Source: a virus (Duplodnaviria; Caudoviricetes). Taken from it: a stretch of 60,771 nucleotides of DNA. Position 1 is the first letter of the stretch. Each line of letters begins with the position of its first letter. Below the pieces are notes generated by a model. It saw nothing but the letters and a program-made list of their open reading frames with translations. It searched no databases and was not told the DNA's origin. The position numbers and the translations under genes are program-made. Below are positions 1 to 60,771 of the stretch, one piece after another. Where the stretch lies: positions 1 to 60,771 of the IMG/VR virus record IMGVR_UViG_3300017773_000008. One strand, 5' to 3'.

Positions 1-963
1 CCGTTTGACCAAAGCGGCTTCTTCTGCTGTCGGTTCCTGCTGATACTGGGCATTCCACTGAAAAACAGGCATTGAAGCCTTAGTTCTGAGTAGTGCTTCA
101 AGGTCAAAAAACTGAGGCCAGAGGGGTTTTTGTTTAGATTCTCCCGTTTTTTTGTCTGTTACATCTAATATAGCAGGAAACTCAACCACCTCGTACTGGT
201 CTGACCTCTCATTCTGGGTCATATCTCTTACAACACGCCCTGTCAGGTCATCCATATGCCATCTGGTTTGTATTATGGCAACTCTCCCTCCAGGCATAAG
301 ACGAGTTCGCGCTCCGAATGTAAACCAATCGTATGCTTTTTCAAACACTTCGAAGTTTCCATTGATAACATCCTGTTCTGAGTGGGGGTCGTCCACAAGT
401 AAAAGGTCAGCACCACGACCAGCAATAGAAGAACCAATACCACACGCATAATATTCACCTCCTGAATTAGTATTCCAACGCCCTGCCGACTTAGAATCTA
501 TTGCCAAAGCCACAGTCGGAAAGATAGCTTGGTAAGTTTCTGTTGCAATAAGGTTACGAACCTTCCTACCAAAATCTACAGCGAGGTCTGTAGTGTGCGA
601 AACCATCATAACCTTCTTGTTTGGATTCCTTCCTAGAAACCAAGCGGGGAACATAATAGAAACAAGCTGCGATTTTCCGTGTCTTGGAGGAATATTGACA
701 CAGATGCGATCCTTTTTACCCTGCTCAATTCCCATGAGCATGTCAGCTAAGAGTCTATGATGTTTCCCCACTATGTAATCGGGCTGCATATGCTTACAAA
801 ACGCTATAAGATCATCATATGCTGCCTGATTATACTGTCTGGTGTTCAATTCATCGACCATACGGTCAATCTCAGCAACTTCTTCAGTCGTATATTGGTC
901 TAAATTGTCCAACATGACCTGTATATCGTCTTCGCTGAAGTCTAACACCTGACTATGTACCAT
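1..963 (-). CDS. terL: Terminase large subunit, N-terminal ATPase part (runs off the window start and continues at 60771)
   Basis: Manual translation from ATG at 963 (MVHSQVLDF...) gives the terminase Walker A context VNIPPRHGKS. The frame reaches position 1 in register and lies directly downstream of the putative terS. Confidence 0.9.
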   Translation of the reverse strand, partial: MVHSQVLDFSEDDIQVMLDNLDQYTTEEVAEIDRMVDELNTRQYNQAAYDDLIAFCKHMQPDYIVGKHHRLLADMLMGIEQGKKDRICVNIPPRHGKSQLVSIMFPAWFLGRNPNKKVMMVSHTTDLAVDFGRKVRNLIATETYQAIFPTVALAIDSKSAGRWNTNSGGEYYACGIGSSIAGRGADLLLVDDPHSEQDVINGNFEVFEKAYDWFTFGARTRLMPGGRVAIIQTRWHMDDLTGRVVRDMTQNERSDQYEVVEFPAILDVTDKKTGESKQKPLWPQFFDLEALLRTKASMPVFQWNAQYQQEPTAEEAALVKR

Positions 964-1555
964 TTTCTTCGTCTAAACCTAGTTCTTTGTCTACATCTAT
1001 AGCTTCGTCACCCATAATAACAGCATTTTCTATCTTTTCGGGTGGATTTACTAGTTTTGCCAGCTTAGAACGCAATTTTTCACGTAAATCATCCGTAGAC
1101 TGATGTGTTATGGTGACTTCAGACTTCTCTGCGAACAATCCCACGTCTGAAATCTTACCAAGAAGCTCTAATGCACGTATTCTGACCCTTGGATCAGGGT
1201 TGTCAGTCTCTAATAACAGTTTATTTGTAACCAAATGCCGTATTTGCACGGCACTTTCTACTACAGAACGTCCAAATTCCTTTAAAATACTGTCTGTTAG
1301 TATCAAAGATGCAGGTGTAAGAGTCGAAAGTTTCTTCTCAGTAACCTTTTTAGAAGTTTTCTCAGGATCATCAGCATAAGCAACAGATATTTTAGCAGCG
1401 ACATCTTTATCTTCCTTATTTGGCTCAACATCCAGCCCATGTTCACCTAATTCTTTTGCAGTATTTGCTGCTGGCTCCACACGATCCTTTAAATCAGGGG
1501 GAGGTTTGGAAGTTTCCAAGGGTACACCAAGCTCTGGCTCTACTACTATTGTCAT
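953..1555 (-). CDS. terS: Probable terminase small subunit
   Basis: 200 aa, immediately upstream of and overlapping terL. Contains RIRALELLGK...VGLF, typical of small terminase-like proteins. Confidence 0.65.
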   Translation of the reverse strand: MTIVVEPELGVPLETSKPPPDLKDRVEPAANTAKELGEHGLDVEPNKEDKDVAAKISVAYADDPEKTSKKVTEKKLSTLTPASLILTDSILKEFGRSVVESAVQIRHLVTNKLLLETDNPDPRVRIRALELLGKISDVGLFAEKSEVTITHQSTDDLREKLRSKLAKLVNPPEKIENAVIMGDEAIDVDKELGLDEENGT

Positions 1556-1621
1556 TTTATCTCGCAGGTCATTAACCGTAACGCATTATATAGTGAAAAA
1601 AATTTTTTTGTAAAGAAGTTT

Positions 1622-1666
1622 GGGACTCCTATAGGGGGGTCTTCCTATATAGAGGGGGGTGGGGGG
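1622..1666. other. G-tract cluster (GGG plus 3x G6) in the divergent intergenic region; candidate genome end/packaging site
   Basis: Sequence GGGACTCCTATAGGGGGGTCTTCCTATATAGAGGGGGGTGGGGGG between terS and the first early gene. The function is inferred. Confidence 0.35.
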
Positions 1667-1772
1667 TCAAACTCAGAAAATTGTGATTTATTCGAGTAAA
1701 TTAATATGTATAGAGATGTGGGGTAACATGTCAGTATAAGTGGGTGGTACGGGTACGGTATGCCTCTATCTA

Positions 1773-1801
1773 TTGTAAATAATAACTTGTTTTGGTATGT
1801 T
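1773..1801 (+). promoter_or_regulatory. Sigma70-like promoter
   Basis: TTGTAA-N17-TATGTT with TG extended -10, upstream of ORF 1885. Confidence 0.45.
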
Positions 1802-1834
1802 TAACTTATCGGAAGGCAATAACGCCAGCCATTT

Positions 1835-1851
1835 GTTAGGGATTCCCTAAC
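1835..1851. repeat. 17-bp palindrome copy 1 (GTTAGGG-ATT-CCCTAAC)
   Basis: Direct reading; lies in the leader of ORF 1885. Confidence 0.95.
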
Positions 1852-1884
1852 ATAACTTTAATCAAACCATGAAAGGGAAAAATT

Positions 1885-2403
1885 ATGGTTAAGAAAATGC
1901 AAAAGACTACAGTATCAAAAGAACTTGCTAAGTTAATACATAATAACGTGGCAATAGATACTGAATTTAAAGCAAGTAATAAATCAGTTCTCAATCAATT
2001 ACGTTCAGAGGATTATAAATGGACTGATTTAGTATCACCTAAATCTAAGGAAAGTACTTGTAATAAGATGTTATGGACTAGCCTAGTCGAGACTGTTGCA
2101 ATAGCATTGCCACAATCAGAGCAAGACTTACTTGCAATGGATACGAAAGAGTTATCCGACTCGGAAAAGCACGACAAGCGACTTGCTAGGCAAAAGATAG
2201 GTAGTAAACTTAAAGACTATAAGAACGCTTTAAAGCGTGACCAAATGCCAAAGCGTGAAAGAGTATTGAAGACTGACATTGAGAAGTTTTCTAACCATAT
2301 CAATACAGCGATTGAGATACTCCAGAATACTGAAGAGGATTTTCCAGAGAATATGGATTTGCCTCTGGCAATCGAGAAGCTAAAAGAATTAGTTATCGAG
2401 TAA
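1885..2403 (+). CDS. Hypothetical early protein
   Basis: 172 aa ORF with an upstream promoter and a downstream terminator. Confidence 0.75.
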   Translation: MVKKMQKTTVSKELAKLIHNNVAIDTEFKASNKSVLNQLRSEDYKWTDLVSPKSKESTCNKMLWTSLVETVAIALPQSEQDLLAMDTKELSDSEKHDKRLARQKIGSKLKDYKNALKRDQMPKRERVLKTDIEKFSNHINTAIEILQNTEEDFPENMDLPLAIEKLKELVIE

Positions 2404-2412
2404 ATAATAATC

Positions 2413-2442
2413 AGGGTGACATTAATTTGTCACCCTTTTTTT
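2413..2442 (+). terminator. Rho-independent terminator
   Basis: AGGGTGACA-TTAATT-TGTCACCCT followed by a T tract. Confidence 0.85.
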
Positions 2443-2455
2443 GTGCCTAAATTTT

Positions 2456-2573
2456 GTTAAGGATTCCCTAACATTTTTTGAAACCAGTTATTGTAGTTGC
2501 GTGGAGCATAACTTGTTAGGGCTTCCCTAACACACATTGAAACCAGTTATTGTAGTTGCGTAGAGCCTAATGT
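2456..2573 (+). repeat. Two ~59-bp tandem direct repeats, each starting with the 17-bp palindrome (copies 2 and 3, at 2456 and 2515)
   Basis: GTTA(A/G)GG(A/C)TTCCCTAACA...TTGAAACCAGTTATTGTAGTTGCGT..AGC.TAA present twice. Confidence 0.9.
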
Positions 2574-2940
2574 AACACGCTAAGTGTTTGTTTTTATTGC
2601 AATGTTACAGAATACCCCCCTAATGTTACACAATGTTACATTTATTTTGACCAAAATGTTACATTACGTTTTATGGTAGTTCGTGGTATTTCGTGGTAAG
2701 CAATGATTTGTAGTTATGTCAAAACAGTATTATTTATATATATATATATAATGTAACATTTTTAGAAAATTATACGATAACATTTGAGACGCATGACTTT
2801 GCGTATGTTTGTAACTTTTTTCTATCCATCATTTTGACCCCTTCATAATTTCCTTATTTTTGTTACATTGTGACATTGCTTTATTTTCAATAACTTAGCG
2901 ACCCTACATCTGTTACATTATGTTACATTACGTTACATTA
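2571..2940. repeat. Iteron-like TGTWACA cluster with a central (TA)n tract; putative replication origin
   Basis: TGTWACA at 2571, 2603, 2624, 2634, 2657, 2752, 2861, 2911 and 2921, plus near matches. (TA)n at ~2735-2750. The region is non-coding. Confidence 0.6.
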
Positions 2941-2986
2941 CACTGTTTACCACTACATCTAATTAGAACTAATGAATTTGAGTTAT

Positions 2987-3015
2987 TTGACATAACCTGA
3001 TATCTGTGGTATATT
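2987..3015 (+). promoter_or_regulatory. Strong sigma70-like early promoter
   Basis: TTGACA-N17-TATATT with TG extended -10; an AGGAG RBS follows before ATG 3064. Confidence 0.75.
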
Positions 3016-3063
3016 AGATAATACTCAGAATTATGTCTTTTATACAACAGAGGAGAACAAGTT

Positions 3064-3294
3064 ATGACAGGGCAGTATATCAATACTTTCGTTAGGGAAT
3101 CCCTAACATGTTCGGAATGTGACGCAGAGGTAAATCCAAAGCGTCATGCACTAGGCTACAACGTGTGTCTAGAGTGTGGAGAGATTATGGCACGTGATGT
3201 AAAGCATTGTGTCGTACCTATGCACAAGTCAAACTATACCGTCATCACTCGCAAGAGTGACCTTATCGGTATCAACAACAAGCAACCTAGTTAG
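3064..3294 (+). CDS. Small Zn-finger protein (CxxC...CxxC)
   Basis: CSEC and CLEC motifs and an AGGAG RBS. Contains palindrome copy 4, and its TAG stop lies inside copy 5. Confidence 0.75.
   Translation: MTGQYINTFVRESLTCSECDAEVNPKRHALGYNVCLECGEIMARDVKHCVVPMHKSNYTVITRKSDLIGINNKQPS
3091..3107. repeat. 17-bp palindrome copy 4 (GTTAGGG-AAT-CCCTAAC), intragenic
   Basis: Direct reading. Confidence 0.95.
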
Positions 3295-3306
3295 GGATTC
3301 CCTAAC
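3290..3306. repeat. 17-bp palindrome copy 5 (GTTAGGG-ATT-CCCTAAC)
   Basis: Direct reading; followed by ACAATATAAGGAAA RBS block. Confidence 0.95.
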
Positions 3307-3326
3307 ACAATATAAGGAAAATCATT

Positions 3327-4214
3327 ATGACTGAAGAAAATAAAATTGCAGAAACAATACCGAGCCTTGGTTCAAGTGCTTGGCTCGTAGACGTTGGTGT
3401 ATCTGTCTGGACTGGCAGAAAGCTAGACAAGAAAGCAAGCGAGGAAGTCGAGGCACAGAACAAAGCCAACCCTAATGTGGCGAATGTCCATAAGAAGTTA
3501 TTGGGTAAGTGTGATGAGTTGGTAGCCGTGCAGAAGTTTGTTGCTAATGCTCGTAACATCCATTACTCAATGACATTACCTTGGTCTGATATGGGTATGC
3601 GTCTGGTGACAACACAGATGTTTCCAAAGTATCACAAGCAGATGACCGAGTTTCAACAAGAGTTTGATAACTTGGTTGGTAAGTTCATAGGTGTATATGA
3701 TTGGGCAGTAATCAATGCTCAGACATTACTTGGGGACTTGTACAATTCAGCTAATTACCCAGACAAGAACGAGTTAATACATAAGTTCTCATGGAGAATG
3801 AATTATGTACCTCTGCCAGACGCAGGGGATTTTCGTATTGATATTGGTAACGAAGCACAAGCACAGTTGCAGGAAAGCTACAAGTCTTACTATACAACCA
3901 TGTTTGATAAAGCCAAGTCGGACTTGTCGGATAGACTAATTAAACCTCTGAAGAATATGTCGGAAAGGTTGGACTATGCAGATGATGAGGACAAGAAGAT
4001 ATTTCGTGACACGTTAGTGGATAACGTCATGGATATACTTGACCTCGTTAAGACGTTTGACCACGATACCAAACTGACTGCGACTTGTACGCAGATAGAG
4101 AACGCACTCATGGGTATAACACCTGATGCGTTGCGTGAAGATAGCACACTCCGTGCTGAAACCAAGAAGTCTATTGATGATGCAATCAAGTCGCTCCCGT
4201 CACTCGACTTCTAA
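3327..4214 (+). CDS. Conserved hypothetical helical protein (possibly DUF3150-like), upstream of the AAA/vWA pair
   Basis: 295 aa ORF with AAGGA RBS; the family assignment is from memory and tentative. Confidence 0.6.
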   Translation: MTEENKIAETIPSLGSSAWLVDVGVSVWTGRKLDKKASEEVEAQNKANPNVANVHKKLLGKCDELVAVQKFVANARNIHYSMTLPWSDMGMRLVTTQMFPKYHKQMTEFQQEFDNLVGKFIGVYDWAVINAQTLLGDLYNSANYPDKNELIHKFSWRMNYVPLPDAGDFRIDIGNEAQAQLQESYKSYYTTMFDKAKSDLSDRLIKPLKNMSERLDYADDEDKKIFRDTLVDNVMDILDLVKTFDHDTKLTATCTQIENALMGITPDALREDSTLRAETKKSIDDAIKSLPSLDF

Positions 4215-4232
4215 GACTATACACAATAACTC

Positions 4233-4249
4233 GTTAGGGAATCCCTAAC
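4233..4249. repeat. 17-bp palindrome copy 6 (GTTAGGG-AAT-CCCTAAC)
   Basis: Direct reading; followed by the same ACAATATAAGGAAA block as copy 5. Confidence 0.95.
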
Positions 4250-4270
4250 ACAATATAAGGAAACTAAACT

Positions 4271-5365
4271 ATGAATACAGCGATACAAATGTATGCACTA
4301 TCACTCAACCAAATTACTAATGCGATTAAGGTGGGTGGCAACAAGCGAACCATACTTGTGCAAGGTGACATGGGTACTGGCAAGTCATCAATACTTAACA
4401 TGTTATCAAGTGAGATGCCGTCACACACACCATGCTACTTTGACTGCACCACGAAAGACTTGGGTGACATACTCATGCCAAAACTCAAAGACCTTGAAGG
4501 CCACGACTATGTGAAGTTTGCAACCAACGAAGAACTTGGGTTACATCTAAATGATACACCCATCATTCTAATGATTGACGAGTTTGGTAAGTCGAACCCA
4601 TCAGTCAAGAACGCACTGTTACGTCTTATCCTAGAACGTAAGATTGGTGGCTACACTATGCACCCAGACAGTCTGGTGTTTGCTACAACCAACAAGGGTA
4701 GCGAAGGTGTTGGTGACTTGTTACCACCTCATGCACGTAATCGTATCACAGTCGTACAGACACGTAAGCCTACAAACATGGAGTGGGTTGAATGGGGTAT
4801 CAACAATGATATCGAACCATCTATCTTGGGTTGGGCGAAGGATAACCCACAGTTGTTTTTCTCGTTTGAAGATGTGAAGAACCCAGAGGACAACCCATAT
4901 ATCTTTCACCCTAACCAACAGAGGAATGCTTTTGTTACACCACGTTCCCTCGAAGCATCAAGCGATTGGGTAAGACAACGTAACGAGTTAGACGATACGT
5001 CACTTACTGGTATTCTCATGGGTACGATTGGTGAACGTGGTGCTATGGACTTGATGGCATACGTAAAACTGATTGACCAGATGCCTACACGTGAAGATAT
5101 TATGACAGACCCCAAGAACGCAAAGATACCAACAAGTAATGGTGCAGTTGTCATGGTGGTGTTTCGGTCATTGGCATCTATGGACAAGGACTACATCAAC
5201 CCATTCATGGACTATCTTGTCAGGCTAGACCCAGAGGCACAAGCTATGTTTGCCAATGGTGTGAGAGCCAAGGGGTATCATGCACAGTCACTCGTTATGA
5301 TGAACAAGAAGTTTACCGAGTGGTCAATGCAGAACCAACATCTCTATCAGGCAGATAAGGTATGA
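4271..5365 (+). CDS. MoxR-like AAA+ ATPase
   Basis: Walker A GDMGTGKS, Walker B ILMIDE, sensor FATTN, LPPHARNR Arg-finger region and VTPRS. Adjacent to a vWA gene. Confidence 0.85.
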   Translation: MNTAIQMYALSLNQITNAIKVGGNKRTILVQGDMGTGKSSILNMLSSEMPSHTPCYFDCTTKDLGDILMPKLKDLEGHDYVKFATNEELGLHLNDTPIILMIDEFGKSNPSVKNALLRLILERKIGGYTMHPDSLVFATTNKGSEGVGDLLPPHARNRITVVQTRKPTNMEWVEWGINNDIEPSILGWAKDNPQLFFSFEDVKNPEDNPYIFHPNQQRNAFVTPRSLEASSDWVRQRNELDDTSLTGILMGTIGERGAMDLMAYVKLIDQMPTREDIMTDPKNAKIPTSNGAVVMVVFRSLASMDKDYINPFMDYLVRLDPEAQAMFANGVRAKGYHAQSLVMMNKKFTEWSMQNQHLYQADKV

Positions 5366-5442
5366 GGTGGGATAAAGACGAACACGTGGTGGCAGGGGTG
5401 AGCCTTGCCGTCATACTAATTGTAATAGTATTTATTAGTTAG
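5362..5442 (+). CDS. 26-aa membrane peptide (MRWDKDEHVVAGVSLAVILIVIVFIS)
   Basis: ATGA overlap with the ATPase stop, one hydrophobic helix, stop codon inside palindrome copy 7. Confidence 0.5.
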   Translation: MRWDKDEHVVAGVSLAVILIVIVFIS

Positions 5443-5454
5443 GGTTTCCCTAAC
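5438..5454. repeat. 17-bp palindrome copy 7 (GTTAGGG-TTT-CCCTAAC)
   Basis: Direct reading; followed by AGAAAGGAAGA RBS block. Confidence 0.95.
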
Positions 5455-5466
5455 AGAAAGGAAGAG

Positions 5467-6657
5467 ATGTTACTAGTTAATACAAAACTATCAGTCGAGC
5501 AGAGATTACAGAAAGCCGTGTCTGATATAATGATGAACCCCAAGTACATTGCACTTGCAGGGTTGATGACGTTGGGTGAGAGAGGTGTCAAAGATGATGT
5601 ACCTACTGCTTGCACTAATGGTAAAGACGAGTGGTATGGTCGTGACTTTGTTGAAAGTCTCAATGACTCAGAGTTGAGGTTCCTCATACTGCACGAAGTG
5701 TATCACAAGTTGTATCGTCATCTGATAACGTGGCAACACCTATACAAGCGAAATGCTTTCAAAGCTAACAAGGCTTGTGACTATGTTATCAATGTGAAGT
5801 TGGTTGACGATAACGAAGATGGCTTTGCTACCATGACTGGTGAACTAGCCAATGGGTGCTTTGATGAAAAGTATCGTGGTTGGGATTCAGCACAAGTGTA
5901 CAATGACTTGTCACCAGATGATGATGAAGGTGAAGGCCCAGGCGGTCAACAACCATTTGACCAACATGATTGGGAAGGTGCAGAGGAACTAACCCCAGAC
6001 CAGAAACGTGAACTTGCCAAGGACATTGACGAGGCCATACGACAAGGTGCGTTGATTGCAGGGAAGTTGGGGTCAGGTGGTGACCGAGACCTTGCCGAAC
6101 TACTACAACCACAAGTAGATTGGCGAGAGGTGTTGCGTGACTTTATCACCGAGACTTGTGCAGGGTCAGACTATTCCACGTATCGCAGACCTAACCGAAG
6201 ATACATAGGTATGGATATAATCATGCCGAGTGGTGTGTCGGAGAAAGTCGAGGAACTGGTATTGGCTATAGACACATCAGGATCTATTGGACAGAGAGAA
6301 CTATCGGTGTTCTTGTCCGAGGTGGGGTCGATATGTGACACAGTAACACCTTCTTGTGTGAGGATACTCTATTGGGATACCGAGGTATGTCGTGAAGAGA
6401 AATACGAGATACACGAACTAGCCAATATAACGAAGTCAACCAAGCCAAGTGGTGGTGGGGGAACTATGGTCGAGTGTGTACCGAAGTACATGGCAGAGCA
6501 TGGTATCAAACCACAAGCGACTATCATTCTAACAGATGGTTACTTGGGTGGTTCATGGGGTAGTTGGACTTGCCCTACACTATGGTGCATCTTGGATAAC
6601 AAAGGCACTAACGCATCAGTCGGCAAGACAGTCCATGTCAAGTCGAGAGAACTATAA
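5467..6657 (+). CDS. HExxH metallopeptidase-like + vWA domain protein (DUF2201-type)
   Basis: PTACTNG, HEVYH, MIDAS DTSGS, GGGGT and ILTDG motifs. Confidence 0.85.
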   Translation: MLLVNTKLSVEQRLQKAVSDIMMNPKYIALAGLMTLGERGVKDDVPTACTNGKDEWYGRDFVESLNDSELRFLILHEVYHKLYRHLITWQHLYKRNAFKANKACDYVINVKLVDDNEDGFATMTGELANGCFDEKYRGWDSAQVYNDLSPDDDEGEGPGGQQPFDQHDWEGAEELTPDQKRELAKDIDEAIRQGALIAGKLGSGGDRDLAELLQPQVDWREVLRDFITETCAGSDYSTYRRPNRRYIGMDIIMPSGVSEKVEELVLAIDTSGSIGQRELSVFLSEVGSICDTVTPSCVRILYWDTEVCREEKYEIHELANITKSTKPSGGGGTMVECVPKYMAEHGIKPQATIILTDGYLGGSWGSWTCPTLWCILDNKGTNASVGKTVHVKSREL

Positions 6658-6661
6658 ACAA

Positions 6662-6678
6662 GTTAGGGTTTCCCTAAC
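6662..6678. repeat. 17-bp palindrome copy 8 (GTTAGGG-TTT-CCCTAAC)
   Basis: Direct reading; followed by ACAAACAGAAAGGAAGA RBS block. Confidence 0.95.
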
Positions 6679-6698
6679 ACAAACAGAAAGGAAGAACT

Positions 6699-7745
6699 AT
6701 GGCATATAGATATACAGATTGGAAGATTAACAGTTTTGCAGAAGTTGAAGAGAGGTACAACACAACAAAACCTGTTATCAGCAAGAACCACACAAAGGAG
6801 CAGGACATCAGACCCTATGGTTCAAGGTCACGCAAGTGGGAACGCATAGAAAAGGTAAATGCGAACTGCTACATTATATGGAATGGTGATGATGGCGACC
6901 CATACCAACACCTCTATTGGAATTGGAGTGGTAACTTGAACCCAACACCCAAGCAACAGATGGAACTTGTACCTATCGTGTGGAAACGCAAGGGTAACAT
7001 GGAGAGTATACGCATACGCAATGGTAGTGGTAACTATGCCCATTGTAGCAGATACACTTTCCTTGAGAACACGTTACCAAACACTATGGGGTTTCTCGTT
7101 GACAATGGTAAGCAGTATATAAGTTTATATAGTGATAGGCTCAAGACTGCTTCATACTTATTGCCGAAGAGCATGTATGTTCCTTTTGGTAATCGTAGAC
7201 ATGGCCATAATCATGGTATTGTTGAAACAGATGATAAGAAGTATCTGATGTTTGAACGTAAGATTGGCGAGCCAAATACAACACCTTGGCAAGTGGTCGG
7301 TGCAACGTGGGAATACATTGGTGCAAAGACAAAAGTAGACAAGCAAAGTAAGGCAGACATCAAGCCACATACTGACAAGTTCTATGAATGGATTGTTACC
7401 ATGTATCGTATGCTACCAATAACGGACAGAGATTATCGTAGTAAGATGCGTAATGAGTTTCAGGATTGGGTGTACAACAACAAGACGAACACCTATCAAG
7501 CATACATTACGGAAATCATACGTGATGAAGAACACCCCATGCGATTACACCTTGCAGTAGATTGGTTAACGCGCAGTAACCTGATTCAGTATAAATATAC
7601 CATTGATAGTGGCCGTGAAGAATTTGTAGAGGTTGACAGTGACGTAGCAAAACAAGTTAGGGCGAACTGGAACAGATACATAAACAAACAACTAGGGTTG
7701 ATATCAAAAGCAAGCCCAGAGAAAATAGAAAGGAAGCAGAGATGA
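6699..7745 (+). CDS. Hypothetical early protein
   Basis: 348 aa ORF with a good RBS. Confidence 0.75.
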   Translation: MAYRYTDWKINSFAEVEERYNTTKPVISKNHTKEQDIRPYGSRSRKWERIEKVNANCYIIWNGDDGDPYQHLYWNWSGNLNPTPKQQMELVPIVWKRKGNMESIRIRNGSGNYAHCSRYTFLENTLPNTMGFLVDNGKQYISLYSDRLKTASYLLPKSMYVPFGNRRHGHNHGIVETDDKKYLMFERKIGEPNTTPWQVVGATWEYIGAKTKVDKQSKADIKPHTDKFYEWIVTMYRMLPITDRDYRSKMRNEFQDWVYNNKTNTYQAYITEIIRDEEHPMRLHLAVDWLTRSNLIQYKYTIDSGREEFVEVDSDVAKQVRANWNRYINKQLGLISKASPEKIERKQR

Positions 7746-8623
7746 GAGATTATATAAACAAACATATAAACCCAAGGGTTAGTGGGTTGACAAGGTATAT
7801 AAATAATGGTGGACATGAACTAGAAAAGTTTACCAAGGCACTAAAGAAACACATACGTGGTGTAGAGTTTGGTGTGAAGAATGGCAGTGTCTCCAAGGTA
7901 TACGTATACATGAAGGATAACGTGTATGCTATGGGGTGGGTTGCCTATGCTGATTATCGTGACAACCCAGAACAAAATACTCTTATGTATACTGTGTGTT
8001 CCCATGCTATACGCAATGGAAAGTATAGTAGTGGCGAACAGATGCACATGAAAATGACAACAAATTTTGACGTGGGTATTAGAAATGCCAAGCGATATCT
8101 ACGCAACCTAACAACTAAGGAGATAGCACTATCTGATAAAGATGCCGTACAAAGTCAATTTCGTAAGGTAAATAGTAGTGCTAATGAAACACTTGAAAAT
8201 GCTATGCAAAATGTCTTACCACGTCGTACAACTTCTGACCGTACAAATATGGAAAGTTTTATGAGTGAACTCAAACACCTAGTAGCTATCGGACATGAGT
8301 GGATAGACCAGAGTTACGGAGCAAAACTTGTGGAGTTTATAAAAGCCTATGACGAAAAACAAACGGCTGATAAACGAACTCTTGATGTTATCTTTGTGCG
8401 TGCATTCAACAAAGCAGAGCAGACCATGTTTGAAACTATGGAGATAAACAATCTGCACGAATGGAATAGTGGTAGTGAGGGCGAAGTAGTTACATACGAT
8501 AACACTACGTTACCCGTAGAGCTGGCAGGTAAGCTATCAACTCTTAACATGTTAGGACAAGGACAGTATGTCGAAGGTGTCGGTCTGTATCATGGGGATT
8601 ATATGTATTATGTCATTAAGTGA
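7742..8623 (+). CDS. Hypothetical early protein
   Basis: 293 aa; ATGA overlap with the upstream gene. Confidence 0.75.
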   Translation: MRDYINKHINPRVSGLTRYINNGGHELEKFTKALKKHIRGVEFGVKNGSVSKVYVYMKDNVYAMGWVAYADYRDNPEQNTLMYTVCSHAIRNGKYSSGEQMHMKMTTNFDVGIRNAKRYLRNLTTKEIALSDKDAVQSQFRKVNSSANETLENAMQNVLPRRTTSDRTNMESFMSELKHLVAIGHEWIDQSYGAKLVEFIKAYDEKQTADKRTLDVIFVRAFNKAEQTMFETMEINNLHEWNSGSEGEVVTYDNTTLPVELAGKLSTLNMLGQGQYVEGVGLYHGDYMYYVIK

Positions 8624-9017
8624 ATACGAGAAAAGGCTCGACCAGTATGTTAAGAAATGGATTTCATTCCGAGAAAGGGCTGTAGACAATGCAGAAAAAT
8701 ATTATGAAATACTCAGAAGGAAAGGTGTGATGAACAAAATTCAAAAACTACAAGATGACTCGTTATATTGTATAAGTGTAGACAATGCCACTGGATGTAT
8801 TATAACTTCATGTATTGGTATACAATGTCTTGACAATCCATTAAAAGACACTTATATGTCTATAGACGAACTACCAGATTGGGTGAAGGGAAAGATAGCC
8901 GTGTTAAATATGGTTGAACTTATTAAGGATACCAACGGACAAGAGTACTCTGAAATCGTTGATGGTGTTGGATATAGATTAGGGAATACGTATTACATAG
9001 GCCCGTTAACACGTTAG
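8568..9017 (+). CDS. Hypothetical protein (true start probably 8610 or 8730); C-terminus resembles that of the upstream ORF
   Basis: ORF track; GGAAAGG RBS before ATG 8730; TAG stop inside palindrome copy 9. Confidence 0.65.
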   Translation: MSKVSVCIMGIICIMSLSEYEKRLDQYVKKWISFRERAVDNAEKYYEILRRKGVMNKIQKLQDDSLYCISVDNATGCIITSCIGIQCLDNPLKDTYMSIDELPDWVKGKIAVLNMVELIKDTNGQEYSEIVDGVGYRLGNTYYIGPLTR

Positions 9018-9029
9018 GGATTCCCTAAC
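9013..9029. repeat. 17-bp palindrome copy 9 (GTTAGGG-ATT-CCCTAAC)
   Basis: Direct reading. Confidence 0.95.
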
Positions 9030-9032
9030 AAA

Positions 9033-9075
9033 AACGGAGGGCAAAAAAATGTCCTCCGTTGAAACCAGTTTTTTT
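9033..9075 (+). terminator. Terminator-like hairpin
   Basis: AACGGAGGGCA-A6-TGTCCTCCGTT, with the T tract displaced 8 nt downstream. Confidence 0.5.
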
Positions 9076-9090
9076 GATTAGGAGTTACAC

Positions 9091-9420
9091 ATGGCAATGA
9101 CCCCAGAAAAGAAAGTGAAACAGAAAGTAACCAAACAACTAAAAGAGATTGGCGCATACTACTTTTATCCCATGACAGGTGGGTATGGTAAGAGTGGAGT
9201 GCCAGATATAATTGGTTGCTACGAGGGTAAGTTTTTTGGATTTGAATGTAAGGCAGGTAGCAATAAGCCTACACCACTACAGGAAAAGAACTTAACAGAT
9301 ATACGTGAAGCAGGTGGTGTGGCGGCGGTAATTAATGAAAATAATGTAGACGAGGTAAAAACCATTTTGGGCATGGGAGAAAATCAGCTAGAGTTTGATT
9401 TCCCTGTACAATACGAGTGA
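9091..9420 (+). CDS. VRR-NUC family nuclease (putative Holliday junction resolvase)
   Basis: TPEKKVK...GVPDII...FECKAG..KPTPLQ motif. Confidence 0.85.
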   Translation: MAMTPEKKVKQKVTKQLKEIGAYYFYPMTGGYGKSGVPDIIGCYEGKFFGFECKAGSNKPTPLQEKNLTDIREAGGVAAVINENNVDEVKTILGMGENQLEFDFPVQYE

Positions 9421-9613
9421 GGCAGGTTTCCTACTATCTTTTATTAGATTTTTCAGTAGTAGGGATGCGTAAGCAGAGAGAGCGCAAAAATCCTCTGCAT
9501 CAGGGGTGGGAATATTTCCTATTGGTTTCCCTTTCTTCCCATGACCCTGACGGAGTAGGGTACGAGATAACCTAGACCCCCCTCTTGAAGGGGGGCAACA
9601 GAAGGAAGAGAGA

Positions 9614-9907
9614 GTGTTTACAGTAACGACTTATAGTTTGTGGCTTATGGTTACACTTCCCAGTATGGATATGTGTAATACGTGGTCGGAGATATCTTAT
9701 GGTAACAAGTACAGTTGCTTTGAACTCGTTGATGAAGATGGATTTAAACAATATGGTCAGTTCTTTATAATGAAATATAAGACGTTAGGAGAATGTAGCA
9801 GGGTGTCTAAAGAAGTAATGGGTGAGAATAATTGTTACGAAAGTTATAGCTACACACTTGAGATGCCAGTGCCTAGACCAGATAAACTAAGGGAGAAACA
9901 GGACTAA
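9614..9907 (+). CDS. Hypothetical protein
   Basis: 97 aa; GTG start after AAGGAAG. Confidence 0.5.
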   Translation: MFTVTTYSLWLMVTLPSMDMCNTWSEISYGNKYSCFELVDEDGFKQYGQFFIMKYKTLGECSRVSKEVMGENNCYESYSYTLEMPVPRPDKLREKQD

Positions 9908-10098
9908 TGACATTATCAAAAGAAAGTAGATATTGTATGATGAAACTGGGGGTTAAGAAAGGTAATTTTTTTGACCACCTAGATAAAGATGAGATTGAAT
10001 GGCTGACAGTGGAAGCTAGTCAAATGAAAACAGATATTGGGGTGGTAGTCGCATCTATTATTAAAGATGTTTACTATGAAGAAAAAGAAGATGAATGA
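9907..10098 (+). CDS. Hypothetical protein
   Basis: 63 aa; TAATG coupling. Confidence 0.6.
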   Translation: MTLSKESRYCMMKLGVKKGNFFDHLDKDEIEWLTVEASQMKTDIGVVVASIIKDVYYEEKEDE

Positions 10099-10237
10099 TA
10101 AATCAGAACCCTTAATTATTCGTAAGAACGATCAAAAAGCCAAAGAAAGGCGAGAGAAGATAGAGGCTAGGAAGAAACAACATGAGCATTTTATGTGGAA
10201 ACGTTTTAACAAGGAGAGTAAAAATGGAAAAAAGTAA
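10091..10237 (+). CDS. Small basic hypothetical protein (48 aa)
   Basis: Manual translation MNDKSEPLIIRK...; fills the gap between coupled genes. Confidence 0.45.
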   Translation: MNDKSEPLIIRKNDQKAKERREKIEARKKQHEHFMWKRFNKESKNGKK

Positions 10238-10667
10238 AAAAGGAAAAGTGTGGGAGATATTAGTGGACAACCCATTAATGTCAAATAAAGCTGTAGCAGA
10301 GAGGGCAGGGTGTAGTGTCAACTATGTTAGCATATTAAGGCAAAGCGTAGGCACACCAAAAGAAGTTTTTGAGGAAGAAGAGAACAAAAAACAATTTAAT
10401 AGGTCTAAGATATTACAGAGCGCAGATATCTTAGTATCAAAAGACAGGGCAGATGAGCATGGTGAAGCTATGCACAACTTTGTAGCTATCGGTGATTTGT
10501 GGAACGCATACCTTGGCCTTAATAATTTCATAACACCACAAGATGTACCTATGATGTTAGCCTTACTCAAGATGGCAAGGACAAAAGAGAACCCTGATAA
10601 CGCAGATAACTATCGTGACCTGTGTGGTTATGGTGCGTTGGCAGGAGAAGTGAGTAGGAACAAATGA
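10224..10667 (+). CDS. HTH + DUF6378-like domain protein
   Basis: N-terminal SNKAVAERAGCSVNYV HTH-like segment; C-terminal RADEHG...IGDLWNAYL...LLKMAR...DNYRDLCGYGAL; AGGAG RBS. Confidence 0.7.
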   Translation: MEKSKKGKVWEILVDNPLMSNKAVAERAGCSVNYVSILRQSVGTPKEVFEEEENKKQFNRSKILQSADILVSKDRADEHGEAMHNFVAIGDLWNAYLGLNNFITPQDVPMMLALLKMARTKENPDNADNYRDLCGYGALAGEVSRNK

Positions 10668-10816
10668 TAGAAGAACCTACTCATATTGCTTTAGCCAAAT
10701 CACGAATATTATCTGATGTTAGGTATTTAAACGAGTGGAGAGCTGTTATGATTAAAATAATTGTAGAGGCCGATAGTGTTGGAGAAGCCTTAAAAAAGAT
10801 ATTAGAGGCTAAGTAA
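10664..10816 (+). CDS. Small hypothetical protein (50 aa)
   Basis: Manual translation MIEEPTHIAL...; ATGA and TAATG overlaps at both ends. Confidence 0.55.
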   Translation: MIEEPTHIALAKSRILSDVRYLNEWRAVMIKIIVEADSVGEALKKILEAK

Positions 10817-12636
10817 TGGATTTAATTACATTAGACTTTGAAACATACTACGACAAAGACTATTCTTTGAAGAAGTTAACAATGGAAGAGTACGTGCGTG
10901 ACCCACGCTTTGAAGTGATAGGGGTCGCAGTAAAAGTTAATAACGGAGAAACGGAGTGGGCAAGTGGAACACATGAACAACTCAGCAAGTACTTACAGGC
11001 TTTCGATTGGGAAAACTCTATGGTACTTGCTCATAACACTATGTTTGATGGTGCTATTCTTAATTGGCATTATAGTATTATGCCTCGCGTCTATACCGAT
11101 ACTATGTGTATTGCCCGTGCTGTACATGGGGTTGAAAACAGTGCAAGTCTCAGGGCGTTATCTGAAAAGTACAATATCGGCACTAAGGGGCAGGAGATAC
11201 TCAACACGCTCGGAAAGAAACGTGAACAATTTGAAGAGCGTGAACTAGAGAAGTTTGGTGACTACTGTGTTAATGACGTAGACCTAACATACAAACTGTT
11301 CTTGAAGATGGGTAAAGACTTTCCAAAGAAAGAACTCAAGCTGATAGATTTAACACTACGTATGTTTATAGAACCAACATTAGATTTGGATCTAACTCTA
11401 TTAGAAAGCCATCTCACAGAAACACGTCAACGTAAGGAGGACTTATTGACTAGCGCGGCTGTTGAACGTGATGACTTAATGAGCAACCCCAAGTTTGCAG
11501 AGTTACTAAAAGGTCTTGATGTTGAACCCCCAACGAAGATAAGCCCAACGACAGGGAAAGAAACACTTGCATTGGCTAAGTCTGACGAGGGTTTTAAGGC
11601 TCTACAAGAACACCCTGACGAGAGAGTGCAACAACTTGTAGCCGCGAGACTTGGTAACAAAAGTACACTAGAAGAAACTAGGACACAAAGGTTTATAGAC
11701 ATTTCAAAGCGTGGGTTACTACCTGTACCTGTTAGATATTATGCGGCACACACAGGCAGGTGGGGTGGAGATGATAAGATTAATCTACAAAATCTACCAA
11801 GCCGTGGGGTAAATGGTAAGAAGTTAAAGCGTAGTATAATACCCCCTGTGGGCCACACAATCATTGACGCTGACTCGTCACAGATAGAAGCAAGAGTGTT
11901 GGCGTGGCTTGCAGGGCAAGACGATTTGACCAATGCGTTTGCAAAGGGCGAAGATGTATATAAGAAGATGGCATCTAGGATATATGGCGTAGCAGAGAGT
12001 GACGTGACCAAAGACCAGAGGTTCGTGGGCAAGACTACAATCTTAGGTGCAGGGTATGGCATGGGCGCACAAAAGTTCCAAGACCAACTAAAGACATTTG
12101 GCTTTCAACTAGAACTGGGAGAAGCACGAAGGGTTATCAAGATTTATAGAGAAACTAACTACAACATTAACAAGTTATGGCGTGAGGCACAACAAGCCCT
12201 CGTTGAGCTACATTCATTGTCAACAGTATCATTAGGTTTCGGTAATGTCTTGAGGGTAGAAGATGGTAAGATACGACTGCCCTCTGGGTTGCACATAAAA
12301 TACGAGGACTTGCGCTTTGACCAGACGGACAAAGGTGTAGAATTTCACTACAAAACAAGGCGTGGGCGCACACGGATATATGGTGGGAAGATTATAGAGA
12401 ACGTATGCCAAGCCATAGCACGTTGCATAATTGGTGAACAAATGCTACAAATAGCTAAGAAATATAAAGTTGTCCTGACTGTACACGACTCGATTGCGTG
12501 TTGTGTCAAGGATGAAGAGGTAGCAGAAGCACAGGAATTTATAGAGAGTCGTATGCGTTGGACACCAGACTGGGCAAAAGGTTTACCTATAGATTGCGAA
12601 AGCGGAACAGGAAAATCATATGGAGATTGTGAATGA
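10816..12636 (+). CDS. polA: Family A DNA polymerase with 3'-5' exonuclease domain
   Basis: Exo I LDFETY, HTGRWGG..NLQNLP, motif A DSSQIEARV, motif B RFVGKTTILGAGYG, motif C VHDS. Confidence 0.95.
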   Translation: MDLITLDFETYYDKDYSLKKLTMEEYVRDPRFEVIGVAVKVNNGETEWASGTHEQLSKYLQAFDWENSMVLAHNTMFDGAILNWHYSIMPRVYTDTMCIARAVHGVENSASLRALSEKYNIGTKGQEILNTLGKKREQFEERELEKFGDYCVNDVDLTYKLFLKMGKDFPKKELKLIDLTLRMFIEPTLDLDLTLLESHLTETRQRKEDLLTSAAVERDDLMSNPKFAELLKGLDVEPPTKISPTTGKETLALAKSDEGFKALQEHPDERVQQLVAARLGNKSTLEETRTQRFIDISKRGLLPVPVRYYAAHTGRWGGDDKINLQNLPSRGVNGKKLKRSIIPPVGHTIIDADSSQIEARVLAWLAGQDDLTNAFAKGEDVYKKMASRIYGVAESDVTKDQRFVGKTTILGAGYGMGAQKFQDQLKTFGFQLELGEARRVIKIYRETNYNINKLWREAQQALVELHSLSTVSLGFGNVLRVEDGKIRLPSGLHIKYEDLRFDQTDKGVEFHYKTRRGRTRIYGGKIIENVCQAIARCIIGEQMLQIAKKYKVVLTVHDSIACCVKDEEVAEAQEFIESRMRWTPDWAKGLPIDCESGTGKSYGDCE

Positions 12637-13133
12637 TTGATGAATATGAACTAGCGATAGGGTACTCTGATTCTGGAGAACACCATAACCAAGACTTAAC
12701 CGTTAAAGATGAGCACATATGTTGCCCTAGATGTGAGTCAATACACCTGCTTATGGGTAAAATTTCTACACCTAATAAACTATCATCTTTTTTTCCTGAA
12801 CTAGAATGTGTTATTATAGAGTTCACTTGTAAAGAGAAAGAGTGTTCAGCAGAATTATCATTAGCTCTATTTAATGACAGTACGTGGCATTCACATATAA
12901 ATTGGGTGGAAAAAGTAGTTCCGTATGTAGAGGATACTATTGACGAATTAGAATCGTTTTCCCTAACAGGGCAAAGTAAAAAACTTAAAAGTCACGTAGA
13001 AAAACACAACCTATGGGATTTAAAGTTAGGTGAGGAGTTACCAGAAGGTGTTCCACCATACAGAAGCGAAGATTATGACAAGGGTGGAAACGATAAAGTT
13101 GTGAACATAAAAGATAAGAAAAACCCTTTATGA
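12633..13133 (+). CDS. Hypothetical Cys-containing protein
   Basis: 166 aa, CPRC and CKEKEC; overlaps both neighbours by 4 nt. Confidence 0.65.
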   Translation: MIDEYELAIGYSDSGEHHNQDLTVKDEHICCPRCESIHLLMGKISTPNKLSSFFPELECVIIEFTCKEKECSAELSLALFNDSTWHSHINWVEKVVPYVEDTIDELESFSLTGQSKKLKSHVEKHNLWDLKLGEELPEGVPPYRSEDYDKGGNDKVVNIKDKKNPL

Positions 13134-13795
13134 GCATAACCCCTTGGTCATTTAGTAGAATTAAGGCATTTGAACAATGCCCCAAGCAGTTCTATCATAT
13201 GAAGATAGCAAAGGACTACAAGGAAACATACACAGAAGCCATGCGTTATGGTACGGAGGCTCATCTTGTTGCTGAAGAATACATACGTGATGGGAAGCCA
13301 ATACCAGATAAGTTTACTTACCTGCGCGGCCCCCTGGAATCACTTAGTAGAAGACGTGGTAAGAAGTTTACAGAGATAAAGATGGGTTTGACAGCTGAGT
13401 TTGAGGTTTGTGACTTCAAAGCTGAAGATGTTTGGTGGCGTGGGATTGCTGACCTAGTTATTGTAGATGGTGACAAGGCATGGGTGGTGGACTACAAAAC
13501 AGGCAAGTCTGCCCAGTATGCTGATAAGAGCCAACTGGAACTTATGGCTATGGCTACCTTCAAATACTTCCCAGAGGTTAGAAAAGTAAACGCGGCTTTG
13601 ATGTTTGTAGTCGCTAAAAAATTCATAAAACAAAAATATAGTGATGACATGCTACCTGCATTGTGGGATAAATGGGTATCAAGTTATAAACGCATGGAGA
13701 CTGCATACGATAACGACATATGGAACGCACGACCAAGTGGGCTATGTAAAAGACACTGTGCAGTAATTGAATGTGTATACAATGGGAGTAATTAG
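13130..13795 (+). CDS. PD-(D/E)xK (Cas4/RecB-like) exonuclease
   Basis: WSFS..FEQCP, GIADL...VVDYKTG, QLELMA, C-terminal Cys cluster. Confidence 0.88.
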   Translation: MSITPWSFSRIKAFEQCPKQFYHMKIAKDYKETYTEAMRYGTEAHLVAEEYIRDGKPIPDKFTYLRGPLESLSRRRGKKFTEIKMGLTAEFEVCDFKAEDVWWRGIADLVIVDGDKAWVVDYKTGKSAQYADKSQLELMAMATFKYFPEVRKVNAALMFVVAKKFIKQKYSDDMLPALWDKWVSSYKRMETAYDNDIWNARPSGLCKRHCAVIECVYNGSN

Positions 13796-14050
13796 ATGCC
13801 ATATACAAAATCACCTAGACCTTACAAGAAAGAATATAAGAAACAAAAAGAACGTGGGGAGCATCCTGATAGGATGGATCGCCAACGTGCCAGACGTGCC
13901 TACGATAAGAAAGGCGTAAACCGCAAAGGTAAAGATGTGTCACACAACAAGATGTTAAGTAAAGGTGGCACAAACAAGGATGGAACTAAACTAGAAAGCC
14001 CTTCAAAGAACCGTGCTAGGAACGGTCAAAAAAAGGGAAAGAAAAAATGA
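13796..14050 (+). CDS. Small basic HNH-like protein (degenerate)
   Basis: GKDVSH...LSKGGTN...SKNRARN pattern. Confidence 0.6.
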   Translation: MPYTKSPRPYKKEYKKQKERGEHPDRMDRQRARRAYDKKGVNRKGKDVSHNKMLSKGGTNKDGTKLESPSKNRARNGQKKGKKK

Positions 14051-14062
14051 GTGGAGAGATGA

Positions 14063-15598
14063 ATGCAAATAATAGACAACAAGGCTTTACTTCTAAAGTT
14101 ACGTGACCCTAGCAAGGTTGTTGCTAATATACCTAAGAGTAAAACTGTTGGTGATAACCAAGTGGTTGTTAACTGGGGTCTTGATGAAGCACAGAGCCTT
14201 AGACAGTTAGATATAAAAGTACCTTCTCCTATTGAAGGGCAGTACAAGTGGACAGGTAGATATAAACCTTTTCAACATCAGATAACCACAGCATCATTTA
14301 TGACGATGAACAAGAGAGGTTTTTGTTTTAACGAGCAAGGCACAGGCAAGACTGCTAGTGCTATATGGGCATCAGACTACTTATTAAAGAAGGGATATAT
14401 AAATCGTGTGTTAGTAATATGCCCGCTATCAATCATGGATAGCGCATGGCGTGATGACTTGTTTACATTTGCTACACACAGAACGGTGTCTGTAGCTCAC
14501 GGTTCTGCTGATAAAAGAAAAGAGATAATAGCGCAAGGCTCTGAGTATGTTGTTATAAACTATGATGGTATAGGTATAGTTCTAGAAGAACTGCAAAAAG
14601 GTGGCTTTGATCTTATTATTGTTGATGAAGCTACACACTATAAGAATGCACGGACTACACGTTGGAAGAACCTATTTAGATTGATGAAAGAAGACACATG
14701 GTTGTGGATGATGACAGGTACACCTGCCGCACAGAATCCCACAGATGCGTATGGACTTGCAAAACTCATAAACCCATATGGTGTACCAAGGTTTTTTGGT
14801 GCGTTTAAAGATCAAGTTATGTTTAAAGTATCTCAGTTTACTTGGAAGATAAAACCAACTGCTACAGATACGGTGTTCAAAGCACTGCAACCTGCAATAA
14901 GATTTACCAAAGATGAGTGTTTGGACTTACCCCCAATGGTGTACTTGAAACGACAGATAGAACTTACTGCACAACAAAAGAAGTATTACAAACAACTAAA
15001 AACTAAACTTGTTATGGACATAACAGGGGAGCAAATCACTGCTATAAATGCAGCTGTGAGCCTTAACAAGTTACTGCAAATCTCAGCAGGGGCTATCTAC
15101 ACAGACGAGAAAGAAGTATTAGAGTTCGATATAAAGAATAGGTATAAAGTTTTACGAGAAGTCATAGACGAGTCAAGCCAAAAGGTGTTAGTGTTTGTAC
15201 CCTTTACTCACGTGATAAATATATTAACAGATAAATTAAGAGCAGAGGGCATAACAACTGAGATTATAAGGGGTGATGTACCTGCACATAAACGGACTAG
15301 CATATTTAAACAGTTCCAAGAGAGTGCTGACCCACAGGTACTCGTGATACAACCACAAGCAGCAGCACATGGTGTCACGTTAACAGCCGCCAATACAATC
15401 GTATGGTGGGGGCCTACAAGTTCTTTAGAAACCTACGACCAAGCTAATGCCAGAGTACACAGGTCAGGACAGAACCACAAATGCACAGTCGTACAACTGC
15501 AAGGTTCTGACGCAGAAAGACACGTTTACAAGTTATTAGATAGAAGAATAAACGTACACGCAAAACTTACCGATCTTTACAAAGAAATACTTGACTAA
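14063..15598 (+). CDS. SNF2-family (SF2) helicase
   Basis: EQGTGKT, IIVDEAT, MTGTP, HGVTLT, QANARVHRSGQ motifs. Confidence 0.92.
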   Translation: MQIIDNKALLLKLRDPSKVVANIPKSKTVGDNQVVVNWGLDEAQSLRQLDIKVPSPIEGQYKWTGRYKPFQHQITTASFMTMNKRGFCFNEQGTGKTASAIWASDYLLKKGYINRVLVICPLSIMDSAWRDDLFTFATHRTVSVAHGSADKRKEIIAQGSEYVVINYDGIGIVLEELQKGGFDLIIVDEATHYKNARTTRWKNLFRLMKEDTWLWMMTGTPAAQNPTDAYGLAKLINPYGVPRFFGAFKDQVMFKVSQFTWKIKPTATDTVFKALQPAIRFTKDECLDLPPMVYLKRQIELTAQQKKYYKQLKTKLVMDITGEQITAINAAVSLNKLLQISAGAIYTDEKEVLEFDIKNRYKVLREVIDESSQKVLVFVPFTHVINILTDKLRAEGITTEIIRGDVPAHKRTSIFKQFQESADPQVLVIQPQAAAHGVTLTAANTIVWWGPTSSLETYDQANARVHRSGQNHKCTVVQLQGSDAERHVYKLLDRRINVHAKLTDLYKEILD

Positions 15599-15619
15599 TA
15601 CATTTTTAGTCATTATATG
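15591..15619 (+). promoter_or_regulatory. Putative promoter overlapped by an inverted repeat (operator-like)
   Basis: TTGACT with a TATAT-like -10; TGACTAA-N7-TTAGTCA at 15592-15612. Confidence 0.4.
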
Positions 15620-15648
15620 TAATGTTCTGATAGGAAGAGGAGATAACA

Positions 15649-16041
15649 ATGGGTGAGATAACCCCTGATAAACTAACTAAGACGTTTTTAAAAATACGAG
15701 CAAAGCGATCTTTAATGACTGCTGAATTTAAAAAAGAAGACGATAAACTACAGCAACAACTAGATCGTGTTAAACAGGCCATGCTAGATCATTGCGAGAG
15801 GCACAATGTTCAAAGCGTTAAAAGTTCTGAAGGATTGTTCTTTACGTCTAATAAAACGAAGTATTGGGCAAGCGATTGGGATGCTATGCACACTTTTATA
15901 AAAGAGCATAATATACCAGAGCTGTTGGATAAACGTATTAATCAGACTAACATGAAGGATTTTTTAGAAGACAACCCTGATAAAGTTCCTGATGGGCTTG
16001 AGATAAGTCAGGAAACATCAATATCTGTGAGGAAAAGATGA
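15649..16041 (+). CDS. Conserved phage replication-module protein (coiled-coil)
   Basis: 130 aa, GAGGAG RBS, typical ...DWDAM..FIKEH..PELLDKRI pattern. Confidence 0.7.
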   Translation: MGEITPDKLTKTFLKIRAKRSLMTAEFKKEDDKLQQQLDRVKQAMLDHCERHNVQSVKSSEGLFFTSNKTKYWASDWDAMHTFIKEHNIPELLDKRINQTNMKDFLEDNPDKVPDGLEISQETSISVRKR

Positions 16042-16289
16042 ACGAACCTTTTGTACCAATAGAAGATGTAGCCAAGCACTTTAGTGTTTCTATATCTACT
16101 GTCCGTGCATGGGTACGTCAAAAGCACATACCAGAGGATGCTTATTTTAAGATAGGCAAGACCTACAGGTTTCGTGTTGGTGATGTAGCCAATGCACTTA
16201 CTAAAGTCACCAGTGAGGATACATCTAGTAATAAAGATGACCTTGTTGATGAACTACCAAGTCTAGATGATCTAGATGAAGACCTATAA
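16038..16289 (+). CDS. Excisionase/MerR-like HTH DNA-binding protein
   Basis: IEDVAKHFSVSISTVRAWVR...IP...KIGKTYRF. Confidence 0.8.
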   Translation: MNEPFVPIEDVAKHFSVSISTVRAWVRQKHIPEDAYFKIGKTYRFRVGDVANALTKVTSEDTSSNKDDLVDELPSLDDLDEDL

Positions 16290-16310
16290 CTGCGGAAGAA
16301 GGAGACGCGA

Positions 16311-16973
16311 ATGGAAACTTATATAATAAAAAACGTAGAAGCCTTATGGCCTAAAATAAATCGTACCTATCATTTTGATAGTAATGAGGGTCGGTCTATG
16401 CCATGTGACCCTAAAGATGCTAATGCAGAATACTCTATACAGTTTCGTATGGACAATGATACTGCAAAAAATCTTTATACTGAGATGGCTAAATCATACC
16501 AAGCTAATCGTAAAGATAAGTGGGCTGAAAAATTAGAACGCCCGTTTGTTAAAGATGACAATGGTATGTTTACGCACAAGTCTAACTTGAAAGGCGCATA
16601 CAAGAACGAGGTAACAAAGAAACCTCTACAGGTTGATGCGAAAGGTACGAAACTACCTGATGACTTCTTACTGACTACAGGAAGTGTGATTAATGTAGCT
16701 GTACAGTTTATACCTTATGACATGGGGGGTAAACAAAACATATCCCTACGATTAAAAGGTGTACAGGTTATCAAGTACGTGCCTATTGAAGAAAGAAATC
16801 CTTTTGCAGCAGAGGAAGGATTTACTATGGATGCGGACAACCCTTTTAGTGCAGATGCACCTGTTAAAGAGGAAGCTGTCCCAGAACCAAAGAAAGTTGT
16901 TAACAAACCCGCAAATCCACCTAAAGCGGCTGATGACGACTTGAGTGCTATTGTTGATGACTGGGATGACTAG
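16311..16973 (+). CDS. ssb: Single-stranded DNA-binding protein (T7 gp2.5-like)
   Basis: GSVINV...ISLRLKGVQVI and an acidic/aromatic C-terminus DDWDD; located in the replication module. Confidence 0.7.
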   Translation: METYIIKNVEALWPKINRTYHFDSNEGRSMPCDPKDANAEYSIQFRMDNDTAKNLYTEMAKSYQANRKDKWAEKLERPFVKDDNGMFTHKSNLKGAYKNEVTKKPLQVDAKGTKLPDDFLLTTGSVINVAVQFIPYDMGGKQNISLRLKGVQVIKYVPIEERNPFAAEEGFTMDADNPFSADAPVKEEAVPEPKKVVNKPANPPKAADDDLSAIVDDWDD

Positions 16974-17006
16974 TCATTTTTGCCTGCTGCTCTAATAGTA
17001 GCACTC

Positions 17007-17069
17007 CACCACGACTAGGCATTGCCGAAACGAGTAACGTGCCGTACTCTGTCGTGGTGTCTTCGGCAC
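17007..17069 (+). ncRNA. Candidate structured cis-regulatory RNA (multi-stem junction plus pseudoknot) upstream of the primase
   Basis: CACCACGAC/GTCGTGGTG 9-bp stem, inner GAGTA/TACTC stem, loop GTGCCG complementary to downstream CGGCAC. Confidence 0.5.
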
Positions 17070-17076
17070 ACCAAAT

Positions 17077-19836
17077 ATGGGTGGGATTATGGAAACGAAA
17101 CAATTTTTGCAAAGGGTATTAGGAGATGGTTTTTACTGCGTACTAGCATTAGGTAAAGACCGTAGAATACAAAAGTTTTATAGCTCTGTAGATGAAGTTA
17201 TTAACAGTGCTAATAGTTTAGATGAGCAAGGATACGATACATACTTTGGGTTAGCCACGTTTGAAACAGGTGAGTCCAGAAAAGTTCCAAATGTAAAAAG
17301 CCTTAGTTCTTTCTTTTTAGATTTAGATTGTGGTGTAGGTAAAGACTACGAAAGCCAGAACTTGGCGGTCAAAGACCTACGCGCATTCTGTGATAAGTTA
17401 GATTTACCAAAACCTATCATGGTAAACTCTGGATATGGAGTCCATGTATACTGGGTTTTACAGGAAAGCGTAGCGTATGATGAGTGGTTGCCTGTAGCCC
17501 AGGCGCTCAAAGATAAGTGTACACAGCATAAGTTGTTAGCAGATATAGCAGTAACTGCGGACGCGGCCAGGGTACTTAGGATACCCAATACACACAATCA
17601 CAAGAAAGGCTTGTTAAAACCTGTAGAGTTTTTTGGTACAGGTGAGATGAACATAGTTAACTTTGAAGAGTTCTCTCGTCTGCTTGGTGGAGGACTGATG
17701 CCAGTGCCTGTCAAGATGGACAACCAAGAGAGTGCATTTAGAGAAGCTATTATGTCTAACTCTGAGCATTCTTTTAAGAATATAATAATGAAAACCAAAG
17801 AAGGTAAGGGGTGCTTTCAGTTAAAGAATATAATAAAGAACCAACAAGATGTAAGCGAACCCTTGTGGAGGGCAGGACTATCCATAGCGAAGTTTTGCAC
17901 TGATGCTAAACAGGCAGTGCATATTATGTCTAAAAACCATGAAGGGTATGATGAGAAGTTAACAGAAGAGAAGGTAAATCTTATAAAGGGGCCGTATCTT
18001 TGTTCATCATTTAACGAACACAACCCTGATGTATGTGAACATTGTCCACACTGGGGTAAAATATCTTCTCCTATAACACTTGGTAAGTTGATAAAAAGAG
18101 CAGGAGAGAGTAAAGAAATACCAAAATATCCAGAACCCTACTTCCGAGGTGCAAATGGCGGTGTGTACACTCAAATTCGCTCCGCTGATGGGGATATAGA
18201 AGAACGAATGATATACCAGAACGACTTATATGTTGTGAAACGTATACATGACGTAGAGACAGGTGAAGCAATAGTGATGCGTTTGCACCTACCTAAAGAC
18301 GGTGTAAGGGAGTTTACAGTTCCGCTAACTGCTGTAACATCAAAAGAAGAACTGAGAAAACAACTATCTATGCAAGGCATAGCAGTATTAAGGATGGATG
18401 AAATTATGACATACACAACAACATGGGTCACTCAACTACAGGCTCAAAGCGTTGCTGATGAAGCACGTAGGCAGTTTGGGTGGACAGGTGACGAGTGCGA
18501 TAGTTTTGTGCTTGGTAACGAAGAAATATGCAAAGATGAGATAAAGTTTAACCCACCATCAACACAGACTACAAGTTTGTTCCCCTCATTTGAACCCAAA
18601 GGTACGTTGGAGGATTGGAAAGATACGATTAACTTCTACAATCGTGATGGTTTTGAACTGCATCAGTTTGTAGTTGGCACGTCTTTCGGGTCACCACTAA
18701 TGAGCTTATCTCCTATAAAGTGTGCCGCACTACATATATACAGTAAGGAGTCTGGTGTAGGTAAAACTACAGCTATGGCGGCAGGTGCATCTGTGTGGGG
18801 TGACCCTGATGACCTAATCATACATGAGCGAGACACGTACAACACCAAGATGAACAGAGGTGAGGTATACCATAACTTGCCATTATACATGGATGAGCTT
18901 ACCAACACGTCAGGTAAAGAACTATCTAATCTTGCGTATCAGCTTACAGGTGGTAGGCAGAGGGGTAGAATGTCTGCAAACAGTAACACAGAACGACACA
19001 GAGGTGACTCATGGAAACTTCTTGCTGTGACTACAGGTAATACAAGCATGGTAGAACGTATAAGTATTATCAAGGCTATGCCCAAAGCTGAAGCTCAGAG
19101 GATTATGGAGTGCAGAGTAAGCCGTATACACTTTGAAACAAAAGAAGAGACTGATGTATTTAGCTCTTGTCTACAGAATAATCATGGGCATGCGGGCAAG
19201 GAGTATATCAAATATATCATTAATAATAAAGAAGAAGTTGCAAAAGTATTAAAGACTGTACAAGAAAAAGTAGATGCCAAGGCAGGGTTAACTGCGGAGA
19301 ACAGATATTGGTCAGTCCTCGTAGCATGTACCATAACAGGTTTGATGTTAGCAAAGAAAGCAGGACTTATAGATTATGACGTGCGTAGGGTATTTTCTTG
19401 GGCGATAGATCGTTTGAAAGAAAACAAACGTCAGGTAGAAGATATGAGCATATCTGTGGAAGAGACTTTAAATGACTACATACATGAGCATTGGAGTAAC
19501 GTGCTGTGGATAAAGAGTACAGATGACCTAAGAAAACAAGAAGGTGATGTTGTATCTCTAGTAATACCAGAAGCAACACCTAGAGGTAAGTTTGTTGCCC
19601 GATATGAAACAGACTTAAAACGTGCATATCTTATACCTAAACCTCTGAAGGCATGGTGTGGAGAACAACAGATAAACTACAGTGCTTTCGTGCATGATTT
19701 AAAAACTAAACTTGGCGCAACAAATACAACCATGCGGTTGAGTAAAGGCACACATATGGCTCTGCCTGTGACACGTGTGATAGTCGTAGATTGTTCAATA
19801 GAAGATGAGAATAAGACAGGGAATACTGAAGACTGA
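17077..19836 (+). CDS. Primase (AEP/RepB-like) fused to a DUF927/SF3-like helicase (start may be 17089)
   Basis: FFLDLDCG, VNSGYGVHVYW, ARVLRIPNT, Cys cluster C..F.....CEHC, QFGW, ESGVGKTT, YMDE. Confidence 0.88.
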   Translation: MGGIMETKQFLQRVLGDGFYCVLALGKDRRIQKFYSSVDEVINSANSLDEQGYDTYFGLATFETGESRKVPNVKSLSSFFLDLDCGVGKDYESQNLAVKDLRAFCDKLDLPKPIMVNSGYGVHVYWVLQESVAYDEWLPVAQALKDKCTQHKLLADIAVTADAARVLRIPNTHNHKKGLLKPVEFFGTGEMNIVNFEEFSRLLGGGLMPVPVKMDNQESAFREAIMSNSEHSFKNIIMKTKEGKGCFQLKNIIKNQQDVSEPLWRAGLSIAKFCTDAKQAVHIMSKNHEGYDEKLTEEKVNLIKGPYLCSSFNEHNPDVCEHCPHWGKISSPITLGKLIKRAGESKEIPKYPEPYFRGANGGVYTQIRSADGDIEERMIYQNDLYVVKRIHDVETGEAIVMRLHLPKDGVREFTVPLTAVTSKEELRKQLSMQGIAVLRMDEIMTYTTTWVTQLQAQSVADEARRQFGWTGDECDSFVLGNEEICKDEIKFNPPSTQTTSLFPSFEPKGTLEDWKDTINFYNRDGFELHQFVVGTSFGSPLMSLSPIKCAALHIYSKESGVGKTTAMAAGASVWGDPDDLIIHERDTYNTKMNRGEVYHNLPLYMDELTNTSGKELSNLAYQLTGGRQRGRMSANSNTERHRGDSWKLLAVTTGNTSMVERISIIKAMPKAEAQRIMECRVSRIHFETKEETDVFSSCLQNNHGHAGKEYIKYIINNKEEVAKVLKTVQEKVDAKAGLTAENRYWSVLVACTITGLMLAKKAGLIDYDVRRVFSWAIDRLKENKRQVEDMSISVEETLNDYIHEHWSNVLWIKSTDDLRKQEGDVVSLVIPEATPRGKFVARYETDLKRAYLIPKPLKAWCGEQQINYSAFVHDLKTKLGATNTTMRLSKGTHMALPVTRVIVVDCSIEDENKTGNTED

Positions 19837-20038
19837 TGATTTGAACCCTGATGGGGTACGTATCATAGTAAATTGGGATAACATGGTAACAAGTTCTTCT
19901 GTGTTTATCTTGTGTATAAATGTTACATTAGCAGTGGAGCAAGTTTATAATGTAGCAAAACGCAGAAATTGGCAGATAAAAACACAAATTAGGGTAGAAA
20001 ACAAAAAATTAGGTGTTCGTGTTTGGCGAATTGTGTGA
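19805..20038 (+). CDS. Small hypothetical protein
   Basis: 77 aa ending GVRVWRI, a motif common in small phage DNA-binding proteins. Confidence 0.6.
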   Translation: MRIRQGILKTDDLNPDGVRIIVNWDNMVTSSSVFILCINVTLAVEQVYNVAKRRNWQIKTQIRVENKKLGVRVWRIV

Positions 20039-20082
20039 TATGGGTGAAGAGACAGATGAACTCTGTCATTCTCTCCCTTCCT

Positions 20083-20111
20083 AGTGGCTACTTTCGGGTA
20101 GCCACTTTTTT
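20083..20111 (+). terminator. Rho-independent terminator at the convergence of the two genome arms
   Basis: AGTGGCTAC-TTTCGG-GTAGCCACT followed by a T tract. Confidence 0.85.
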
Positions 20112-23100
20112 AATCAAAGAAGGTATAGTCGTCATTAAAAGAAGAACTTATTTCGTTTATTATATTTTTGTTACGTACAAATACACCGTTATGCTTTGCA
20201 ATGTTTTCAGATGTTTTAATGTGTCGTTTTACAGACCTTTCAATACCTTTTGGAGTTATAATAAGTTTAGGATCTCTTGCACCAAAAGTCCTGTTCCACT
20301 CTACCATTTTTTGTAGTGCTTCTGCCATACCACTTGCATCACCTGTTCGATACGCTCTGTAGTATTGTGTAGTTAAAGTAGTCTTCTTTTTACTAATAGA
20401 CTTGTCAATTCTATTTTTAATATCGTTCTTCTCCATAGTATTAGTATATTCCACAGGAGGAAAACCAAACAACAACCCTGCTAAATCTCCTGTTGTCACG
20501 TCATCAAATATAGGATCGCCACGCCTTGTTTTATACCCCTCTTCTCTTACTCTACCTAGTGCTTTATATACGTTTGCTATACCTGCAGGGAGAAAACTCT
20601 CAATAGCTCGTTGTACATTTATAGTGTCTTTACGTTCACCAAAAGCAGGTAAACCTAAATCTAACGCTCCTCTGTTTATTCTATCTAATGTACCGAAAGC
20701 AGGCCCACCTGCATAATGAAAAAATGATTCTTCAAGTGAAGCATCGCGGTTAAACCTGTTTTCTTGTATTAATAACCCAGTGAGACGTATACGAGTCGCT
20801 ACATCTACACCTGTCATATAATTAACAAGACCCTTATACGTGGGTTCACGGAACTGCCCACGAACTATTGAATCAAAATCCTCATCATCTTCCCCTAAGA
20901 AAGCGTTTGCTATCATCTCTATTGCTCCATAAAGGGGTAGACCTTGAACTCCTGCAAATAACAACGCACTCACATGCACCCCTGCTAACTGTTTAAAAGC
21001 TATGTATCTATCCTCTGGAGGTAATGACTTATCCATAAGTTCTTTTGTAGATTTAAGCATAGTAGAATACATACGCAGTCCATATGTTTTATACATAAAA
21101 GCTACACGACCAAGGTTTTGCTGTGAGTATCTAGGCCCTGTTTCTAAAACTGCACCGCCATTCGTTTCTTGTGTCTGTCTAAGAGCTTTTTCTGCGGCTC
21201 GTTCTGTAGCACCTTCAATTTTGCTTGCAGCTTTAGATACGTCCGCAAAACTTTTCATTTTACCTTTTGGATCTACCTCTTGTCGTAGCGCAAGCTGATA
21301 AGAGGTTAGCAAGGTAACCTGTCTGTTAAAACGTTCCGCCTGATTAAACATCACAGCAGAAAGACTTGTTAGGTTGTCAAGACTCAACACATCCATAACT
21401 CTATCTTTTTTATCTTTTCTACGAGATAAAGCTCCTCCTTCTTCGCCTAAACCTAAAGCGTCTGCTAAGAAAGTTCTTGTTAACTGCCCTCTTTGTGAAG
21501 CTAACTTAATCAAAGGCAATACGGAGTCAGCTATTTCTTTTTGTCTTGGAGATAAATCTCTTTTTACACCATAAGTTTCTATAGAGTCTTTTATTTTGTA
21601 TGTTCTATTTACAGGATCAAAATCAAATAGCTGATCTATATTATTACCTGAGTTTGTAACTATTCTAGTAGCATTGCCTAACGCTCTGCTTGTTTTTACA
21701 AATCCATATTCAGCGCCAAGATAAGGGTAAACAAACAAAGGGACTTGAGATAAGTTAACTAATGCAGAGGAGGCATTAGCACCTATGGTATACACAAATG
21801 CTAACTGATTAGCAGTTTTTACAAATTGCTCTATGCCTTTATAATCTGCTCCCTGTGTAGCAAACTTTGCTCTTCTGTTAAGTTCTTCAGTAATTTTAGA
21901 TATTGCGGGTGCAATTTTTGGGTTTGTTACCTCTAATTCTTTTGCTTTCTTAGTCATGTCTTTTACTATGGCTCGTATATTAGCATTATTTTTTAACTGT
22001 GCTACCTGTCTTCCCAGAGCAAGACCTTTTTTATTAAAAGCAAAAACAGAATCAGGTATGTAACCTTTAACACCTTCTCGTCTTGATAATGATTTTGCAA
22101 AAGAAGTTTCTGGTAACGTGTTTATAAACAACTGCACAATGTCACTTTGTAAATCATCTTTTACTGTTTTATCTAACCCTTGAGCTGCATTGAGTATGTC
22201 CATTACTTGACCAACAAAAGATGTAGGGGGCGCGGTTCTAAAAATCTCTTTTGTTTTGTCAGCGGTGTCAGCCATTTGTATAGTAGTTTGGTCTACATCT
22301 GGATTTTCTTTTAATTCTTCAGCTCTTGTTACTTGTTCTGCTTGCGTGCTTACTAATTCGTATACTCTTGGGTCACCAATGTCTTCACCAGCATCTTTTC
22401 TCTTTTTCATAATTTCTGGTTTTATATTATAAGCCACCACATAATTACCCTCACGAACAAGAGGGAAGTATACATCCAAAGCCTTATTATCAAATATTTT
22501 TTTAAATACGCTTTGTAATCTTTCTGATACTTTTACACCATCCGCGTCAACCTCACCACCTACTGCTTTATCTGCCTGAAGTCCTAGAGCTTCTTGCAGT
22601 TGAGTAAAGTATCTTTTATAGTAGTTACGCATCTCATCAAATGCGTCTCTACCCTGTTGCCCAAAGTCAGGGTTATTCTTCCATATTTTCTGTTGGTCAT
22701 CCCATACTTCTTCTAACTTCCTGTCGCCTATATTTTTATTTTCGTATTCTTTTCTTGGTTTTGTGGGGTCTACCTGATAGATAGTAGCACCGAAACTACG
22801 GCTATATATAAGCTCATCAAGTAAATCTCTTCGTTTTGTATTGTCTTTTAACTTTCGCATAACCTTTGTTTTAACGTCCTCAAAGTCACGCCCTGCAGCA
22901 TCCATGTCTCCACGTTGGTCGTTAAATGCGTTTAATAGCTGCTCTCCAAACCCTACATTGTTGTCATCTACCAAACCTGTTTCGTTAGCCATATTACTAA
23001 CCGTTAACATGTCAGAGAGTCCTGTAAGTATATTTTTAGCCACTGTACCCACTTTAGTATCACCTAAGAAAGATATAGAATCTAATATAAAACCCCTACC

Positions 23101-25938
23101 TTCTTCTTTAGTAAGCTGCCCCTGATCTCTACTATCTTCTGCAATATTCTGTAACGTGTTAGCAGCACCTTCAGGATCAGACGTAGATATTAACGCACCC
23201 GTGCCTACAGCATCTTCGGTGGGAGCTAATAGCTGTGCTATATCCATACTTGCAGACTCAAGAGCTGTAAGAGGTGTAGTGGGTTTACCTATAAGCTGTC
23301 TAAAGAAGTTAACAACTGTATTAGTAAATCGCTGTAAGGCGCTAACAGGTTGTCCTTTAATATTTATACCTGCAAGCATCTTTTGAAACTGTGGATTACT
23401 AAATGTCTCTGATACAAACTCTTGTAAAGACTGTGCGCCATAGGCAGTTCCTAGATTATCTTTAACCTCTTCGAACAACGTGTTAAGTTGTTTTGTTGTG
23501 GGGTGGGACTTGTTAGCCAGGTTAGCAAAGGTAACAGCGTGCGCTGCTTCGTGCATAAGAACATGTGCGTTCATACCACTTTCTGGGTTAATCTCTATTG
23601 TATTTGTAGCACTATCAAACCGACCTGCTAAATTACCAAGATCTTTAACTACTATCTTAACATCTTTCAATACCTCAGACATTTTTTTAGATAGTAGAGA
23701 AAGCGGTTCTGGTAGTTGTGTATCTTCACTTAATTTATTTAATGCACCTTTTGCATCACCCTGTTCTATTAAAGTGTTAACTTCAGGATCTAGACCTATA
23801 GTAAGAGAGGTAACTTCAGAAGAAGGTATAGCTAAATTAACGTCTTTAGCTTTTATTTTTTTATCTACTGCTTTAAATTGTTGTGTTACTTTATTTTTTA
23901 ACTCTTTAAAAGCCGCCTCTTTTTCTTTTATATTTTTAGTTTTGTCCCATCTTGCCTGTAATTTCTCTCGAACTTCAAGATTATCTAAATTATCAATAGC
24001 CGCAAACCAGTTAGAGTTTAACTCATCTATGCTTGCTTGTTCTGCAGTTTTAGTCGGTCTACCTATTATTGTATCTGCACGCTCAGAAAGCTGTTTATCG
24101 GTCATTCTACCTGACCTTGCTTTTGCTATTGCATCGGTCAAATATGTTTTAACATCATCATTTAAATTAGCGTCTACCCATTTTTTAGCCTCTAGTGCAG
24201 CTTCTTTTCCTGTCCCTGCCATTACTGCCGTATATGGACTATCAGCAGCTATTTCGTCAGGACTTCTTTTAAACCCTTTGCTTTCTTGTCCTATATCAAA
24301 AGCTATGGCATCTAGTGCAGCTTGGGGAGTTGGCCCAAAACCTTTAAAATAAATTAGTGCTTTCTCTACAGGTTTTATTATCTGTGTTTTATTTTTTACT
24401 TTTTTTGATTTAGGTACTTTACCCTCTATTAGATTAGTTAAAGCCTTTTTATCTTCTACAGTTGTTTTATCATCTTGTAACACGTCTCCCTCTGCCACCG
24501 TCACTGCTTCTGGACTAGCATTGGTTTCAAATGCAACTCTATATTCTTCTAGTGCATCTGTGTCTCTTTTAGCGCCTACTTCACCTGTTAAAGTATTCAT
24601 TAGCTCCGATAATGGGTTTGTTTCGGTGTCTTTCACTACAGGTTTAGGCTCTTTTAAAGCATCTGCTTTCTCTCTTGCGTAACGCCCTAGTATTTGTTGT
24701 CTTTCACTTCTTTTTTCTTCTGTTAACTTTCTTTTTTCTTTTGTATCTGCCGCAGCAAAAAGTGGCTTATATTTTTCTTCTATAGCATCTAGCTCTGCGG
24801 ATTCTTTAGCCTTTAAATCTGCTGTTATAGGTTTAAGCTCATCTACTTTAGCAACTTCAACCTTAGATGGTTCAGGGCCAACTTCTACACTATCTGTAGC
24901 AGCGAGCGTAGTGTCTTTACCTGCTACCTCATCTGCGGCTTTACGAGCTTCTTCAGTAACGGGTGCATCAGTAGTTATTTTTTCTATATCATCTACTATT
25001 TTATCTGCTGCTACATCAGACTCCACAGGTGCAACAGTCGTAGGTGCGCTGCCTCCACGAGTTCGTGGGGTAATCATTTGTATGGCTCTATAGATTTCAT
25101 CAGCTAGTTTGGCTGTAAAACCAACTGCACTGCCATATGCTGCAGGCTCTCCTGTCTCCTCAAGTAATGTTTGTTCTAGATTATACCCTCGCTCAACTGC
25201 ATTTTGTGCTACAGCTGCAGCAAATTCTTGCGCTCCTTCTACACCAGCCTCAGTAAGCACCCGCCTGCCTCTGGCTAATATACCACCTGCTGTTTCATCA
25301 CCAAAAAAGTTACCCGCTTTATTTAAAAGAGGAAATTTTCTAAGTAGTCTTAATGGAGTTATAATTTCAGAAAGTCCTATTGCAGCTCCAAATTTTGCAG
25401 CTCTATTTCTTTCTTCTTGTGTTGCATCTTCTTCTCTTGCACGTTCACTAGCCTCACCTGCACCTGCACCTACAGCTAACGATGCTGCAATACCTGGCCC
25501 TACAAAAGGAATTGCCGCGGGAGCAAGAATACCTGCAAAAGAACCAAGTGCTTCACCAAACTTACGAGGTACAGCTGATGCCCCTATACCTATATTTGCA
25601 TCAGGTGCAACAGCTTCTTGTACAACATCTCCAACACTTTGTATTTTTTCTCTTAGTGCAAGTTCTGTTTCTTCCCCAAAAGGAGTAATAGCACCAAGAG
25701 CCGCAGTTTCAACTAACCCTGCAAGTCCACCTACTGTACCTTTACCAAGCTCTTGTATCTGGTCTATTATAGTTCCAGGTCTAGCCATAGCTTGCAGCTC
25801 CCCAGCCCGTGCTAAAGCAGCATAGGGGTCTTGTTTTTTAGCTAGATGTATATCAACAAGTTCTCTTGTAGTGGCCCCCTCTGGCCCTTCTACTTGTACT
25901 GGTGTGCCATCTTTTTTGTATATCGTATATGTACGCAT
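20110..25938 (-). CDS. Giant internal virion/ejection protein with a zincin-like HExxH domain (large polyvalent protein type)
   Basis: 1942 aa; GRFDSATNTIEIN...VLMHEAAHA...LQEFVSE; last gene of the late arm. Confidence 0.75.
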   Translation of the reverse strand: MRTYTIYKKDGTPVQVEGPEGATTRELVDIHLAKKQDPYAALARAGELQAMARPGTIIDQIQELGKGTVGGLAGLVETAALGAITPFGEETELALREKIQSVGDVVQEAVAPDANIGIGASAVPRKFGEALGSFAGILAPAAIPFVGPGIAASLAVGAGAGEASERAREEDATQEERNRAAKFGAAIGLSEIITPLRLLRKFPLLNKAGNFFGDETAGGILARGRRVLTEAGVEGAQEFAAAVAQNAVERGYNLEQTLLEETGEPAAYGSAVGFTAKLADEIYRAIQMITPRTRGGSAPTTVAPVESDVAADKIVDDIEKITTDAPVTEEARKAADEVAGKDTTLAATDSVEVGPEPSKVEVAKVDELKPITADLKAKESAELDAIEEKYKPLFAAADTKEKRKLTEEKRSERQQILGRYAREKADALKEPKPVVKDTETNPLSELMNTLTGEVGAKRDTDALEEYRVAFETNASPEAVTVAEGDVLQDDKTTVEDKKALTNLIEGKVPKSKKVKNKTQIIKPVEKALIYFKGFGPTPQAALDAIAFDIGQESKGFKRSPDEIAADSPYTAVMAGTGKEAALEAKKWVDANLNDDVKTYLTDAIAKARSGRMTDKQLSERADTIIGRPTKTAEQASIDELNSNWFAAIDNLDNLEVREKLQARWDKTKNIKEKEAAFKELKNKVTQQFKAVDKKIKAKDVNLAIPSSEVTSLTIGLDPEVNTLIEQGDAKGALNKLSEDTQLPEPLSLLSKKMSEVLKDVKIVVKDLGNLAGRFDSATNTIEINPESGMNAHVLMHEAAHAVTFANLANKSHPTTKQLNTLFEEVKDNLGTAYGAQSLQEFVSETFSNPQFQKMLAGINIKGQPVSALQRFTNTVVNFFRQLIGKPTTPLTALESASMDIAQLLAPTEDAVGTGALISTSDPEGAANTLQNIAEDSRDQGQLTKEEGRGFILDSISFLGDTKVGTVAKNILTGLSDMLTVSNMANETGLVDDNNVGFGEQLLNAFNDQRGDMDAAGRDFEDVKTKVMRKLKDNTKRRDLLDELIYSRSFGATIYQVDPTKPRKEYENKNIGDRKLEEVWDDQQKIWKNNPDFGQQGRDAFDEMRNYYKRYFTQLQEALGLQADKAVGGEVDADGVKVSERLQSVFKKIFDNKALDVYFPLVREGNYVVAYNIKPEIMKKRKDAGEDIGDPRVYELVSTQAEQVTRAEELKENPDVDQTTIQMADTADKTKEIFRTAPPTSFVGQVMDILNAAQGLDKTVKDDLQSDIVQLFINTLPETSFAKSLSRREGVKGYIPDSVFAFNKKGLALGRQVAQLKNNANIRAIVKDMTKKAKELEVTNPKIAPAISKITEELNRRAKFATQGADYKGIEQFVKTANQLAFVYTIGANASSALVNLSQVPLFVYPYLGAEYGFVKTSRALGNATRIVTNSGNNIDQLFDFDPVNRTYKIKDSIETYGVKRDLSPRQKEIADSVLPLIKLASQRGQLTRTFLADALGLGEEGGALSRRKDKKDRVMDVLSLDNLTSLSAVMFNQAERFNRQVTLLTSYQLALRQEVDPKGKMKSFADVSKAASKIEGATERAAEKALRQTQETNGGAVLETGPRYSQQNLGRVAFMYKTYGLRMYSTMLKSTKELMDKSLPPEDRYIAFKQLAGVHVSALLFAGVQGLPLYGAIEMIANAFLGEDDEDFDSIVRGQFREPTYKGLVNYMTGVDVATRIRLTGLLIQENRFNRDASLEESFFHYAGGPAFGTLDRINRGALDLGLPAFGERKDTINVQRAIESFLPAGIANVYKALGRVREEGYKTRRGDPIFDDVTTGDLAGLLFGFPPVEYTNTMEKNDIKNRIDKSISKKKTTLTTQYYRAYRTGDASGMAEALQKMVEWNRTFGARDPKLIITPKGIERSVKRHIKTSENIAKHNGVFVRNKNIINEISSSFNDDYTFFD

Positions 25939-25947
25939 GATGCACTT

Positions 25948-27678
25948 TTAGTCAGGATCTCTATTTAAATCAAACTCGGATTCTTCTTCTTTTTGTTTCG
26001 TTATATCTATACCAAACACGCTTTTTAATCTTCTAGCATAAGCATCGTACCTAGCATACTCTTCTGTATATTTAGATTTAAAATTAAGTTCAAATGCCCT
26101 TTCTAATTCTGCAACTCCCCTTGCTTGAGTATTATACGCATCAGTGCCTGACTCTAGTCCAGCTAAAACTTGCCGTGCAGCCATTAGTTCTGTACCAAAA
26201 GTAGAAGTTTCATAATCTGTTGCTCTAGCCTCTGCAAGATTAGTAGATATGGTGTCTAAACCCCTTCTTAGAAAATCTAATAGGTTACCTTCTCTAGTTA
26301 CATCTACCATTTCTTCTTGCACTTTTACAGATCGTCTTCGTATTTTTAACTCTGCAGCTTTGTTTAAACGATCATTTATCATTTGAGTATATTCAATATC
26401 TCTTCTGGTGGCTTGTCCTCGTCCAAAACCAGACGATAACGCATAGGCTAATCTTTCTAGAGCATTGTTGTAGGTGTCTATTTTACTGTCAACTACTCTT
26501 GGTTCATCACTTGAATTAACCTCTGTATTCAAAGCATTATTTATCTCTTCATCTAATTGTTGATCTGCTATTTCATCAGTCTCACCATCTATAGCAGGCC
26601 CTTTAGTATCTAATTCTTGATCTACTAACTCTGGTGTTGTATCATCTTTTCGTTTTTCTTCAGATATTAAAGCGTAAGGATTATCAACACTAGATAGATC
26701 TTTAAGTTTATTTAATATTCCAGAAATACCACCTATTTTACTAACCACACTAGGTTCACTATCACCTCCATAACCTAAATCTTGCTCAGTAAAATTTAAG
26801 TCTGAACCTGGAAAACGATTTTTTGGGTCAGTTTGATCTCCAAACCCTGTATCTCGACTTGCAGTTAAATTATTTATTGCTGATGCTAACTCAGGAGTTT
26901 CTACACTAGAGTCTTGTGCCTGTCTTAACAAGTTAAGTTGCTTGTCTGTACCTCTTTGTTGTTTCTCTGCTGCTCTTCTAGCAAGAGATTCTTTAGCTGA
27001 TTCACCTGTATTTATTGGTACAAACGGTCTTATATTACTAACTATACCTTCATTATTAGCGGGTGCAGGTCTGTTTTCTGGCTTTAACATGCCACCTTTT
27101 AGTATGTTCTTTAACAAAGTTATTAGTGACCTATCTTGGTTTGTTGAATAATCAAATCTGGGTATACCTAACTCCCCTAACGCACCAATGCCATAGGGGT
27201 CGTTTACAGATCCACCATTTGCTAGTTTTACTATACCACCTTGTGCTGATCGTTGCATGGGCATCTGTCTAGGCATTTGTCTGGGTTTTTGCCCTAATCG
27301 TTTTAAAACATTAGCATCTAATTTACTTATTGCCTGTTGTGCTTTGTTCTTTTTATTTTGTCTGTTTGTTAATATTTTTCCTACACTATCCACCATATCC
27401 TTTTGGGTTCTACCCTCTAACTCCTGATCTATTTGAGATACAACAGTATTAGGGTCTTGCTCCATAGCAGCGTACATACTTGCTTCATACGCTTGTTTTT
27501 CCTTTAAAAGTTTTTGTGCTGCTAGAGCTTTAAGGAGGTCAGGTGTAATACCCTTTGTAGGATTAGGGCGCATTTGTTGCATGGGGTTTGCTATTTGTGT
27601 CAACTGTTGAGGAGACATACCACTAAATGCCTGCTTCTGTCTTTTAAAATCTGCGTCTAAAGAACCTAAACCTAACAT
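25948..27678 (-). CDS. Putative internal virion protein
   Basis: 576 aa; Q/M-rich N-terminus, SAQGG and LANGG motifs; located in the ejection cluster. Confidence 0.6.
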   Translation of the reverse strand: MLGLGSLDADFKRQKQAFSGMSPQQLTQIANPMQQMRPNPTKGITPDLLKALAAQKLLKEKQAYEASMYAAMEQDPNTVVSQIDQELEGRTQKDMVDSVGKILTNRQNKKNKAQQAISKLDANVLKRLGQKPRQMPRQMPMQRSAQGGIVKLANGGSVNDPYGIGALGELGIPRFDYSTNQDRSLITLLKNILKGGMLKPENRPAPANNEGIVSNIRPFVPINTGESAKESLARRAAEKQQRGTDKQLNLLRQAQDSSVETPELASAINNLTASRDTGFGDQTDPKNRFPGSDLNFTEQDLGYGGDSEPSVVSKIGGISGILNKLKDLSSVDNPYALISEEKRKDDTTPELVDQELDTKGPAIDGETDEIADQQLDEEINNALNTEVNSSDEPRVVDSKIDTYNNALERLAYALSSGFGRGQATRRDIEYTQMINDRLNKAAELKIRRRSVKVQEEMVDVTREGNLLDFLRRGLDTISTNLAEARATDYETSTFGTELMAARQVLAGLESGTDAYNTQARGVAELERAFELNFKSKYTEEYARYDAYARRLKSVFGIDITKQKEEESEFDLNRDPD

Positions 27679-28511
27679 TATGTTTGTACCCCTTCTGCAC
27701 TGCTAACATCCGAAAGTCTTTGTAGTAATGTTAAAATATCAGAAAAACTAGCCGCCCCCGAACTTAAAGCACTAGGATCTGCAAAAGAAATATCCGTAGC
27801 GGATAATGGTAGTTCCTGTAACAACGACTGTAAATACACAGGCATTTTGTAAGCAAAATCTCTTTCTTCTTCAAATTGTAGTCTATCTGCTTCTATACCT
27901 TCAGCATCAATATCTCTTTCTGTTGCACCTGCTGTACCCATCCTGTCTAGTGCTGCAAGCCCATACTGTCTATCTCCTTCTTGAGTATCTCTATCAAATC
28001 CCATACCCTCTCGTGCTTCGCCAAAGGCTTTATAGTAACCTTCTCCTAAAGTCTTATCTAGTTGGTCTAATAGGTTTCTTCTTCCCTCTGACTCCATAAC
28101 AGCTTGCCTACTACCCCCAAATGCTCCTGCCTGTGTAAGTCTAGAAGCATCTGCTACTCTTGATATATCAGCCTGTCTTCTTAATTCTTTTAATTGTGGG
28201 TCTAATACATTTTGTAAATAAGGGTTCATGTAACTTGCTACAGAAGCAGGGTCTGCCATTGACCCTGTAAATGATGTCATACCCTCTGTAGGTATTGTAA
28301 GCCCTGCAAGCCCTTCAAACTGTTGTGTTTGTAAATCAGACTTTCCTGCTGTCAATGGCCCTGTGTACGCTTCGTAAGGTAAAGCAGCTGCTGCTAAACC
28401 TTGACCTAACATTTCTGTAGCATACGGGCCTATATAAGGCGATAAACTACTGGCTACACCTGTTTGAGTGCTTAAATCTGTACCGTCATCATTTAATGGA
28501 TCTGTTGCCAT
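27678..28511 (-). CDS. Putative DNA ejection/pilot protein
   Basis: YMNPYLQNV...AGAFGGSRQ motif seen in podovirus ejection proteins. Confidence 0.6.
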   Translation of the reverse strand: MATDPLNDDGTDLSTQTGVASSLSPYIGPYATEMLGQGLAAAALPYEAYTGPLTAGKSDLQTQQFEGLAGLTIPTEGMTSFTGSMADPASVASYMNPYLQNVLDPQLKELRRQADISRVADASRLTQAGAFGGSRQAVMESEGRRNLLDQLDKTLGEGYYKAFGEAREGMGFDRDTQEGDRQYGLAALDRMGTAGATERDIDAEGIEADRLQFEEERDFAYKMPVYLQSLLQELPLSATDISFADPSALSSGAASFSDILTLLQRLSDVSSAEGVQT

Positions 28512-28520
28512 GTCTATCTC

Positions 28521-29705
28521 CTACGCAGGTAAAAATTCTTTTGAGTTTATTTCTGGAGCTTGTTCTGTCTCTCCAGTTCTTGCTTCTCTTACACGTGATA
28601 ACATCTCATCAAGTACCTTTGCACCTGCGTCTGAGTTACCGTTACCTAAATGACTAACTACATCTGCAGGTATTACATATTCACCATCACTCAAAGCTGC
28701 AGGATCTTCGTTGTCTATGGTAGCAGGCACTTTATCTGCCATGCCATCAGTCTCACCATCTAGGTATCTTTGTTTTCTTGAGCCTAACTCAGCTATACCA
28801 CCTGTAGCGTACCCTCTTCTTCTAGAACCTTTTGGCCCTGCTCTATCTATGTAATCAGTTCCAAACATCCTTAAAAATTCTGCTTCTTCTTTTGGAGTCA
28901 AAGGTGGTTCTTCTTGACCCACCATTCTGTTAAATGCTCCATACGCTCTATAGTTTGGATCTTTCATGCCTAAATCTATTTCGGTAAACGAAGGACGTTC
29001 TTTTATTTTAGGCCCTTGTTTTTTAATTCCTAATAACCCTAACAAACCACCTACTGTTCCTGGGTCATAATTCATAAGAGCTTTTTCTATAGTAGATAAA
29101 GAATTATCTACTTTTCTCCCTTGTTTGTAAGGAGTCACTTGTAAAGGGCTAGTGGGATCATCTTGTATAGATTGATAAGGACTTGTAAATGGACTTGTTT
29201 CTTCTGAAGGTGACATGTTTTGACTTAATACAGACTGTGCTGTGGGTACAGCTGCAAAACTGGGTTGAATTAAAGGATCTTCAACAGACGTTTCTACAGC
29301 AGGTGTATCAACAATAGCACGTATTTGGTTAGCAGGATTAGCAAGATTAGAAGCCGCTAGTGACGTTGCTTGTGTTCCTGCTGCAGATACTGCGTCTGCT
29401 AAACTTTGTGTTGCGCCTTCTTTATCCATATCTACATAAGTTGCGTCAGTAAAGTACCTTCTTCCACCACTTCCTGGCCTACGATCAGGATCAAACGTAT
29501 TTGGCACACGCCTCCTAACAGCCTTATAGTTGGGTATGCTACCTTGATATCCAGTTGGGTTTATTGTAGGATCAAAAACTCCCGCTGCACCGCCACCAAC
29601 ACCAAGTATGGCTGCTAACCCCAAAGCTGTATCATTTAATGTTCGAGTGGTTTTTGTTGGATCTTTTGGATCTGTGACAGTATTAAATAAAAAATCTAAA
29701 TTCAT
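28521..29705 (-). CDS. Putative internal virion protein with C-terminal D-x-V/IPA...LSDGEYVIPADVV domain
   Basis: 394 aa; YATGGIA followed by DGMADKVPA...ALSDGEYVIPADVV. Confidence 0.65.
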   Translation of the reverse strand: MNLDFLFNTVTDPKDPTKTTRTLNDTALGLAAILGVGGGAAGVFDPTINPTGYQGSIPNYKAVRRRVPNTFDPDRRPGSGGRRYFTDATYVDMDKEGATQSLADAVSAAGTQATSLAASNLANPANQIRAIVDTPAVETSVEDPLIQPSFAAVPTAQSVLSQNMSPSEETSPFTSPYQSIQDDPTSPLQVTPYKQGRKVDNSLSTIEKALMNYDPGTVGGLLGLLGIKKQGPKIKERPSFTEIDLGMKDPNYRAYGAFNRMVGQEEPPLTPKEEAEFLRMFGTDYIDRAGPKGSRRRGYATGGIAELGSRKQRYLDGETDGMADKVPATIDNEDPAALSDGEYVIPADVVSHLGNGNSDAGAKVLDEMLSRVREARTGETEQAPEINSKEFLPA

Positions 29706-32700
29706 TTATACACCTCCAAACACTTGTAAAAATTCTCTGTCTTCATCATCATCTTTATCGTCTTCATCCGTGTCTTCTTCTTTTGGTTTTAAAGAATCTA
29801 AATATTCTTCTAAAGAGAGAACACCAAGCCCCTGTTTAAGAGGATCATATTCACCAGTAGTATACTGTTGGAAGGGTTTAGTAAACGTTTTTTCTTCTTG
29901 TTGAGGAAAAATGCTACCAAAATCATAAATATAGTCTAAATCCCCACCTTCTTCATTTACAGCTCTGCCCATACCACCAGCCTGTCTTTGTCTAAAATCT
30001 AATAATTGTGCTAAACCCCGAAGTTGTGGGTCAGGTTGAGTGGTGACTGCTGTACTTATTGTTGTATCTACTGCTGTGTCAGCGGTGGTATCTGCTTCCG
30101 TGCCTAATGTAGCATCTATCACTGTGTCTACAGGTGTTACCTGTGTGCTTATATCTTCTTCTATAAGATTAATAACGTTGTCTACTTGAGTCACATCGTC
30201 ATCAGTTAATGAGTCTATATCTGTACCCAATATATTAGCATAGATATTAGAAGTTTCGTCATCTAAAGAAGAAGTTACAGGATCTTTAGGAGTAAATTCT
30301 ACTACGTTCTCACTTAAAGTTTCTTCTAATGGTTGAGTTAATAGTGTTTCAGTTTCAAGTCCTGTTTCAGGCCCTACTGGAGGTTTAATAGCGTCACCTT
30401 CAAAAGCATCAACCTCATCAAACTGTGACAAATAATCTTTATCTACTGTAGGTTGATCTGTTGTAGTATCAAAAGTAGGCGTTGTATCGTCATCTATTGC
30501 AGGTTCATCAAAAGTTACTGGGTCTAACGCTTCTGGAACTGTATCTTTATTAGAGATTTCTAACACGTTATCTACATTGTCTTGTATATCTTCTGGAGTT
30601 ACAGGTGTTTCTATTATTTCTAGACCTGTGCCTCCAAATGCACCGTCAGGATCTAAAAGATTTTTTTCCACATAAGTAGCTACATCAGAAGATAAATCTC
30701 CATTATCATATTTAGATATTAGTGCATCTTTAATTTCTTGTGCAGTGTTAGCTACAGTTACAGCCCCACCTTGCCCAGCCACACCTAATAAAAATGCGCC
30801 TCCTGTTTCACTTCCTGGGTCAATACCAAAATCACGAAGCGCTTTTTCTGTAATTGCAGTTTGCCCTGCCTCTGTAAGTCCTCCCGATATACCAGCTACG
30901 CTAATATTTATAGGTATACCTAGTGCTTTTCTTTGTCCTGGGGATAGTTTGGTGTATATATCTTGTATAGTTTTTATACCTAACGTTCCCACAGCCGCTT
31001 TAGCGGTAATAAAGTCTCCAATACCTTCTAAACTACCAGCCGCAAGTGCTGATCCATAAAATTTATCTTGTAGTTGCTGTGTTGCTTTTTCTACGTCACC
31101 ATCTGCATCCGCAACAAGTGTCTGCCATAAAAGGTTGTCATCTAACTCACCACCATCTACAGCTCTTTTTACATGGGCATCTATCTCTTCTTTCGCTGCC
31201 CCATAACCCTCTAATGCTCCAAGGCTTACGGTTAAAAGTGGGCCAACATAAGGAATTAACGTTACAAGAACATCTGTAGCAACATCTCCAAACTCTTCAG
31301 AGGCATTTAAAAAAGTAGCAAACTTATCTGTGCCATAAGGTCTACCCAACTGATCTAAAGCTACTTCTCCTCCAGGAAGAGCAGTTGTAAAATCCATTGA
31401 AGCTGGTAAAGCGTGTAATTGCCTTAGTAAAAGATCACCACTAATTTTTTGTTTTAAATTATTACTAGTTCCATCTAACCAATTTACGAAACCTCCTGTA
31501 GCATCCCTTAAAAATCTAGTATCATCCTCTTGAACTCTATTTAAAAATTCTTCTTCTAACTGTAATGCTTTAGTAAGGTCTAACTCTCCACCCTCACCAT
31601 AAACTTTTCCAAGTTCAGTATCAAGCACGTCTCCAAGATCAGCAGCACCTTTTACTTGGAATGCTAACGCTTCTAATAGCCCAGAACTTACATTATACCC
31701 TAGTGCAGCTAAGTTCTTTTTAGCTATATCAATAAAACTTTCTTCTTCTGCCTCTTCAAGAGCTTCTTCTCTTAGAGCCTCACCTTCTTCAAAATATCCT
31801 TCGTAGAAGTCAGGTTGCTCTACTGTTTCTTCCCCTACTATATCTTTAAGTACCTCTTCTGCAGTATCTATAACAGGGGGTTTATCAATAACATCGTCTG
31901 GTGCTTCTATGACAGGGGGGTCTTTTATTTCTGGTCGTTCTTCTTCACCTTCTGGTAACGTCTCAGTAGGTCTTTCTTCAACAGCCTCGTCATCTAGGAC
32001 AGGTATTTGTGGAGCTGTTGTATCTACTTCAGGTGCTACATCTGTGCCTATCTCTTCAAACTGATCTTGGTACTCTAAAAGGTCATCCTTTTCACTAACT
32101 GGTATCTTCATATTGTCTTTTTGAGCAAAAAAATGGTCAGTTATATTTTCATCTTCAGATAATTCATATTTTTCTCTGTAGTATTCTTCATCAAAATTGG
32201 GTCTAAGCGTAAGAAGTGCTTGCCTATCCATTTCGTCATATAAAGGTTTAAAACTATCACCAAGGTTGTCTACTTCAGATAACACATACCCTAAGTTGTT
32301 TTGATACGTTTCTTGTCTGTCGTTTAATAATTTTTTGTTTTTATCGTAAGACTCTTTAGCCCTATTAAGGCCAGGTAGGTAAGTATTTTCATAATTGGAC
32401 TTAAAATTATTTGCATAACTTTCTAACGCTACGGCAGCGTTATTTACAGCATTTGCATTTGCTTCGTTTTTGTTACTATTATAATTATTTAAAGCGTTTT
32501 GATATGTAGAATAAAGAGCATCTTGTTCCGCTACCCCATTGTTTATTAAATCTCTAAACTTGTTATACTCTTTTGCATCTCCTGTTAATGTAGCTTCAGC
32601 CTCTTGTAAAGCTGTTGCAGACGATTGCGTGTCATCATAAGCACCACTAAGTTGATCTATGGTTTTAAATACAGGTTTATTTATAATTTCTTTTAAGTCA

Positions 32701-33644
32701 TCAAACGCTTGTTCTCTAAATGTACCAAAGAAAGCCTCTCCTGAAAGTTCAGGATTGTTGTATAGTGCTGTTGTAAAACTGTTAGATACTGCGTCAGTTA
32801 GAACCGCTATCTGTGCGTCATTAAGATCACCAAAAACATTGTCTTCTAAAAATTTATTTACGGTAACACCTACATTGGCATATTTATCTATAATAGAATA
32901 TAATGCTCCTGCTGGATCTGCTGCTGTTAAAAATGCTGCACCTGATAAATCGTCCCCACCTAATTCAGCACCAAGAGCAGCAAAAATACTATTTTGTACT
33001 CCTTCATCTAAACCTTCAAACCCTGTTAGTTGATCTTCTGCAACATTAAAAGTATCTCTGGCTATGGTGTCTACTTTATCAGATACTGCGCCCATAGCTG
33101 CGCCAACACCTGCCTGTAGTCCGCCATTTTTAAACGCTTCTATAGGATCTTGCCCATATACAACTGCTGTTGCTGCACGTTTACTACCAGCCCCAATAAT
33201 TTGTGCTGTTATATTCGACCCTGTTGCCTGCGATACTGCTGTCTGTGCATACTGACCTGCAAATTTTCCTGCAGTAGTCCCTGCATAAGATAGAGCAGCT
33301 GCTTTTATTGCGTCCTCTATATCCCCACCTTTAGCAAGAGTATTTGCTCCAGATGCTAAAGGTATAGCCCAAGTAGCAGCCGCAGTTACTGCTGTAGTAG
33401 TAGTTCCAAGTAACGCTGCGGTAGGGCCTGCCAATACGGTTGTAGCTAACATAGCTATAGCTTCAATAGGATTATCTAACGCATAGTCTACAATATCTCC
33501 TACGCCATCTATAACTGGGTTTATAATTTCATCTACAACCCACTCACCTGCATCTAATACAACATCAATAACACCTTCAACAAGATCCACAGCTCCATCA
33601 AATACATCACCTACAAAATCAAATATATCTCTAATTATTTTCAT
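29706..33644 (-). CDS. Large acidic putative ejection protein
   Basis: 1312 aa; Ala/Gly-rich hydrophobic segments and acidic low-complexity regions. Confidence 0.6.
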   Translation of the reverse strand: MKIIRDIFDFVGDVFDGAVDLVEGVIDVVLDAGEWVVDEIINPVIDGVGDIVDYALDNPIEAIAMLATTVLAGPTAALLGTTTTAVTAAATWAIPLASGANTLAKGGDIEDAIKAAALSYAGTTAGKFAGQYAQTAVSQATGSNITAQIIGAGSKRAATAVVYGQDPIEAFKNGGLQAGVGAAMGAVSDKVDTIARDTFNVAEDQLTGFEGLDEGVQNSIFAALGAELGGDDLSGAAFLTAADPAGALYSIIDKYANVGVTVNKFLEDNVFGDLNDAQIAVLTDAVSNSFTTALYNNPELSGEAFFGTFREQAFDDLKEIINKPVFKTIDQLSGAYDDTQSSATALQEAEATLTGDAKEYNKFRDLINNGVAEQDALYSTYQNALNNYNSNKNEANANAVNNAAVALESYANNFKSNYENTYLPGLNRAKESYDKNKKLLNDRQETYQNNLGYVLSEVDNLGDSFKPLYDEMDRQALLTLRPNFDEEYYREKYELSEDENITDHFFAQKDNMKIPVSEKDDLLEYQDQFEEIGTDVAPEVDTTAPQIPVLDDEAVEERPTETLPEGEEERPEIKDPPVIEAPDDVIDKPPVIDTAEEVLKDIVGEETVEQPDFYEGYFEEGEALREEALEEAEEESFIDIAKKNLAALGYNVSSGLLEALAFQVKGAADLGDVLDTELGKVYGEGGELDLTKALQLEEEFLNRVQEDDTRFLRDATGGFVNWLDGTSNNLKQKISGDLLLRQLHALPASMDFTTALPGGEVALDQLGRPYGTDKFATFLNASEEFGDVATDVLVTLIPYVGPLLTVSLGALEGYGAAKEEIDAHVKRAVDGGELDDNLLWQTLVADADGDVEKATQQLQDKFYGSALAAGSLEGIGDFITAKAAVGTLGIKTIQDIYTKLSPGQRKALGIPINISVAGISGGLTEAGQTAITEKALRDFGIDPGSETGGAFLLGVAGQGGAVTVANTAQEIKDALISKYDNGDLSSDVATYVEKNLLDPDGAFGGTGLEIIETPVTPEDIQDNVDNVLEISNKDTVPEALDPVTFDEPAIDDDTTPTFDTTTDQPTVDKDYLSQFDEVDAFEGDAIKPPVGPETGLETETLLTQPLEETLSENVVEFTPKDPVTSSLDDETSNIYANILGTDIDSLTDDDVTQVDNVINLIEEDISTQVTPVDTVIDATLGTEADTTADTAVDTTISTAVTTQPDPQLRGLAQLLDFRQRQAGGMGRAVNEEGGDLDYIYDFGSIFPQQEEKTFTKPFQQYTTGEYDPLKQGLGVLSLEEYLDSLKPKEEDTDEDDKDDDEDREFLQVFGGV

Positions 33645-34111
33645 TACAATGCGCCCTTTTGTGAAAATTTAAAAAGTACGCGGACATATTTGTTATCTTT
33701 AGAGTTTACCATGTACCCTTTAGTCCCAGTGCCTTTAAAAGTTTGCCCCACAGCTTTTGCAACAGGTTCAAGTGTACCTGCTCTAAAATCAGCAGAATAA
33801 TGAGTTATACCTTTTTGTTGTAAAACATTAAAATATTTTACAGTATTATTAACAAGATTACGGGCTGTATCTACATTAAATAACCTACCGTGCAGTTTAT
33901 TTTTATCTTCACCTTTATGGGCTACAAATACAGTATTACCAACTTGCGCAACATCTACACTAGGCATGGTAAGTTCTTTAGTTATTCCCGCAAGGGTGGC
34001 TGCTGGAGTTATCTCTGATTCTCCAGAAATAGCATCTTGTTGTTCTAAAGCCATAGAAATAATTGTTGGTGCAGGAAGTGGTTTCTCTTTACTGTCTACT
34101 ACTTCTACCAT
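33644..34111 (-). CDS. Hypothetical protein
   Basis: 155 aa; TAATG coupling. Confidence 0.7.
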   Translation of the reverse strand: MVEVVDSKEKPLPAPTIISMALEQQDAISGESEITPAATLAGITKELTMPSVDVAQVGNTVFVAHKGEDKNKLHGRLFNVDTARNLVNNTVKYFNVLQQKGITHYSADFRAGTLEPVAKAVGQTFKGTGTKGYMVNSKDNKYVRVLFKFSQKGAL

Positions 34112-34431
34112 TACGTTATCTCCAACACACTAGCTACAACATGTAATCTATTTGCTGTACCTGCTGTAACTTTTAATATTTCGGTTGCTTGTAAAACCAA
34201 AGGTGCAGTCAATAACTCTACAGTTCCTTTTGCTCCCACTGCTTTATCTTTAAATAAACTAAAAACATCTGACCCATTCGTAAGCGTAAGAGTTATTGTA
34301 TCTGCATTGTTACTATCCTCAGATACAAGTATAGACTTTACAATAGTTGTAGTAGAAGCTGCACAAGTATAAAGTGTCGTTGCACTAGTTGAGGTTAAAT
34401 CTACCTTTGCATTTGTATATGTATTAGCCAT
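34111..34431 (-). CDS. Small beta-rich virion protein
   Basis: MANTYTNAKVDL...TLYTC...IVKSILV; coupled start. Confidence 0.65.
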   Translation of the reverse strand: MANTYTNAKVDLTSTSATTLYTCAASTTTIVKSILVSEDSNNADTITLTLTNGSDVFSLFKDKAVGAKGTVELLTAPLVLQATEILKVTAGTANRLHVVASVLEIT

Positions 34432-34619
34432 TAACCCATAAACCACCCAAAAGCATCAGATTTTTGTTGTGGTGAAGTATCTCGCACAACATTGTCTAAT
34501 TGGTTAAAATACAACCTTAATACATTGTTAAGTTGATTAAAATGCACTTCTTCATACTCTTTAGGAGCATATGGCAACGCAGGTGCGCGAAACTCTACTG
34601 TGTATGAATCTTCAGCCAT
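34431..34619 (-). CDS. Small conserved virion-associated protein
   Basis: APALPYAP.EY...QLNNVLRLYFNQLD. Confidence 0.6.
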   Translation of the reverse strand: MAEDSYTVEFRAPALPYAPKEYEEVHFNQLNNVLRLYFNQLDNVVRDTSPQQKSDAFGWFMG

Positions 34620-36760
34620 TACCTTCTTCCATCTGGACGCATATCAATTCTTGGAGTGCCAAACTGCCATTGTACGCCTGTAGCACTAGATTCTACCTTT
34701 ACTGATAATTGTCGCCCTCTAACTCTAGTATGTATTTGATTTGTATAAGCCTCTACAGGTGATGTAGCTGTCCGTGTAACAGTGCCTGTATTTGTACCAC
34801 TTTCTGAAGCAGTAGCATTTCTGCCAGAACCAGAAGAAGCATGAGGAAACAAAGTCATATCTATGGCAGGACTATTTGCTGTAGAACCCTCAAAATTTAT
34901 ATCTGGTAACATACGAGATATTAACATAAATTTATGCCCGTCATCTAAGTCAAAATCTGCTGAAAGTATAAAAGCATCTATTGCTGCGGTAGTGCCTGTC
35001 TCGTTATCGTCTATACCGTTCTCATGGTCTACCAATACTCCATTATAAGTAGTGGCTAGTGGAAAAGACCTTAACCCAGAGTCTAACCATGCAGTTCGTG
35101 CCATAGATCCGTAATACCATATGTCATCTAAAAAGTTATAAATAACGTATCTATCTATGTTAGCTGAATTTGCAGAACAATAAAACCACCACACTTCGTG
35201 AAACGCTTCGTTACCACCTGCAAACACTTGTGTAAACTGGTCAGTATTAAAATCTGTAAACACATATTTACGTAGGTCACAAGGCAAAGGTTTTGTTCTA
35301 CCATCATACATATAAAATTTATCTTTACCCATCCAGTATGCAACACCATTTGTATACGCTACTGCATTTTGAGAAGCTATTGATATATTTTCGCCAACTA
35401 TTGTAGCACCCCACACACCAGATCCTGCACCCACATACTGTAAAGAATATAATGAAGAATCAGACCAAACAAGAACCTCCTGCCTAGCTTGAGATGCGGC
35501 TACTATTTCTGTACCACGTGATAAACGTAAACTCCCTGCTTGGTTTGTAGCCGCTGGAGTCCAGTTCACAGCACTATCTTGGTCAGACCAACGTATAAGC
35601 ATAGGATCTAAAACGCTAGTGCCTAAAGGGTTAGTCCCAAAACAAAAAACAAAACGATTGATATCAGATATAGCCATGACATTTTGTATTATAGGTACGT
35701 CAGATGCGCCAGTACGACCTGTTAAAGCAACGGCTCTGTTGTTGAGAGAATCTTCAACACTAGCATCCCAATAATATAACCTATCTCCTCTAAAACCAAA
35801 AATTAAATCTTCTCCAAAGTTTTGTTGTGACCATATACGAAGTTCTTCTTGACTAGTTTGTCCAGTATTCCAAGGCCCTGCACCCCAACCACTAGCTCCC
35901 CAACCTGCAATTTCTGAAGAAGATGTTGCGCCAGAAACTATTTGATATGCTGCAACACTACTACTTTGGGATACGCTACCTGTGTTATCATCTGCAGAAG
36001 AAGCTATATTAGTAAAAGTTAACGTAGTATCACTAAAACTCTTAGCATTAATTGTATAAACATTTGCAGATTCTACAGTTTCTATTTGATATTCATTATT
36101 TAAAACAGCAGTTGTAAAATTACCTGATAATGTGCTTGTACCACTAAATGTTACAAAATCTCCTTCTGTAGCCTCATGGTCATTATCTGTTACGAGTATT
36201 GTAAAGAAAAAAATTGTAGCCCCCGAACTATGCGTAGCGGCTGTTGTGCTTGTAGAAACACCAGATACTAATCGTGACGCACCTCTAGTACAACCTGTTA
36301 ACGTGTTATCAGTTATACCTGTATAATCTATAACTTCACTATCAATTAACGCTTTTCCTGCTACAGGAAATCCTGTGGTGTCGGTAAGAGCTATTGTAGT
36401 AGCACTTGTAGAAGTCACAGCAGCACTTAATGTGGTTCTGAATGCTTTAAAAGTAATATCTCCTGCACTAGTTGTATTTCTAACGGGAGTTATATCGTTA
36501 AAATTACCTCCAGCTTCTATATAAAATTTAAGATGTGTGCCTATACCTATTAAATTTTGTTGTCCTAAAGTTATCCAGTTAAATATAGATCTTGCTGTCC
36601 CTAAAAATGTAGTTGTAGTTGTACGTGTCCATCCACCTATTTTTTCAGGTGTGCCTTGTCTAAACCGTACATTATCACATTCATACCAACCACCTTCAGA
36701 CGCATAGCGTGTGTTCTCACGGTTTACTCCAGGTTTAAAAGATAACTTCTTTAGAGGCAT
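34619..36760 (-). CDS. Tail nozzle / DNA stabilisation protein (P22 gp10-like)
   Basis: 713 aa; MPLKKL.FKPGVNRE...NVRF...PEKIGGW, IRWSDQ, ends RPDGRR. Confidence 0.7.
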   Translation of the reverse strand: MPLKKLSFKPGVNRENTRYASEGGWYECDNVRFRQGTPEKIGGWTRTTTTTFLGTARSIFNWITLGQQNLIGIGTHLKFYIEAGGNFNDITPVRNTTSAGDITFKAFRTTLSAAVTSTSATTIALTDTTGFPVAGKALIDSEVIDYTGITDNTLTGCTRGASRLVSGVSTSTTAATHSSGATIFFFTILVTDNDHEATEGDFVTFSGTSTLSGNFTTAVLNNEYQIETVESANVYTINAKSFSDTTLTFTNIASSADDNTGSVSQSSSVAAYQIVSGATSSSEIAGWGASGWGAGPWNTGQTSQEELRIWSQQNFGEDLIFGFRGDRLYYWDASVEDSLNNRAVALTGRTGASDVPIIQNVMAISDINRFVFCFGTNPLGTSVLDPMLIRWSDQDSAVNWTPAATNQAGSLRLSRGTEIVAASQARQEVLVWSDSSLYSLQYVGAGSGVWGATIVGENISIASQNAVAYTNGVAYWMGKDKFYMYDGRTKPLPCDLRKYVFTDFNTDQFTQVFAGGNEAFHEVWWFYCSANSANIDRYVIYNFLDDIWYYGSMARTAWLDSGLRSFPLATTYNGVLVDHENGIDDNETGTTAAIDAFILSADFDLDDGHKFMLISRMLPDINFEGSTANSPAIDMTLFPHASSGSGRNATASESGTNTGTVTRTATSPVEAYTNQIHTRVRGRQLSVKVESSATGVQWQFGTPRIDMRPDGRR

Positions 36761-36761
36761 A

Positions 36762-37262
36762 TTACTGTACCATACTTAGAGATGCTTGCGTTGTTTCTTT
36801 GTTTCTTCTAGTCCAACCTCTACCAAAAGTTTTAAACGTGGATAAGTTTTCATAAAAGTCTTGTCGTAGTTTACCAAACTCTTCAACCATATATTTAGGG
36901 TTCTGTCCGTTTATCAAAGCAAGCGTCTTAGGGCCTATTGCTCCGTCTTGAGTTGCACCTACAATTTTTTGTAATGCTTTAGCTGCACGACCTGTTCCGC
37001 TATTTACACCCCAATCAAACGCGCAAAAATCTAAACCACTAGGGAGATCATCACATTTGAGCCGATTCCAGTAGTTCTCTCTATAAATAGGGGCTACATC
37101 GTCTGGAGTAAGATCTTTCATATTCTTCTCTCCTCCCCACTCGTCATATACTCTTTTAGTAACTCCTAGATTAGTTTCTCCACCTGGGTCTTCAGGGTGG
37201 TTAACGTACCCACCTTCGTGATGGAGCAGCATAGCTAAACTATTTGTAAAATTTTTTTTCAT
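36762..37262 (-). CDS. Endolysin, glycoside hydrolase family 108 with PG-binding domain
   Basis: HEGGYVNHPEDPGGETNLGVT, FDWGVNSG, FGRGWTRR. Confidence 0.93.
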   Translation of the reverse strand: MKKNFTNSLAMLLHHEGGYVNHPEDPGGETNLGVTKRVYDEWGGEKNMKDLTPDDVAPIYRENYWNRLKCDDLPSGLDFCAFDWGVNSGTGRAAKALQKIVGATQDGAIGPKTLALINGQNPKYMVEEFGKLRQDFYENLSTFKTFGRGWTRRNKETTQASLSMVQ

Positions 37263-37660
37263 TTAGTTAATCCTTTTGTCTTTTCATAGCTACGCAATCC
37301 TCCGATTCCGAGCATACCGCCCAAAACAGGAAGAAGCGTACCGACATCAAATTCAGGTAAATCGGGTGTTTCTAAGCCAATGTAGGCAAAAACAAATATT
37401 AAAAGCGGCTGAAACACGAAATGATATGCAAAAGCAATACCGCATGTCCAGCCAACAAATGGCCGCCAGCCGCCCTTAAATAACGATCCTGAAGCCGCTT
37501 CAGCTTTATTTATCTCTAATTGTGCAAGTAAAGCCTCTTGAGAATGTTTCTCCCCCATAGTGGCTATCTCGTGAGCCAAAGCTGCTTTTTGGTCTTTGTC
37601 CTCAATAAACTTATCTAAAAGACCTGTTACTGGGCCAACTAAACTTGTTAATACACTCAT
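37259..37660 (-). CDS. Holin (GTA 3TM holin-like)
   Basis: GWRPFVGWTCG and LGIGGLRSYEK; adjacent to the endolysin. Confidence 0.8.
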   Translation of the reverse strand: MSVLTSLVGPVTGLLDKFIEDKDQKAALAHEIATMGEKHSQEALLAQLEINKAEAASGSLFKGGWRPFVGWTCGIAFAYHFVFQPLLIFVFAYIGLETPDLPEFDVGTLLPVLGGMLGIGGLRSYEKTKGLTK

Positions 37661-37749
37661 TCTACCCCTCTCTTAACTTGTAATATGTTAAGGTTTTTCT
37701 CCTTCTTCTCGCCATCATACTCCCAAGCATAGTTTTTTTCAACCATCAT
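37657..37749 (-). pseudogene. 30-codon ORF resembling the C-terminus of phage thermonucleases
   Basis: MMVEKNYAWEYDGEKKEK...; coupled at both ends. Confidence 0.3.
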
Positions 37750-38033
37750 TAACTTTCCTTTGGTTTTTTGTTTAATACGCTTCCTGTTAGTATAGCACCA
37801 AACGACAAATGGAACAAACCCCCACCCATTAACGTGTACGGACTATGATGATCTGTCATTTTTCTCATTAATTCCATCTGTAGTTGAGCATTTTCCATTG
37901 TATTCATTGTGTCTATAAACCCTGATATCTCTGGTCTATTTACTCCATACCATACGGGAACAAGTACAAAATCAAACAAACATATAAAAAGATACACTCC
38001 TAAAGCTATTGATTGAAAATTAACACTAGCCAT
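37749..38033 (-). CDS. Membrane protein (2 TM)
   Basis: VYLFICLFDFVLVP...GGLFHLSFGAILTG. Confidence 0.65.
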   Translation of the reverse strand: MASVNFQSIALGVYLFICLFDFVLVPVWYGVNRPEISGFIDTMNTMENAQLQMELMRKMTDHHSPYTLMGGGLFHLSFGAILTGSVLNKKPKES

Positions 38034-38349
38034 TTTTTGTAAACGCACTAGATGCTATGAAAGCACCAATAACGCCCATGTTCGAAAGAACCCAAGTACT
38101 ACCAATACTGCTCAAATGATCTAATCTATCCAACGGAACGAGATCTGTCATAAGCACTGCGATATAAGCAGTTACTGAAATTGCACTAAACCACACCATA
38201 TAGCGTTGTTGATCCTGTTTGGCGTTATCGTTCTCCAAACGGATCTTTCTTTCCATAATCTCAAGATCGTCTATTTGCTCGTCTCCGTTAACATCTAGTT
38301 TTGCTGCAAATTCTTTAGCTGCCTTACCTTTGAAAGTTTTCTGTGTCAT
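38026..38349 (-). CDS. Membrane protein with an EF-hand-like loop
   Basis: LDVNGDEQIDDLE followed by two hydrophobic helices. Confidence 0.65.
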   Translation of the reverse strand: MTQKTFKGKAAKEFAAKLDVNGDEQIDDLEIMERKIRLENDNAKQDQQRYMVWFSAISVTAYIAVLMTDLVPLDRLDHLSSIGSTWVLSNMGVIGAFIASSAFTKNG

Positions 38350-38732
38350 TTAAAAGCATCCTTCATTGCACTCATTAAATCTTTAATTGTAACCCTTTTG
38401 TCTTTTGGGTCGTAAAGGCACACAAGTTCTCTAGGACATGCGTCAATGCTTTCCATAATTTCGATGCCTCCTGATCCGTTAGCTCCCTCGTATAAACACC
38501 AGTATTGTCTTGTTGTTTTCCCTCTAAATGATTCATGTACCTTCTCTACCTTCTTTAATCTGCATATAGTATATCCTCCGTTATCAAGAGTTGGCCTTCT
38601 GTAATGTTCATGTGCGTCTGTCAAGCAAGACGAGACCATAAGTAAGACCAATGAGGAGAGCAAGGCCGATACCAAAGGTACAGATGCCAATAGCCCAGAA
38701 TATAATTTTTTCTTTACGTTCTTGCGCTTCAT
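38346..38732 (-). CDS. Cys-rich exported protein, possible lipoprotein
   Basis: Basic N-terminus, hydrophobic stretch, VSSC; overlaps the upstream gene by 125 nt, so the start is uncertain. Confidence 0.5.
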   Translation of the reverse strand: MKRKNVKKKLYSGLLASVPLVSALLSSLVLLMVSSCLTDAHEHYRRPTLDNGGYTICRLKKVEKVHESFRGKTTRQYWCLYEGANGSGGIEIMESIDACPRELVCLYDPKDKRVTIKDLMSAMKDAFK

Positions 38733-39096
38733 AAACTTCTTTCTGTCTGCGTTTTCTTATTTGACCTTCCATACCTATAAGTTCATCCCATGCTTTAGTT
38801 CCATGAGTAAACATAATAAATGTTTTAAGTTCGTCACGCTGTTGGTCTAGTTTTTTCTTAGCGGCAAATGCTTCTATGGCCTCCTGTTCTATAGATTGCC
38901 CATTAAAGACTTTTTGAAACATAGAGGGATTTTTACTACGTTTTTCTATATTCGCTACGTCTGATACAGCACCCATCCATTTAGATAGGTCTTGTGTCAT
39001 AGCATCCAGTTCTCTACCTGCCATGAATGCTTTTTTTATTCCCCCGAATGCGGCAGTTGCTGTGGAGATAGCTGCGCTTATTGTAAGGGGATCCAT
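38608..39096 (-). CDS. Membrane-anchored coiled-coil protein
   Basis: MDPLTI.AA.. N-terminus and a C-terminal TM helix. Confidence 0.7.
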   Translation of the reverse strand: MDPLTISAAISTATAAFGGIKKAFMAGRELDAMTQDLSKWMGAVSDVANIEKRSKNPSMFQKVFNGQSIEQEAIEAFAAKKKLDQQRDELKTFIMFTHGTKAWDELIGMEGQIRKRRQKEVYEAQERKEKIIFWAIGICTFGIGLALLIGLTYGLVLLDRRT

Positions 39097-39097
39097 T

Positions 39098-39295
39098 TTA
39101 CATCCGTATAACTATGCTTATGAGTAGAAGAAGAGTAGCACCAGCAGAGCCAAGCAAGATAGATTCAATGCGCTTAACGCGATTAAAAAGATCCCTGAAT
39201 TGTATATTTGCCTCAGTTTCGAGGCGAGTCGCACGTGAATCAAGACGAGCTATTTCTTTATTAAGGGATGTTAGAGTTACGCCTTGCCTAGCCAT
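39098..39295 (-). CDS. Small coiled-coil membrane protein
   Basis: RVKRIESILLGSAGATLLLLISIV. Confidence 0.6.
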   Translation of the reverse strand: MARQGVTLTSLNKEIARLDSRATRLETEANIQFRDLFNRVKRIESILLGSAGATLLLLISIVIRM

Positions 39296-39512
39296 TAGTT
39301 CCTTCCATGTTCCCATCCACTGTTTGTTTAAACGAAGCAAGAAGTTCTGTTCGAAAACTTTCAGATGCGCGTTGTAATTGATCTAATTCTCCACGTAAGG
39401 TATTTGACCTATTTGTCAAGTCTTTTAATTGGTTAATTAAATATTTCTGTTTAGCGTTTAAATCTGTTTCTTTATAGTCTTGTCCATCTATATTTAACAC
39501 GTTATCAATCAT
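39288..39512 (-). CDS. Small coiled-coil hypothetical protein
   Basis: 74 aa; AGGAG RBS. Confidence 0.65.
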   Translation of the reverse strand: MIDNVLNIDGQDYKETDLNAKQKYLINQLKDLTNRSNTLRGELDQLQRASESFRTELLASFKQTVDGNMEGTNG

Positions 39513-39535
39513 TAGTCATCTCCTTAATATATACA

Positions 39536-40024
39536 TTAACTAGGTTTAGTAGGCCAAGTAACACCTGCAATATCGCAAGAATCACCATCAGCATTATAAA
39601 CTGCTCTAGGATTCCACTTTGAAGTACCTGCCGCAGGTAAATCTCTTAACTCTTGTCTATAAGTTTTCCACGCATCAGGTACAGCACTACTAGATTCTAA
39701 TGCTTTAATTGCTACCCAATCTGAACCACGCAAAAAAGTATTTCTTTCTTCTTTTGCCATATCTATAACTTGCTCGGTGCTTAAAGCATTAACCTTTTCT
39801 TGCGTCCAATTTGATGACTCGGTTACAGGTCTGGTTTTAGTAGCTCGCTTTGCACCTTCTGTAAGAAATGAAGGAGTGTTTCCAGTTTTAGGAGCAAAAT
39901 CATTAACAAGATAATCTAAATCATTTTGTGTCATATCTTCTGTTAAAACAATTTCAGCCCATGAGCCATCAGGGTATGCTACTTTAGCTATACCACTTGT
40001 TATTTTTTCTACTGTGTAATCCAT
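39536..40024 (-). CDS. Tail fibre assembly chaperone
   Basis: ERNTFLRGSDW...WKTYRQELRDLP...WPTKP. Confidence 0.8.
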   Translation of the reverse strand: MDYTVEKITSGIAKVAYPDGSWAEIVLTEDMTQNDLDYLVNDFAPKTGNTPSFLTEGAKRATKTRPVTESSNWTQEKVNALSTEQVIDMAKEERNTFLRGSDWVAIKALESSSAVPDAWKTYRQELRDLPAAGTSKWNPRAVYNADGDSCDIAGVTWPTKPS

Positions 40025-40027
40025 AAT

Positions 40028-40807
40028 TTACCTCTCTTTACTTCTGTAATGGTCACGATAACAATTTTTAGAATGTGCCTTAAATCTTGCATATGTTTGT
40101 TTTATTTCCTTCGCCTCTTTTTCAGTCTTATAGCTCAATTTCATTTTTGAATTTACTCGTTTGAATGGAATGACTTGAGCGATTAAAGTACCCATTGGAA
40201 CTTCACCTGCAAAATCAGGGTCAACAAGAAAAGGAAGTTGAGGAGCAACGGGGTATATATCTGTATCTACAACACCACCGAATATTTTAACTGGTATATC
40301 ATCTCTATGATATGGAGCAGTAAATAAACAAGACCACCCTTTAGGCGTGGTAATTCTCCAAGGACTAGATAATTTTCTAATTGTTGATGGAAGTTTTAAT
40401 TCATTTAATGTAGTATTTTCTAACTGCATTTTTTTATGACTGCCTAAATTATAAGGCATATCATCATTTGGATTGATAGAATTTTGAGCTGAATCATACG
40501 CTTCACCATTACGAATAAATAAATAATGCCAAAGAGGAATACCAAAGCCTAGCTTCATACAGTCTGTAAATGGCATACATTTTTTTACACTAGGATTAAA
40601 ACCTATATATTCTGAAGGCATTTCTTTTGGAGTTACAGAAAGTTCATGCCCTTTCATTTTGTCAGGAAAAAACTGTGTCATTTTTTTTGGTTTAAAAGCA
40701 ACCTCAAAATCTTCTTCATTAGCTTTATGCCAAATAAACTGAATATCTATTTCTTCATCAGTCTGTTCTGACTGTACTTGCTCTATTGTTTTAAGATGTA
40801 GCACCAT
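40028..40807 (-). CDS. Conserved marine-phage tail-region protein (DUF6065-like)
   Basis: KKCMPFTD...PWRITTPKGWSCLF...GVVDTD...GTLIAQVIPFKR. Confidence 0.6.
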   Translation of the reverse strand: MVLHLKTIEQVQSEQTDEEIDIQFIWHKANEEDFEVAFKPKKMTQFFPDKMKGHELSVTPKEMPSEYIGFNPSVKKCMPFTDCMKLGFGIPLWHYLFIRNGEAYDSAQNSINPNDDMPYNLGSHKKMQLENTTLNELKLPSTIRKLSSPWRITTPKGWSCLFTAPYHRDDIPVKIFGGVVDTDIYPVAPQLPFLVDPDFAGEVPMGTLIAQVIPFKRVNSKMKLSYKTEKEAKEIKQTYARFKAHSKNCYRDHYRSKER

Positions 40808-41909
40808 TTACCGTTCCACTATTTGTTACTATGTTTATTGAGCCAGACGAGAAAGATGCCGCTTTACCTGCCGCACCACCTGAACCTCCGCTTCCACCAC
40901 TTGAGCCTCCACTTCCGTTAGATGCGTTTCCATTTGCGCCCGTGCTTCCCGTACTTCCACTTGCTCCACCGCTACCTGCCGCACCATAACTTGCTCCAGC
41001 AGGGCCAGTTCCACCCGATCCACCCGTTCCACCAGTTCCTGCATTTGTTCCACCGCCCGAACCACCACTTCCTCCGCTTCCACTATTGGCTCCTCCTGCG
41101 GATTGTCCATAACCTTGACCTACTGCACCTGCTCCACCTGCTCCTCCGTTTCCACCTGCTCCACCAGATGTACTTGATGATGTTTGAGTCTTTTTTGCAA
41201 CTGAATAATAAATATTTACATTGCTATAACTGTCAGCATTATTTTTATTACCTCTTACATACCTCGGATAATTGCCATTAGGTGACATATTATTACCAGA
41301 ACCACCCATTTCAGTAGGATAATTAAGCCAATTACTATTATTAATATATCCTTGCCCAATACTCCCACCATAAGCAATATTAATTGGATAAGGATATCCA
41401 CCACCTCTAACTATAGACCAACGATAATTAGTATAGTTATAACTATAACCACTTGTGCTAGTTGAGGTAGTAGAACCATTACCACCAGTTCCACCCTGGC
41501 CACCTCCACCTGCACCGCCTGAACCTCCACCACCACCAGAGATTTCTCCAGTATTAATAAGGTTAAAGCTATGTGCTGAAGTTATTGCGTGTCCACCTGC
41601 ACCACCTGCACTACCATTTCCTCCAGTTCCAGAACCACCTGAACCTGCACCACCTGCCGTACCACCTAGACCACGAATAGTGCCTGCGTTATTTATGGTA
41701 AGTGTCCCACCCATACCATCTGGGATGGTTATTGGGCCAAGATCCACACCTTCTGGAACAATTAATGTTTTTGCTAAAGCGCCTTGATAGTCAGAAGTGC
41801 CAAACGCAGTTTGTAAATTTAAACTGGATGCTGCTGAAGCAGTAAAATCTAGTCCAGAAGCCCCTAGAACTACACCAAACCCTAAAACATTATAGCCAAA
41901 ACTTGTCAT
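40791..41909 (-). CDS. Glycine-rich receptor-binding adhesin (gp38-like)
   Basis: Polyglycine blocks flanking a Tyr/Asn-rich variable core; downstream of the tail fibre. Confidence 0.7.
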   Translation of the reverse strand: MTSFGYNVLGFGVVLGASGLDFTASAASSLNLQTAFGTSDYQGALAKTLIVPEGVDLGPITIPDGMGGTLTINNAGTIRGLGGTAGGAGSGGSGTGGNGSAGGAGGHAITSAHSFNLINTGEISGGGGGSGGAGGGGQGGTGGNGSTTSTSTSGYSYNYTNYRWSIVRGGGYPYPINIAYGGSIGQGYINNSNWLNYPTEMGGSGNNMSPNGNYPRYVRGNKNNADSYSNVNIYYSVAKKTQTSSSTSGGAGGNGGAGGAGAVGQGYGQSAGGANSGSGGSGGSGGGTNAGTGGTGGSGGTGPAGASYGAAGSGGASGSTGSTGANGNASNGSGGSSGGSGGSGGAAGKAASFSSGSINIVTNSGTVNGATS

Positions 41910-44900
41910 TATGCATCATTAGCCGCATCAGTTGTAAAAAATAGTTTTATACCCAAAAGCCTAGAATCTCCTGATTGATCGTCAGCAGAAACATCTCTCA
42001 TAACTTGAAAGAAGCACAAGTCCTCTGCGGCAGGCGAACCTGCTATAGTTACGTTACCACTTTCTGCTGTAACATCTAAGTCGTTACTTGTTCCTGAGTG
42101 GGCTTTTGCAGTAGCTACTACCGTAGTACCAAACGCTGTGTTTAAATCTCCGTTGTCAGAGAAAGATCCTCCTGCTAACCCCCAAGCTGTTGTTCCCGTG
42201 TTTGTACCCGTCACTGTGAAATATGCTTTAAACGTAACCGTTCCTTCATCCCACGATTTAGGAAAAGCTATAGTAAATTGTGCATGCTCATCTGACCCTG
42301 TTGCAAAGTCTAAACATTTTAATTCAGGGCCGTTTGCTAGTTCTACTTGAGTAAGATCAGCACATCCATTTGTACTTTCTGGGTACATAGCTGCGGCAGG
42401 TATCCATATTGTTTCTTTTCCTGCAACTTTAACAGCCGCACTAGACACCGTTGGCTGTTGCGTAAAATTAACTACACCATTAGCTGCGATTGCAAGGGCA
42501 TCTGTGTCAGAAGCTGAACCAATATTACCTGTGTCAGGTATTACAATATTTCCACCAGTGGTCATAAGACCGCCACCTGTGTATGTACCACTTACGTCTA
42601 CATTACCGTTAATATCAATTAATGTTGAGTTAAGTTCTATTTCATCATCTGCATTAATATCTAAGTCCCCGTCAGCAGGTGAACCAATATTAATAGCGCT
42701 GTCACGGAATTGAACTACCATTGCAGCATTAAGTAATAACCCTGTATCAGCAACGTGTGTAAGAACAACATCATTGTCAGCACCAAAAGATAATGTTGCG
42801 GCATCGTGTTGTAATTCTAAATCTTGAGTTAGCGTAACATCACCATCAGATCCTATAGCAATAGCATCTGTGTCAGAAGCTGAACCAATATTGCCTGCGT
42901 CAGGTATTACAATGTTGCCACCTGTAGTCATTAAGCCACCGCCTGTATACGTTCCGCTTACATCTAAATTTGCGTTTATATCTGCGAGTGTTGCATTAAG
43001 TTCAATCTCGTCTGTTGCGTTTATGTCTAAAACTGTTGCACTTGGAGCATTGATATACTGTGATGCGTCATTAAACTGAAGTTGCATTGTAGAATTTAAT
43101 AACAGACCTGTATCAGCAACGTGTGTAAGAACAACGTCATTATCAGCACCAAAAGATAATGTTGCAGCATCGTGTTGCAACTCTAAATCTTGAGTTAATG
43201 TAACGTCACCATCAGCACCTATTGCAATCGCATTTGTATCAGAGGCTGAACCTATATTACCTGCATCTGGTATAACAATGTTACCTCCTGTAGTCATAAG
43301 ACCACCACCAGTATATGTGCCACTTACATCTAAGTTTGCATTAACATCCACAAGTGTAGCATTAAGTTCTATTTCATCTGTTGCATTTATATCAAGAACA
43401 GTAGCACTAGGAGCGTTAATATATTGGGATGCGTCATTAAATTGAAGTTGCATTGTAGAGTTTAACAACAGACCTGTATCAGCAACATGCGTTAATGTTA
43501 CGTCTTGATCGTTACCAAACTGTACCGTGCCACCATCTGCGAGAAACAGATCAGAAAACTCTACACTTGCTGTACCTAATGTAGCACCATCAGCACTAGA
43601 GGGAACGATAGATGTACCCACTGTAGCTGTGTTAAGAACAGGGCTTGTTAAGGTTTTGTTTGTAAGCGTATCTGTAGATACGAGAGATACTAATGTTGAG
43701 CTAGATCCTGCAGGAAGTGTAAGTGTATTTGTTACACCTGCAGAGTGAGGTTGTGCAATAACAATTTGACCGTGACTATTATCCTCACAATTAAACTGTA
43801 TAGCACCAGAGTTAGTATCACCTCTAACGGTTACGTGACCTGTTCCTTTTGCCGATAGATCAAGATCAATGTTAGTATCTCCACCTGTAGCAGAAAGTAA
43901 TGGTGGATTGCTTGTTGCAGCATTTGTTATATCAAATTGATTGACCGCACTGCTTGTTGTTTGAAATATGATTTGCTCATTGCCGTTTTCATCTGCTATG
44001 AAGTGTGCATCGTCAATAAGTATATTGTGAGAATTAGTGTCTAAATTACCGCCTAATTGTGGAGTCGAGTCCTCTGATACGTTTGATAAATCACCACTTG
44101 AACCTGTGCCTGCAATAATGGCGCTCCTGGTAATTTTTTTAAGACCTCCCCCTGATGTGTCCACTGCTATAAGAACATCATCATCAGCTGCTGTAGATAT
44201 TTCTGATAACGACCCTACCGCTACAGGATTAAAGTTAGTACCATCTGCAACTAATATGTGTCCTGCTGTATTAGTTCCCATAATAAGATCGTCACCTGTT
44301 ATGGTCAAGTCACCACCCACAACAACATCTCCGTTAAACGTAGCCTTTCCTGCAAGCTCCATATCAATGTCAAGTGCAGTTATAGCACTAGACCCATCTG
44401 TGCCTTTGATAGCAAAGTTTTTGTCAGCGACACTTACGGTAAGTTCAACATCAGAGGAGTTGTTAGCTATATCTAATATAGATGTGCCATTATCTTTAAA
44501 TGTTACATTAGCCCCGTTTGCATCAAGAATAATATCTGCTTCAGCATCAACAGTTAAATTATTAGCTGATATTGTTAAATCTGTACCATCACCTTCAATC
44601 TTTTCACTGTCTCCACCAAAAACGATACCTACATTGTTAGGCACATGTATGTCAGAAGTGGCGGTTAAATTTATTTTAGCGCTAGAGGCTATTGTTAAAT
44701 CTGTACCATCTCCCTCTATTTTTTCGCCATCATCACCAAAAGTTACACCAATACTTGCGGGTATATTAATGTCTCCACCAGACCCAACGCTTATGCTTAT
44801 ATCAGTGCCGTCAGATTCTATCTTCTCATCTCCAGAACCATCAAGTATTAACCCCACGCCCGAAGGTATAACTACATCTGAAGTGGCTGTTAAGTTTATC

Positions 44901-45979
44901 TTTGCCCCAGAAGTTATTGTTAAATCAGTGTTATCCCCCTCTATCTTTTCTCCAGTGCCAAAAGTGACTCCTACATTAGCAGGCACAACCACGTCCGCTG
45001 TGGCAGTTAAATTAATGTTGTTACCTGTTATAGTAAGGTCTGTGCCATCACCCTCAATTTTTTCACCGTCATTACCAAATGTTAATCCTATATCGGCAGG
45101 TATATTAATATCACCACCTGAACCCACAGTGATAGATAAGTCAGTCCCATCCGATTCTATTTTTTCTGCAGTGGCAAAAGTAAGCCCAACACCTGAAGGT
45201 ATATTAACATCAGCTGTAGCAGTTAGATTAATATTATTACCAGTAATGGTTAAATCTGTGCCATCACCCTCTATCTTTTCTCCGTCATCACCAAAAGTTA
45301 AACCAACATTCGCTGGAATGTTAATATCAACTCCAGCCGTTAAATTCATATCTCCATCTGTTACGAGATCTAATGTAGCATCAGCACTTGATCTAATAGA
45401 TATAGCAGAATCTCTAAACTGAACTGCCATACCTGCATTTAATAATAGAGCTGTATCCGCAACATGTGTTAAGCTGACATCTCCATCCGCGCCAAACGAA
45501 AGAACCGCGCCATCTGATTGTAATTTTAAATCATCATCAACAAACAAGTCTGGTATGGCTAAATCTTGAAATAGGTCATAAACTGCAGCACTGCTCTCTC
45601 CACCATCAGTAGCTATCATTTTTACTTGCCCTGCTAAAACAGCTACATTATTCCCTGTGCCTTGGCTAAAGGTTAAAGTAAAACTTGTTTGGTTTTCTAT
45701 TATCCAAACCTTAGATAATGAATTAGGTGCAAGTGTAACTGTACAAGCCTGCCCCCCACCTGTGCATTTTAAATATAATGATCTTGCCTCGTCAGAGGCC
45801 CCATCAGCAACTGTTATGGTATGTGTAGAAGCGTTAGATATTGCTTCTCCAGTTGAACTATAAGAAAAAGCCTCTGCTATAAGTTCTAGGTTGGTGTTAG
45901 TAGTTGTACCCCACGTACCTGTTTGCTCACCTGTGCCTATTTCTTCTAGTCTAAGGTCATTTGTGTAAACGCTTGCCAT
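41909..45979 (-). CDS. Long tail fibre with internal repeats
   Basis: 1356 aa; N-terminal GEQTGTWGTTTNTNL anchor, repeated EKIE(G/S)DGTDL units, PQLGGNLD, three ~122-aa repeats. Confidence 0.85.
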   Translation of the reverse strand: MASVYTNDLRLEEIGTGEQTGTWGTTTNTNLELIAEAFSYSSTGEAISNASTHTITVADGASDEARSLYLKCTGGGQACTVTLAPNSLSKVWIIENQTSFTLTFSQGTGNNVAVLAGQVKMIATDGGESSAAVYDLFQDLAIPDLFVDDDLKLQSDGAVLSFGADGDVSLTHVADTALLLNAGMAVQFRDSAISIRSSADATLDLVTDGDMNLTAGVDINIPANVGLTFGDDGEKIEGDGTDLTITGNNINLTATADVNIPSGVGLTFATAEKIESDGTDLSITVGSGGDINIPADIGLTFGNDGEKIEGDGTDLTITGNNINLTATADVVVPANVGVTFGTGEKIEGDNTDLTITSGAKINLTATSDVVIPSGVGLILDGSGDEKIESDGTDISISVGSGGDINIPASIGVTFGDDGEKIEGDGTDLTIASSAKINLTATSDIHVPNNVGIVFGGDSEKIEGDGTDLTISANNLTVDAEADIILDANGANVTFKDNGTSILDIANNSSDVELTVSVADKNFAIKGTDGSSAITALDIDMELAGKATFNGDVVVGGDLTITGDDLIMGTNTAGHILVADGTNFNPVAVGSLSEISTAADDDVLIAVDTSGGGLKKITRSAIIAGTGSSGDLSNVSEDSTPQLGGNLDTNSHNILIDDAHFIADENGNEQIIFQTTSSAVNQFDITNAATSNPPLLSATGGDTNIDLDLSAKGTGHVTVRGDTNSGAIQFNCEDNSHGQIVIAQPHSAGVTNTLTLPAGSSSTLVSLVSTDTLTNKTLTSPVLNTATVGTSIVPSSADGATLGTASVEFSDLFLADGGTVQFGNDQDVTLTHVADTGLLLNSTMQLQFNDASQYINAPSATVLDINATDEIELNATLVDVNANLDVSGTYTGGGLMTTGGNIVIPDAGNIGSASDTNAIAIGADGDVTLTQDLELQHDAATLSFGADNDVVLTHVADTGLLLNSTMQLQFNDASQYINAPSATVLDINATDEIELNATLADINANLDVSGTYTGGGLMTTGGNIVIPDAGNIGSASDTDAIAIGSDGDVTLTQDLELQHDAATLSFGADNDVVLTHVADTGLLLNAAMVVQFRDSAINIGSPADGDLDINADDEIELNSTLIDINGNVDVSGTYTGGGLMTTGGNIVIPDTGNIGSASDTDALAIAANGVVNFTQQPTVSSAAVKVAGKETIWIPAAAMYPESTNGCADLTQVELANGPELKCLDFATGSDEHAQFTIAFPKSWDEGTVTFKAYFTVTGTNTGTTAWGLAGGSFSDNGDLNTAFGTTVVATAKAHSGTSNDLDVTAESGNVTIAGSPAAEDLCFFQVMRDVSADDQSGDSRLLGIKLFFTTDAANDA

Positions 45980-45992
45980 GTTTTAAACCTTT

Positions 45993-46433
45993 CTATGCAA
46001 TACGTATAATAGCAGTTGTATCAGATGCCGTAGGAAACGCAACTTTAAACGTGCTATTACTTGATGACTTATCTGCTCCAAAGTCTAATACTGCAACTGC
46101 AGGATTAGTGCCTCCAGACTTATAAATTAAAGCCCCCCTCGCTGTTATAGTAGAACTCGACCACGTAGTGTCTGAAAAATCAAGATACGCAATAGTGCCA
46201 GAAGTATCACTTTTAGGTGCTGTACCAATGGTTAACGTGTTACCACCTGCTGTATAACCTGTCCCACTAGTTTCGTTAGTTGTTGAATACACAGTGGTAG
46301 TAGCATCTAAAGTAGCACTAGATGTGTATAACGCTATTTTAAATGATTGAGATGTATCACTACTAAAGTCCATCTCCCCGTTTAAAAGAGCAATTTTAAA
46401 AGAAGTACACAAATAATTACCAGTAAACGCCAT
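45993..46433 (-). CDS. Virion structural protein
   Basis: CTSFK..LL...FKIALYTSSA...GYTAGG...ITARGALIY..VAVLDFG. Confidence 0.7.
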   Translation of the reverse strand: MAFTGNYLCTSFKIALLNGEMDFSSDTSQSFKIALYTSSATLDATTTVYSTTNETSGTGYTAGGNTLTIGTAPKSDTSGTIAYLDFSDTTWSSSTITARGALIYKSGGTNPAVAVLDFGADKSSSNSTFKVAFPTASDTTAIIRIA

Positions 46434-47077
46434 TAACCAGCACCTTGTCCCAACGGCCCAGATCTATAACTATCTTGCCTTAATTTACCATCTACAGAAT
46501 TTTTTAATAATGTTATAGAATGTAAATACATTTTTTCATAATTTTGTATAATGTCAGGTTCACCTTTTTGGAATCTTATTGCTTCTACCAATGCTCCATT
46601 TAACAGCGCGGTGTCAAAATTATCCCCTAAATAAGTACCACCTGCGGTGACTATGGAGGTAGGATATTTAGCATATATATGTTCTATTTCATAATTTTGG
46701 TCTGGGGTTGGGGCGAACATTAATTTTACATTAGACCCCGAAGTGCTATGATAAGCATAAAATTTAGGTAGCCCATACTTAGCACTTGTATTTACAGGGT
46801 AAGCATCTCGTAAAAAATTAACATCTTTATTTAATAAATAGTTAGTAGTGCTACTGCTTATTACCGCTATACTATACGTGTGCAAATACCCGTCAGGCGT
46901 TGTATACAGTTTATTAGTGGCTGTAAGAGGGCCACTATCTACAGTACGCATAGATGGTAGTTCAACAGTATTAAATATTTTTTGCTCTGCCTGTTGTGTA
47001 AACATAGCAAGCTGATCGTCTGAAAAACTGGTTTCACATATATCTTCAATATTTGTTTTTAAGTTAGTATAATTCAT
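46433..47077 (-). CDS. Head-tail adaptor-like protein
   Basis: MNYTNLK..I...FTQQAE.KI, APTPD, ALLNGALVEA. Confidence 0.65.
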   Translation of the reverse strand: MNYTNLKTNIEDICETSFSDDQLAMFTQQAEQKIFNTVELPSMRTVDSGPLTATNKLYTTPDGYLHTYSIAVISSSTTNYLLNKDVNFLRDAYPVNTSAKYGLPKFYAYHSTSGSNVKLMFAPTPDQNYEIEHIYAKYPTSIVTAGGTYLGDNFDTALLNGALVEAIRFQKGEPDIIQNYEKMYLHSITLLKNSVDGKLRQDSYRSGPLGQGAG

Positions 47078-47424
47078 GTTGTCACCGTTACTTCACCTAC
47101 TGCACTTACAGCTTCTAGTCTGTTGGTTCTTAACCCATAAATATTTTTACCATCTCCAACTGGATCCCAACCCCATTGTGTATTTCTACTACTAGGATAC
47201 CCTGCAAAATCAGGTCGTGGATCACGTACAGCTTGCGGGTCTCTAACAGGATATAAACCTAATTTATTCTGCGGATGGTCTGGACTAAAACATTGCGGAC
47301 AAGCCTTTAAATTTGTATTCCTACCTCTTGTAATTATGTTTCGTAGCTGTCGCAGTTTAAAACGAAACCCACATATATCACATTCGGCTATTACTTTTTT
47401 ACTAGAAGCAAAGGGTACAGTCAT
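47074..47424 (-). CDS. Zn-finger protein
   Basis: ECDICGF...CPQC..DHPQ...DPRPD. Confidence 0.7.
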   Translation of the reverse strand: MTVPFASSKKVIAECDICGFRFKLRQLRNIITRGRNTNLKACPQCFSPDHPQNKLGLYPVRDPQAVRDPRPDFAGYPSSRNTQWGWDPVGDGKNIYGLRTNRLEAVSAVGEVTVTT

Positions 47425-47426
47425 TT

Positions 47427-47666
47427 TTACCTCATTTTACACTTTCTTATGCCTTTTTTAGCAACACCTGATCCACGAACTTTACGTCCCTTCTTATACT
47501 TCAAAGCTACACCCTCGGCAAACTCGTTATCAATACCTAATTCTATTAAATCTTTTCTACCTTTTCTCTTTAAATACTCTTCAAAACTTTCGTCCATCCT
47601 AGAGTAACGTTTAAAATCTTCTCTTAAATTTTGAGCGTCTATGTCTAAATCACTAACCCCACCCAT
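47427..47666 (-). CDS. Small protein with a basic C-terminal tag
   Basis: Ends YKKGRKVRGSGVAKKGIRKCKMR. Confidence 0.65.
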   Translation of the reverse strand: MGGVSDLDIDAQNLREDFKRYSRMDESFEEYLKRKGRKDLIELGIDNEFAEGVALKYKKGRKVRGSGVAKKGIRKCKMR

Positions 47667-47668
47667 AA

Positions 47669-48358
47669 TTATATCCTCCCTATTCTTGGCACAAAACGTT
47701 CAGATGTCTTTTCTCTGTCTTCACCTGCCGCTAAGTTATACTGCTCATCATAAGTTGCTTTTAGCATTTCTACTCTAGTTACTAGTTCAGGTACTTTCAT
47801 AGCTATATAATATGCTAATCCTGCTACTAAACACGGCAAAAAACGGAAGTTCATATCCGCTGTTTCCACACCATTACCCGCATCTTCTATCCTACGTAAC
47901 CTCCAATATACAAATGTATATGTTTGTGAATCATCAGGCACAGGCCAAAGATTTATACGTGGAGCAGTTAATAACCTTTCAATCCACACCTGAAGAGGTC
48001 TACCCTGTGTTAACTTGTTTGGGATAGCCGCGTAGCTACTCACACCTATACGACTTATGGTAAGATCAGATTGTGTAGAAGTATTACCTGCGTTTGTTCT
48101 AATAACATGGTCTAAAAGGTCTATGGTATCTGCAGGTAAAGTATATTGTGATGTACCTGCTGTAAGAGTTTGAGTGCCACTATCAATAGTCCACAGGTTT
48201 AAACCTCTGTTTTGCCACTCAATAGTTAATAGATTCATAGACCTACGGGCAGTTCTTAGATCGTATCCAGAACGCATTTCACGACCTGCACGCTCCCACG
48301 CTTCTTCAGCGATCTCCGTGAAGTCCATGTCAAATGCTGTTGTACCCGAAGTAGCCAT
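47669..48358 (-). CDS. Head completion / tail adaptor-like structural protein
   Basis: MATSGT..F...IAEEAWER...RSMNLL..EWQNRGLNLW. Confidence 0.65.
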   Translation of the reverse strand: MATSGTTAFDMDFTEIAEEAWERAGREMRSGYDLRTARRSMNLLTIEWQNRGLNLWTIDSGTQTLTAGTSQYTLPADTIDLLDHVIRTNAGNTSTQSDLTISRIGVSSYAAIPNKLTQGRPLQVWIERLLTAPRINLWPVPDDSQTYTFVYWRLRRIEDAGNGVETADMNFRFLPCLVAGLAYYIAMKVPELVTRVEMLKATYDEQYNLAAGEDREKTSERFVPRIGRI

Positions 48359-48361
48359 GTT

Positions 48362-48862
48362 TTACACCATCTTACACTTTCTTATGCCTTTTCTAGCAAT
48401 GCCTGCCCCTCGAACTTTACCACCTTTTTTAAAATTTCTTTTTAACGTCCCTCTGCCAGCATATGGGCCTTCATATTCTTCTTGGTAGTTAGTCATACCT
48501 CTACCTGGGGTTAACCCACCCATACCTGGTTCTATGGCTCGTGGATCTATATTAAACCTTCTACTTCTCATTAATTCATTGGGATCTTTTTTCTCATATA
48601 TCATACGCTGAACTTCAGCAAAATCATCACCAATTTTATCATCTTTTTTTTCTGCTTGTTGTAGTTTTTTCAAATACGTTTTTGGAAATTTCATAGGATC
48701 CCCATATTTATCTTTACGCATTTTATCAAGCAATGCTAATTCTTCTTTAGTTTCAAGAATACCGCTTTTATCTAAATCCGACTTGTTTCCAAGCCTAGCG
48801 GCTGCTTCAGCTTCAATAATTCTTTCGGCTAAAGATTTTTTCTTTTTATTCTTCTCAACCAT
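48362..48862 (-). CDS. Hypothetical protein with a basic C-terminal tag
   Basis: Ends FKKGGKVRGAGIARKGIRKCKMV. Confidence 0.65.
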   Translation of the reverse strand: MVEKNKKKKSLAERIIEAEAAARLGNKSDLDKSGILETKEELALLDKMRKDKYGDPMKFPKTYLKKLQQAEKKDDKIGDDFAEVQRMIYEKKDPNELMRSRRFNIDPRAIEPGMGGLTPGRGMTNYQEEYEGPYAGRGTLKRNFKKGGKVRGAGIARKGIRKCKMV

Positions 48863-48872
48863 TTCTTAGCTC

Positions 48873-49259
48873 CTATATACTAAAATACCCTTTAAAATAG
48901 CCATCGACCTGCTCTAATAGGTCACCTTTAGACTTACGCCTGTCTAACTCTATACCATGTTCTCTCATAAGAGCTTCTAACTGTGCTTTGGTCATGCTTC
49001 CATAATCAGGCACGTCACTAGATTCTTCTACTCCCTCAATAACTTCTTCTACTTCTTCGATAACTGCTTCTACTTCTTCAATTATCTCTTCTGCTTCTTC
49101 AACAGGAGCTGCTTCAGCTTCAACCCCAGATATCATTGCTAGTGCCTCTGCTTCGGTAAATATAGTAGTTTTTACAAGTTTATCGTTTTCGTCCACAACA
49201 TTATAAACAGGGTTGTCGTGAACATCCGTACCTACTTGAACCATTTTTAAATGCGCCAT
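48873..49259 (-). CDS. Acidic protein with a C-terminal Rho-N/HeH-like domain
   Basis: YGSMTKAQLEALMREHGIELDRRKSKGDLL. Confidence 0.6.
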   Translation of the reverse strand: MAHLKMVQVGTDVHDNPVYNVVDENDKLVKTTIFTEAEALAMISGVEAEAAPVEEAEEIIEEVEAVIEEVEEVIEGVEESSDVPDYGSMTKAQLEALMREHGIELDRRKSKGDLLEQVDGYFKGYFSI

Positions 49260-49269
49260 AATTATCTCC

Positions 49270-49524
49270 TTATGTATATAAAGTCTTTTTGCGTCTGTTT
49301 TCCATTATAGCACCACAACCTCGTGCTACGCTCCTCTTACGTCTAGCAAGACCACCACGGCTAAAGTTATCGTCACCTATTTTCATGGTTTCTCCCCTAC
49401 CCTTACCTGTTTTTACTAAGTCTCTTCTACCTTTATTTATAAGGAATTGAGCTTCACTCATACTATCAGAAGCAGAACCCTCATAGTACTCCTCTAATAA
49501 TTCTTCTAAAGTTTCTTCAGCCAT
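49270..49524 (-). CDS. Small hypothetical protein
   Basis: Ends FSRGGLARRKRSVARGCGAIMENRRKKT. Confidence 0.6.
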   Translation of the reverse strand: MAEETLEELLEEYYEGSASDSMSEAQFLINKGRRDLVKTGKGRGETMKIGDDNFSRGGLARRKRSVARGCGAIMENRRKKTLYT

Positions 49525-49792
49525 GTCTTCTTCTCCTTGCAAGCCCGCCTACACGCATTTTTACTGTAGCAGGTTTTGTATTTTTTACTACTGTTTTCCC
49601 TTTTGCTCCAGCCCGTTTCTTTTTCTTAGCAGTGGAGGCCCTCTGCGATTGGCTTAAACTACTGGCTTTACTTCTTGGCAGACACCTGTCTGGGTTCTTT
49701 TTATCTTTAGAAGTCCCACACTTGCCTTTAATTTTGCCGTCCGTACCAATACGAACCCAGTCTTGTTTAACCCAATCTTTAAGAGCGCCCAT
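49517..49792 (-). CDS. Small basic protein
   Basis: LKDWVKQDWV...CG...RCLP..KA. Confidence 0.7.
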   Translation of the reverse strand: MGALKDWVKQDWVRIGTDGKIKGKCGTSKDKKNPDRCLPRSKASSLSQSQRASTAKKKKRAGAKGKTVVKNTKPATVKMRVGGLARRRRHG

Positions 49793-49956
49793 TACTTTTT
49801 CTTCTTCCCTTTAGCCCCTTTTGCATAGTTAGGGTCTTTGCAGTATTTAGAAGCAGCCATATTAGCATAAGCACTGGGATACGTATCGAAAGTGCGTTTT
49901 GCCCACGCTTTACCTGATGGGCAAATTTTACCACCTTTTTTATAATACCTACGCAT
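49792..49956 (-). CDS. Small basic protein (54 aa)
   Basis: Manual translation MRRYYKKGGKICPSGKAWAKRTFDTYPSAYANMAASKYCKDPNYAKGAKGKKKK; TAATG-coupled to the downstream gene. Confidence 0.7.
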   Translation of the reverse strand: MRRYYKKGGKICPSGKAWAKRTFDTYPSAYANMAASKYCKDPNYAKGAKGKKKK

Positions 49957-49958
49957 AA

Positions 49959-50414
49959 CTACCTCATTTTAGTGGGTCTTACACCTTTTTTGGCTATACC
50001 TGAACCACGAACCTTGGCTTTACCTTTTGCCATGCTCTTAGCTTTACCGCCATTTGCCATACCTTTTTTGACCATCTTACCAGCAGCGTAACTTTTTTTC
50101 TTCATCATACCGCCACCAGACATCATTTTAAAATCTTCTCTAGAAATCTTACCATCTTTATTTTTATCTAGTTTAGCCTGATCTCCAACAAGTTTACCTT
50201 TAGAGTAACCTTTCTTAGTCTTACCGCCAGCCATCATTTTCTTAACTTGTTTACCTTTTGCCATACCTTTTTTAACCATCTTGCCAGCAGCCATGCCTTT
50301 TGCCATGCCTTTCTTCTTTACCATTTTACCAGCAGCCATCTTACCTTTACCATCTGCGGCAAATTCAGGAACCATTTTCCCGTCTTTATCCTTAACCATC
50401 TTCATTTTTGCCAT
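49959..50414 (-). CDS. Lys/Met/Gly-rich repeat protein with an EF-hand-like loop and C-terminal tag
   Basis: Start MAKMKMVK after an AGGAG-like RBS; repeated MAxG(K/G) units, LDKNKDGKISREDF, ends VRGSGIAKKGVRPTKMR. Confidence 0.7.
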   Translation of the reverse strand: MAKMKMVKDKDGKMVPEFAADGKGKMAAGKMVKKKGMAKGMAAGKMVKKGMAKGKQVKKMMAGGKTKKGYSKGKLVGDQAKLDKNKDGKISREDFKMMSGGGMMKKKSYAAGKMVKKGMANGGKAKSMAKGKAKVRGSGIAKKGVRPTKMR

Positions 50415-51093
50415 CTTCTTGCTCCTCTTTATATAGATTATTAAAAACACGTTGAGTGTCCCAAACGTATTCGTGATCCTGTTTGGAATGAAAAATATTT
50501 TGATTCGGTCTAAAGTCTGGTGCGCCTTCTCCAGTTTCAAACCACGCAGGGTGTGTAACACGAACCCGATTGTTTGGTAAAGCAACTATGTTACCTGTGT
50601 ATTCTCCTGCGTCTAACAACTCAAGAACATGACTTTGTTTATGTTGGGCAGGATCATCTGCTACTTCACTGTTTGTATAATCAACAGTAAAATAGTATTT
50701 TGCAGGGTAGAACTCTCCATCGACTTTGGCTATCCAAGGAGCAGGAGTTGCTCTGTTTAATACGTAAACTGAGTGGTCGTGTGACATACAATCCCAAGGT
50801 TGTGTCACATGTGTTGGCATGGGTGTAGGCCATTCTTCATAAAACACATCAGCAACTAAAGCAGTTATAGGCATTCTTGCCCACATAGCGCCACCATGAA
50901 CGTTTGGTTCGTCCGTATCATCAGACTCACAGCCAGTAAAAACTACTTGAAAACTGAGACATCTATTCGGCATTGTTGTTACTGCAATCACCATAGCGTG
51001 CAAAAACTCTCCTTGGTAGTCCATAAAATTCTTTGTATATTCTCTTCTTATCCATGCTTTAAAATACGGTATATTACTTTGTAGATACGCCAT
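50392..51093 (-). CDS. Conserved phage protein of unknown function
   Basis: 233 aa; GAMWARMPI, YYFTVDY, QHKQSHVL, ALPNNRVR. Confidence 0.75.
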   Translation of the reverse strand: MAYLQSNIPYFKAWIRREYTKNFMDYQGEFLHAMVIAVTTMPNRCLSFQVVFTGCESDDTDEPNVHGGAMWARMPITALVADVFYEEWPTPMPTHVTQPWDCMSHDHSVYVLNRATPAPWIAKVDGEFYPAKYYFTVDYTNSEVADDPAQHKQSHVLELLDAGEYTGNIVALPNNRVRVTHPAWFETGEGAPDFRPNQNIFHSKQDHEYVWDTQRVFNNLYKEEQEDGKNEDG

Positions 51094-51205
51094 CCTTCTT
51101 TTCTCTCTCCTTTGCAGCTGCCCGTTTCCTCTTCTGGGAAAGCCTTGAGGCTTTATTGGGCGGGTTTTTAATTTGAGTTGCCATCTGTGCGCGAGTTATT
51201 GCCAT
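51074..51205 (-). CDS. 43-aa basic peptide with an MCP-like N-terminus
   Basis: Manual translation MAITRAQMATQIKNPPNKASRLSQKRKRAAAKEREKKDGVSTK. Confidence 0.55.
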   Translation of the reverse strand: MAITRAQMATQIKNPPNKASRLSQKRKRAAAKEREKKDGVSTK

Positions 51206-51520
51206 CTAGCATCTCCATCTTCTTCTTGCTTGTCGTAAACGACTATTTGGATCTTTTGCAGCTTTTGGGAATTTTTTCATTTGCCCTGCACTTCTAGCGC
51301 AATATGACTTTCTTCTAGACGCTCTTTTACCCGTAGGTTTCTTTTCAGTAACCGCAGTCTTTAACTTAGACCCAGGATTGTTTCTTCTATACTTAGCAAC
51401 GCCTTTAGCAGTCATACCTGCACCAGATTTAGTGGGTCGCTTGTCCCCACTTTTAATAGACATACCCTTCATGCCCGTATCTTTACGGACTTTACGTCCC
51501 TTCTTGTAGTATTCACGCAT
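51206..51520 (-). CDS. Small basic protein
   Basis: GMTAKGVAKYRR.NPGSKL...RRKSYCARS...DPNSR...RRWRC. Confidence 0.75.
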   Translation of the reverse strand: MREYYKKGRKVRKDTGMKGMSIKSGDKRPTKSGAGMTAKGVAKYRRNNPGSKLKTAVTEKKPTGKRASRRKSYCARSAGQMKKFPKAAKDPNSRLRQARRRWRC

Positions 51521-52115
51521 GAAAAATTGTTATCATATCAGCAACATCTAAAGTGTATTTGATAGATAAACCGTTGGTAAATACAACACCTTCTGAGGGT
51601 ATAGTTCTGTCAATAACCGTGTTAGCCGTTCCTATAGTTCGTGACTTAAACAGTGTTGTGCCATCCTCTGGCGCACCGTTTATAAACTCGACATCTCCTG
51701 CTGTGCCACCAGAAGTTATAGACATACCTTTTAATCGTACTCTATTACTTCCAAGTACGGCTTGAGCGCAAAGTGTGCCTGAACCTACTTTTATATTAGC
51801 CGCATATTGTGCAGAACACTCTACAGCGGTTACAGTTAAAAACAGACTTGTCCCTGCAACTGCTTCGGCAGAACTTGTAGAAGTAATAACCTCTGTCATT
51901 GCATCTCCAAACACATCTGTGCCTGTAATAGTGCAAGTTTTAGCATTATCTCCTGTGCCTGTGGTTGTAACTATAACATTTCTAGCTGCACCGCCAGCAA
52001 AAGTAGTATTAGCCATTGTTGCAGAAGTATCAGGTCTAGCCGCAGTGACTAGCCTATCGTCATCAGAAGCATTCTCATCGTTTATGGTAAGCGCTTGTAC
52101 GTCTGAAAGTCCCAT
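51513..52115 (-). CDS. Virion structural protein
   Basis: 200 aa, Thr/Gly-rich; AGGAG RBS. Confidence 0.65.
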   Translation of the reverse strand: MGLSDVQALTINDENASDDDRLVTAARPDTSATMANTTFAGGAARNVIVTTTGTGDNAKTCTITGTDVFGDAMTEVITSTSSAEAVAGTSLFLTVTAVECSAQYAANIKVGSGTLCAQAVLGSNRVRLKGMSITSGGTAGDVEFINGAPEDGTTLFKSRTIGTANTVIDRTIPSEGVVFTNGLSIKYTLDVADMITIFHA

Positions 52116-52162
52116 ATTAATCTCCTATTTTGGGAAGTGGGGCTTTCACCCCACCTGATTAA

Positions 52163-53068
52163 TTAGATTTGTAAATTCATCCAAACAAGAGAATATTCCG
52201 TAGTGGCATTAACAACCATAACTTGACCAATATTAACAAGTGTTGACCCTGAACTTGGCTCAACAGCTCCTGCTGTAGAATCTGATCTCATACAGTTATG
52301 TCCAAGAACCAAAGTTCCTTCTGTCAACAACGCCTGTGGACCTGCTACTGTAAGCCAACCATAATAATCGGCTGTCATATCAATAAGAGTCGCCCCAACT
52401 ATAGCACCTGCTTCTGCTGTAGGAGCAACAACAACTTGCGAATATGGGTTATGGATTAAAGAAAGTTGAGAGCTTGTGGTCAATGCAGTCACTAATGGAT
52501 CATAAGTTGTTATAACAACACTAGGATCGTCTGAATGGTCATGTGCAGGGTTAGATTTTACCCTCATTGTCTGACCTTCACCATTAACGTCATTTACATA
52601 AAGATATCCATCTGCATACTCATTTAGTGTTAGATCATTACCACCTGTTTCAACTGAAATAGCGGTTTCACCAGCACTTACTGCAGCGGTTGCGGTCATG
52701 TTTAAATGATTTGAATCTTGAGCTTGGTGTGCAACAAGTTTTCCCGCTGTAATACCAGAACCGCCATTCAAGCCATAACGATACACATTATTACCATACA
52801 CAAGCATAGCACCCAAAGGAAATAGCTGTGTTGAACTTTCTGCGTAAGGGTTTACAGTTCCGTACTGACTACCACCTTTGCCGACAATCAGATCGGCAGG
52901 GCCATAACCTGTAGCGGCTGCGTACTGTAAGTGGCCTCCTGCTGTATTAGTTACATTTCCTGAAGAATTAACTGTAAAATTATTAGTAAAAGCGCCTATA
53001 GCACTCTTAGTAACTTGTATAAATCCGTTTTCGGCACGGACTGACCCATTAAATGTTGTATTAGCCAT
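52163..53068 (-). CDS. Putative capsid decoration/fibre protein
   Basis: MANTTFNGSVRAENGF; directly downstream of the MCP. Confidence 0.6.
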   Translation of the reverse strand: MANTTFNGSVRAENGFIQVTKSAIGAFTNNFTVNSSGNVTNTAGGHLQYAAATGYGPADLIVGKGGSQYGTVNPYAESSTQLFPLGAMLVYGNNVYRYGLNGGSGITAGKLVAHQAQDSNHLNMTATAAVSAGETAISVETGGNDLTLNEYADGYLYVNDVNGEGQTMRVKSNPAHDHSDDPSVVITTYDPLVTALTTSSQLSLIHNPYSQVVVAPTAEAGAIVGATLIDMTADYYGWLTVAGPQALLTEGTLVLGHNCMRSDSTAGAVEPSSGSTLVNIGQVMVVNATTEYSLVWMNLQI

Positions 53069-53136
53069 GTTAATCTCCTTGTCTTGGCTACTGTCAGCTA
53101 CACCATGTAACTGTCAAGGTTAATTTAGTATAAAGT

Positions 53137-53166
53137 AAAAAGGGGCAACCCGCAAGTCGCCCCCTT
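53137..53166 (-). terminator. Rho-independent terminator after the MCP
   Basis: Minus strand AGGGGGCGAC-TTGC-GGGTTGCCCCT-TTTT. Confidence 0.7.
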
Positions 53167-53173
53167 AATTTTT

Positions 53174-54082
53174 TTAAGCTCCTGGTGAGCCAAAGATCCC
53201 TAGTGGATCTGATACACCGAAAGAGTATCTCTCTCTAGCCTTATATCTGCTATTACCTGTATCAAAGTCAGCATCCATAGATGTTGCCATTGGGCTACGT
53301 GTAAAGTGTTTAAGACCGTTAGGTACATCTGTCATCAAGAACCATGCGTCTGTGTCGGTCAAATAGTGATTAACCGCGAACCCTTCAGGAACAGAACTCA
53401 TGCTGCGAATCGCATTGAGGTCGTTATCTGCAGTTGCCACTCTTCCTTCAGTCTGGAGCAAACGAGTTGCCACAAATTGTAGGTCAGAAGGAATAACCAA
53501 CTTACGAGCTTTTGCCGCAATAAGAAGCCCTCGCTCGTCTGTCCAGTTTCCAATCTGAATGATAGCTGCTTCTAAAGAAGTTTCGTTTAGATCAGCTGCA
53601 GTTGCAGGTTCGTTAGAGTTAGTTCCGCCTGAAACTAATGGGTGTGCAGTAGAACAAAGCTCCACTCCATCTCCATAAGTTGTGCCAGAATCAAAAGCAT
53701 TGTTCAAAATAGAAGCTGCTTTAACCTGTTTTGTGTACGCCATAGCACGAGCAAGCGCTTTAGTATAACGAGATGATAAAGAATCATACAAGTTATCCTC
53801 AATAGCCTCTTCAGTAATTGAAAAGCCCATTGCGATTGTCTCATGGTTGTAGCGAGCTGTGAAAGCCTCTTGAGCATTGTCGTATTCGATGGCAGAGCCT
53901 TCGTCTTTGACTGGTGCTGCGGAGAAGCCTGATAGCTTAGTCTCTTCTTCAAAAGAACGATCAGAAGTTTCTGCTTCAAAAATTTCTGCATGTTCCTCAC
54001 CGTACTTTGCATACTCTAAACCGAATAATGCGTTCAAGCCAGGAAGTAGTTCTTTAAGGAGTTGTGCGCGTGAAATAGCCAT
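53174..54082 (-). CDS. Major capsid protein
   Basis: 302 aa; MAISRAQLLKELLPGLNALFG...RYKARERYSFG.SDP, typical of MCPs in this phage type; strong RBS and downstream terminator. Confidence 0.88.
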   Translation of the reverse strand: MAISRAQLLKELLPGLNALFGLEYAKYGEEHAEIFEAETSDRSFEEETKLSGFSAAPVKDEGSAIEYDNAQEAFTARYNHETIAMGFSITEEAIEDNLYDSLSSRYTKALARAMAYTKQVKAASILNNAFDSGTTYGDGVELCSTAHPLVSGGTNSNEPATAADLNETSLEAAIIQIGNWTDERGLLIAAKARKLVIPSDLQFVATRLLQTEGRVATADNDLNAIRSMSSVPEGFAVNHYLTDTDAWFLMTDVPNGLKHFTRSPMATSMDADFDTGNSRYKARERYSFGVSDPLGIFGSPGA

Positions 54083-54094
54083 TATTTATCTCCT

Positions 54095-54730
54095 CTATAT
54101 GCCAACTGGATTACGATAGGCATGTCCACCAATGAACACGTTACTACCATTATCAGTATGTGTGCTAAATATAACTAGCAGTTCTTGAAAGGTATCGCTT
54201 CCAGTCGCTGTGCTATCAACTACATCAATAATATGAAGTGGCAATGTAGAAGTTGTAGCTACACTATTATTAGCAGCTAACTTCGAACTTCCATTAGTAG
54301 TATTTAGTGTATTACTAATGAGAGCTGTTTTATTACCAATCACAGTTCTTCCCAATGTTGCCATTGTTGTACCTGAAGAGCATATAGCTACTTTCATTAT
54401 CAAGTCAGGGTCATCAGCCACAAACGCATGAATATCACTAGCAACAATGCTGGCAGGATATTGATTGTTAAATGTTAACTGACTCGTATTTGGGTCAGTA
54501 TACTGACATCCCATGAAGACACCTAATGTGCCAGTAGCTGGTAACGCTGATGTACTTCCATCACGCTCAATAGTTCCGTCATTTACACGCTTTACTAAAT
54601 CGCCTTTTCCAATAGCTGTGCCGTAGTTACTAGCTATTTTCATTTGTCGAGTAGCACCTGTGTAAGGACGACCACCAATCAAGCCAACGGGAATAAGCCC
54701 ATAAGGGGCATCTATAGTTGGATAAGCCAT
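54095..54730 (-). CDS. Capsid-associated structural protein
   Basis: MAYPTIDAPYGL.PV...GVFMGC.YTDP...DDPD; immediately upstream of the MCP. Confidence 0.65.
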   Translation of the reverse strand: MAYPTIDAPYGLIPVGLIGGRPYTGATRQMKIASNYGTAIGKGDLVKRVNDGTIERDGSTSALPATGTLGVFMGCQYTDPNTSQLTFNNQYPASIVASDIHAFVADDPDLIMKVAICSSGTTMATLGRTVIGNKTALISNTLNTTNGSSKLAANNSVATTSTLPLHIIDVVDSTATGSDTFQELLVIFSTHTDNGSNVFIGGHAYRNPVGI

Positions 54731-54753
54731 ATCCAATTCTCCTTTGATCTATA

Positions 54754-55203
54754 TTAATTGCCTTTTCCAAAAGTAACCTTAGATTTCCTGTCGTGAAACA
54801 AGGGCATTCTAGGGTCGTTCTCTCGCATGAGGTTGTTGTCTACAGAATGTATTTGATTGTCCGTTTGCTGTTTGTAGTAATCGGTACGCTCTTCTACTAA
54901 TTCCTGCGGAGCCTTACACAGCATTAAACCACCAATAATAACGTTATCTTTAAAGTTTTCATTCTCTATAGTAACTAATGTTATTTCTGGATGATCTGTT
55001 GCTTTTACAGGTTCCCAACCTTCACGTAATTTTGAAGAAACATTCGTGGGGTCAATCTGTCCTTGATTACTTGTCCGTATCCAACGGTAGGCGTATCCAG
55101 CTTCGGGTGTCGGTGAAGGTAAAACTTCAGGACGTTGCCAAGACTTTTTACGTGGTGTTTTCTCACGGGTTTCAAGTTCTCTGTTTATTCGATTTTCAGC
55201 CAT
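54754..55203 (-). CDS. Conserved head-module protein
   Basis: YRWIR...SKLREGWEPV...GGLMLCK. Confidence 0.7.
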   Translation of the reverse strand: MAENRINRELETREKTPRKKSWQRPEVLPSPTPEAGYAYRWIRTSNQGQIDPTNVSSKLREGWEPVKATDHPEITLVTIENENFKDNVIIGGLMLCKAPQELVEERTDYYKQQTDNQIHSVDNNLMRENDPRMPLFHDRKSKVTFGKGN

Positions 55204-56257
55204 TTTCTTTCCTCATTTCTTCTGCAACCTTTTGGGCGTATAATTCTATCGGCACTCCTAGCCTTTTCGCTATAGCTACCTGTGTTTGCGTTAATTTCAC
55301 CTTCTTAGGTGCTGTGCTCCGCGTAGCGGGTGCAACCACATTCGCTTGTCGTTTTGGCTTTTCAGCCTCTGGTTTTGCAATTTCTTCCTCAAAATTCTCT
55401 GGGAAGACTTGCCGCATACGAGTATTTATTGCCTCGTAGTATTCATCACTCTGCAGGTTTACACCTTGCTTCGAGAGTTTATTATGTAGGCCCAGTGCCA
55501 GACTTGTCATTTCATCATCTGTACCGAACCAAGTATTCTTTTTAGCCCAATCAACTGCCCGTTGATCTGTTACGGGTGCTGGATTTTGAACTACTTCTTT
55601 TTGTTGTATAGGAGTTTCTTTTTCCTGTAAAGCAGGGATTTTAAAATTATTTAACTTATCAGTCTTAATCTTAGCAGCGGTTAAACTTTCCTGTGCTGTA
55701 ACAACAGCATCTGCATCTCCAGCTTCATACGCTGTTTTATATGCTTTTTTAGCCTGTTCAAGCTCTACAGTTGCTGTTTTCTTTGCTTGTTCAAGCAGTG
55801 CTGTCTGGTTCTTGTTAACACTACCTTTTAGTTTATTATTCTCTTCTTGAACAGATTTAACATACCGTTCTAGTTCTTCTCTTTCCCTGAACGCTGTTTC
55901 TTTTGCCCTTCTTTCATCGTGGTAGCCTTTACTGAAGTGCTGAATACGTTTACGAACTTTTTCGGAATAATCACCAAGTTCTTCATCAGTAAGGTCTTCT
56001 GGAGGCTCAGAAGGTTTACGATTTCGGTCAGCTTTTGGCGTATCATTGACAACTTCAACTTCAACTCCACTCTCAGCCTCAACCTTTTCGACTCTTTTAT
56101 CTTCTGGCTCGCTAACTTTTTGTTCATCTTTTAGACTTTCTTTTTTATCTTTATCACTCGATACATCAATTTCTACTGCACTTGAGTTTTCAACTTCAAT
56201 ATCTGTTTTATCATCCTGCTCATCAGGAAAACTATATTCTACTTTCTGCATTGCCAT
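55196..56257 (-). CDS. Probable scaffolding protein
   Basis: Acidic N-terminus, long coiled coil, C-terminal VKLT.TQVAIAKRLGV; lies between portal and MCP. Confidence 0.7.
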   Translation of the reverse strand: MAMQKVEYSFPDEQDDKTDIEVENSSAVEIDVSSDKDKKESLKDEQKVSEPEDKRVEKVEAESGVEVEVVNDTPKADRNRKPSEPPEDLTDEELGDYSEKVRKRIQHFSKGYHDERRAKETAFREREELERYVKSVQEENNKLKGSVNKNQTALLEQAKKTATVELEQAKKAYKTAYEAGDADAVVTAQESLTAAKIKTDKLNNFKIPALQEKETPIQQKEVVQNPAPVTDQRAVDWAKKNTWFGTDDEMTSLALGLHNKLSKQGVNLQSDEYYEAINTRMRQVFPENFEEEIAKPEAEKPKRQANVVAPATRSTAPKKVKLTQTQVAIAKRLGVPIELYAQKVAEEMRKENG

Positions 56258-56267
56258 TTTGTATTCC

Positions 56268-56648
56268 TTAAACTGCTCTCGCTACACCGCGAGGATCTGT
56301 TACAACGGCTTCAACCGAATCATCATTCATAAGTCGGTATTCTTTTCCGTCTATCTTAAATCGCGTGCCACTATTAGCACGAAACATTACGTAGTCGCCT
56401 ATCTTGCACCAAGGAGTATCTCCAAACCTATCTGTATCTTGATACGCTTGACCCCCCATATCCACAACAAGACCTATTATAGACATAATATGCTCATTAC
56501 GCATTTCTGTTGTTGTTTTTAAAACTTTAGTATTCTCATAAGTTTCTTCAATTTCAGGTAATGCTACAAGCACCCTATATCCTACAGGTTGTGGTAGTTG
56601 CACTTCTAGTTGTTCGTCTGTTAGTTTTATTACTTCAGTCATCATCAC
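56268..56648 (-). CDS. groES: GroES-like co-chaperonin
   Basis: PVGYRVLV...GLVVDMG...KIGDYVMF...GT.FKIDGKEYRLMNDDSVEAVV. Confidence 0.85.
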   Translation of the reverse strand: MMMTEVIKLTDEQLEVQLPQPVGYRVLVALPEIEETYENTKVLKTTTEMRNEHIMSIIGLVVDMGGQAYQDTDRFGDTPWCKIGDYVMFRANSGTRFKIDGKEYRLMNDDSVEAVVTDPRGVARAV

Positions 56649-56832
56649 TTTCCATATAATTGCGCGAGAGGTCTTGTATGTGAGACAGACCAGCTTCTAG
56701 ACCCCGTATCAAGCCAGTCGTTTCCTTGTATTGAGAGAAATCTTTTGCTCCCCCTCCAGCAAGAAAATCTTTTGCAGAAACTATATCAGTTTCGATTCTT
56801 TCTTTAAGCACGTCAAAGACGGTTTTAGCCAT
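56635..56832 (-). CDS. Small conserved protein
   Basis: 65 aa; G.AKDFSQYK...GLIRGL; coupled to the portal. Confidence 0.7.
   Translation of the reverse strand: MAKTVFDVLKERIETDIVSAKDFLAGGGAKDFSQYKETTGLIRGLEAGLSHIQDLSRNYMESDDD

Positions 56833-60771: not shown

Follow-up and report, generated by a model that had tools for sequence, protein, structure and literature searches.

The window analysed here, the whole 60,771-nt stretch, derives from an uncultured marine phage. Its rightward early block carries an array of short palindromes marking almost every gene boundary of the early operon. The exact sequence GTTAGGG-N3-CCCTAAC occurs eight times (at 1835, 2515, 3091, 3290, 4233, 5438, 6662 and 9013), against a mean of 0.00 matches in 100 dinucleotide-preserving shuffles. 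Allowing up to two mismatches brings the number of palindromes to nine (0.13 expected), the added copy being that at 2456 (GTTAAGG...); a reversed control pattern has no match in the whole record. At up to one mismatch the 60.8-kb record likewise holds nine copies, all within 1835-9029 (7.2 kb). Their + strand centres are ATT (four copies), AAT (two), TTT (two) and CTT (one). The preliminary description of this DNA had listed the same nine copies, eight exact and one with a single mismatch, none elsewhere, with nearly invariant arms around a varying centre. All of this holds, the last point also at the orthologous sites of relatives. It had further placed the array beside a putative genome end, as DNA that may enter the cell before the rest, and this is not supported. 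A single large terminase gene on the - strand is split between the window ends: its fragments 1-963 and 60130-60771 correspond to TerL residues 7-325 and 309-521, respectively, in a relative. The record is thus cut inside terL and the array does not lie beside a demonstrated physical genome end.

The palindromes (coordinates given without strand) follow the gene order closely. Copy 1 (1835..1851, GTTAGGGATTCCCTAAC) precedes the first rightward gene (1885..2403, + strand), which starts 33 nt further on and encodes an all-helical protein of 172 aa. An intrinsic-terminator-like hairpin with a T-run lies 3' of this gene (2413..2436, + strand), and 20 nt past its stem comes copy 2 (2456..2472), the one with the mismatch. 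Copy 3 (2515..2531, centre CTT) belongs to the second tandem unit of this non-coding region; both copies are followed by GAAACCAGTT. The zinc-ribbon gene and the remainder of the early operon are preceded by a sigma-70-type early promoter (2987..3015, + strand), predicted by its match to 11 of the 12 consensus positions (TTGACA-17-TATATT with an upstream TG). Copy 4 (3091..3107) occupies codons 10-15, early in the zinc-ribbon gene and at roughly +70 relative to the start predicted for this promoter. The next four copies are found at gene junctions: copy 5 (3290..3306, containing a TAG stop) between the zinc-ribbon and DUF3150-like genes, copy 6 (4233..4249) between the DUF3150-like and AAA ATPase genes, copy 7 (5438..5454) between the ATPase gene, with its 26-aa mini-ORF, and the vWA/DUF2201 gene, and copy 8 (6662..6678) between the latter and gene 6699. 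Copy 9 (9013..9029) lies at the end of gene 8568 and is followed by a hairpin, by GAAACCAGTT with a T-run and by the VRR-NUC gene. This hairpin, terminator-like with an 11-bp stem (9033..9060, + strand), stands at the early operon end between copy 9 and GAAACCAGTTTTTTT; the predicted fold of 9003-9099 reaches -31.1 kcal/mol (z -4.2).

Only 13% of the interval 1835-9029 is non-coding. With respect to the main CDSs, six copies are wholly outside, two overlap by the 5 bases that include the stop codon and one (3091) is wholly inside. The ends of five copies lie 12-33 nt from an ATG provided with a purine-rich ribosome-binding site (1885, 3327, 4271, 5467 and 6699), in agreement with the preliminary description; for six of the nine, a start codon follows 12-61 nt past the copy end. 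The three ORFs said to stop on the TAG of the element (3064-3294, 5362-5442 and 8568-9017) do terminate there, in the left arm.

A promoter scan detected no + strand sigma-70-like site that overlaps one of the nine copies or ends in the 60 nt before it. The early promoter comes closest, with its end at 3015, 76 nt before copy 3091. Equivalent sigma-70-type promoters, also consensus matches, are present in relatives (L016 5707-5735, L021 5280-5308, L110 7722-7750). Since strong conserved promoters of this type precede the operon, the host RNA polymerase is predicted to suffice for early transcription. In GC-richer relatives the orthologue of copy 1 is located 25-40 nt upstream of the TTGACA -35 element; copies occur 8-9 nt upstream of the -35 of the first promoter in L023 and L018, and 37 nt upstream in L110. 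Others are found just past intrinsic terminators (2456 in the window, 6988 in L110) and, in a distant clade, the last copy separates a terminator from the VRR-NUC gene promoter. Some copies therefore sit where no transcript is expected, upstream of the first promoter or just after terminators, an observation that counts for a site in DNA.

The preliminary description had suggested a scan of relatives for the motif. The same palindrome is present at the same gene junctions in at least 25 further viral contigs whose GC content ranges from 40 to 57%, and the clade has kept its gene order. Other lineages carry at these junctions a different palindrome of their own, such as GTAGTTT-N-AAACTAC, TAGCCA-C-TGGCTA or GCGACAT-N-ATGTCGC. 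In two nearly complete relatives the copies are likewise confined, nine within 9.7 kb of 60.3 kb and seven within 9.1 kb of 60.7 kb. The zinc-ribbon gene has kept a palindrome at its start or ahead of it in L005, L010/11, L016, L020-24 and L092, among others, and the junction between the DUF3150-like and AAA ATPase genes has one in relatives of every palindrome type of the close clade. The junction of copy 9 carries the lineage's own palindrome in L007, L008, L009, L010, L011 and L019. According to the ATPase tree, nested lineages have switched all their sites to the TAGCC, ACCTGC or GTAGTK types, and the distant clade exhibits swaps of the inner stem inside a conserved GACA...TGTC frame. L009 is mixed, with three sites of the TAGCC type and one of the GTTAGGG type. 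In some lineages copies fall inside coding sequence (L006, 2715 and 4187). This conservation of positions while the sequence changes suggests that the palindromes are most likely the binding sites of a putative phage regulator.

The symmetry of the element extends further than the window alone would indicate. Among 123 unique-context sites from 25 relatives and the window, the centres are ATT (40), AAT (39), ACT (33), AGT (5) and others (6). A occupies the first centre position in 118 sites and T the third in 121, while the central base varies (T 42, A 41, C 33, G 7); of the flanking positions, +1 is A in 110 and -1 is T in 68. Originally described in a 17-bp form with an N3 centre, the element is clade-wide 8-N1-8 and, weakly, 9-N1-9: tGTTAGGGA-N-TCCCTAACa, about 19 bp. 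The palindromes of the other lineages are similarly symmetric through the centre. The outer bases of the centre could not pair within a 3-nt hairpin loop and yet are complementary, which is predicted by a two-fold symmetric protein-DNA site and not by a hairpin. Strict conservation of the arms, rather than compensatory change, is observed at orthologous sites with flanks 71-72% identical: arm positions are identical at 60/60, 36/36 and 71/72, and centres at only 9/15, 7/9 and 11/18. As judged from these alignments, selection is acting on the sequence of the palindrome and not on pairing alone.

The nine palindromes would then correspond to a multi-site dyad operator, read as double-stranded DNA by a co-evolving phage protein, an interpretation that we hold with moderate confidence. 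Among the three options considered in the preliminary description it provides the best fit, given symmetry to a single base, invariant arms, lineage-specific sequence, conserved positions and placement relative to promoters and terminators. A sequence-specific, probably dimeric protein would bind the ~19-bp dyad and control the early block as it is transcribed by host RNA polymerase. Copies are placed past the early promoters, where almost all cistrons adjoin and beside the terminators that close transcription units, as well as upstream of the first promoter in relatives; bound there, the protein may block or pause the elongating polymerase and tune nearby promoters and terminators. The presumed outcome is a stoperator-like timing or shut-off of the early genes. 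The occurrence of an identical palindrome in genomes of 40-57% GC, together with the switching of all sites in nested lineages, argues that the binder is encoded by the phage rather than by its host. The placement of the copies is also tied to translation starts, their ends lying 1-33 nt before ribosome-binding sites; this speaks against an operator, and a role in RNA explains it more directly. The two palindrome types of L009 are likewise awkward for a strictly specific binder.

Three window proteins are candidate binders. The product of the first gene (1885..2403) qualifies by position alone, in its own transcription unit flanked by palindromes. Its family has no family match, and the similarity of its fold to sigma region 4 is sub-threshold (Z 5.5-5.9; chance alone often gives helical models 8-13). 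The second, restricted to the close clade as a candidate, combines a DUF6378 domain with an N-terminal helix-turn-helix (HTH) motif recognised by eye (10182..10667, + strand). It is 32-37% identical to its counterparts in relatives, where neighbouring genes are 60-80% identical; DUF6378 gave no match in five records of the palindrome-bearing distant clade, in a search whose controls were equally silent. The third is an 83-aa HTH_17 protein of MerR/excisionase type (16038..16289, + strand), matched in three of five relatives' records, two of them weakly. Both HTH proteins, listed at 10224 and 16038 in the preliminary description, had been singled out there as possible binders. Integrase and repressor families were absent from the 38 window ORFs scanned with Pfam and/or PHROGs, which include only these two HTH proteins.

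Alternatively, each copy may act in the polycistronic early mRNA as a 7-bp hairpin 5' of the next ribosome-binding site. A phage RNA-binding protein or nuclease would recognise it, with a role in processing or stabilising the cistrons or in controlling their translation. RNase III sites between the T7 early genes and coat-protein or Com-type operators are analogues. We regard this as possible, if somewhat doubtful. The six window copies preceding start codons and the three holding the upstream stop codon agree with it, and all copies lie within regions of one-strand genes. The element is predicted to form an independent hairpin in RNA (-9.2 kcal/mol), with the ribosome-binding site left unpaired in all four simple junction folds. 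On the sense strand C is preferred over G at the centre (21 ACT-majority groups to 4 AGT-majority, among 94 groups of similar flanks), and the consensus outer stem of the L020-25 lineage keeps G·T and not A·C pairs. However, ATT and AAT are equally frequent on this strand (40:39), the imperfection of copy 2456 is an A·C mismatch there, and 80 deduplicated sites hold 41 G·T pairs against 49 A·C, with no G·U excess. The loop drifts freely, whereas known hairpin-binding proteins usually read it, and the complementarity of its outer bases is of no use to a triloop. Copies upstream of the first promoter or past strong terminators are difficult to accommodate, as are those of L006 within coding sequence, where cleavage would be harmful. 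Contigs from marine RNA libraries neither show nor exclude transcript ends at the element. The hairpin option of the preliminary description is left with no positive RNA signature. Its third option is a joint like the PeSL of T4-type phages. On this view the repeats would serve either as short stretches of homology or as mobile palindromes of the kind represented by T4 PeSL cassettes and the REP elements of bacteria. Early genes would be gained, lost and shuffled through them, and gene conversion would keep the copies identical; we consider this quite unlikely. Across 89 pairs of relatives, 71 of 489 alignment ends (15%) are no more than 30 nt away from a palindrome centre against 6.8% at random, an enrichment of 2.2-fold that is inseparable from the tendency of intergenic regions to accumulate indels, because palindromes are present in almost all intergenic spacers. 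Individual cases agree with a joint: a 187-bp insertion distinguishing L010 from L011 starts about 31 nt after a palindrome, one of 225 bp between L024 and L025 ends about 13 nt before another, the extra genes of L068, L092 and L124 each bring their own upstream copy, and one junction has had its whole palindrome swapped between two genomes that are 96% identical. Nevertheless, about 85% of the breakpoints are more than 30 nt from any palindrome, gene order is conserved in the clade, and homogenisation alone leaves the identity of the arms between genomes of 40% and 57% GC unexplained. A search of the genome for a Y1 (HUH) transposase (PF01797) was negative, its controls being detected in 7 of 14 genomes.

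Recruitment to the early region of a protein conserved among hosts, for instance a global regulator or a nucleoid protein, is very unlikely. It would account for a sequence kept over deep phage divergence (ATPases 45-70% identical) and for the lack of an identified phage binder. It does not sit well with the identical site in phages of 40-57% GC, a range that implies different hosts, nor with the unrelated palindromes of closely nested lineages. Moreover, among the matches listed, at least 120 bacterial or archaeal contig stretches contain the pattern once each, one contig having three within 250 nt; this single occurrence in all but one stretch yields no candidate host regulon. We give hardly any credence to an element acting as single-stranded DNA, whether a replication hairpin or an N4-type promoter for a virion or phage RNA polymerase, and N4-type hairpin promoters are in themselves unlikely. 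The geometry fits: with a 7-bp stem, inside the N4-type range of 5-7 bp, and a 3-nt loop, in nine copies upstream of early genes, the element recalls LUZ7. There, nine early starts go with stems of 4 bp or more whose 3-nt loop is conserved, transcription beginning 13-14 nt from the hairpin centre (PMC9163698). Both N4 and LUZ7 repeat a short stem and 3-nt loop before early genes on one side of the genome, as in the window (PMC4496689, PMC9163698). However, the N4 promoters are described as requiring specific loop and stem bases and the virion RNA polymerase, which reads the loop-centre base as a purine (PMC4496689), whereas the central base is free here, not purine-restricted, and early transcription is already accounted for by the conserved sigma-70-type promoters. 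In the search for an RNA polymerase, made at the level of sequence, the giant proteins had no family match and no match to solved-structure sequences, and PF00940 was not found in a search without positive control. The 1942-aa protein resembles polyvalent LPD/PLxRFG virion proteins.

Viewed as an operator array, the palindromes would resemble the stoperators or the Cluster O repeats of mycobacteriophages. Corndog and other Cluster O phages contain a 17-bp repeat, 5'-TGTTCGGNNNCCGAACA, for which the authors predict a dimeric DNA-binding protein and whose function is described as unexplained (PMC4351075). Both elements have two invariant 7-bp inverted arms around a variable 3-bp spacer in which T/A-rich centres are commonest, and in both many copies are intergenic and some lie near gene 5' ends; according to the Cluster O account, no integrase is known there either (PMC4351075). 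The sequence, host and phage type nevertheless differ. Cluster O genomes carry more than 30 copies throughout, about one third of them in genes and not tied to translation starts (PMC4351075), whereas the window has nine in one 7-kb early block, eight of them outside or edging genes. Moreover, the Cluster O description concerns five closely related genomes sharing the same repeat (PMC4351075), in contrast to the deep conservation and lineage switching seen among relatives of the window. In Cluster A phages (L5, Bxb1), repressor binding to stoperators terminates elongation (PMC9283540, PMC6550527). There too, many copies of one short site are spread through transcription units, and motifs and repressors differ between subclusters (PMC9283540, PMC6550527), as the palindrome does between lineages here. 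Stoperators, however, are asymmetric sites for a monomeric immunity repressor with two domains; a genome may hold up to about 30 of them, and the phages are temperate, as reported in these sources (PMC9283540, PMC6550527). The window sites are dyad-symmetric to a single central base and limited to the early block, with no repressor or integrase found among the 38 ORFs scanned. T4-type PeSL elements are also repeated stem-loops between early genes, some of them variable among relatives. These include an early promoter and have been proposed as recombination joints; in the window no promoter motif accompanies the junction copies 3290, 4233, 5438 and 6662, gene order is conserved and breakpoint enrichment is just 2.2-fold. 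The window also differs from REP elements with their RAYT in the negative transposase search.

Beyond the operator itself, a more speculative and rather improbable extension is that the palindromes and a fast-evolving phage protein provide the early operon of a virulent phage with an address code of its own, in which lineages would repeatedly have recoded all sites together. The protein might be the fold-orphan family of the first gene, in its own operator-flanked transcription unit. With all sites recoded at once, co-infecting relatives could not cross-regulate each other. If true, such a code would be to lytic phages what heteroimmunity is to temperate ones, and the DNA-binding protein behind it would belong to a new class.

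The exact pattern GTTAGGG-N3-CCCTAAC is found eight times in the window (at 1835, 2515, 3091, 3290, 4233, 5438, 6662 and 9013) and not once in 100 shuffled sequences. With up to two mismatches allowed, the only additional copy is that at 2456 (GTTAAGG...), which gives nine observed against 0.13 expected. A pattern search of the whole 60,771-bp record returns the same nine copies and no others, as the preliminary description had claimed, and the reversed control pattern gives none. Other details of that description were also recovered: the centres vary (ATT, AAT, TTT and CTT), five copies end 12-33 nt 5' of an ATG with a purine-rich ribosome-binding site and three open reading frames stop on the TAG of the left arm. 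Non-coding sequence makes up just 13% of the interval 1835-9029. Of the nine copies, six do not touch the main coding sequences, two share only a stop codon with them and one (3091) is in a gene. Across the loci compared, spacings between tandem copies (59, 79, 81, 30, 100, 110, 118 and 160 nt) share no helical phase. A 26-aa hydrophobic mini-ORF (5362-5442) overlaps the stop codon of the ATPase gene and has as its own stop the TAG within the 5438 palindrome.

The window is 98% complete by the record's own estimate and is cut within the large terminase gene. Its two terminal fragments, both on the minus strand (1-963 and 60130-60771), match residues 7-325 and 309-521 of the TerL of one relative; no exact overlap was found between the two ends. 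The genome end beside which the array had been placed is therefore an assembly artefact. Leftward genes encode terminase and structural proteins (portal, capsid, a 1942-aa polyvalent PLxRFG/LPD-like protein and further giant proteins). The rightward block starts at 1885 and its first part (1885-9017) comprises, in order, a 172-aa orphan gene, about 660 bp of non-coding DNA, a zinc-ribbon gene, a DUF3150-like gene, an AAA ATPase, a DUF2201 metallopeptidase/vWA gene and three orphan genes. It is followed by genes for a VRR-NUC nuclease, a family A DNA polymerase, an exonuclease, a SNF2 helicase, a Gp2.5-like single-stranded DNA-binding protein and a primase-helicase. All relatives retain the trio at 3327-6657 (DUF3150-like, MoxR/CbbQ-like AAA ATPase and DUF2201 metallopeptidase/vWA). 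In PHROGs the vWA family carries the name 'HNH endonuclease', which its Pfam domains do not back.

The best plus-strand match to a sigma-70-type promoter (2987-3015, TTGACA-17-TATATT with TG) lies directly 5' of the zinc-ribbon gene. The first gene is followed by a terminator-like hairpin (2413-2436), and the last copy by a second strong hairpin (9033-9060). Family and structure-sequence searches, one of them run without a positive control, detected no phage RNA polymerase. Given this promoter and the lack of a detected phage polymerase, the array punctuates an early block probably transcribed by the host polymerase. The giant virion proteins were considered as a hidden RNA polymerase and searches gave no support for this. 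Among them, the 1942-aa protein (20110-25938, minus strand) matches in its C-terminal half the PLxRFG/'DarB-like' giant proteins of ~60-kb podoviruses and resembles in its N-terminal half polyvalent-protein clusters with LPD domains. It is probably an injected multi-domain virion protein.

A search of viral contigs with the vWA protein identified 24 related loci (41-66% identity; designated by L-numbers) in which gene order is kept. An array of the window motif is missing from all 24, and a single copy occurs in L009 only. Seventeen of them have three to nine copies of another palindrome, with 6-bp arms: GTAGTT-N3-AACTAC (L005), GTAGTG-N3-CACTAC (L006, L007 and L019), TAGCCA-C-TGGCTA (L008 and L009), ACCTGC-N3-GCAGGT (L010 and L011), GTGTCA-N3-TGACAC (L016 and L027), GCGACA-N3-TGTCGC (L020, L021, L022, L024 and L025) or types with a 5-nt centre (L018 and L023). 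At the same places, the other seven carry longer elements of 27-29 nt in which a conserved outer frame, GACA...TGTC (or GAACA...TGTTC), encloses an inner palindrome specific to the lineage. At least six palindrome classes were seen in all. The relatives use the same junctions as the window. Copies are found at the zinc-ribbon gene or 5' of it, upstream of the ATPase, downstream of vWA and upstream of VRR-NUC, and tandem copies occupy the non-coding stretch. Confinement is likewise seen in two nearly complete relatives, with 9 copies within 9.7 kb (of 60.3 kb) and 7 within 9.1 kb (of 60.7 kb).

The exact pattern was found in at least 114 stretches of the viral collection. At least 26 loci hold three or more copies and at least 25 of these encode early-protein homologues in the order of the window (ATPase 45-68% and DNA polymerase 61-69% identical). 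An identical palindrome has therefore been kept across deep divergence, in relatives ranging from 40% to 57% GC. Loci of the GTTAGGG type occur throughout the clade closest to the window in the ATPase tree, a deep branch included. Nested inside this clade are the TAGCC and ACCTGC lineages, which group together, and also the GTAGTK lineages, a pattern that suggests at least two switches of palindrome; some branches are long and the placement of L005 and L094 is unsure.

Outside these viruses, among 120 bacterial and archaeal stretches listed, contigs carry the pattern once each, save one. This contig (L189, from a Bdellovibrionota metagenome-assembled genome), the sole multi-copy contig among the matches listed, has three exact palindromes within 250 nt (4793-5052), which may represent phage-derived sequence binned with the genome or a clue to the host. 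A nucleotide search against cultured phages gave no match and protein searches retrieved only distant cultured relatives (DNA polymerase at most 35% identical). No recurrent palindrome was found in the first 50 kb of Pseudomonas phage KPP25. Rhizobium phage RHph_TM3_14A (L030, 1-50000; DNA polymerase 35% identical) carries GTTACC-N6-GGTAAC 15 times across its structural and early regions. The literature terms searched returned no description of this phage group or motif.

With every locus read in the sense direction of the early genes, 139 sites reduced to 123 unique contexts. Their centres are ATT (40), AAT (39), ACT (33), AGT (5), CGT (2), TTT (2), AAA (1) and AAC (1): the first base is A in 118 of 123 and the third is T in 121. 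The base following the element is A in 110 cases and that preceding it is T in 68, a lower count plausibly explained by this position often being the last base of a stop codon. From these counts the full element is tGTTAGGGA-N-TCCCTAACa, symmetric to one free central base pair. Symmetry through the centre is shared by several other lineages. Bases adjacent to the centre are unable to pair in a hairpin, whose minimum loop is three; their complementarity is predicted by a two-fold symmetric protein-DNA complex and not needed by a hairpin. At orthologous sites whose flanks are 71-72% identical, the arms are conserved at 60/60, 36/36 and 71/72 positions and the centres at 9/15, 7/9 and 11/18, which indicates that sequence, beyond pairing, is under selection and that the centre is nearly neutral. 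Among 80 deduplicated sites of all lineages, 41 G·T were counted against 49 A·C, so the wobble signature of a sense-strand RNA helix is absent. The L020-25 lineage has a G·T in its consensus outer stem on the sense strand. The central base of the sense strand is far more often C than G (ACT 33 vs AGT 5; majority groups 21 vs 4 among 94 similar-flank groups), with A and T balanced (41 and 42 of 123). This bias may result from avoidance of GGAG-like sequences.

Three readings had been offered for the palindrome: an operator, an RNA hairpin and a recombination joint. The first fits the facts best. An RNA hairpin for processing or translational control, which we consider rather unlikely, would give the best account of the tight link to translation starts. 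As RNA, the element is predicted to fold independently (-9.2 kcal/mol) and to leave the ribosome-binding site free, and it would lie inside transcripts in layouts where a palindrome precedes a terminator (at 9013 and in L071, L075, L093, L105 and L112). However, this reading has no positive signature and clashes both with symmetry through the centre and with copies 5' of promoters or 3' of terminators, which are not expected in RNA unless there is read-through. The window copies at 2456 and 2515 are downstream of the first gene's terminator. In L110, two strong promoter matches each have a palindrome at about +35 from the predicted start, a third promoter (that of the first gene) has one 37 nt 5' of its -35 element and a further copy lies 34 nt after a terminator. 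In L023 and L018, of the distant clade, 8-9 nt separate the end of the first copy from the downstream -35 element of the first rightward promoter. The last copy in the distant clade follows a strong intrinsic terminator and precedes the VRR-NUC promoter. Four marine RNA-labelled runs yielded small Logan contigs (shares 0.07-0.13), one of which bridges the 5438 copy; at the 6662 copy one marine RNA contig ends 2 nt before it and another crosses its 3' edge, a pattern that decides nothing since assembled contigs cannot show transcript ends.

That the element is a recombination joint or a mobile palindrome appears improbable. Breakpoints between relatives are indeed 2.2-fold enriched near elements, as this reading anticipated (15% vs 6.8% within 30 nt), and two indels abut palindromes, but the majority of breakpoints fall elsewhere, the enrichment is confounded with intergenic location and a transposase search of the genome found none. 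L008 and L009, which are 96% identical, differ at one junction, where the whole palindrome is swapped (GTTAGCCACTGGCTAGC vs GTTAGGGATTCCCTAAC). The swap (L008 3409-3425 vs L009 4908-4924) involves compensatory arm changes, CC/GG to GG/CC, and leaves L009 with three sites of one type and one of another. A site for a host factor would be harder still to defend: the GC range of the carriers and the lineage switches are difficult to reconcile with it. A hairpin promoter of the N4 type could account for an element placed upstream of genes, yet the central base of the palindrome is free and the searches detected no such polymerase, which makes this the most doubtful of the proposals.

The operator reading, to which we give about an even chance, supposes a dyad-symmetric site on double-stranded DNA recognized by a phage-encoded protein whose specificity would co-evolve with its sites. 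The copies lie after promoters, between cistrons and beside terminators and could thus stop or pause the host polymerase when bound, which would set the timing of the early block. The binding, its effect and the protein itself are all what we infer. Several proteins are candidate binders. The first gene (1885-2403, plus strand) forms its own promoter-to-terminator unit between palindromes, and all GTTAGGG-type loci that include this region have a homologue. The model of its family (pLDDT 82) is all-helical; no protein family was assigned and Foldseek matched nothing. VIA-align gave a best Z of 6.1 and several sigma-factor region 4 rows at 5.5-5.9, scores under the tool's own noise level for helical models, and Pfam detected a sigma family in none of the 15 family members; the likeness to sigma region 4 was rejected. 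The HTH-DUF6378 protein at 10182-10667 is a further candidate, only 32-37% identical to its copies in relatives vs 60-80% for neighbouring genes. DUF6378 was not found in the distant clade by a search with no matches anywhere, so this absence is weak evidence. The HTH_17 protein at 16038-16289 and the zinc-ribbon protein (3064-3294) are also candidates. The latter is conserved in all lineages; Foldseek of its model (pLDDT 72) gave no matches at E <= 0.001, its weak rows including DksA, TraR and RING fingers.

Other repeats accompany the palindromes. A second motif, (G)A(A/T)(A/G)CCAGTT, is located 7-38 nt 3' of certain copies (30 of 183 vs 2.3 expected), at 2480-2489, 2539-2548 and 9061-9070 in the window and in L005, L010/11, L049, L092, L105, L110, L118, L132 and other relatives. 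It is retained even where the lineage palindrome differs. About 10 nt past this motif, the tandem units of the non-coding region have a GC-rich box (AGCGGCGAG; GCGTGGAGC in the window). The motif may serve as a promoter-like element, or one associated with an origin, under the control of the palindrome next to it. A cluster of iteron-like (A)TGTTAC(A) repeats in both orientations (2568-2945) separates the tandem palindromes from the early promoter and includes a (TA)8 run at about 2738-2755; of the 11 copies of ATGTTACA in the genome, six fall inside 2602-2927. Similar repeats and (TA)n stretches are present at the matching place in L010, L011 and L016. This cluster may be a replication origin or the binding array of a second regulator. 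In addition, G-rich tracts (GGGGGGT, GGGGTGGGGGG) are present in both clades where the small terminase gene and the first rightward gene diverge (window 1621-1670; L005 about 3985-4012; L016 about 2910-3090; L018 about 3850-3990; L023 about 2800-2930).

The nearest described architecture is the repeat of Cluster O mycobacteriophages. Its description, based on five closely related genomes, reports a 17-bp 7-N3-7 repeat whose arms are invariant and whose centre varies; a dimeric protein is predicted to bind it, and no function is known (PMC4351075). Unlike the window array, that repeat is described as present in more than 30 copies genome-wide and without a tie to translation starts. The nearest functional model, as judged from its description, is the stoperator system, whose sites are presented as asymmetric and belong to temperate phages, in contrast to the dyad sites of the window (PMC9283540, PMC6550527). 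As copy spread, site symmetry and phage type differ, we place the window array in neither family. Palindromic operator arrays as such are already known. The array is real and conserved, its mechanism being proposed; what is new is the evolutionary picture, in which positions are fixed, sequence is frozen across widely differing GC contents and nested lineages are re-coded in a concerted manner, as well as the two-tier palindrome of the distant clade.

Dozens of relatives with fixed positions and a sequence either frozen (40-57% GC) or switched wholesale provide what the published case lacks, a natural experiment that narrows the mechanism to sequence-specific recognition of a symmetric site. 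The binder should be findable through co-variation or a simple binding screen. If bound copies do not act as roadblocks, the alternatives (a hairpin code in mRNA or a recombination signal) are equally poorly documented. If they do, stoperator-like control would reach beyond temperate actinophages and these phages would offer compact, mutually independent operator-regulator pairs.

What the first reader, a model, noticed from the sequence alone, without database searches (positions are those of the whole stretch)
47427..50414. Near-identical ~20-aa C-terminal tag grafted onto three different proteins
Seen: KVRGSGVAKKGIRKCKMR (47427), KVRGAGIARKGIRKCKMV (48362) and KVRGSGIAKKGVRPTKMR (49959), with a looser VARGCGA in 49270. 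The DNA is also similar (TTACACTTTCTTATGCCTTTT in the first two). ACTTTACGTCCCTTCTT is shared between ORF 47427 and the 5' end of ORF 51206. Inference: a mobile tag-encoding module recombined onto new passenger ORFs.
Basis: partly seen in the sequence, partly recalled or inferred. Interest (0 to 1): 0.7.

Follow-up and report, generated by a model that had tools for sequence, protein, structure and literature searches.

The report
Shared end-tag on variable phage proteins
In a very abundant group of ocean phages, small, floppy, positively charged proteins that otherwise differ all end in the same roughly 20-residue peptide, which is most likely an address label that places them in the virus particle, although this has not been shown.

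Summary
Three minus-strand genes, p79 (47427-47666), p166 (48362-48862) and p151 (49959-50414), end in K-V-R-G-x-G-x-A-x-K-G-x-R-x-x-K-M-x-stop. A fourth, p84 (49270-49524), has a degenerate copy. Their bodies show no significant similarity.

The window is a probably complete 60.8-kb marine podovirus of the HTVC023P type. The tag is a large family without a Pfam, PDB or literature match:
- 442 cluster representatives match a profile in 1.84 billion proteins.
- At least 294 (type A) and 587 (type B) viral contigs carry it, and all examined belong to this phage group.
- A type-A pattern found none in 185,579 prokaryote genomes.

The tag lies 6-19 residues from the C-terminus in 301 of 301 distinct proteins. 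Its codons vary freely, so selection acts on the peptide.

Bodies are lysine-rich and carry no Pfam domain. They are swapped at exact breakpoints (start codon and first tag codons) between near-identical phages.

Best reading (about 0.4): a C-terminal virion-incorporation signal for disordered polycationic cargo. This would be the functional analogue of the T4 capsid-targeting sequence or of encapsulin cargo peptides. Binding partner and packaging are untested, because the complex predictor was unavailable.

Earlier scan notes describe comparable tags in other phages, but not this motif.

The parts
47427..47666 (-). p79: 79-aa protein with an acidic/basic body and a type-A tag in its last 23 aa (47430-47498). 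It lies between adaptor229 and the Zn-ribbon gene.
   Evidence: The gene is absent from L004, L009, L010 and L011. It is a mosaic of segments like p166, p84, p151 and the DUF6321 gene. The exact sequence is bridged by metagenome contigs (records 3 and 15).
48362..48862 (-). p166: 166-aa protein with a type-A tag in its last 23 aa (48365-48433). Its stop codon lies 3 nt before the adaptor229 start codon.
   Evidence: The body is replaced in L004, L009 and L010 with breakpoints at 48859 and 48434-48440. No Pfam or PHROG match.
49959..50414 (-). p151: Lys/Gly/Met-rich repeat protein (31% K+R) with an EF-hand-like loop. The type-A tag core is its last 18 aa (49962-50015). Its start overlaps the end of p233 by 23 nt.
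   Evidence: Sub-threshold EF-hand hits at residues 81-98. Body identity to its counterparts falls to 16-20% and length varies from 89 to 358 aa while the tag is kept.
49270..49524 (-). p84: acidic N-terminus, a GGLARRKR motif, then a degenerate tag (..VARGCGA.., last about 20 aa, 49273-49332). It is a paralogue of p79.
   Evidence: p79/p84 E 3.7e-4; repeat family D7. The same tail sits on a p54-like domain in L020, L023, L039 and L042.
49792..49956 (-). p54: small basic cysteine-domain protein (phrog_27331). Its N-terminus carries the Y-Y-K-K-G-G-K motif that also precedes the tag.
   Evidence: repeat family D8: 23 nt, 91% identical to the p166 pre-tag region.
49517..49792 (-). p91: basic protein (phrog_23735) ending in GGLARRRR, a module it shares with p84.
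51206..51520 (-). p104: a DUF6321 protein. Its N-terminus (YYKKGRKV...) shares 17 exact nt with the p79 pre-tag region.
   Evidence: PF19846, E 2.3e-13, residues 34-102; repeat family D4.
50392..51093 (-). p233: conserved acidic protein of unknown fold. It is usually followed directly by the K-rich tagged gene.
   Evidence: (1147 relatives, all unnamed). The AlphaFold2 model failed (pLDDT 39).
47669..48358 (-). adaptor229: SU10-adaptor-like head-tail adaptor, directly downstream of the p166 tag.
   Evidence: PF24175, E 3.4e-12; at least 599 related stretches.
47074..47424 (-). Zn116: zinc-ribbon protein between the two adaptor genes.
   Evidence: conserved synteny.
46433..47077 (-). adaptor214: second SU10-adaptor-like gene. 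In relatives a type-B tagged mini-gene lies directly upstream of it. The window has none there.
   Evidence: PF24175, E 6.4e-17; all 70 of 74 loci that show the gene.
53174..54082 (-). Major capsid protein (HK97-type). It is acidic (15% D+E) and 82-99% conserved in the clade. It is a candidate receptor of the tag, but this was not tested.

Best explanation
The tag is a portable C-terminal short linear motif that acts as an address label. It would dock otherwise unrelated, intrinsically disordered, polycationic proteins onto a conserved component of the assembling virion. Candidate components are the inner capsid face, the scaffold or the portal/adaptor complex. The proteins would then be carried in the particle, next to or within the DNA, and probably leave with it.

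The lysine-rich bodies would serve as DNA counter-ions and/or co-injected DNA-coating or anti-defence cargo. This would explain why they are free to vary.

Shown here:
- a modular, peptide-level conserved tag;
- its strict C-terminal placement;
- its restriction to this phage group;
- its location in the late head-to-tail operon;
- cassette exchange of the bodies.

Inferred only: that the proteins are in the virion, what the tag binds, and what the cargo does.
For: (1) Only the peptide is constrained. There are 98 distinct DNA versions of the type-A tag. Every synonymous codon family is used at the invariant R, G and A positions, and all three stop codons occur. The adjacent bodies fall to 16-20% identity with lengths of 89-358 aa.

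(2) Position rule. The core ends 6-19 aa from the C-terminus in 301 of 301 distinct proteins from the loci. It ends 7 or 8 aa from the end in 142 of the 150 best library hits. No downstream domain fusion was seen.

(3) The tag alone is predicted to be coil (pLDDT 57). This fits a motif that folds on a partner.

(4) The bodies look like cargo or spacer, not enzymes. 0 of 63 longer passengers and 0 of the 120 best longer hits carry a Pfam domain. Composition is K 15%, G 10%, A 10%, with median body pI 9.9.

(5) Context. The genes lie between the capsid/cement genes and the adaptors, on the late strand, downstream of a strong terminator-like hairpin that follows the capsid gene.

(6) A phage-encoded partner is favoured by distribution. 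72 of 73 type-A loci and 74 of 74 type-B loci carry homologues of the window's structural genes. A type-A pattern found none in 185,579 prokaryote genomes.

(7) The system is accessory. HTVC027P and CRP-901, which have homologous capsid and adaptor genes, lack it. That is how cargo behaves.

(8) Precedent. [quoted passage not shown]
Against: - No virion proteome or structure exists for any tag-bearing phage. Nothing on proteomics was found in the HTVC023P preprint, and no paper on Pag-Yong1 is held.
- No binding partner was identified.
- The tag profile does not resemble the scaffold's C-terminal capsid-binding-type motif (hhalign probability 0.2%).
- No prohead protease or cleavage site was found.
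- The region also holds a gene that PHROGs files under moron/auxiliary genes (p233), so late non-structural products are possible.
- In DSL-LC04 a tag-like motif is N-terminal, and a basic extension of up to 12 residues can follow the tag's usual end. A free C-terminus is therefore not strictly needed.
- A very basic Gly-rich peptide could simply bind nucleic acid.
Confidence: 0.4

Rival explanations
1. The tag is itself a nucleic-acid-binding module, an AT-hook-like minor-groove or phosphate clamp. The proteins would be DNA-condensing polycations that act in the infected cell or during packaging, with no addressing role.
For: - The tag is very basic and Gly-rich, and is predicted to be coil.
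- The bodies are lysine-rich, with median pI 9.9.
- The front half of the tag (..GGKV..) recurs inside bodies up to 4 times.
- A tag-like motif is N-terminal in DSL-LC04.
- Basic extensions after the tag are tolerated.
- The neighbour p128 has a C-terminal segment matching PHROGs annotated endonuclease VII and Arc-like repressor.
- Weak hint: tag-bearing genomes are 60.8-65.0 kb, and the two tag-less relatives are 53.0 and 57.6 kb, with homologous capsid proteins. Only five genomes were compared.
Against: - Invariant G, A and hydrophobic positions, two sharply distinct subtypes tied to fixed gene slots, and the fixed 7- or 8-residue distance to the C-terminus are more than charge-driven DNA binding needs.
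- There is no R-G-R-P core and no AT-hook or other DNA-binding Pfam hit.
Confidence: 0.2
2. The tagged proteins are small neck or tail-channel factors, like T7 gp6.7 and gp7.3. The tag would dock on the adaptor or portal ring. The proteins would plug or line the channel, hold the DNA end, and be ejected first.
For: - The type-B mini-gene lies directly upstream of the adaptor214 homologue in all 70 of 74 loci that show that gene.
- The p166 tag abuts the adaptor229 start, and p79 lies between adaptor229 and Zn116.
- The T7 record describes gp6.7 as injected from the virion and gp7.3 as needed for infectivity and tail assembly. gp7.3 is small and lysine-rich.
Against: - HTVC027P and CRP-901 have both adaptor homologues but no tagged gene, so the tag is not needed for neck assembly.
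- The K-rich slot-1 gene is 1.6 kb from adaptor229 and travels with p233 instead.
- The tag profile matches gp6.7 only at E 25 and gp7.3 not at all.
- The gene directly upstream of adaptor229 is tagged in none of the 15 long loci with a located adaptor.
Confidence: 0.15
3. There is no 'tag' in the functional sense. This would be one old family of fast-evolving disordered paralogues whose C-terminal end is the only constrained part, whatever it does. The apparent unrelated passengers would be divergence plus low complexity.
For: - p79 and p84 share a motif (E 3.7e-4).
- The p166 body aligns marginally with the L011 allele (30% over 74 aa, E 0.03).
- 63 of 129 bodies fall into one low-complexity cluster.
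- Internal GGKV-type repeats occur.
Against: - Clean DNA breakpoints at the start codon and at the tag edge lie between phages whose flanks are 81-97% identical.
- The ARGCG tail occurs on an acidic body in the window and on a p54-like cysteine domain in four loci.
- 26 body clusters were found in the window plus 86 loci.
- p79 is gained as a mosaic gene.
Confidence: 0.1
4. The proteins are late, non-virion effectors, and the tag binds a conserved host target such as ribosome or RNA, the nucleoid, or a protease or secretion receptor.
For: - The cluster sits beside a gene that PHROGs classes as moron/auxiliary (p233).
- The tag's composition resembles the basic extensions of ribosomal proteins. 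This is a resemblance recalled from memory, not tested.
- The system is accessory.
Against: - The tag is confined to one phage lineage with conserved structural genes, although related records list different hosts (SAR11 and cyanobacteria).
- The genes are embedded in the structural operon with tight coupling to adaptor genes.
- No cellular homologue was found.
Confidence: 0.1

Closest known systems
Capsid-targeting sequence (CTS) of phage T4 internal proteins (IPI, IPII, IPIII, Alt)
   Same: A short conserved peptide is the only thing shared by a diverse, fast-changing set of mostly basic proteins encoded with the head genes. In T4 it is an encapsidation signal, and the lysines of the cargo contact the DNA (PMC3012670, passages read).
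   Different: The T4 CTS is N-terminal and is cut off by the prohead protease. That detail is recalled and was not in the passages read. Here the tag is C-terminal, no protease or cut site was found, the phage is a podovirus, the sequences are unrelated, and encapsidation is not shown.
Encapsulin cargo-loading peptides
   Same: They are short C-terminal peptides rich in small residues, on otherwise unrelated cargo, that bind the inner face of an HK97-fold shell. This is recalled knowledge.
   Different: The consensus is different and the tag here is far more basic. The shell here is a DNA-filled phage capsid.
T7 gp6.7 and gp7.3
   Same: They are small proteins of a podovirus encoded beside the portal gene. 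gp7.3 is lysine-rich. The record annotates gp6.7 as injected and gp7.3 as needed for infectivity.
   Different: There is no significant similarity to the tag profile (gp6.7 E 25, gp7.3 no hit). No shared tag is known among the T7 proteins. Each T7 gene is single rather than a variable set.
AT-hook (HMGA-type) DNA-binding motif
   Same: It is a short, basic, Gly/Pro-containing motif on disordered proteins, and it is portable between proteins.
   Different: The tag lacks the R-G-R-P core, is tied to the C-terminus, and gave no Pfam hit.
C-terminal capsid-binding helix-turn-helix of phage scaffolding proteins (P22 type)
   Same: It is a basic C-terminal element that binds the coat protein. The window's own scaffold-like p353 ends in a conserved ..IAKRLGVP..YAK.. 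motif that looks slightly like ..IARKGVRP.. by eye.
   Different: Profile-profile comparison finds no relation. The scaffold motif is also conserved in HTVC027P and DSL-LC04, which have no C-terminal tag; CRP-901, also tag-less, has only a looser form of it.

Membership tests
T4-type capsid-targeting sequence system | One short peptide shared by otherwise unrelated, variable proteins encoded with the head genes | tested here: met
T4-type capsid-targeting sequence system | N-terminal position and removal by a prohead protease at a conserved site | tested here: not met
   The tag is C-terminal. No protease family was found in the genome scans. Cleavage itself cannot be tested here.
T4-type capsid-targeting sequence system | Tagged proteins are inside the capsid, and the tag suffices to load a foreign protein | not testable with these tools
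   No virion proteome was found. This needs an experiment.
Encapsulin cargo-loading peptide | Located at the extreme C-terminus of the cargo | tested here: met
   301 of 301 distinct proteins have the tag core ending 6-19 aa from the C-terminus.
Encapsulin cargo-loading peptide | Binds a pocket on the inner face of the HK97-fold shell protein | not testable with these tools
The queue was full seven times, and the tool was then withdrawn.
AT-hook | R-G-R-P core flanked by basic residues | tested here: not met
   The position table shows G-[VTI]-R-[PKA] in type A and A-R-G-P in type B. No Pfam hit.
T7 gp6.7 / gp7.3 families | Sequence similarity to gp6.7 (DUF5476) or gp7.3 | tested here: not met
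   The tag profile scores E 25 on gp6.7 and nothing on gp7.3. No Pfam hit on p79, p166 or p151 passes a curated cut-off.
Scaffolding-protein C-terminal coat-binding motif | Profile similarity to the phage's own scaffold C-terminus | tested here: not met
   hhalign of A3 against A8: probability 0.2%, 1 aligned column.
Pfam DUF6321 (PF19846) | Match above the gathering score | tested here: met
   Met only for p104 (51 bits against a cut-off of 28.5). None of the tagged proteins matches.

The most novel reading that the evidence does not exclude
The ocean's most abundant known phage group would use a C-terminal 'zip code' to load an ever-changing set of disordered polycationic proteins into its capsid. 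There they would neutralise DNA charge, and they would be injected with the genome as a DNA-coating or anti-defence shield. The tag-coding DNA would double as the recombination joint that lets phages trade cargo. This would be an undescribed cargo system of podoviruses, usable to load foreign proteins into marine phage particles.
Probability: 0.3. Interest if true: 0.8.

Novelty: new variant of a known kind. Interest (0 to 1): 0.62.

Why it matters
The carriers belong to the HTVC023P / vSAG 37-F6 type of pelagiphage. A preprint reports this as the most abundant known marine viral group (10.1101/2019.12.14.876532, passages read). Capsid proteins of this type are reported to dominate ocean viral metaproteomes (PMC5490008, passages read).

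About four-fifths of the genes of these phages have no assigned function (the preprint assigns 17% of ORFs). The tag gives a handle on one large block of them: 1931 protein clusters at E 0.01 or better in one search.

If the tag is a loading signal, four things follow:
- It defines which unknown proteins travel with the genome into SAR11-type cells.
- It explains a hypervariable region.
- It offers a tool for packaging foreign proteins.
- It extends the T4 cargo principle to a C-terminal form in podoviruses.

If instead it binds DNA, it is a new small DNA-binding motif.

Tried and rejected
- **Complex prediction.** At the tool was declared unavailable. Nothing was folded.
- **Structure of the neighbour p233.** The AlphaFold2 model was unusable (pLDDT 39), so no fold search was run.
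- **Scaffold mimicry.** This lead came from an earlier scan note. hhalign found no similarity.
- **Gly-Gly protease cut site (adenain-like) before K-V-R-G.** Dropped for four reasons. No cysteine protease was found by Pfam or PHROGs. Type B and p151 lack the Gly-Gly. The hydrophobic residue sits one place too far from the Gly-Gly. The adenain consensus was recalled, not tested.
- **Cultured phages by BLAST.** tblastn of p166, P0011 and P0019 against 50,697 phage records found no tag. The low-complexity filter may hide some. Reading the loci directly found tag variants in HTVC023P and Pag-Yong1. It found none in HTVC027P, CRP-901 or Caulobacter phage RW.
- **Solved structures.** 0 matches at E up to 10.
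- **ESM Atlas.** Only unnamed viral clusters, scores 0.88 or lower.
- **Literature.** Six-letter fragments of the tag gave only primer-like hits. DUF6321, DUF5872 and DUF6496 gave one unrelated paper. The mSystems HTVC023P-type paper mentions no such motif.
- **Portal region.** 0 tags within 4 kb of the portal in 80 loci.
- **The gene between terminase and portal (p301).** It is not a tagged family.
- **Laid metagenome contigs.**
  - The exact p79 and p166 sequences occur in several viral metagenomes.
  - Summed depth is higher over the conserved modules than over the bodies, but contig depth cannot rank genes.
  - One low-support joint (48430 to 50090, side 25) might be a tag-to-tag recombinant.
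  - Five short contigs from an RNA library do not show transcription.


Full report
**1. What the window is**

The window is almost certainly a complete, circularly permuted phage genome of 60,771 bp.
- The large-terminase ORF runs off position 1 and continues from the other end.
- The piece at 60130-60666 is the terminase nuclease domain.

The minus strand from about 60 kb down to 20 kb holds a podovirus late operon. In order it encodes:
- portal (56832-59225);
- a GroES-like protein;
- a scaffold-like p353;
- the HK97-type capsid protein (53174-54082);
- a cement-like p301 and p200;
- a block of about ten small, very basic proteins;
- two SU10-adaptor-like proteins (47669-48358 and 46433-47077);
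- fibre, lysis and very large internal-type proteins.

The nearest cultured relatives are Pag-Yong1-type phages (capsid 70% identical), Pelagibacter phages HTVC023P and HTVC027P, DSL-LC04 and the roseophages CRP-901 and CRP-902.

**2.

Three minus-strand genes end, right at the stop codon, in K-V-R-G-[SA]-G-[IV]-A-[KR]-K-G-[IV]-R-x-x-K-M-[RV]. They are p79, p166 and p151. p84 has the looser V-A-R-G-C-G-A form.

With the tags removed, the three bodies show no significant similarity (E 1.3 or higher). Only p79 and p84 share a short K-G-R-x-D-L motif (E 3.7e-4).

**3. It is a large family**

I took the window plus 86 related viral contigs found through p166 and the adaptor.
- 129 ORFs carry the tag.
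- Their bodies fall into 26 clusters. The largest, with 63 members, is held together by Lys/Gly/Met low complexity and should not be read as one family.

A profile of 93 distinct tails (A3) finds 442 cluster representatives at E 0.001 or better among 1.84 billion proteins. A 40-residue version (A5) finds 1931 proteins of 71-2000 aa at E 0.01 or better among 8000 scored candidates.

Subtypes are discrete:
- Type A: ..[YFM]-K-K-G-G-K-V-R-G-A-G-I-A-[RKQ]-K-G-V-R-[PK]-[CA]-K-M-R.
- Type B..K-T-[ST]-G-I-K-[IV]-R-G-T-G-A-A-T-K-G-x-x-A-R-G-P-M-[AG]. The table rests on the best-scoring hits and so overstates conservation.
- Type C..R-G-M-G-A-A-T-Q-G-G-K-F...
- Type D..R-G-D-G-I-A-K-R-G-K-T-K-G-R-M-V.

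**4. Placement is strict**

In the 150 best library hits the core ends 7 residues (88 hits) or 8 residues (54 hits) before the C-terminus. The other 8 have a short basic extension.

In 301 distinct proteins from all fetched loci the distance is 6-8 in 276, 11-13 in 21 and 19 in 4. It is never more.

The pattern hits 142 of 3121 coding-strand ORFs but only 1 of 2771 on the opposite strand.

**5. Selection acts on the peptide, not the DNA**

There are 98 distinct DNA versions of the type-A tag. They use all synonymous codons at the invariant Arg, Gly and Ala positions, and TAG, TAA and TGA as stop codons (45, 28 and 25 versions). This rules out a conserved DNA or RNA element as the explanation.

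**6. The bodies are something else entirely**

- None of 63 longer passengers has a Pfam domain at E 0.001 or better. None of the 120 best longer hits has a precomputed one.
- Composition is K 15.4%, G 10.3%, A 9.9%, R 6.9%, P 6.8% and M 6.1%. Median body pI is 9.9, and 8 of 134 bodies are acidic.
- Along the series of slot-1 proteins, the neighbour p233 drops from 100% to 61% identity. Over the same series the body drops from 100% to 16-20% identity and its length varies from 89 to 358 aa. The 18-residue tag keeps at least 15 identical positions (20 distinct proteins).
- The tag alone is predicted to be coil (pLDDT 57).

**7. Recombination happens at the tag edge**

- In L004, L009 and L010 the flanks are 81-97% identical to the window in DNA. 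Homology stops at the p166 start codon (48859) and resumes at 48434-48440, the first tag codons. A different body lies in between.
- A marginal protein match to the L011 allele (30% over 74 aa, E 0.03) means these may be very divergent alleles of one slot gene rather than wholly unrelated sequences.
- p79 is absent, precisely, from L004, L009, L010 and L011. It is built of segments resembling p166 (77 nt, 81%), the DUF6321 gene (17 nt exact), p84 (31 nt, 81%) and the EF-hand region of p151 (42 nt, 71%).
- The A-R-G-C-G tail of p84 sits on an acidic body in the window, but on a p54-like cysteine domain in L020, L023, L039 and L042.

So modules are shuffled. What stays put is the tag in its slot.

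**8. Slots and distribution**

- Type A: 294 confirmed viral contigs. Of 73 new loci among the best 80, 72 carry homologues of the window's structural genes, and the exception is a 1.1-kb fragment.
  - All 74 new loci are of this phage group.
  - In the 70 that show the gene, the mini-gene lies directly upstream of the adaptor214 homologue.
  - The window has nothing in that slot and has p79 one gene earlier.
- No tag lies within 4 kb of the portal in 80 loci.
- A type-A pattern found nothing in one genome for each of 185,579 prokaryote species: 21 pattern matches, none confirmed.
- Among cultured relatives:
  - HTVC023P has tag variants on three proteins.
  - Pag-Yong1 has a type-D tail on a 308-aa Pro/Ala/Arg-rich protein near the adaptor, and a variant in the type-B slot.
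  - DSL-LC04 has a tag-like motif at an N-terminus.
  - HTVC027P, CRP-901 and Caulobacter phage RW have none.

The system is therefore accessory within one capsid lineage.

**9. How it most likely works**

Five facts point to a short linear motif that docks on a conserved, phage-encoded structure:
- a peptide conserved this strongly;
- its position at a protein end;
- bodies that are disordered and freely exchanged;
- restriction to phages that share one set of structural proteins;
- location in the late head-to-tail operon.

I read it as a virion-incorporation label for polycationic cargo (confidence about 0.4). The closest working model is the T4 capsid-targeting sequence. T4 internal proteins are diverse, share only that sequence, and touch the packaged DNA through their lysines (PMC3012670, passages read). 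Encapsulin cargo peptides are the closest C-terminal analogue (recalled).

What is not shown: that the proteins are in particles, what the tag binds, and whether it is cleaved.

Rivals:
- a stand-alone DNA-binding motif (0.2);
- a neck or channel factor docking on the adaptors, as for T7 gp6.7 and gp7.3 (0.15; the T7 annotations and sequences were read, and the tag profile matches neither significantly);
- one fast-evolving paralogue family (0.1);
- a host-directed effector (0.1).

A weak hint for a counter-ion role comes from genome size. Tag-bearing genomes are 60.8-65.0 kb, and the two tag-less relatives are 53.0 and 57.6 kb. Only five genomes were compared.

**10. What failed**

- The complex predictor was never available.
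- The p233 model was unusable.
- The scaffold-mimicry idea failed profile comparison.
- No solved structure, Pfam family or paper mentions the motif.
- I could not see the supplements of PMC5490008, which plot peptide recruitment along related genomes and might bear on virion presence.

**11. Novelty**

Earlier notes of this scan describe comparable shared tags in other phages. Most are N-terminal, and one is a C-terminal GLGK tag in about 70-kb marine phages. None concerns this motif or this genome.

The kind of thing, an address tag on variable phage cargo, is known from T4. This C-terminal, podoviral, very widespread version is not described in the sources I could search.

Noticed in passing
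window 1-963 and 60130-60771 (-): The large-terminase ORF is split across the window ends, so the window is probably a complete, circularly permuted 60.8-kb genome.
   Followed up: partly
window 59225-60133 (-): A 301-aa gene sits between terminase and portal. In 46 of 48 relatives with readable sequence, the terminase gene directly precedes the portal gene, so this is a lineage-specific insertion. Only one other contig has it. Its end (..GGIASIRK..) is only vaguely tag-like.
   Followed up: partly
window 53139-53166 (-): A strong terminator-like hairpin (12 pairs followed by a T run) lies right after the capsid gene. This suggests attenuated read-through into the cement, basic-cluster and adaptor genes.
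   Followed up: no
window 50392-51093 (-): p233 is a very abundant acidic protein (1147 relatives, none named). PHROGs labels it 'ferredoxin', and a gene at the same place in HTVC023P (gp44; homology not checked) is labelled 'PurM'. Neither label is supported by Pfam. In most loci it is followed directly by the K-rich tagged gene, and the pair lies after the adaptor genes in L017 and L018. Two relatives are fused to DUF6321 (P0230, P0247). AlphaFold2 failed.
   Followed up: partly
window 50121-50174 (-), p151 residues 81-98: There is a canonical-looking EF-hand calcium loop (D-K-N-K-D-G-K-I-S-R-E-D-F) inside a Lys/Gly/Met repeat protein. The Pfam EF-hand hits are just below the cut-offs. p79 has a degenerate copy (repeat family D6).
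   Followed up: no
window 48873-49259 (-): p128 is strongly acidic (25% D+E). Its C-terminal segment matches the C-terminal part of PHROGs annotated endonuclease VII and Arc-like repressor. By eye it looks like a SAP/HeH-type DNA-binding motif (recalled label).
   Followed up: no
window 51206-51520 (-): DUF6321 is a free-standing 104-aa protein here. In several PHROGs it matches the C-terminal end of much larger proteins, with profiles of 336 to 928 positions. It may therefore be a second portable end-module.
   Followed up: no
window 47669-48358 and 46433-47077 (-): There are two paralogous SU10-adaptor-like genes in one neck module, separated by a zinc-ribbon protein. The pair is conserved across the whole clade.
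   Followed up: partly
records OQ594354.1, OL906435.1, PP438419.1: Three phage records of identical length (65,014 bp) give identical hit statistics. They are filed under three different cyanobacterial hosts (Synechococcus, Planktothrix, Planktothricoides).
   Followed up: no
window 48430 to 50090, run X9: One metagenome contig joins the p166 tag region to the K-rich body of p151, skipping 1659 nt with 35 other letters in between. It could be a tag-to-tag recombinant in a relative. Support is low (one contig, side 25, 90% likeness).
   Followed up: no
window 20110-25938 (-): The C-terminal half of a 1942-aa protein matches the ends of PHROGs with profiles of 2434-3431 positions and unknown function. 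With the 1312-, 576-, 394- and 277-aa neighbours, it is probably the internal or ejection protein set.
   Followed up: no
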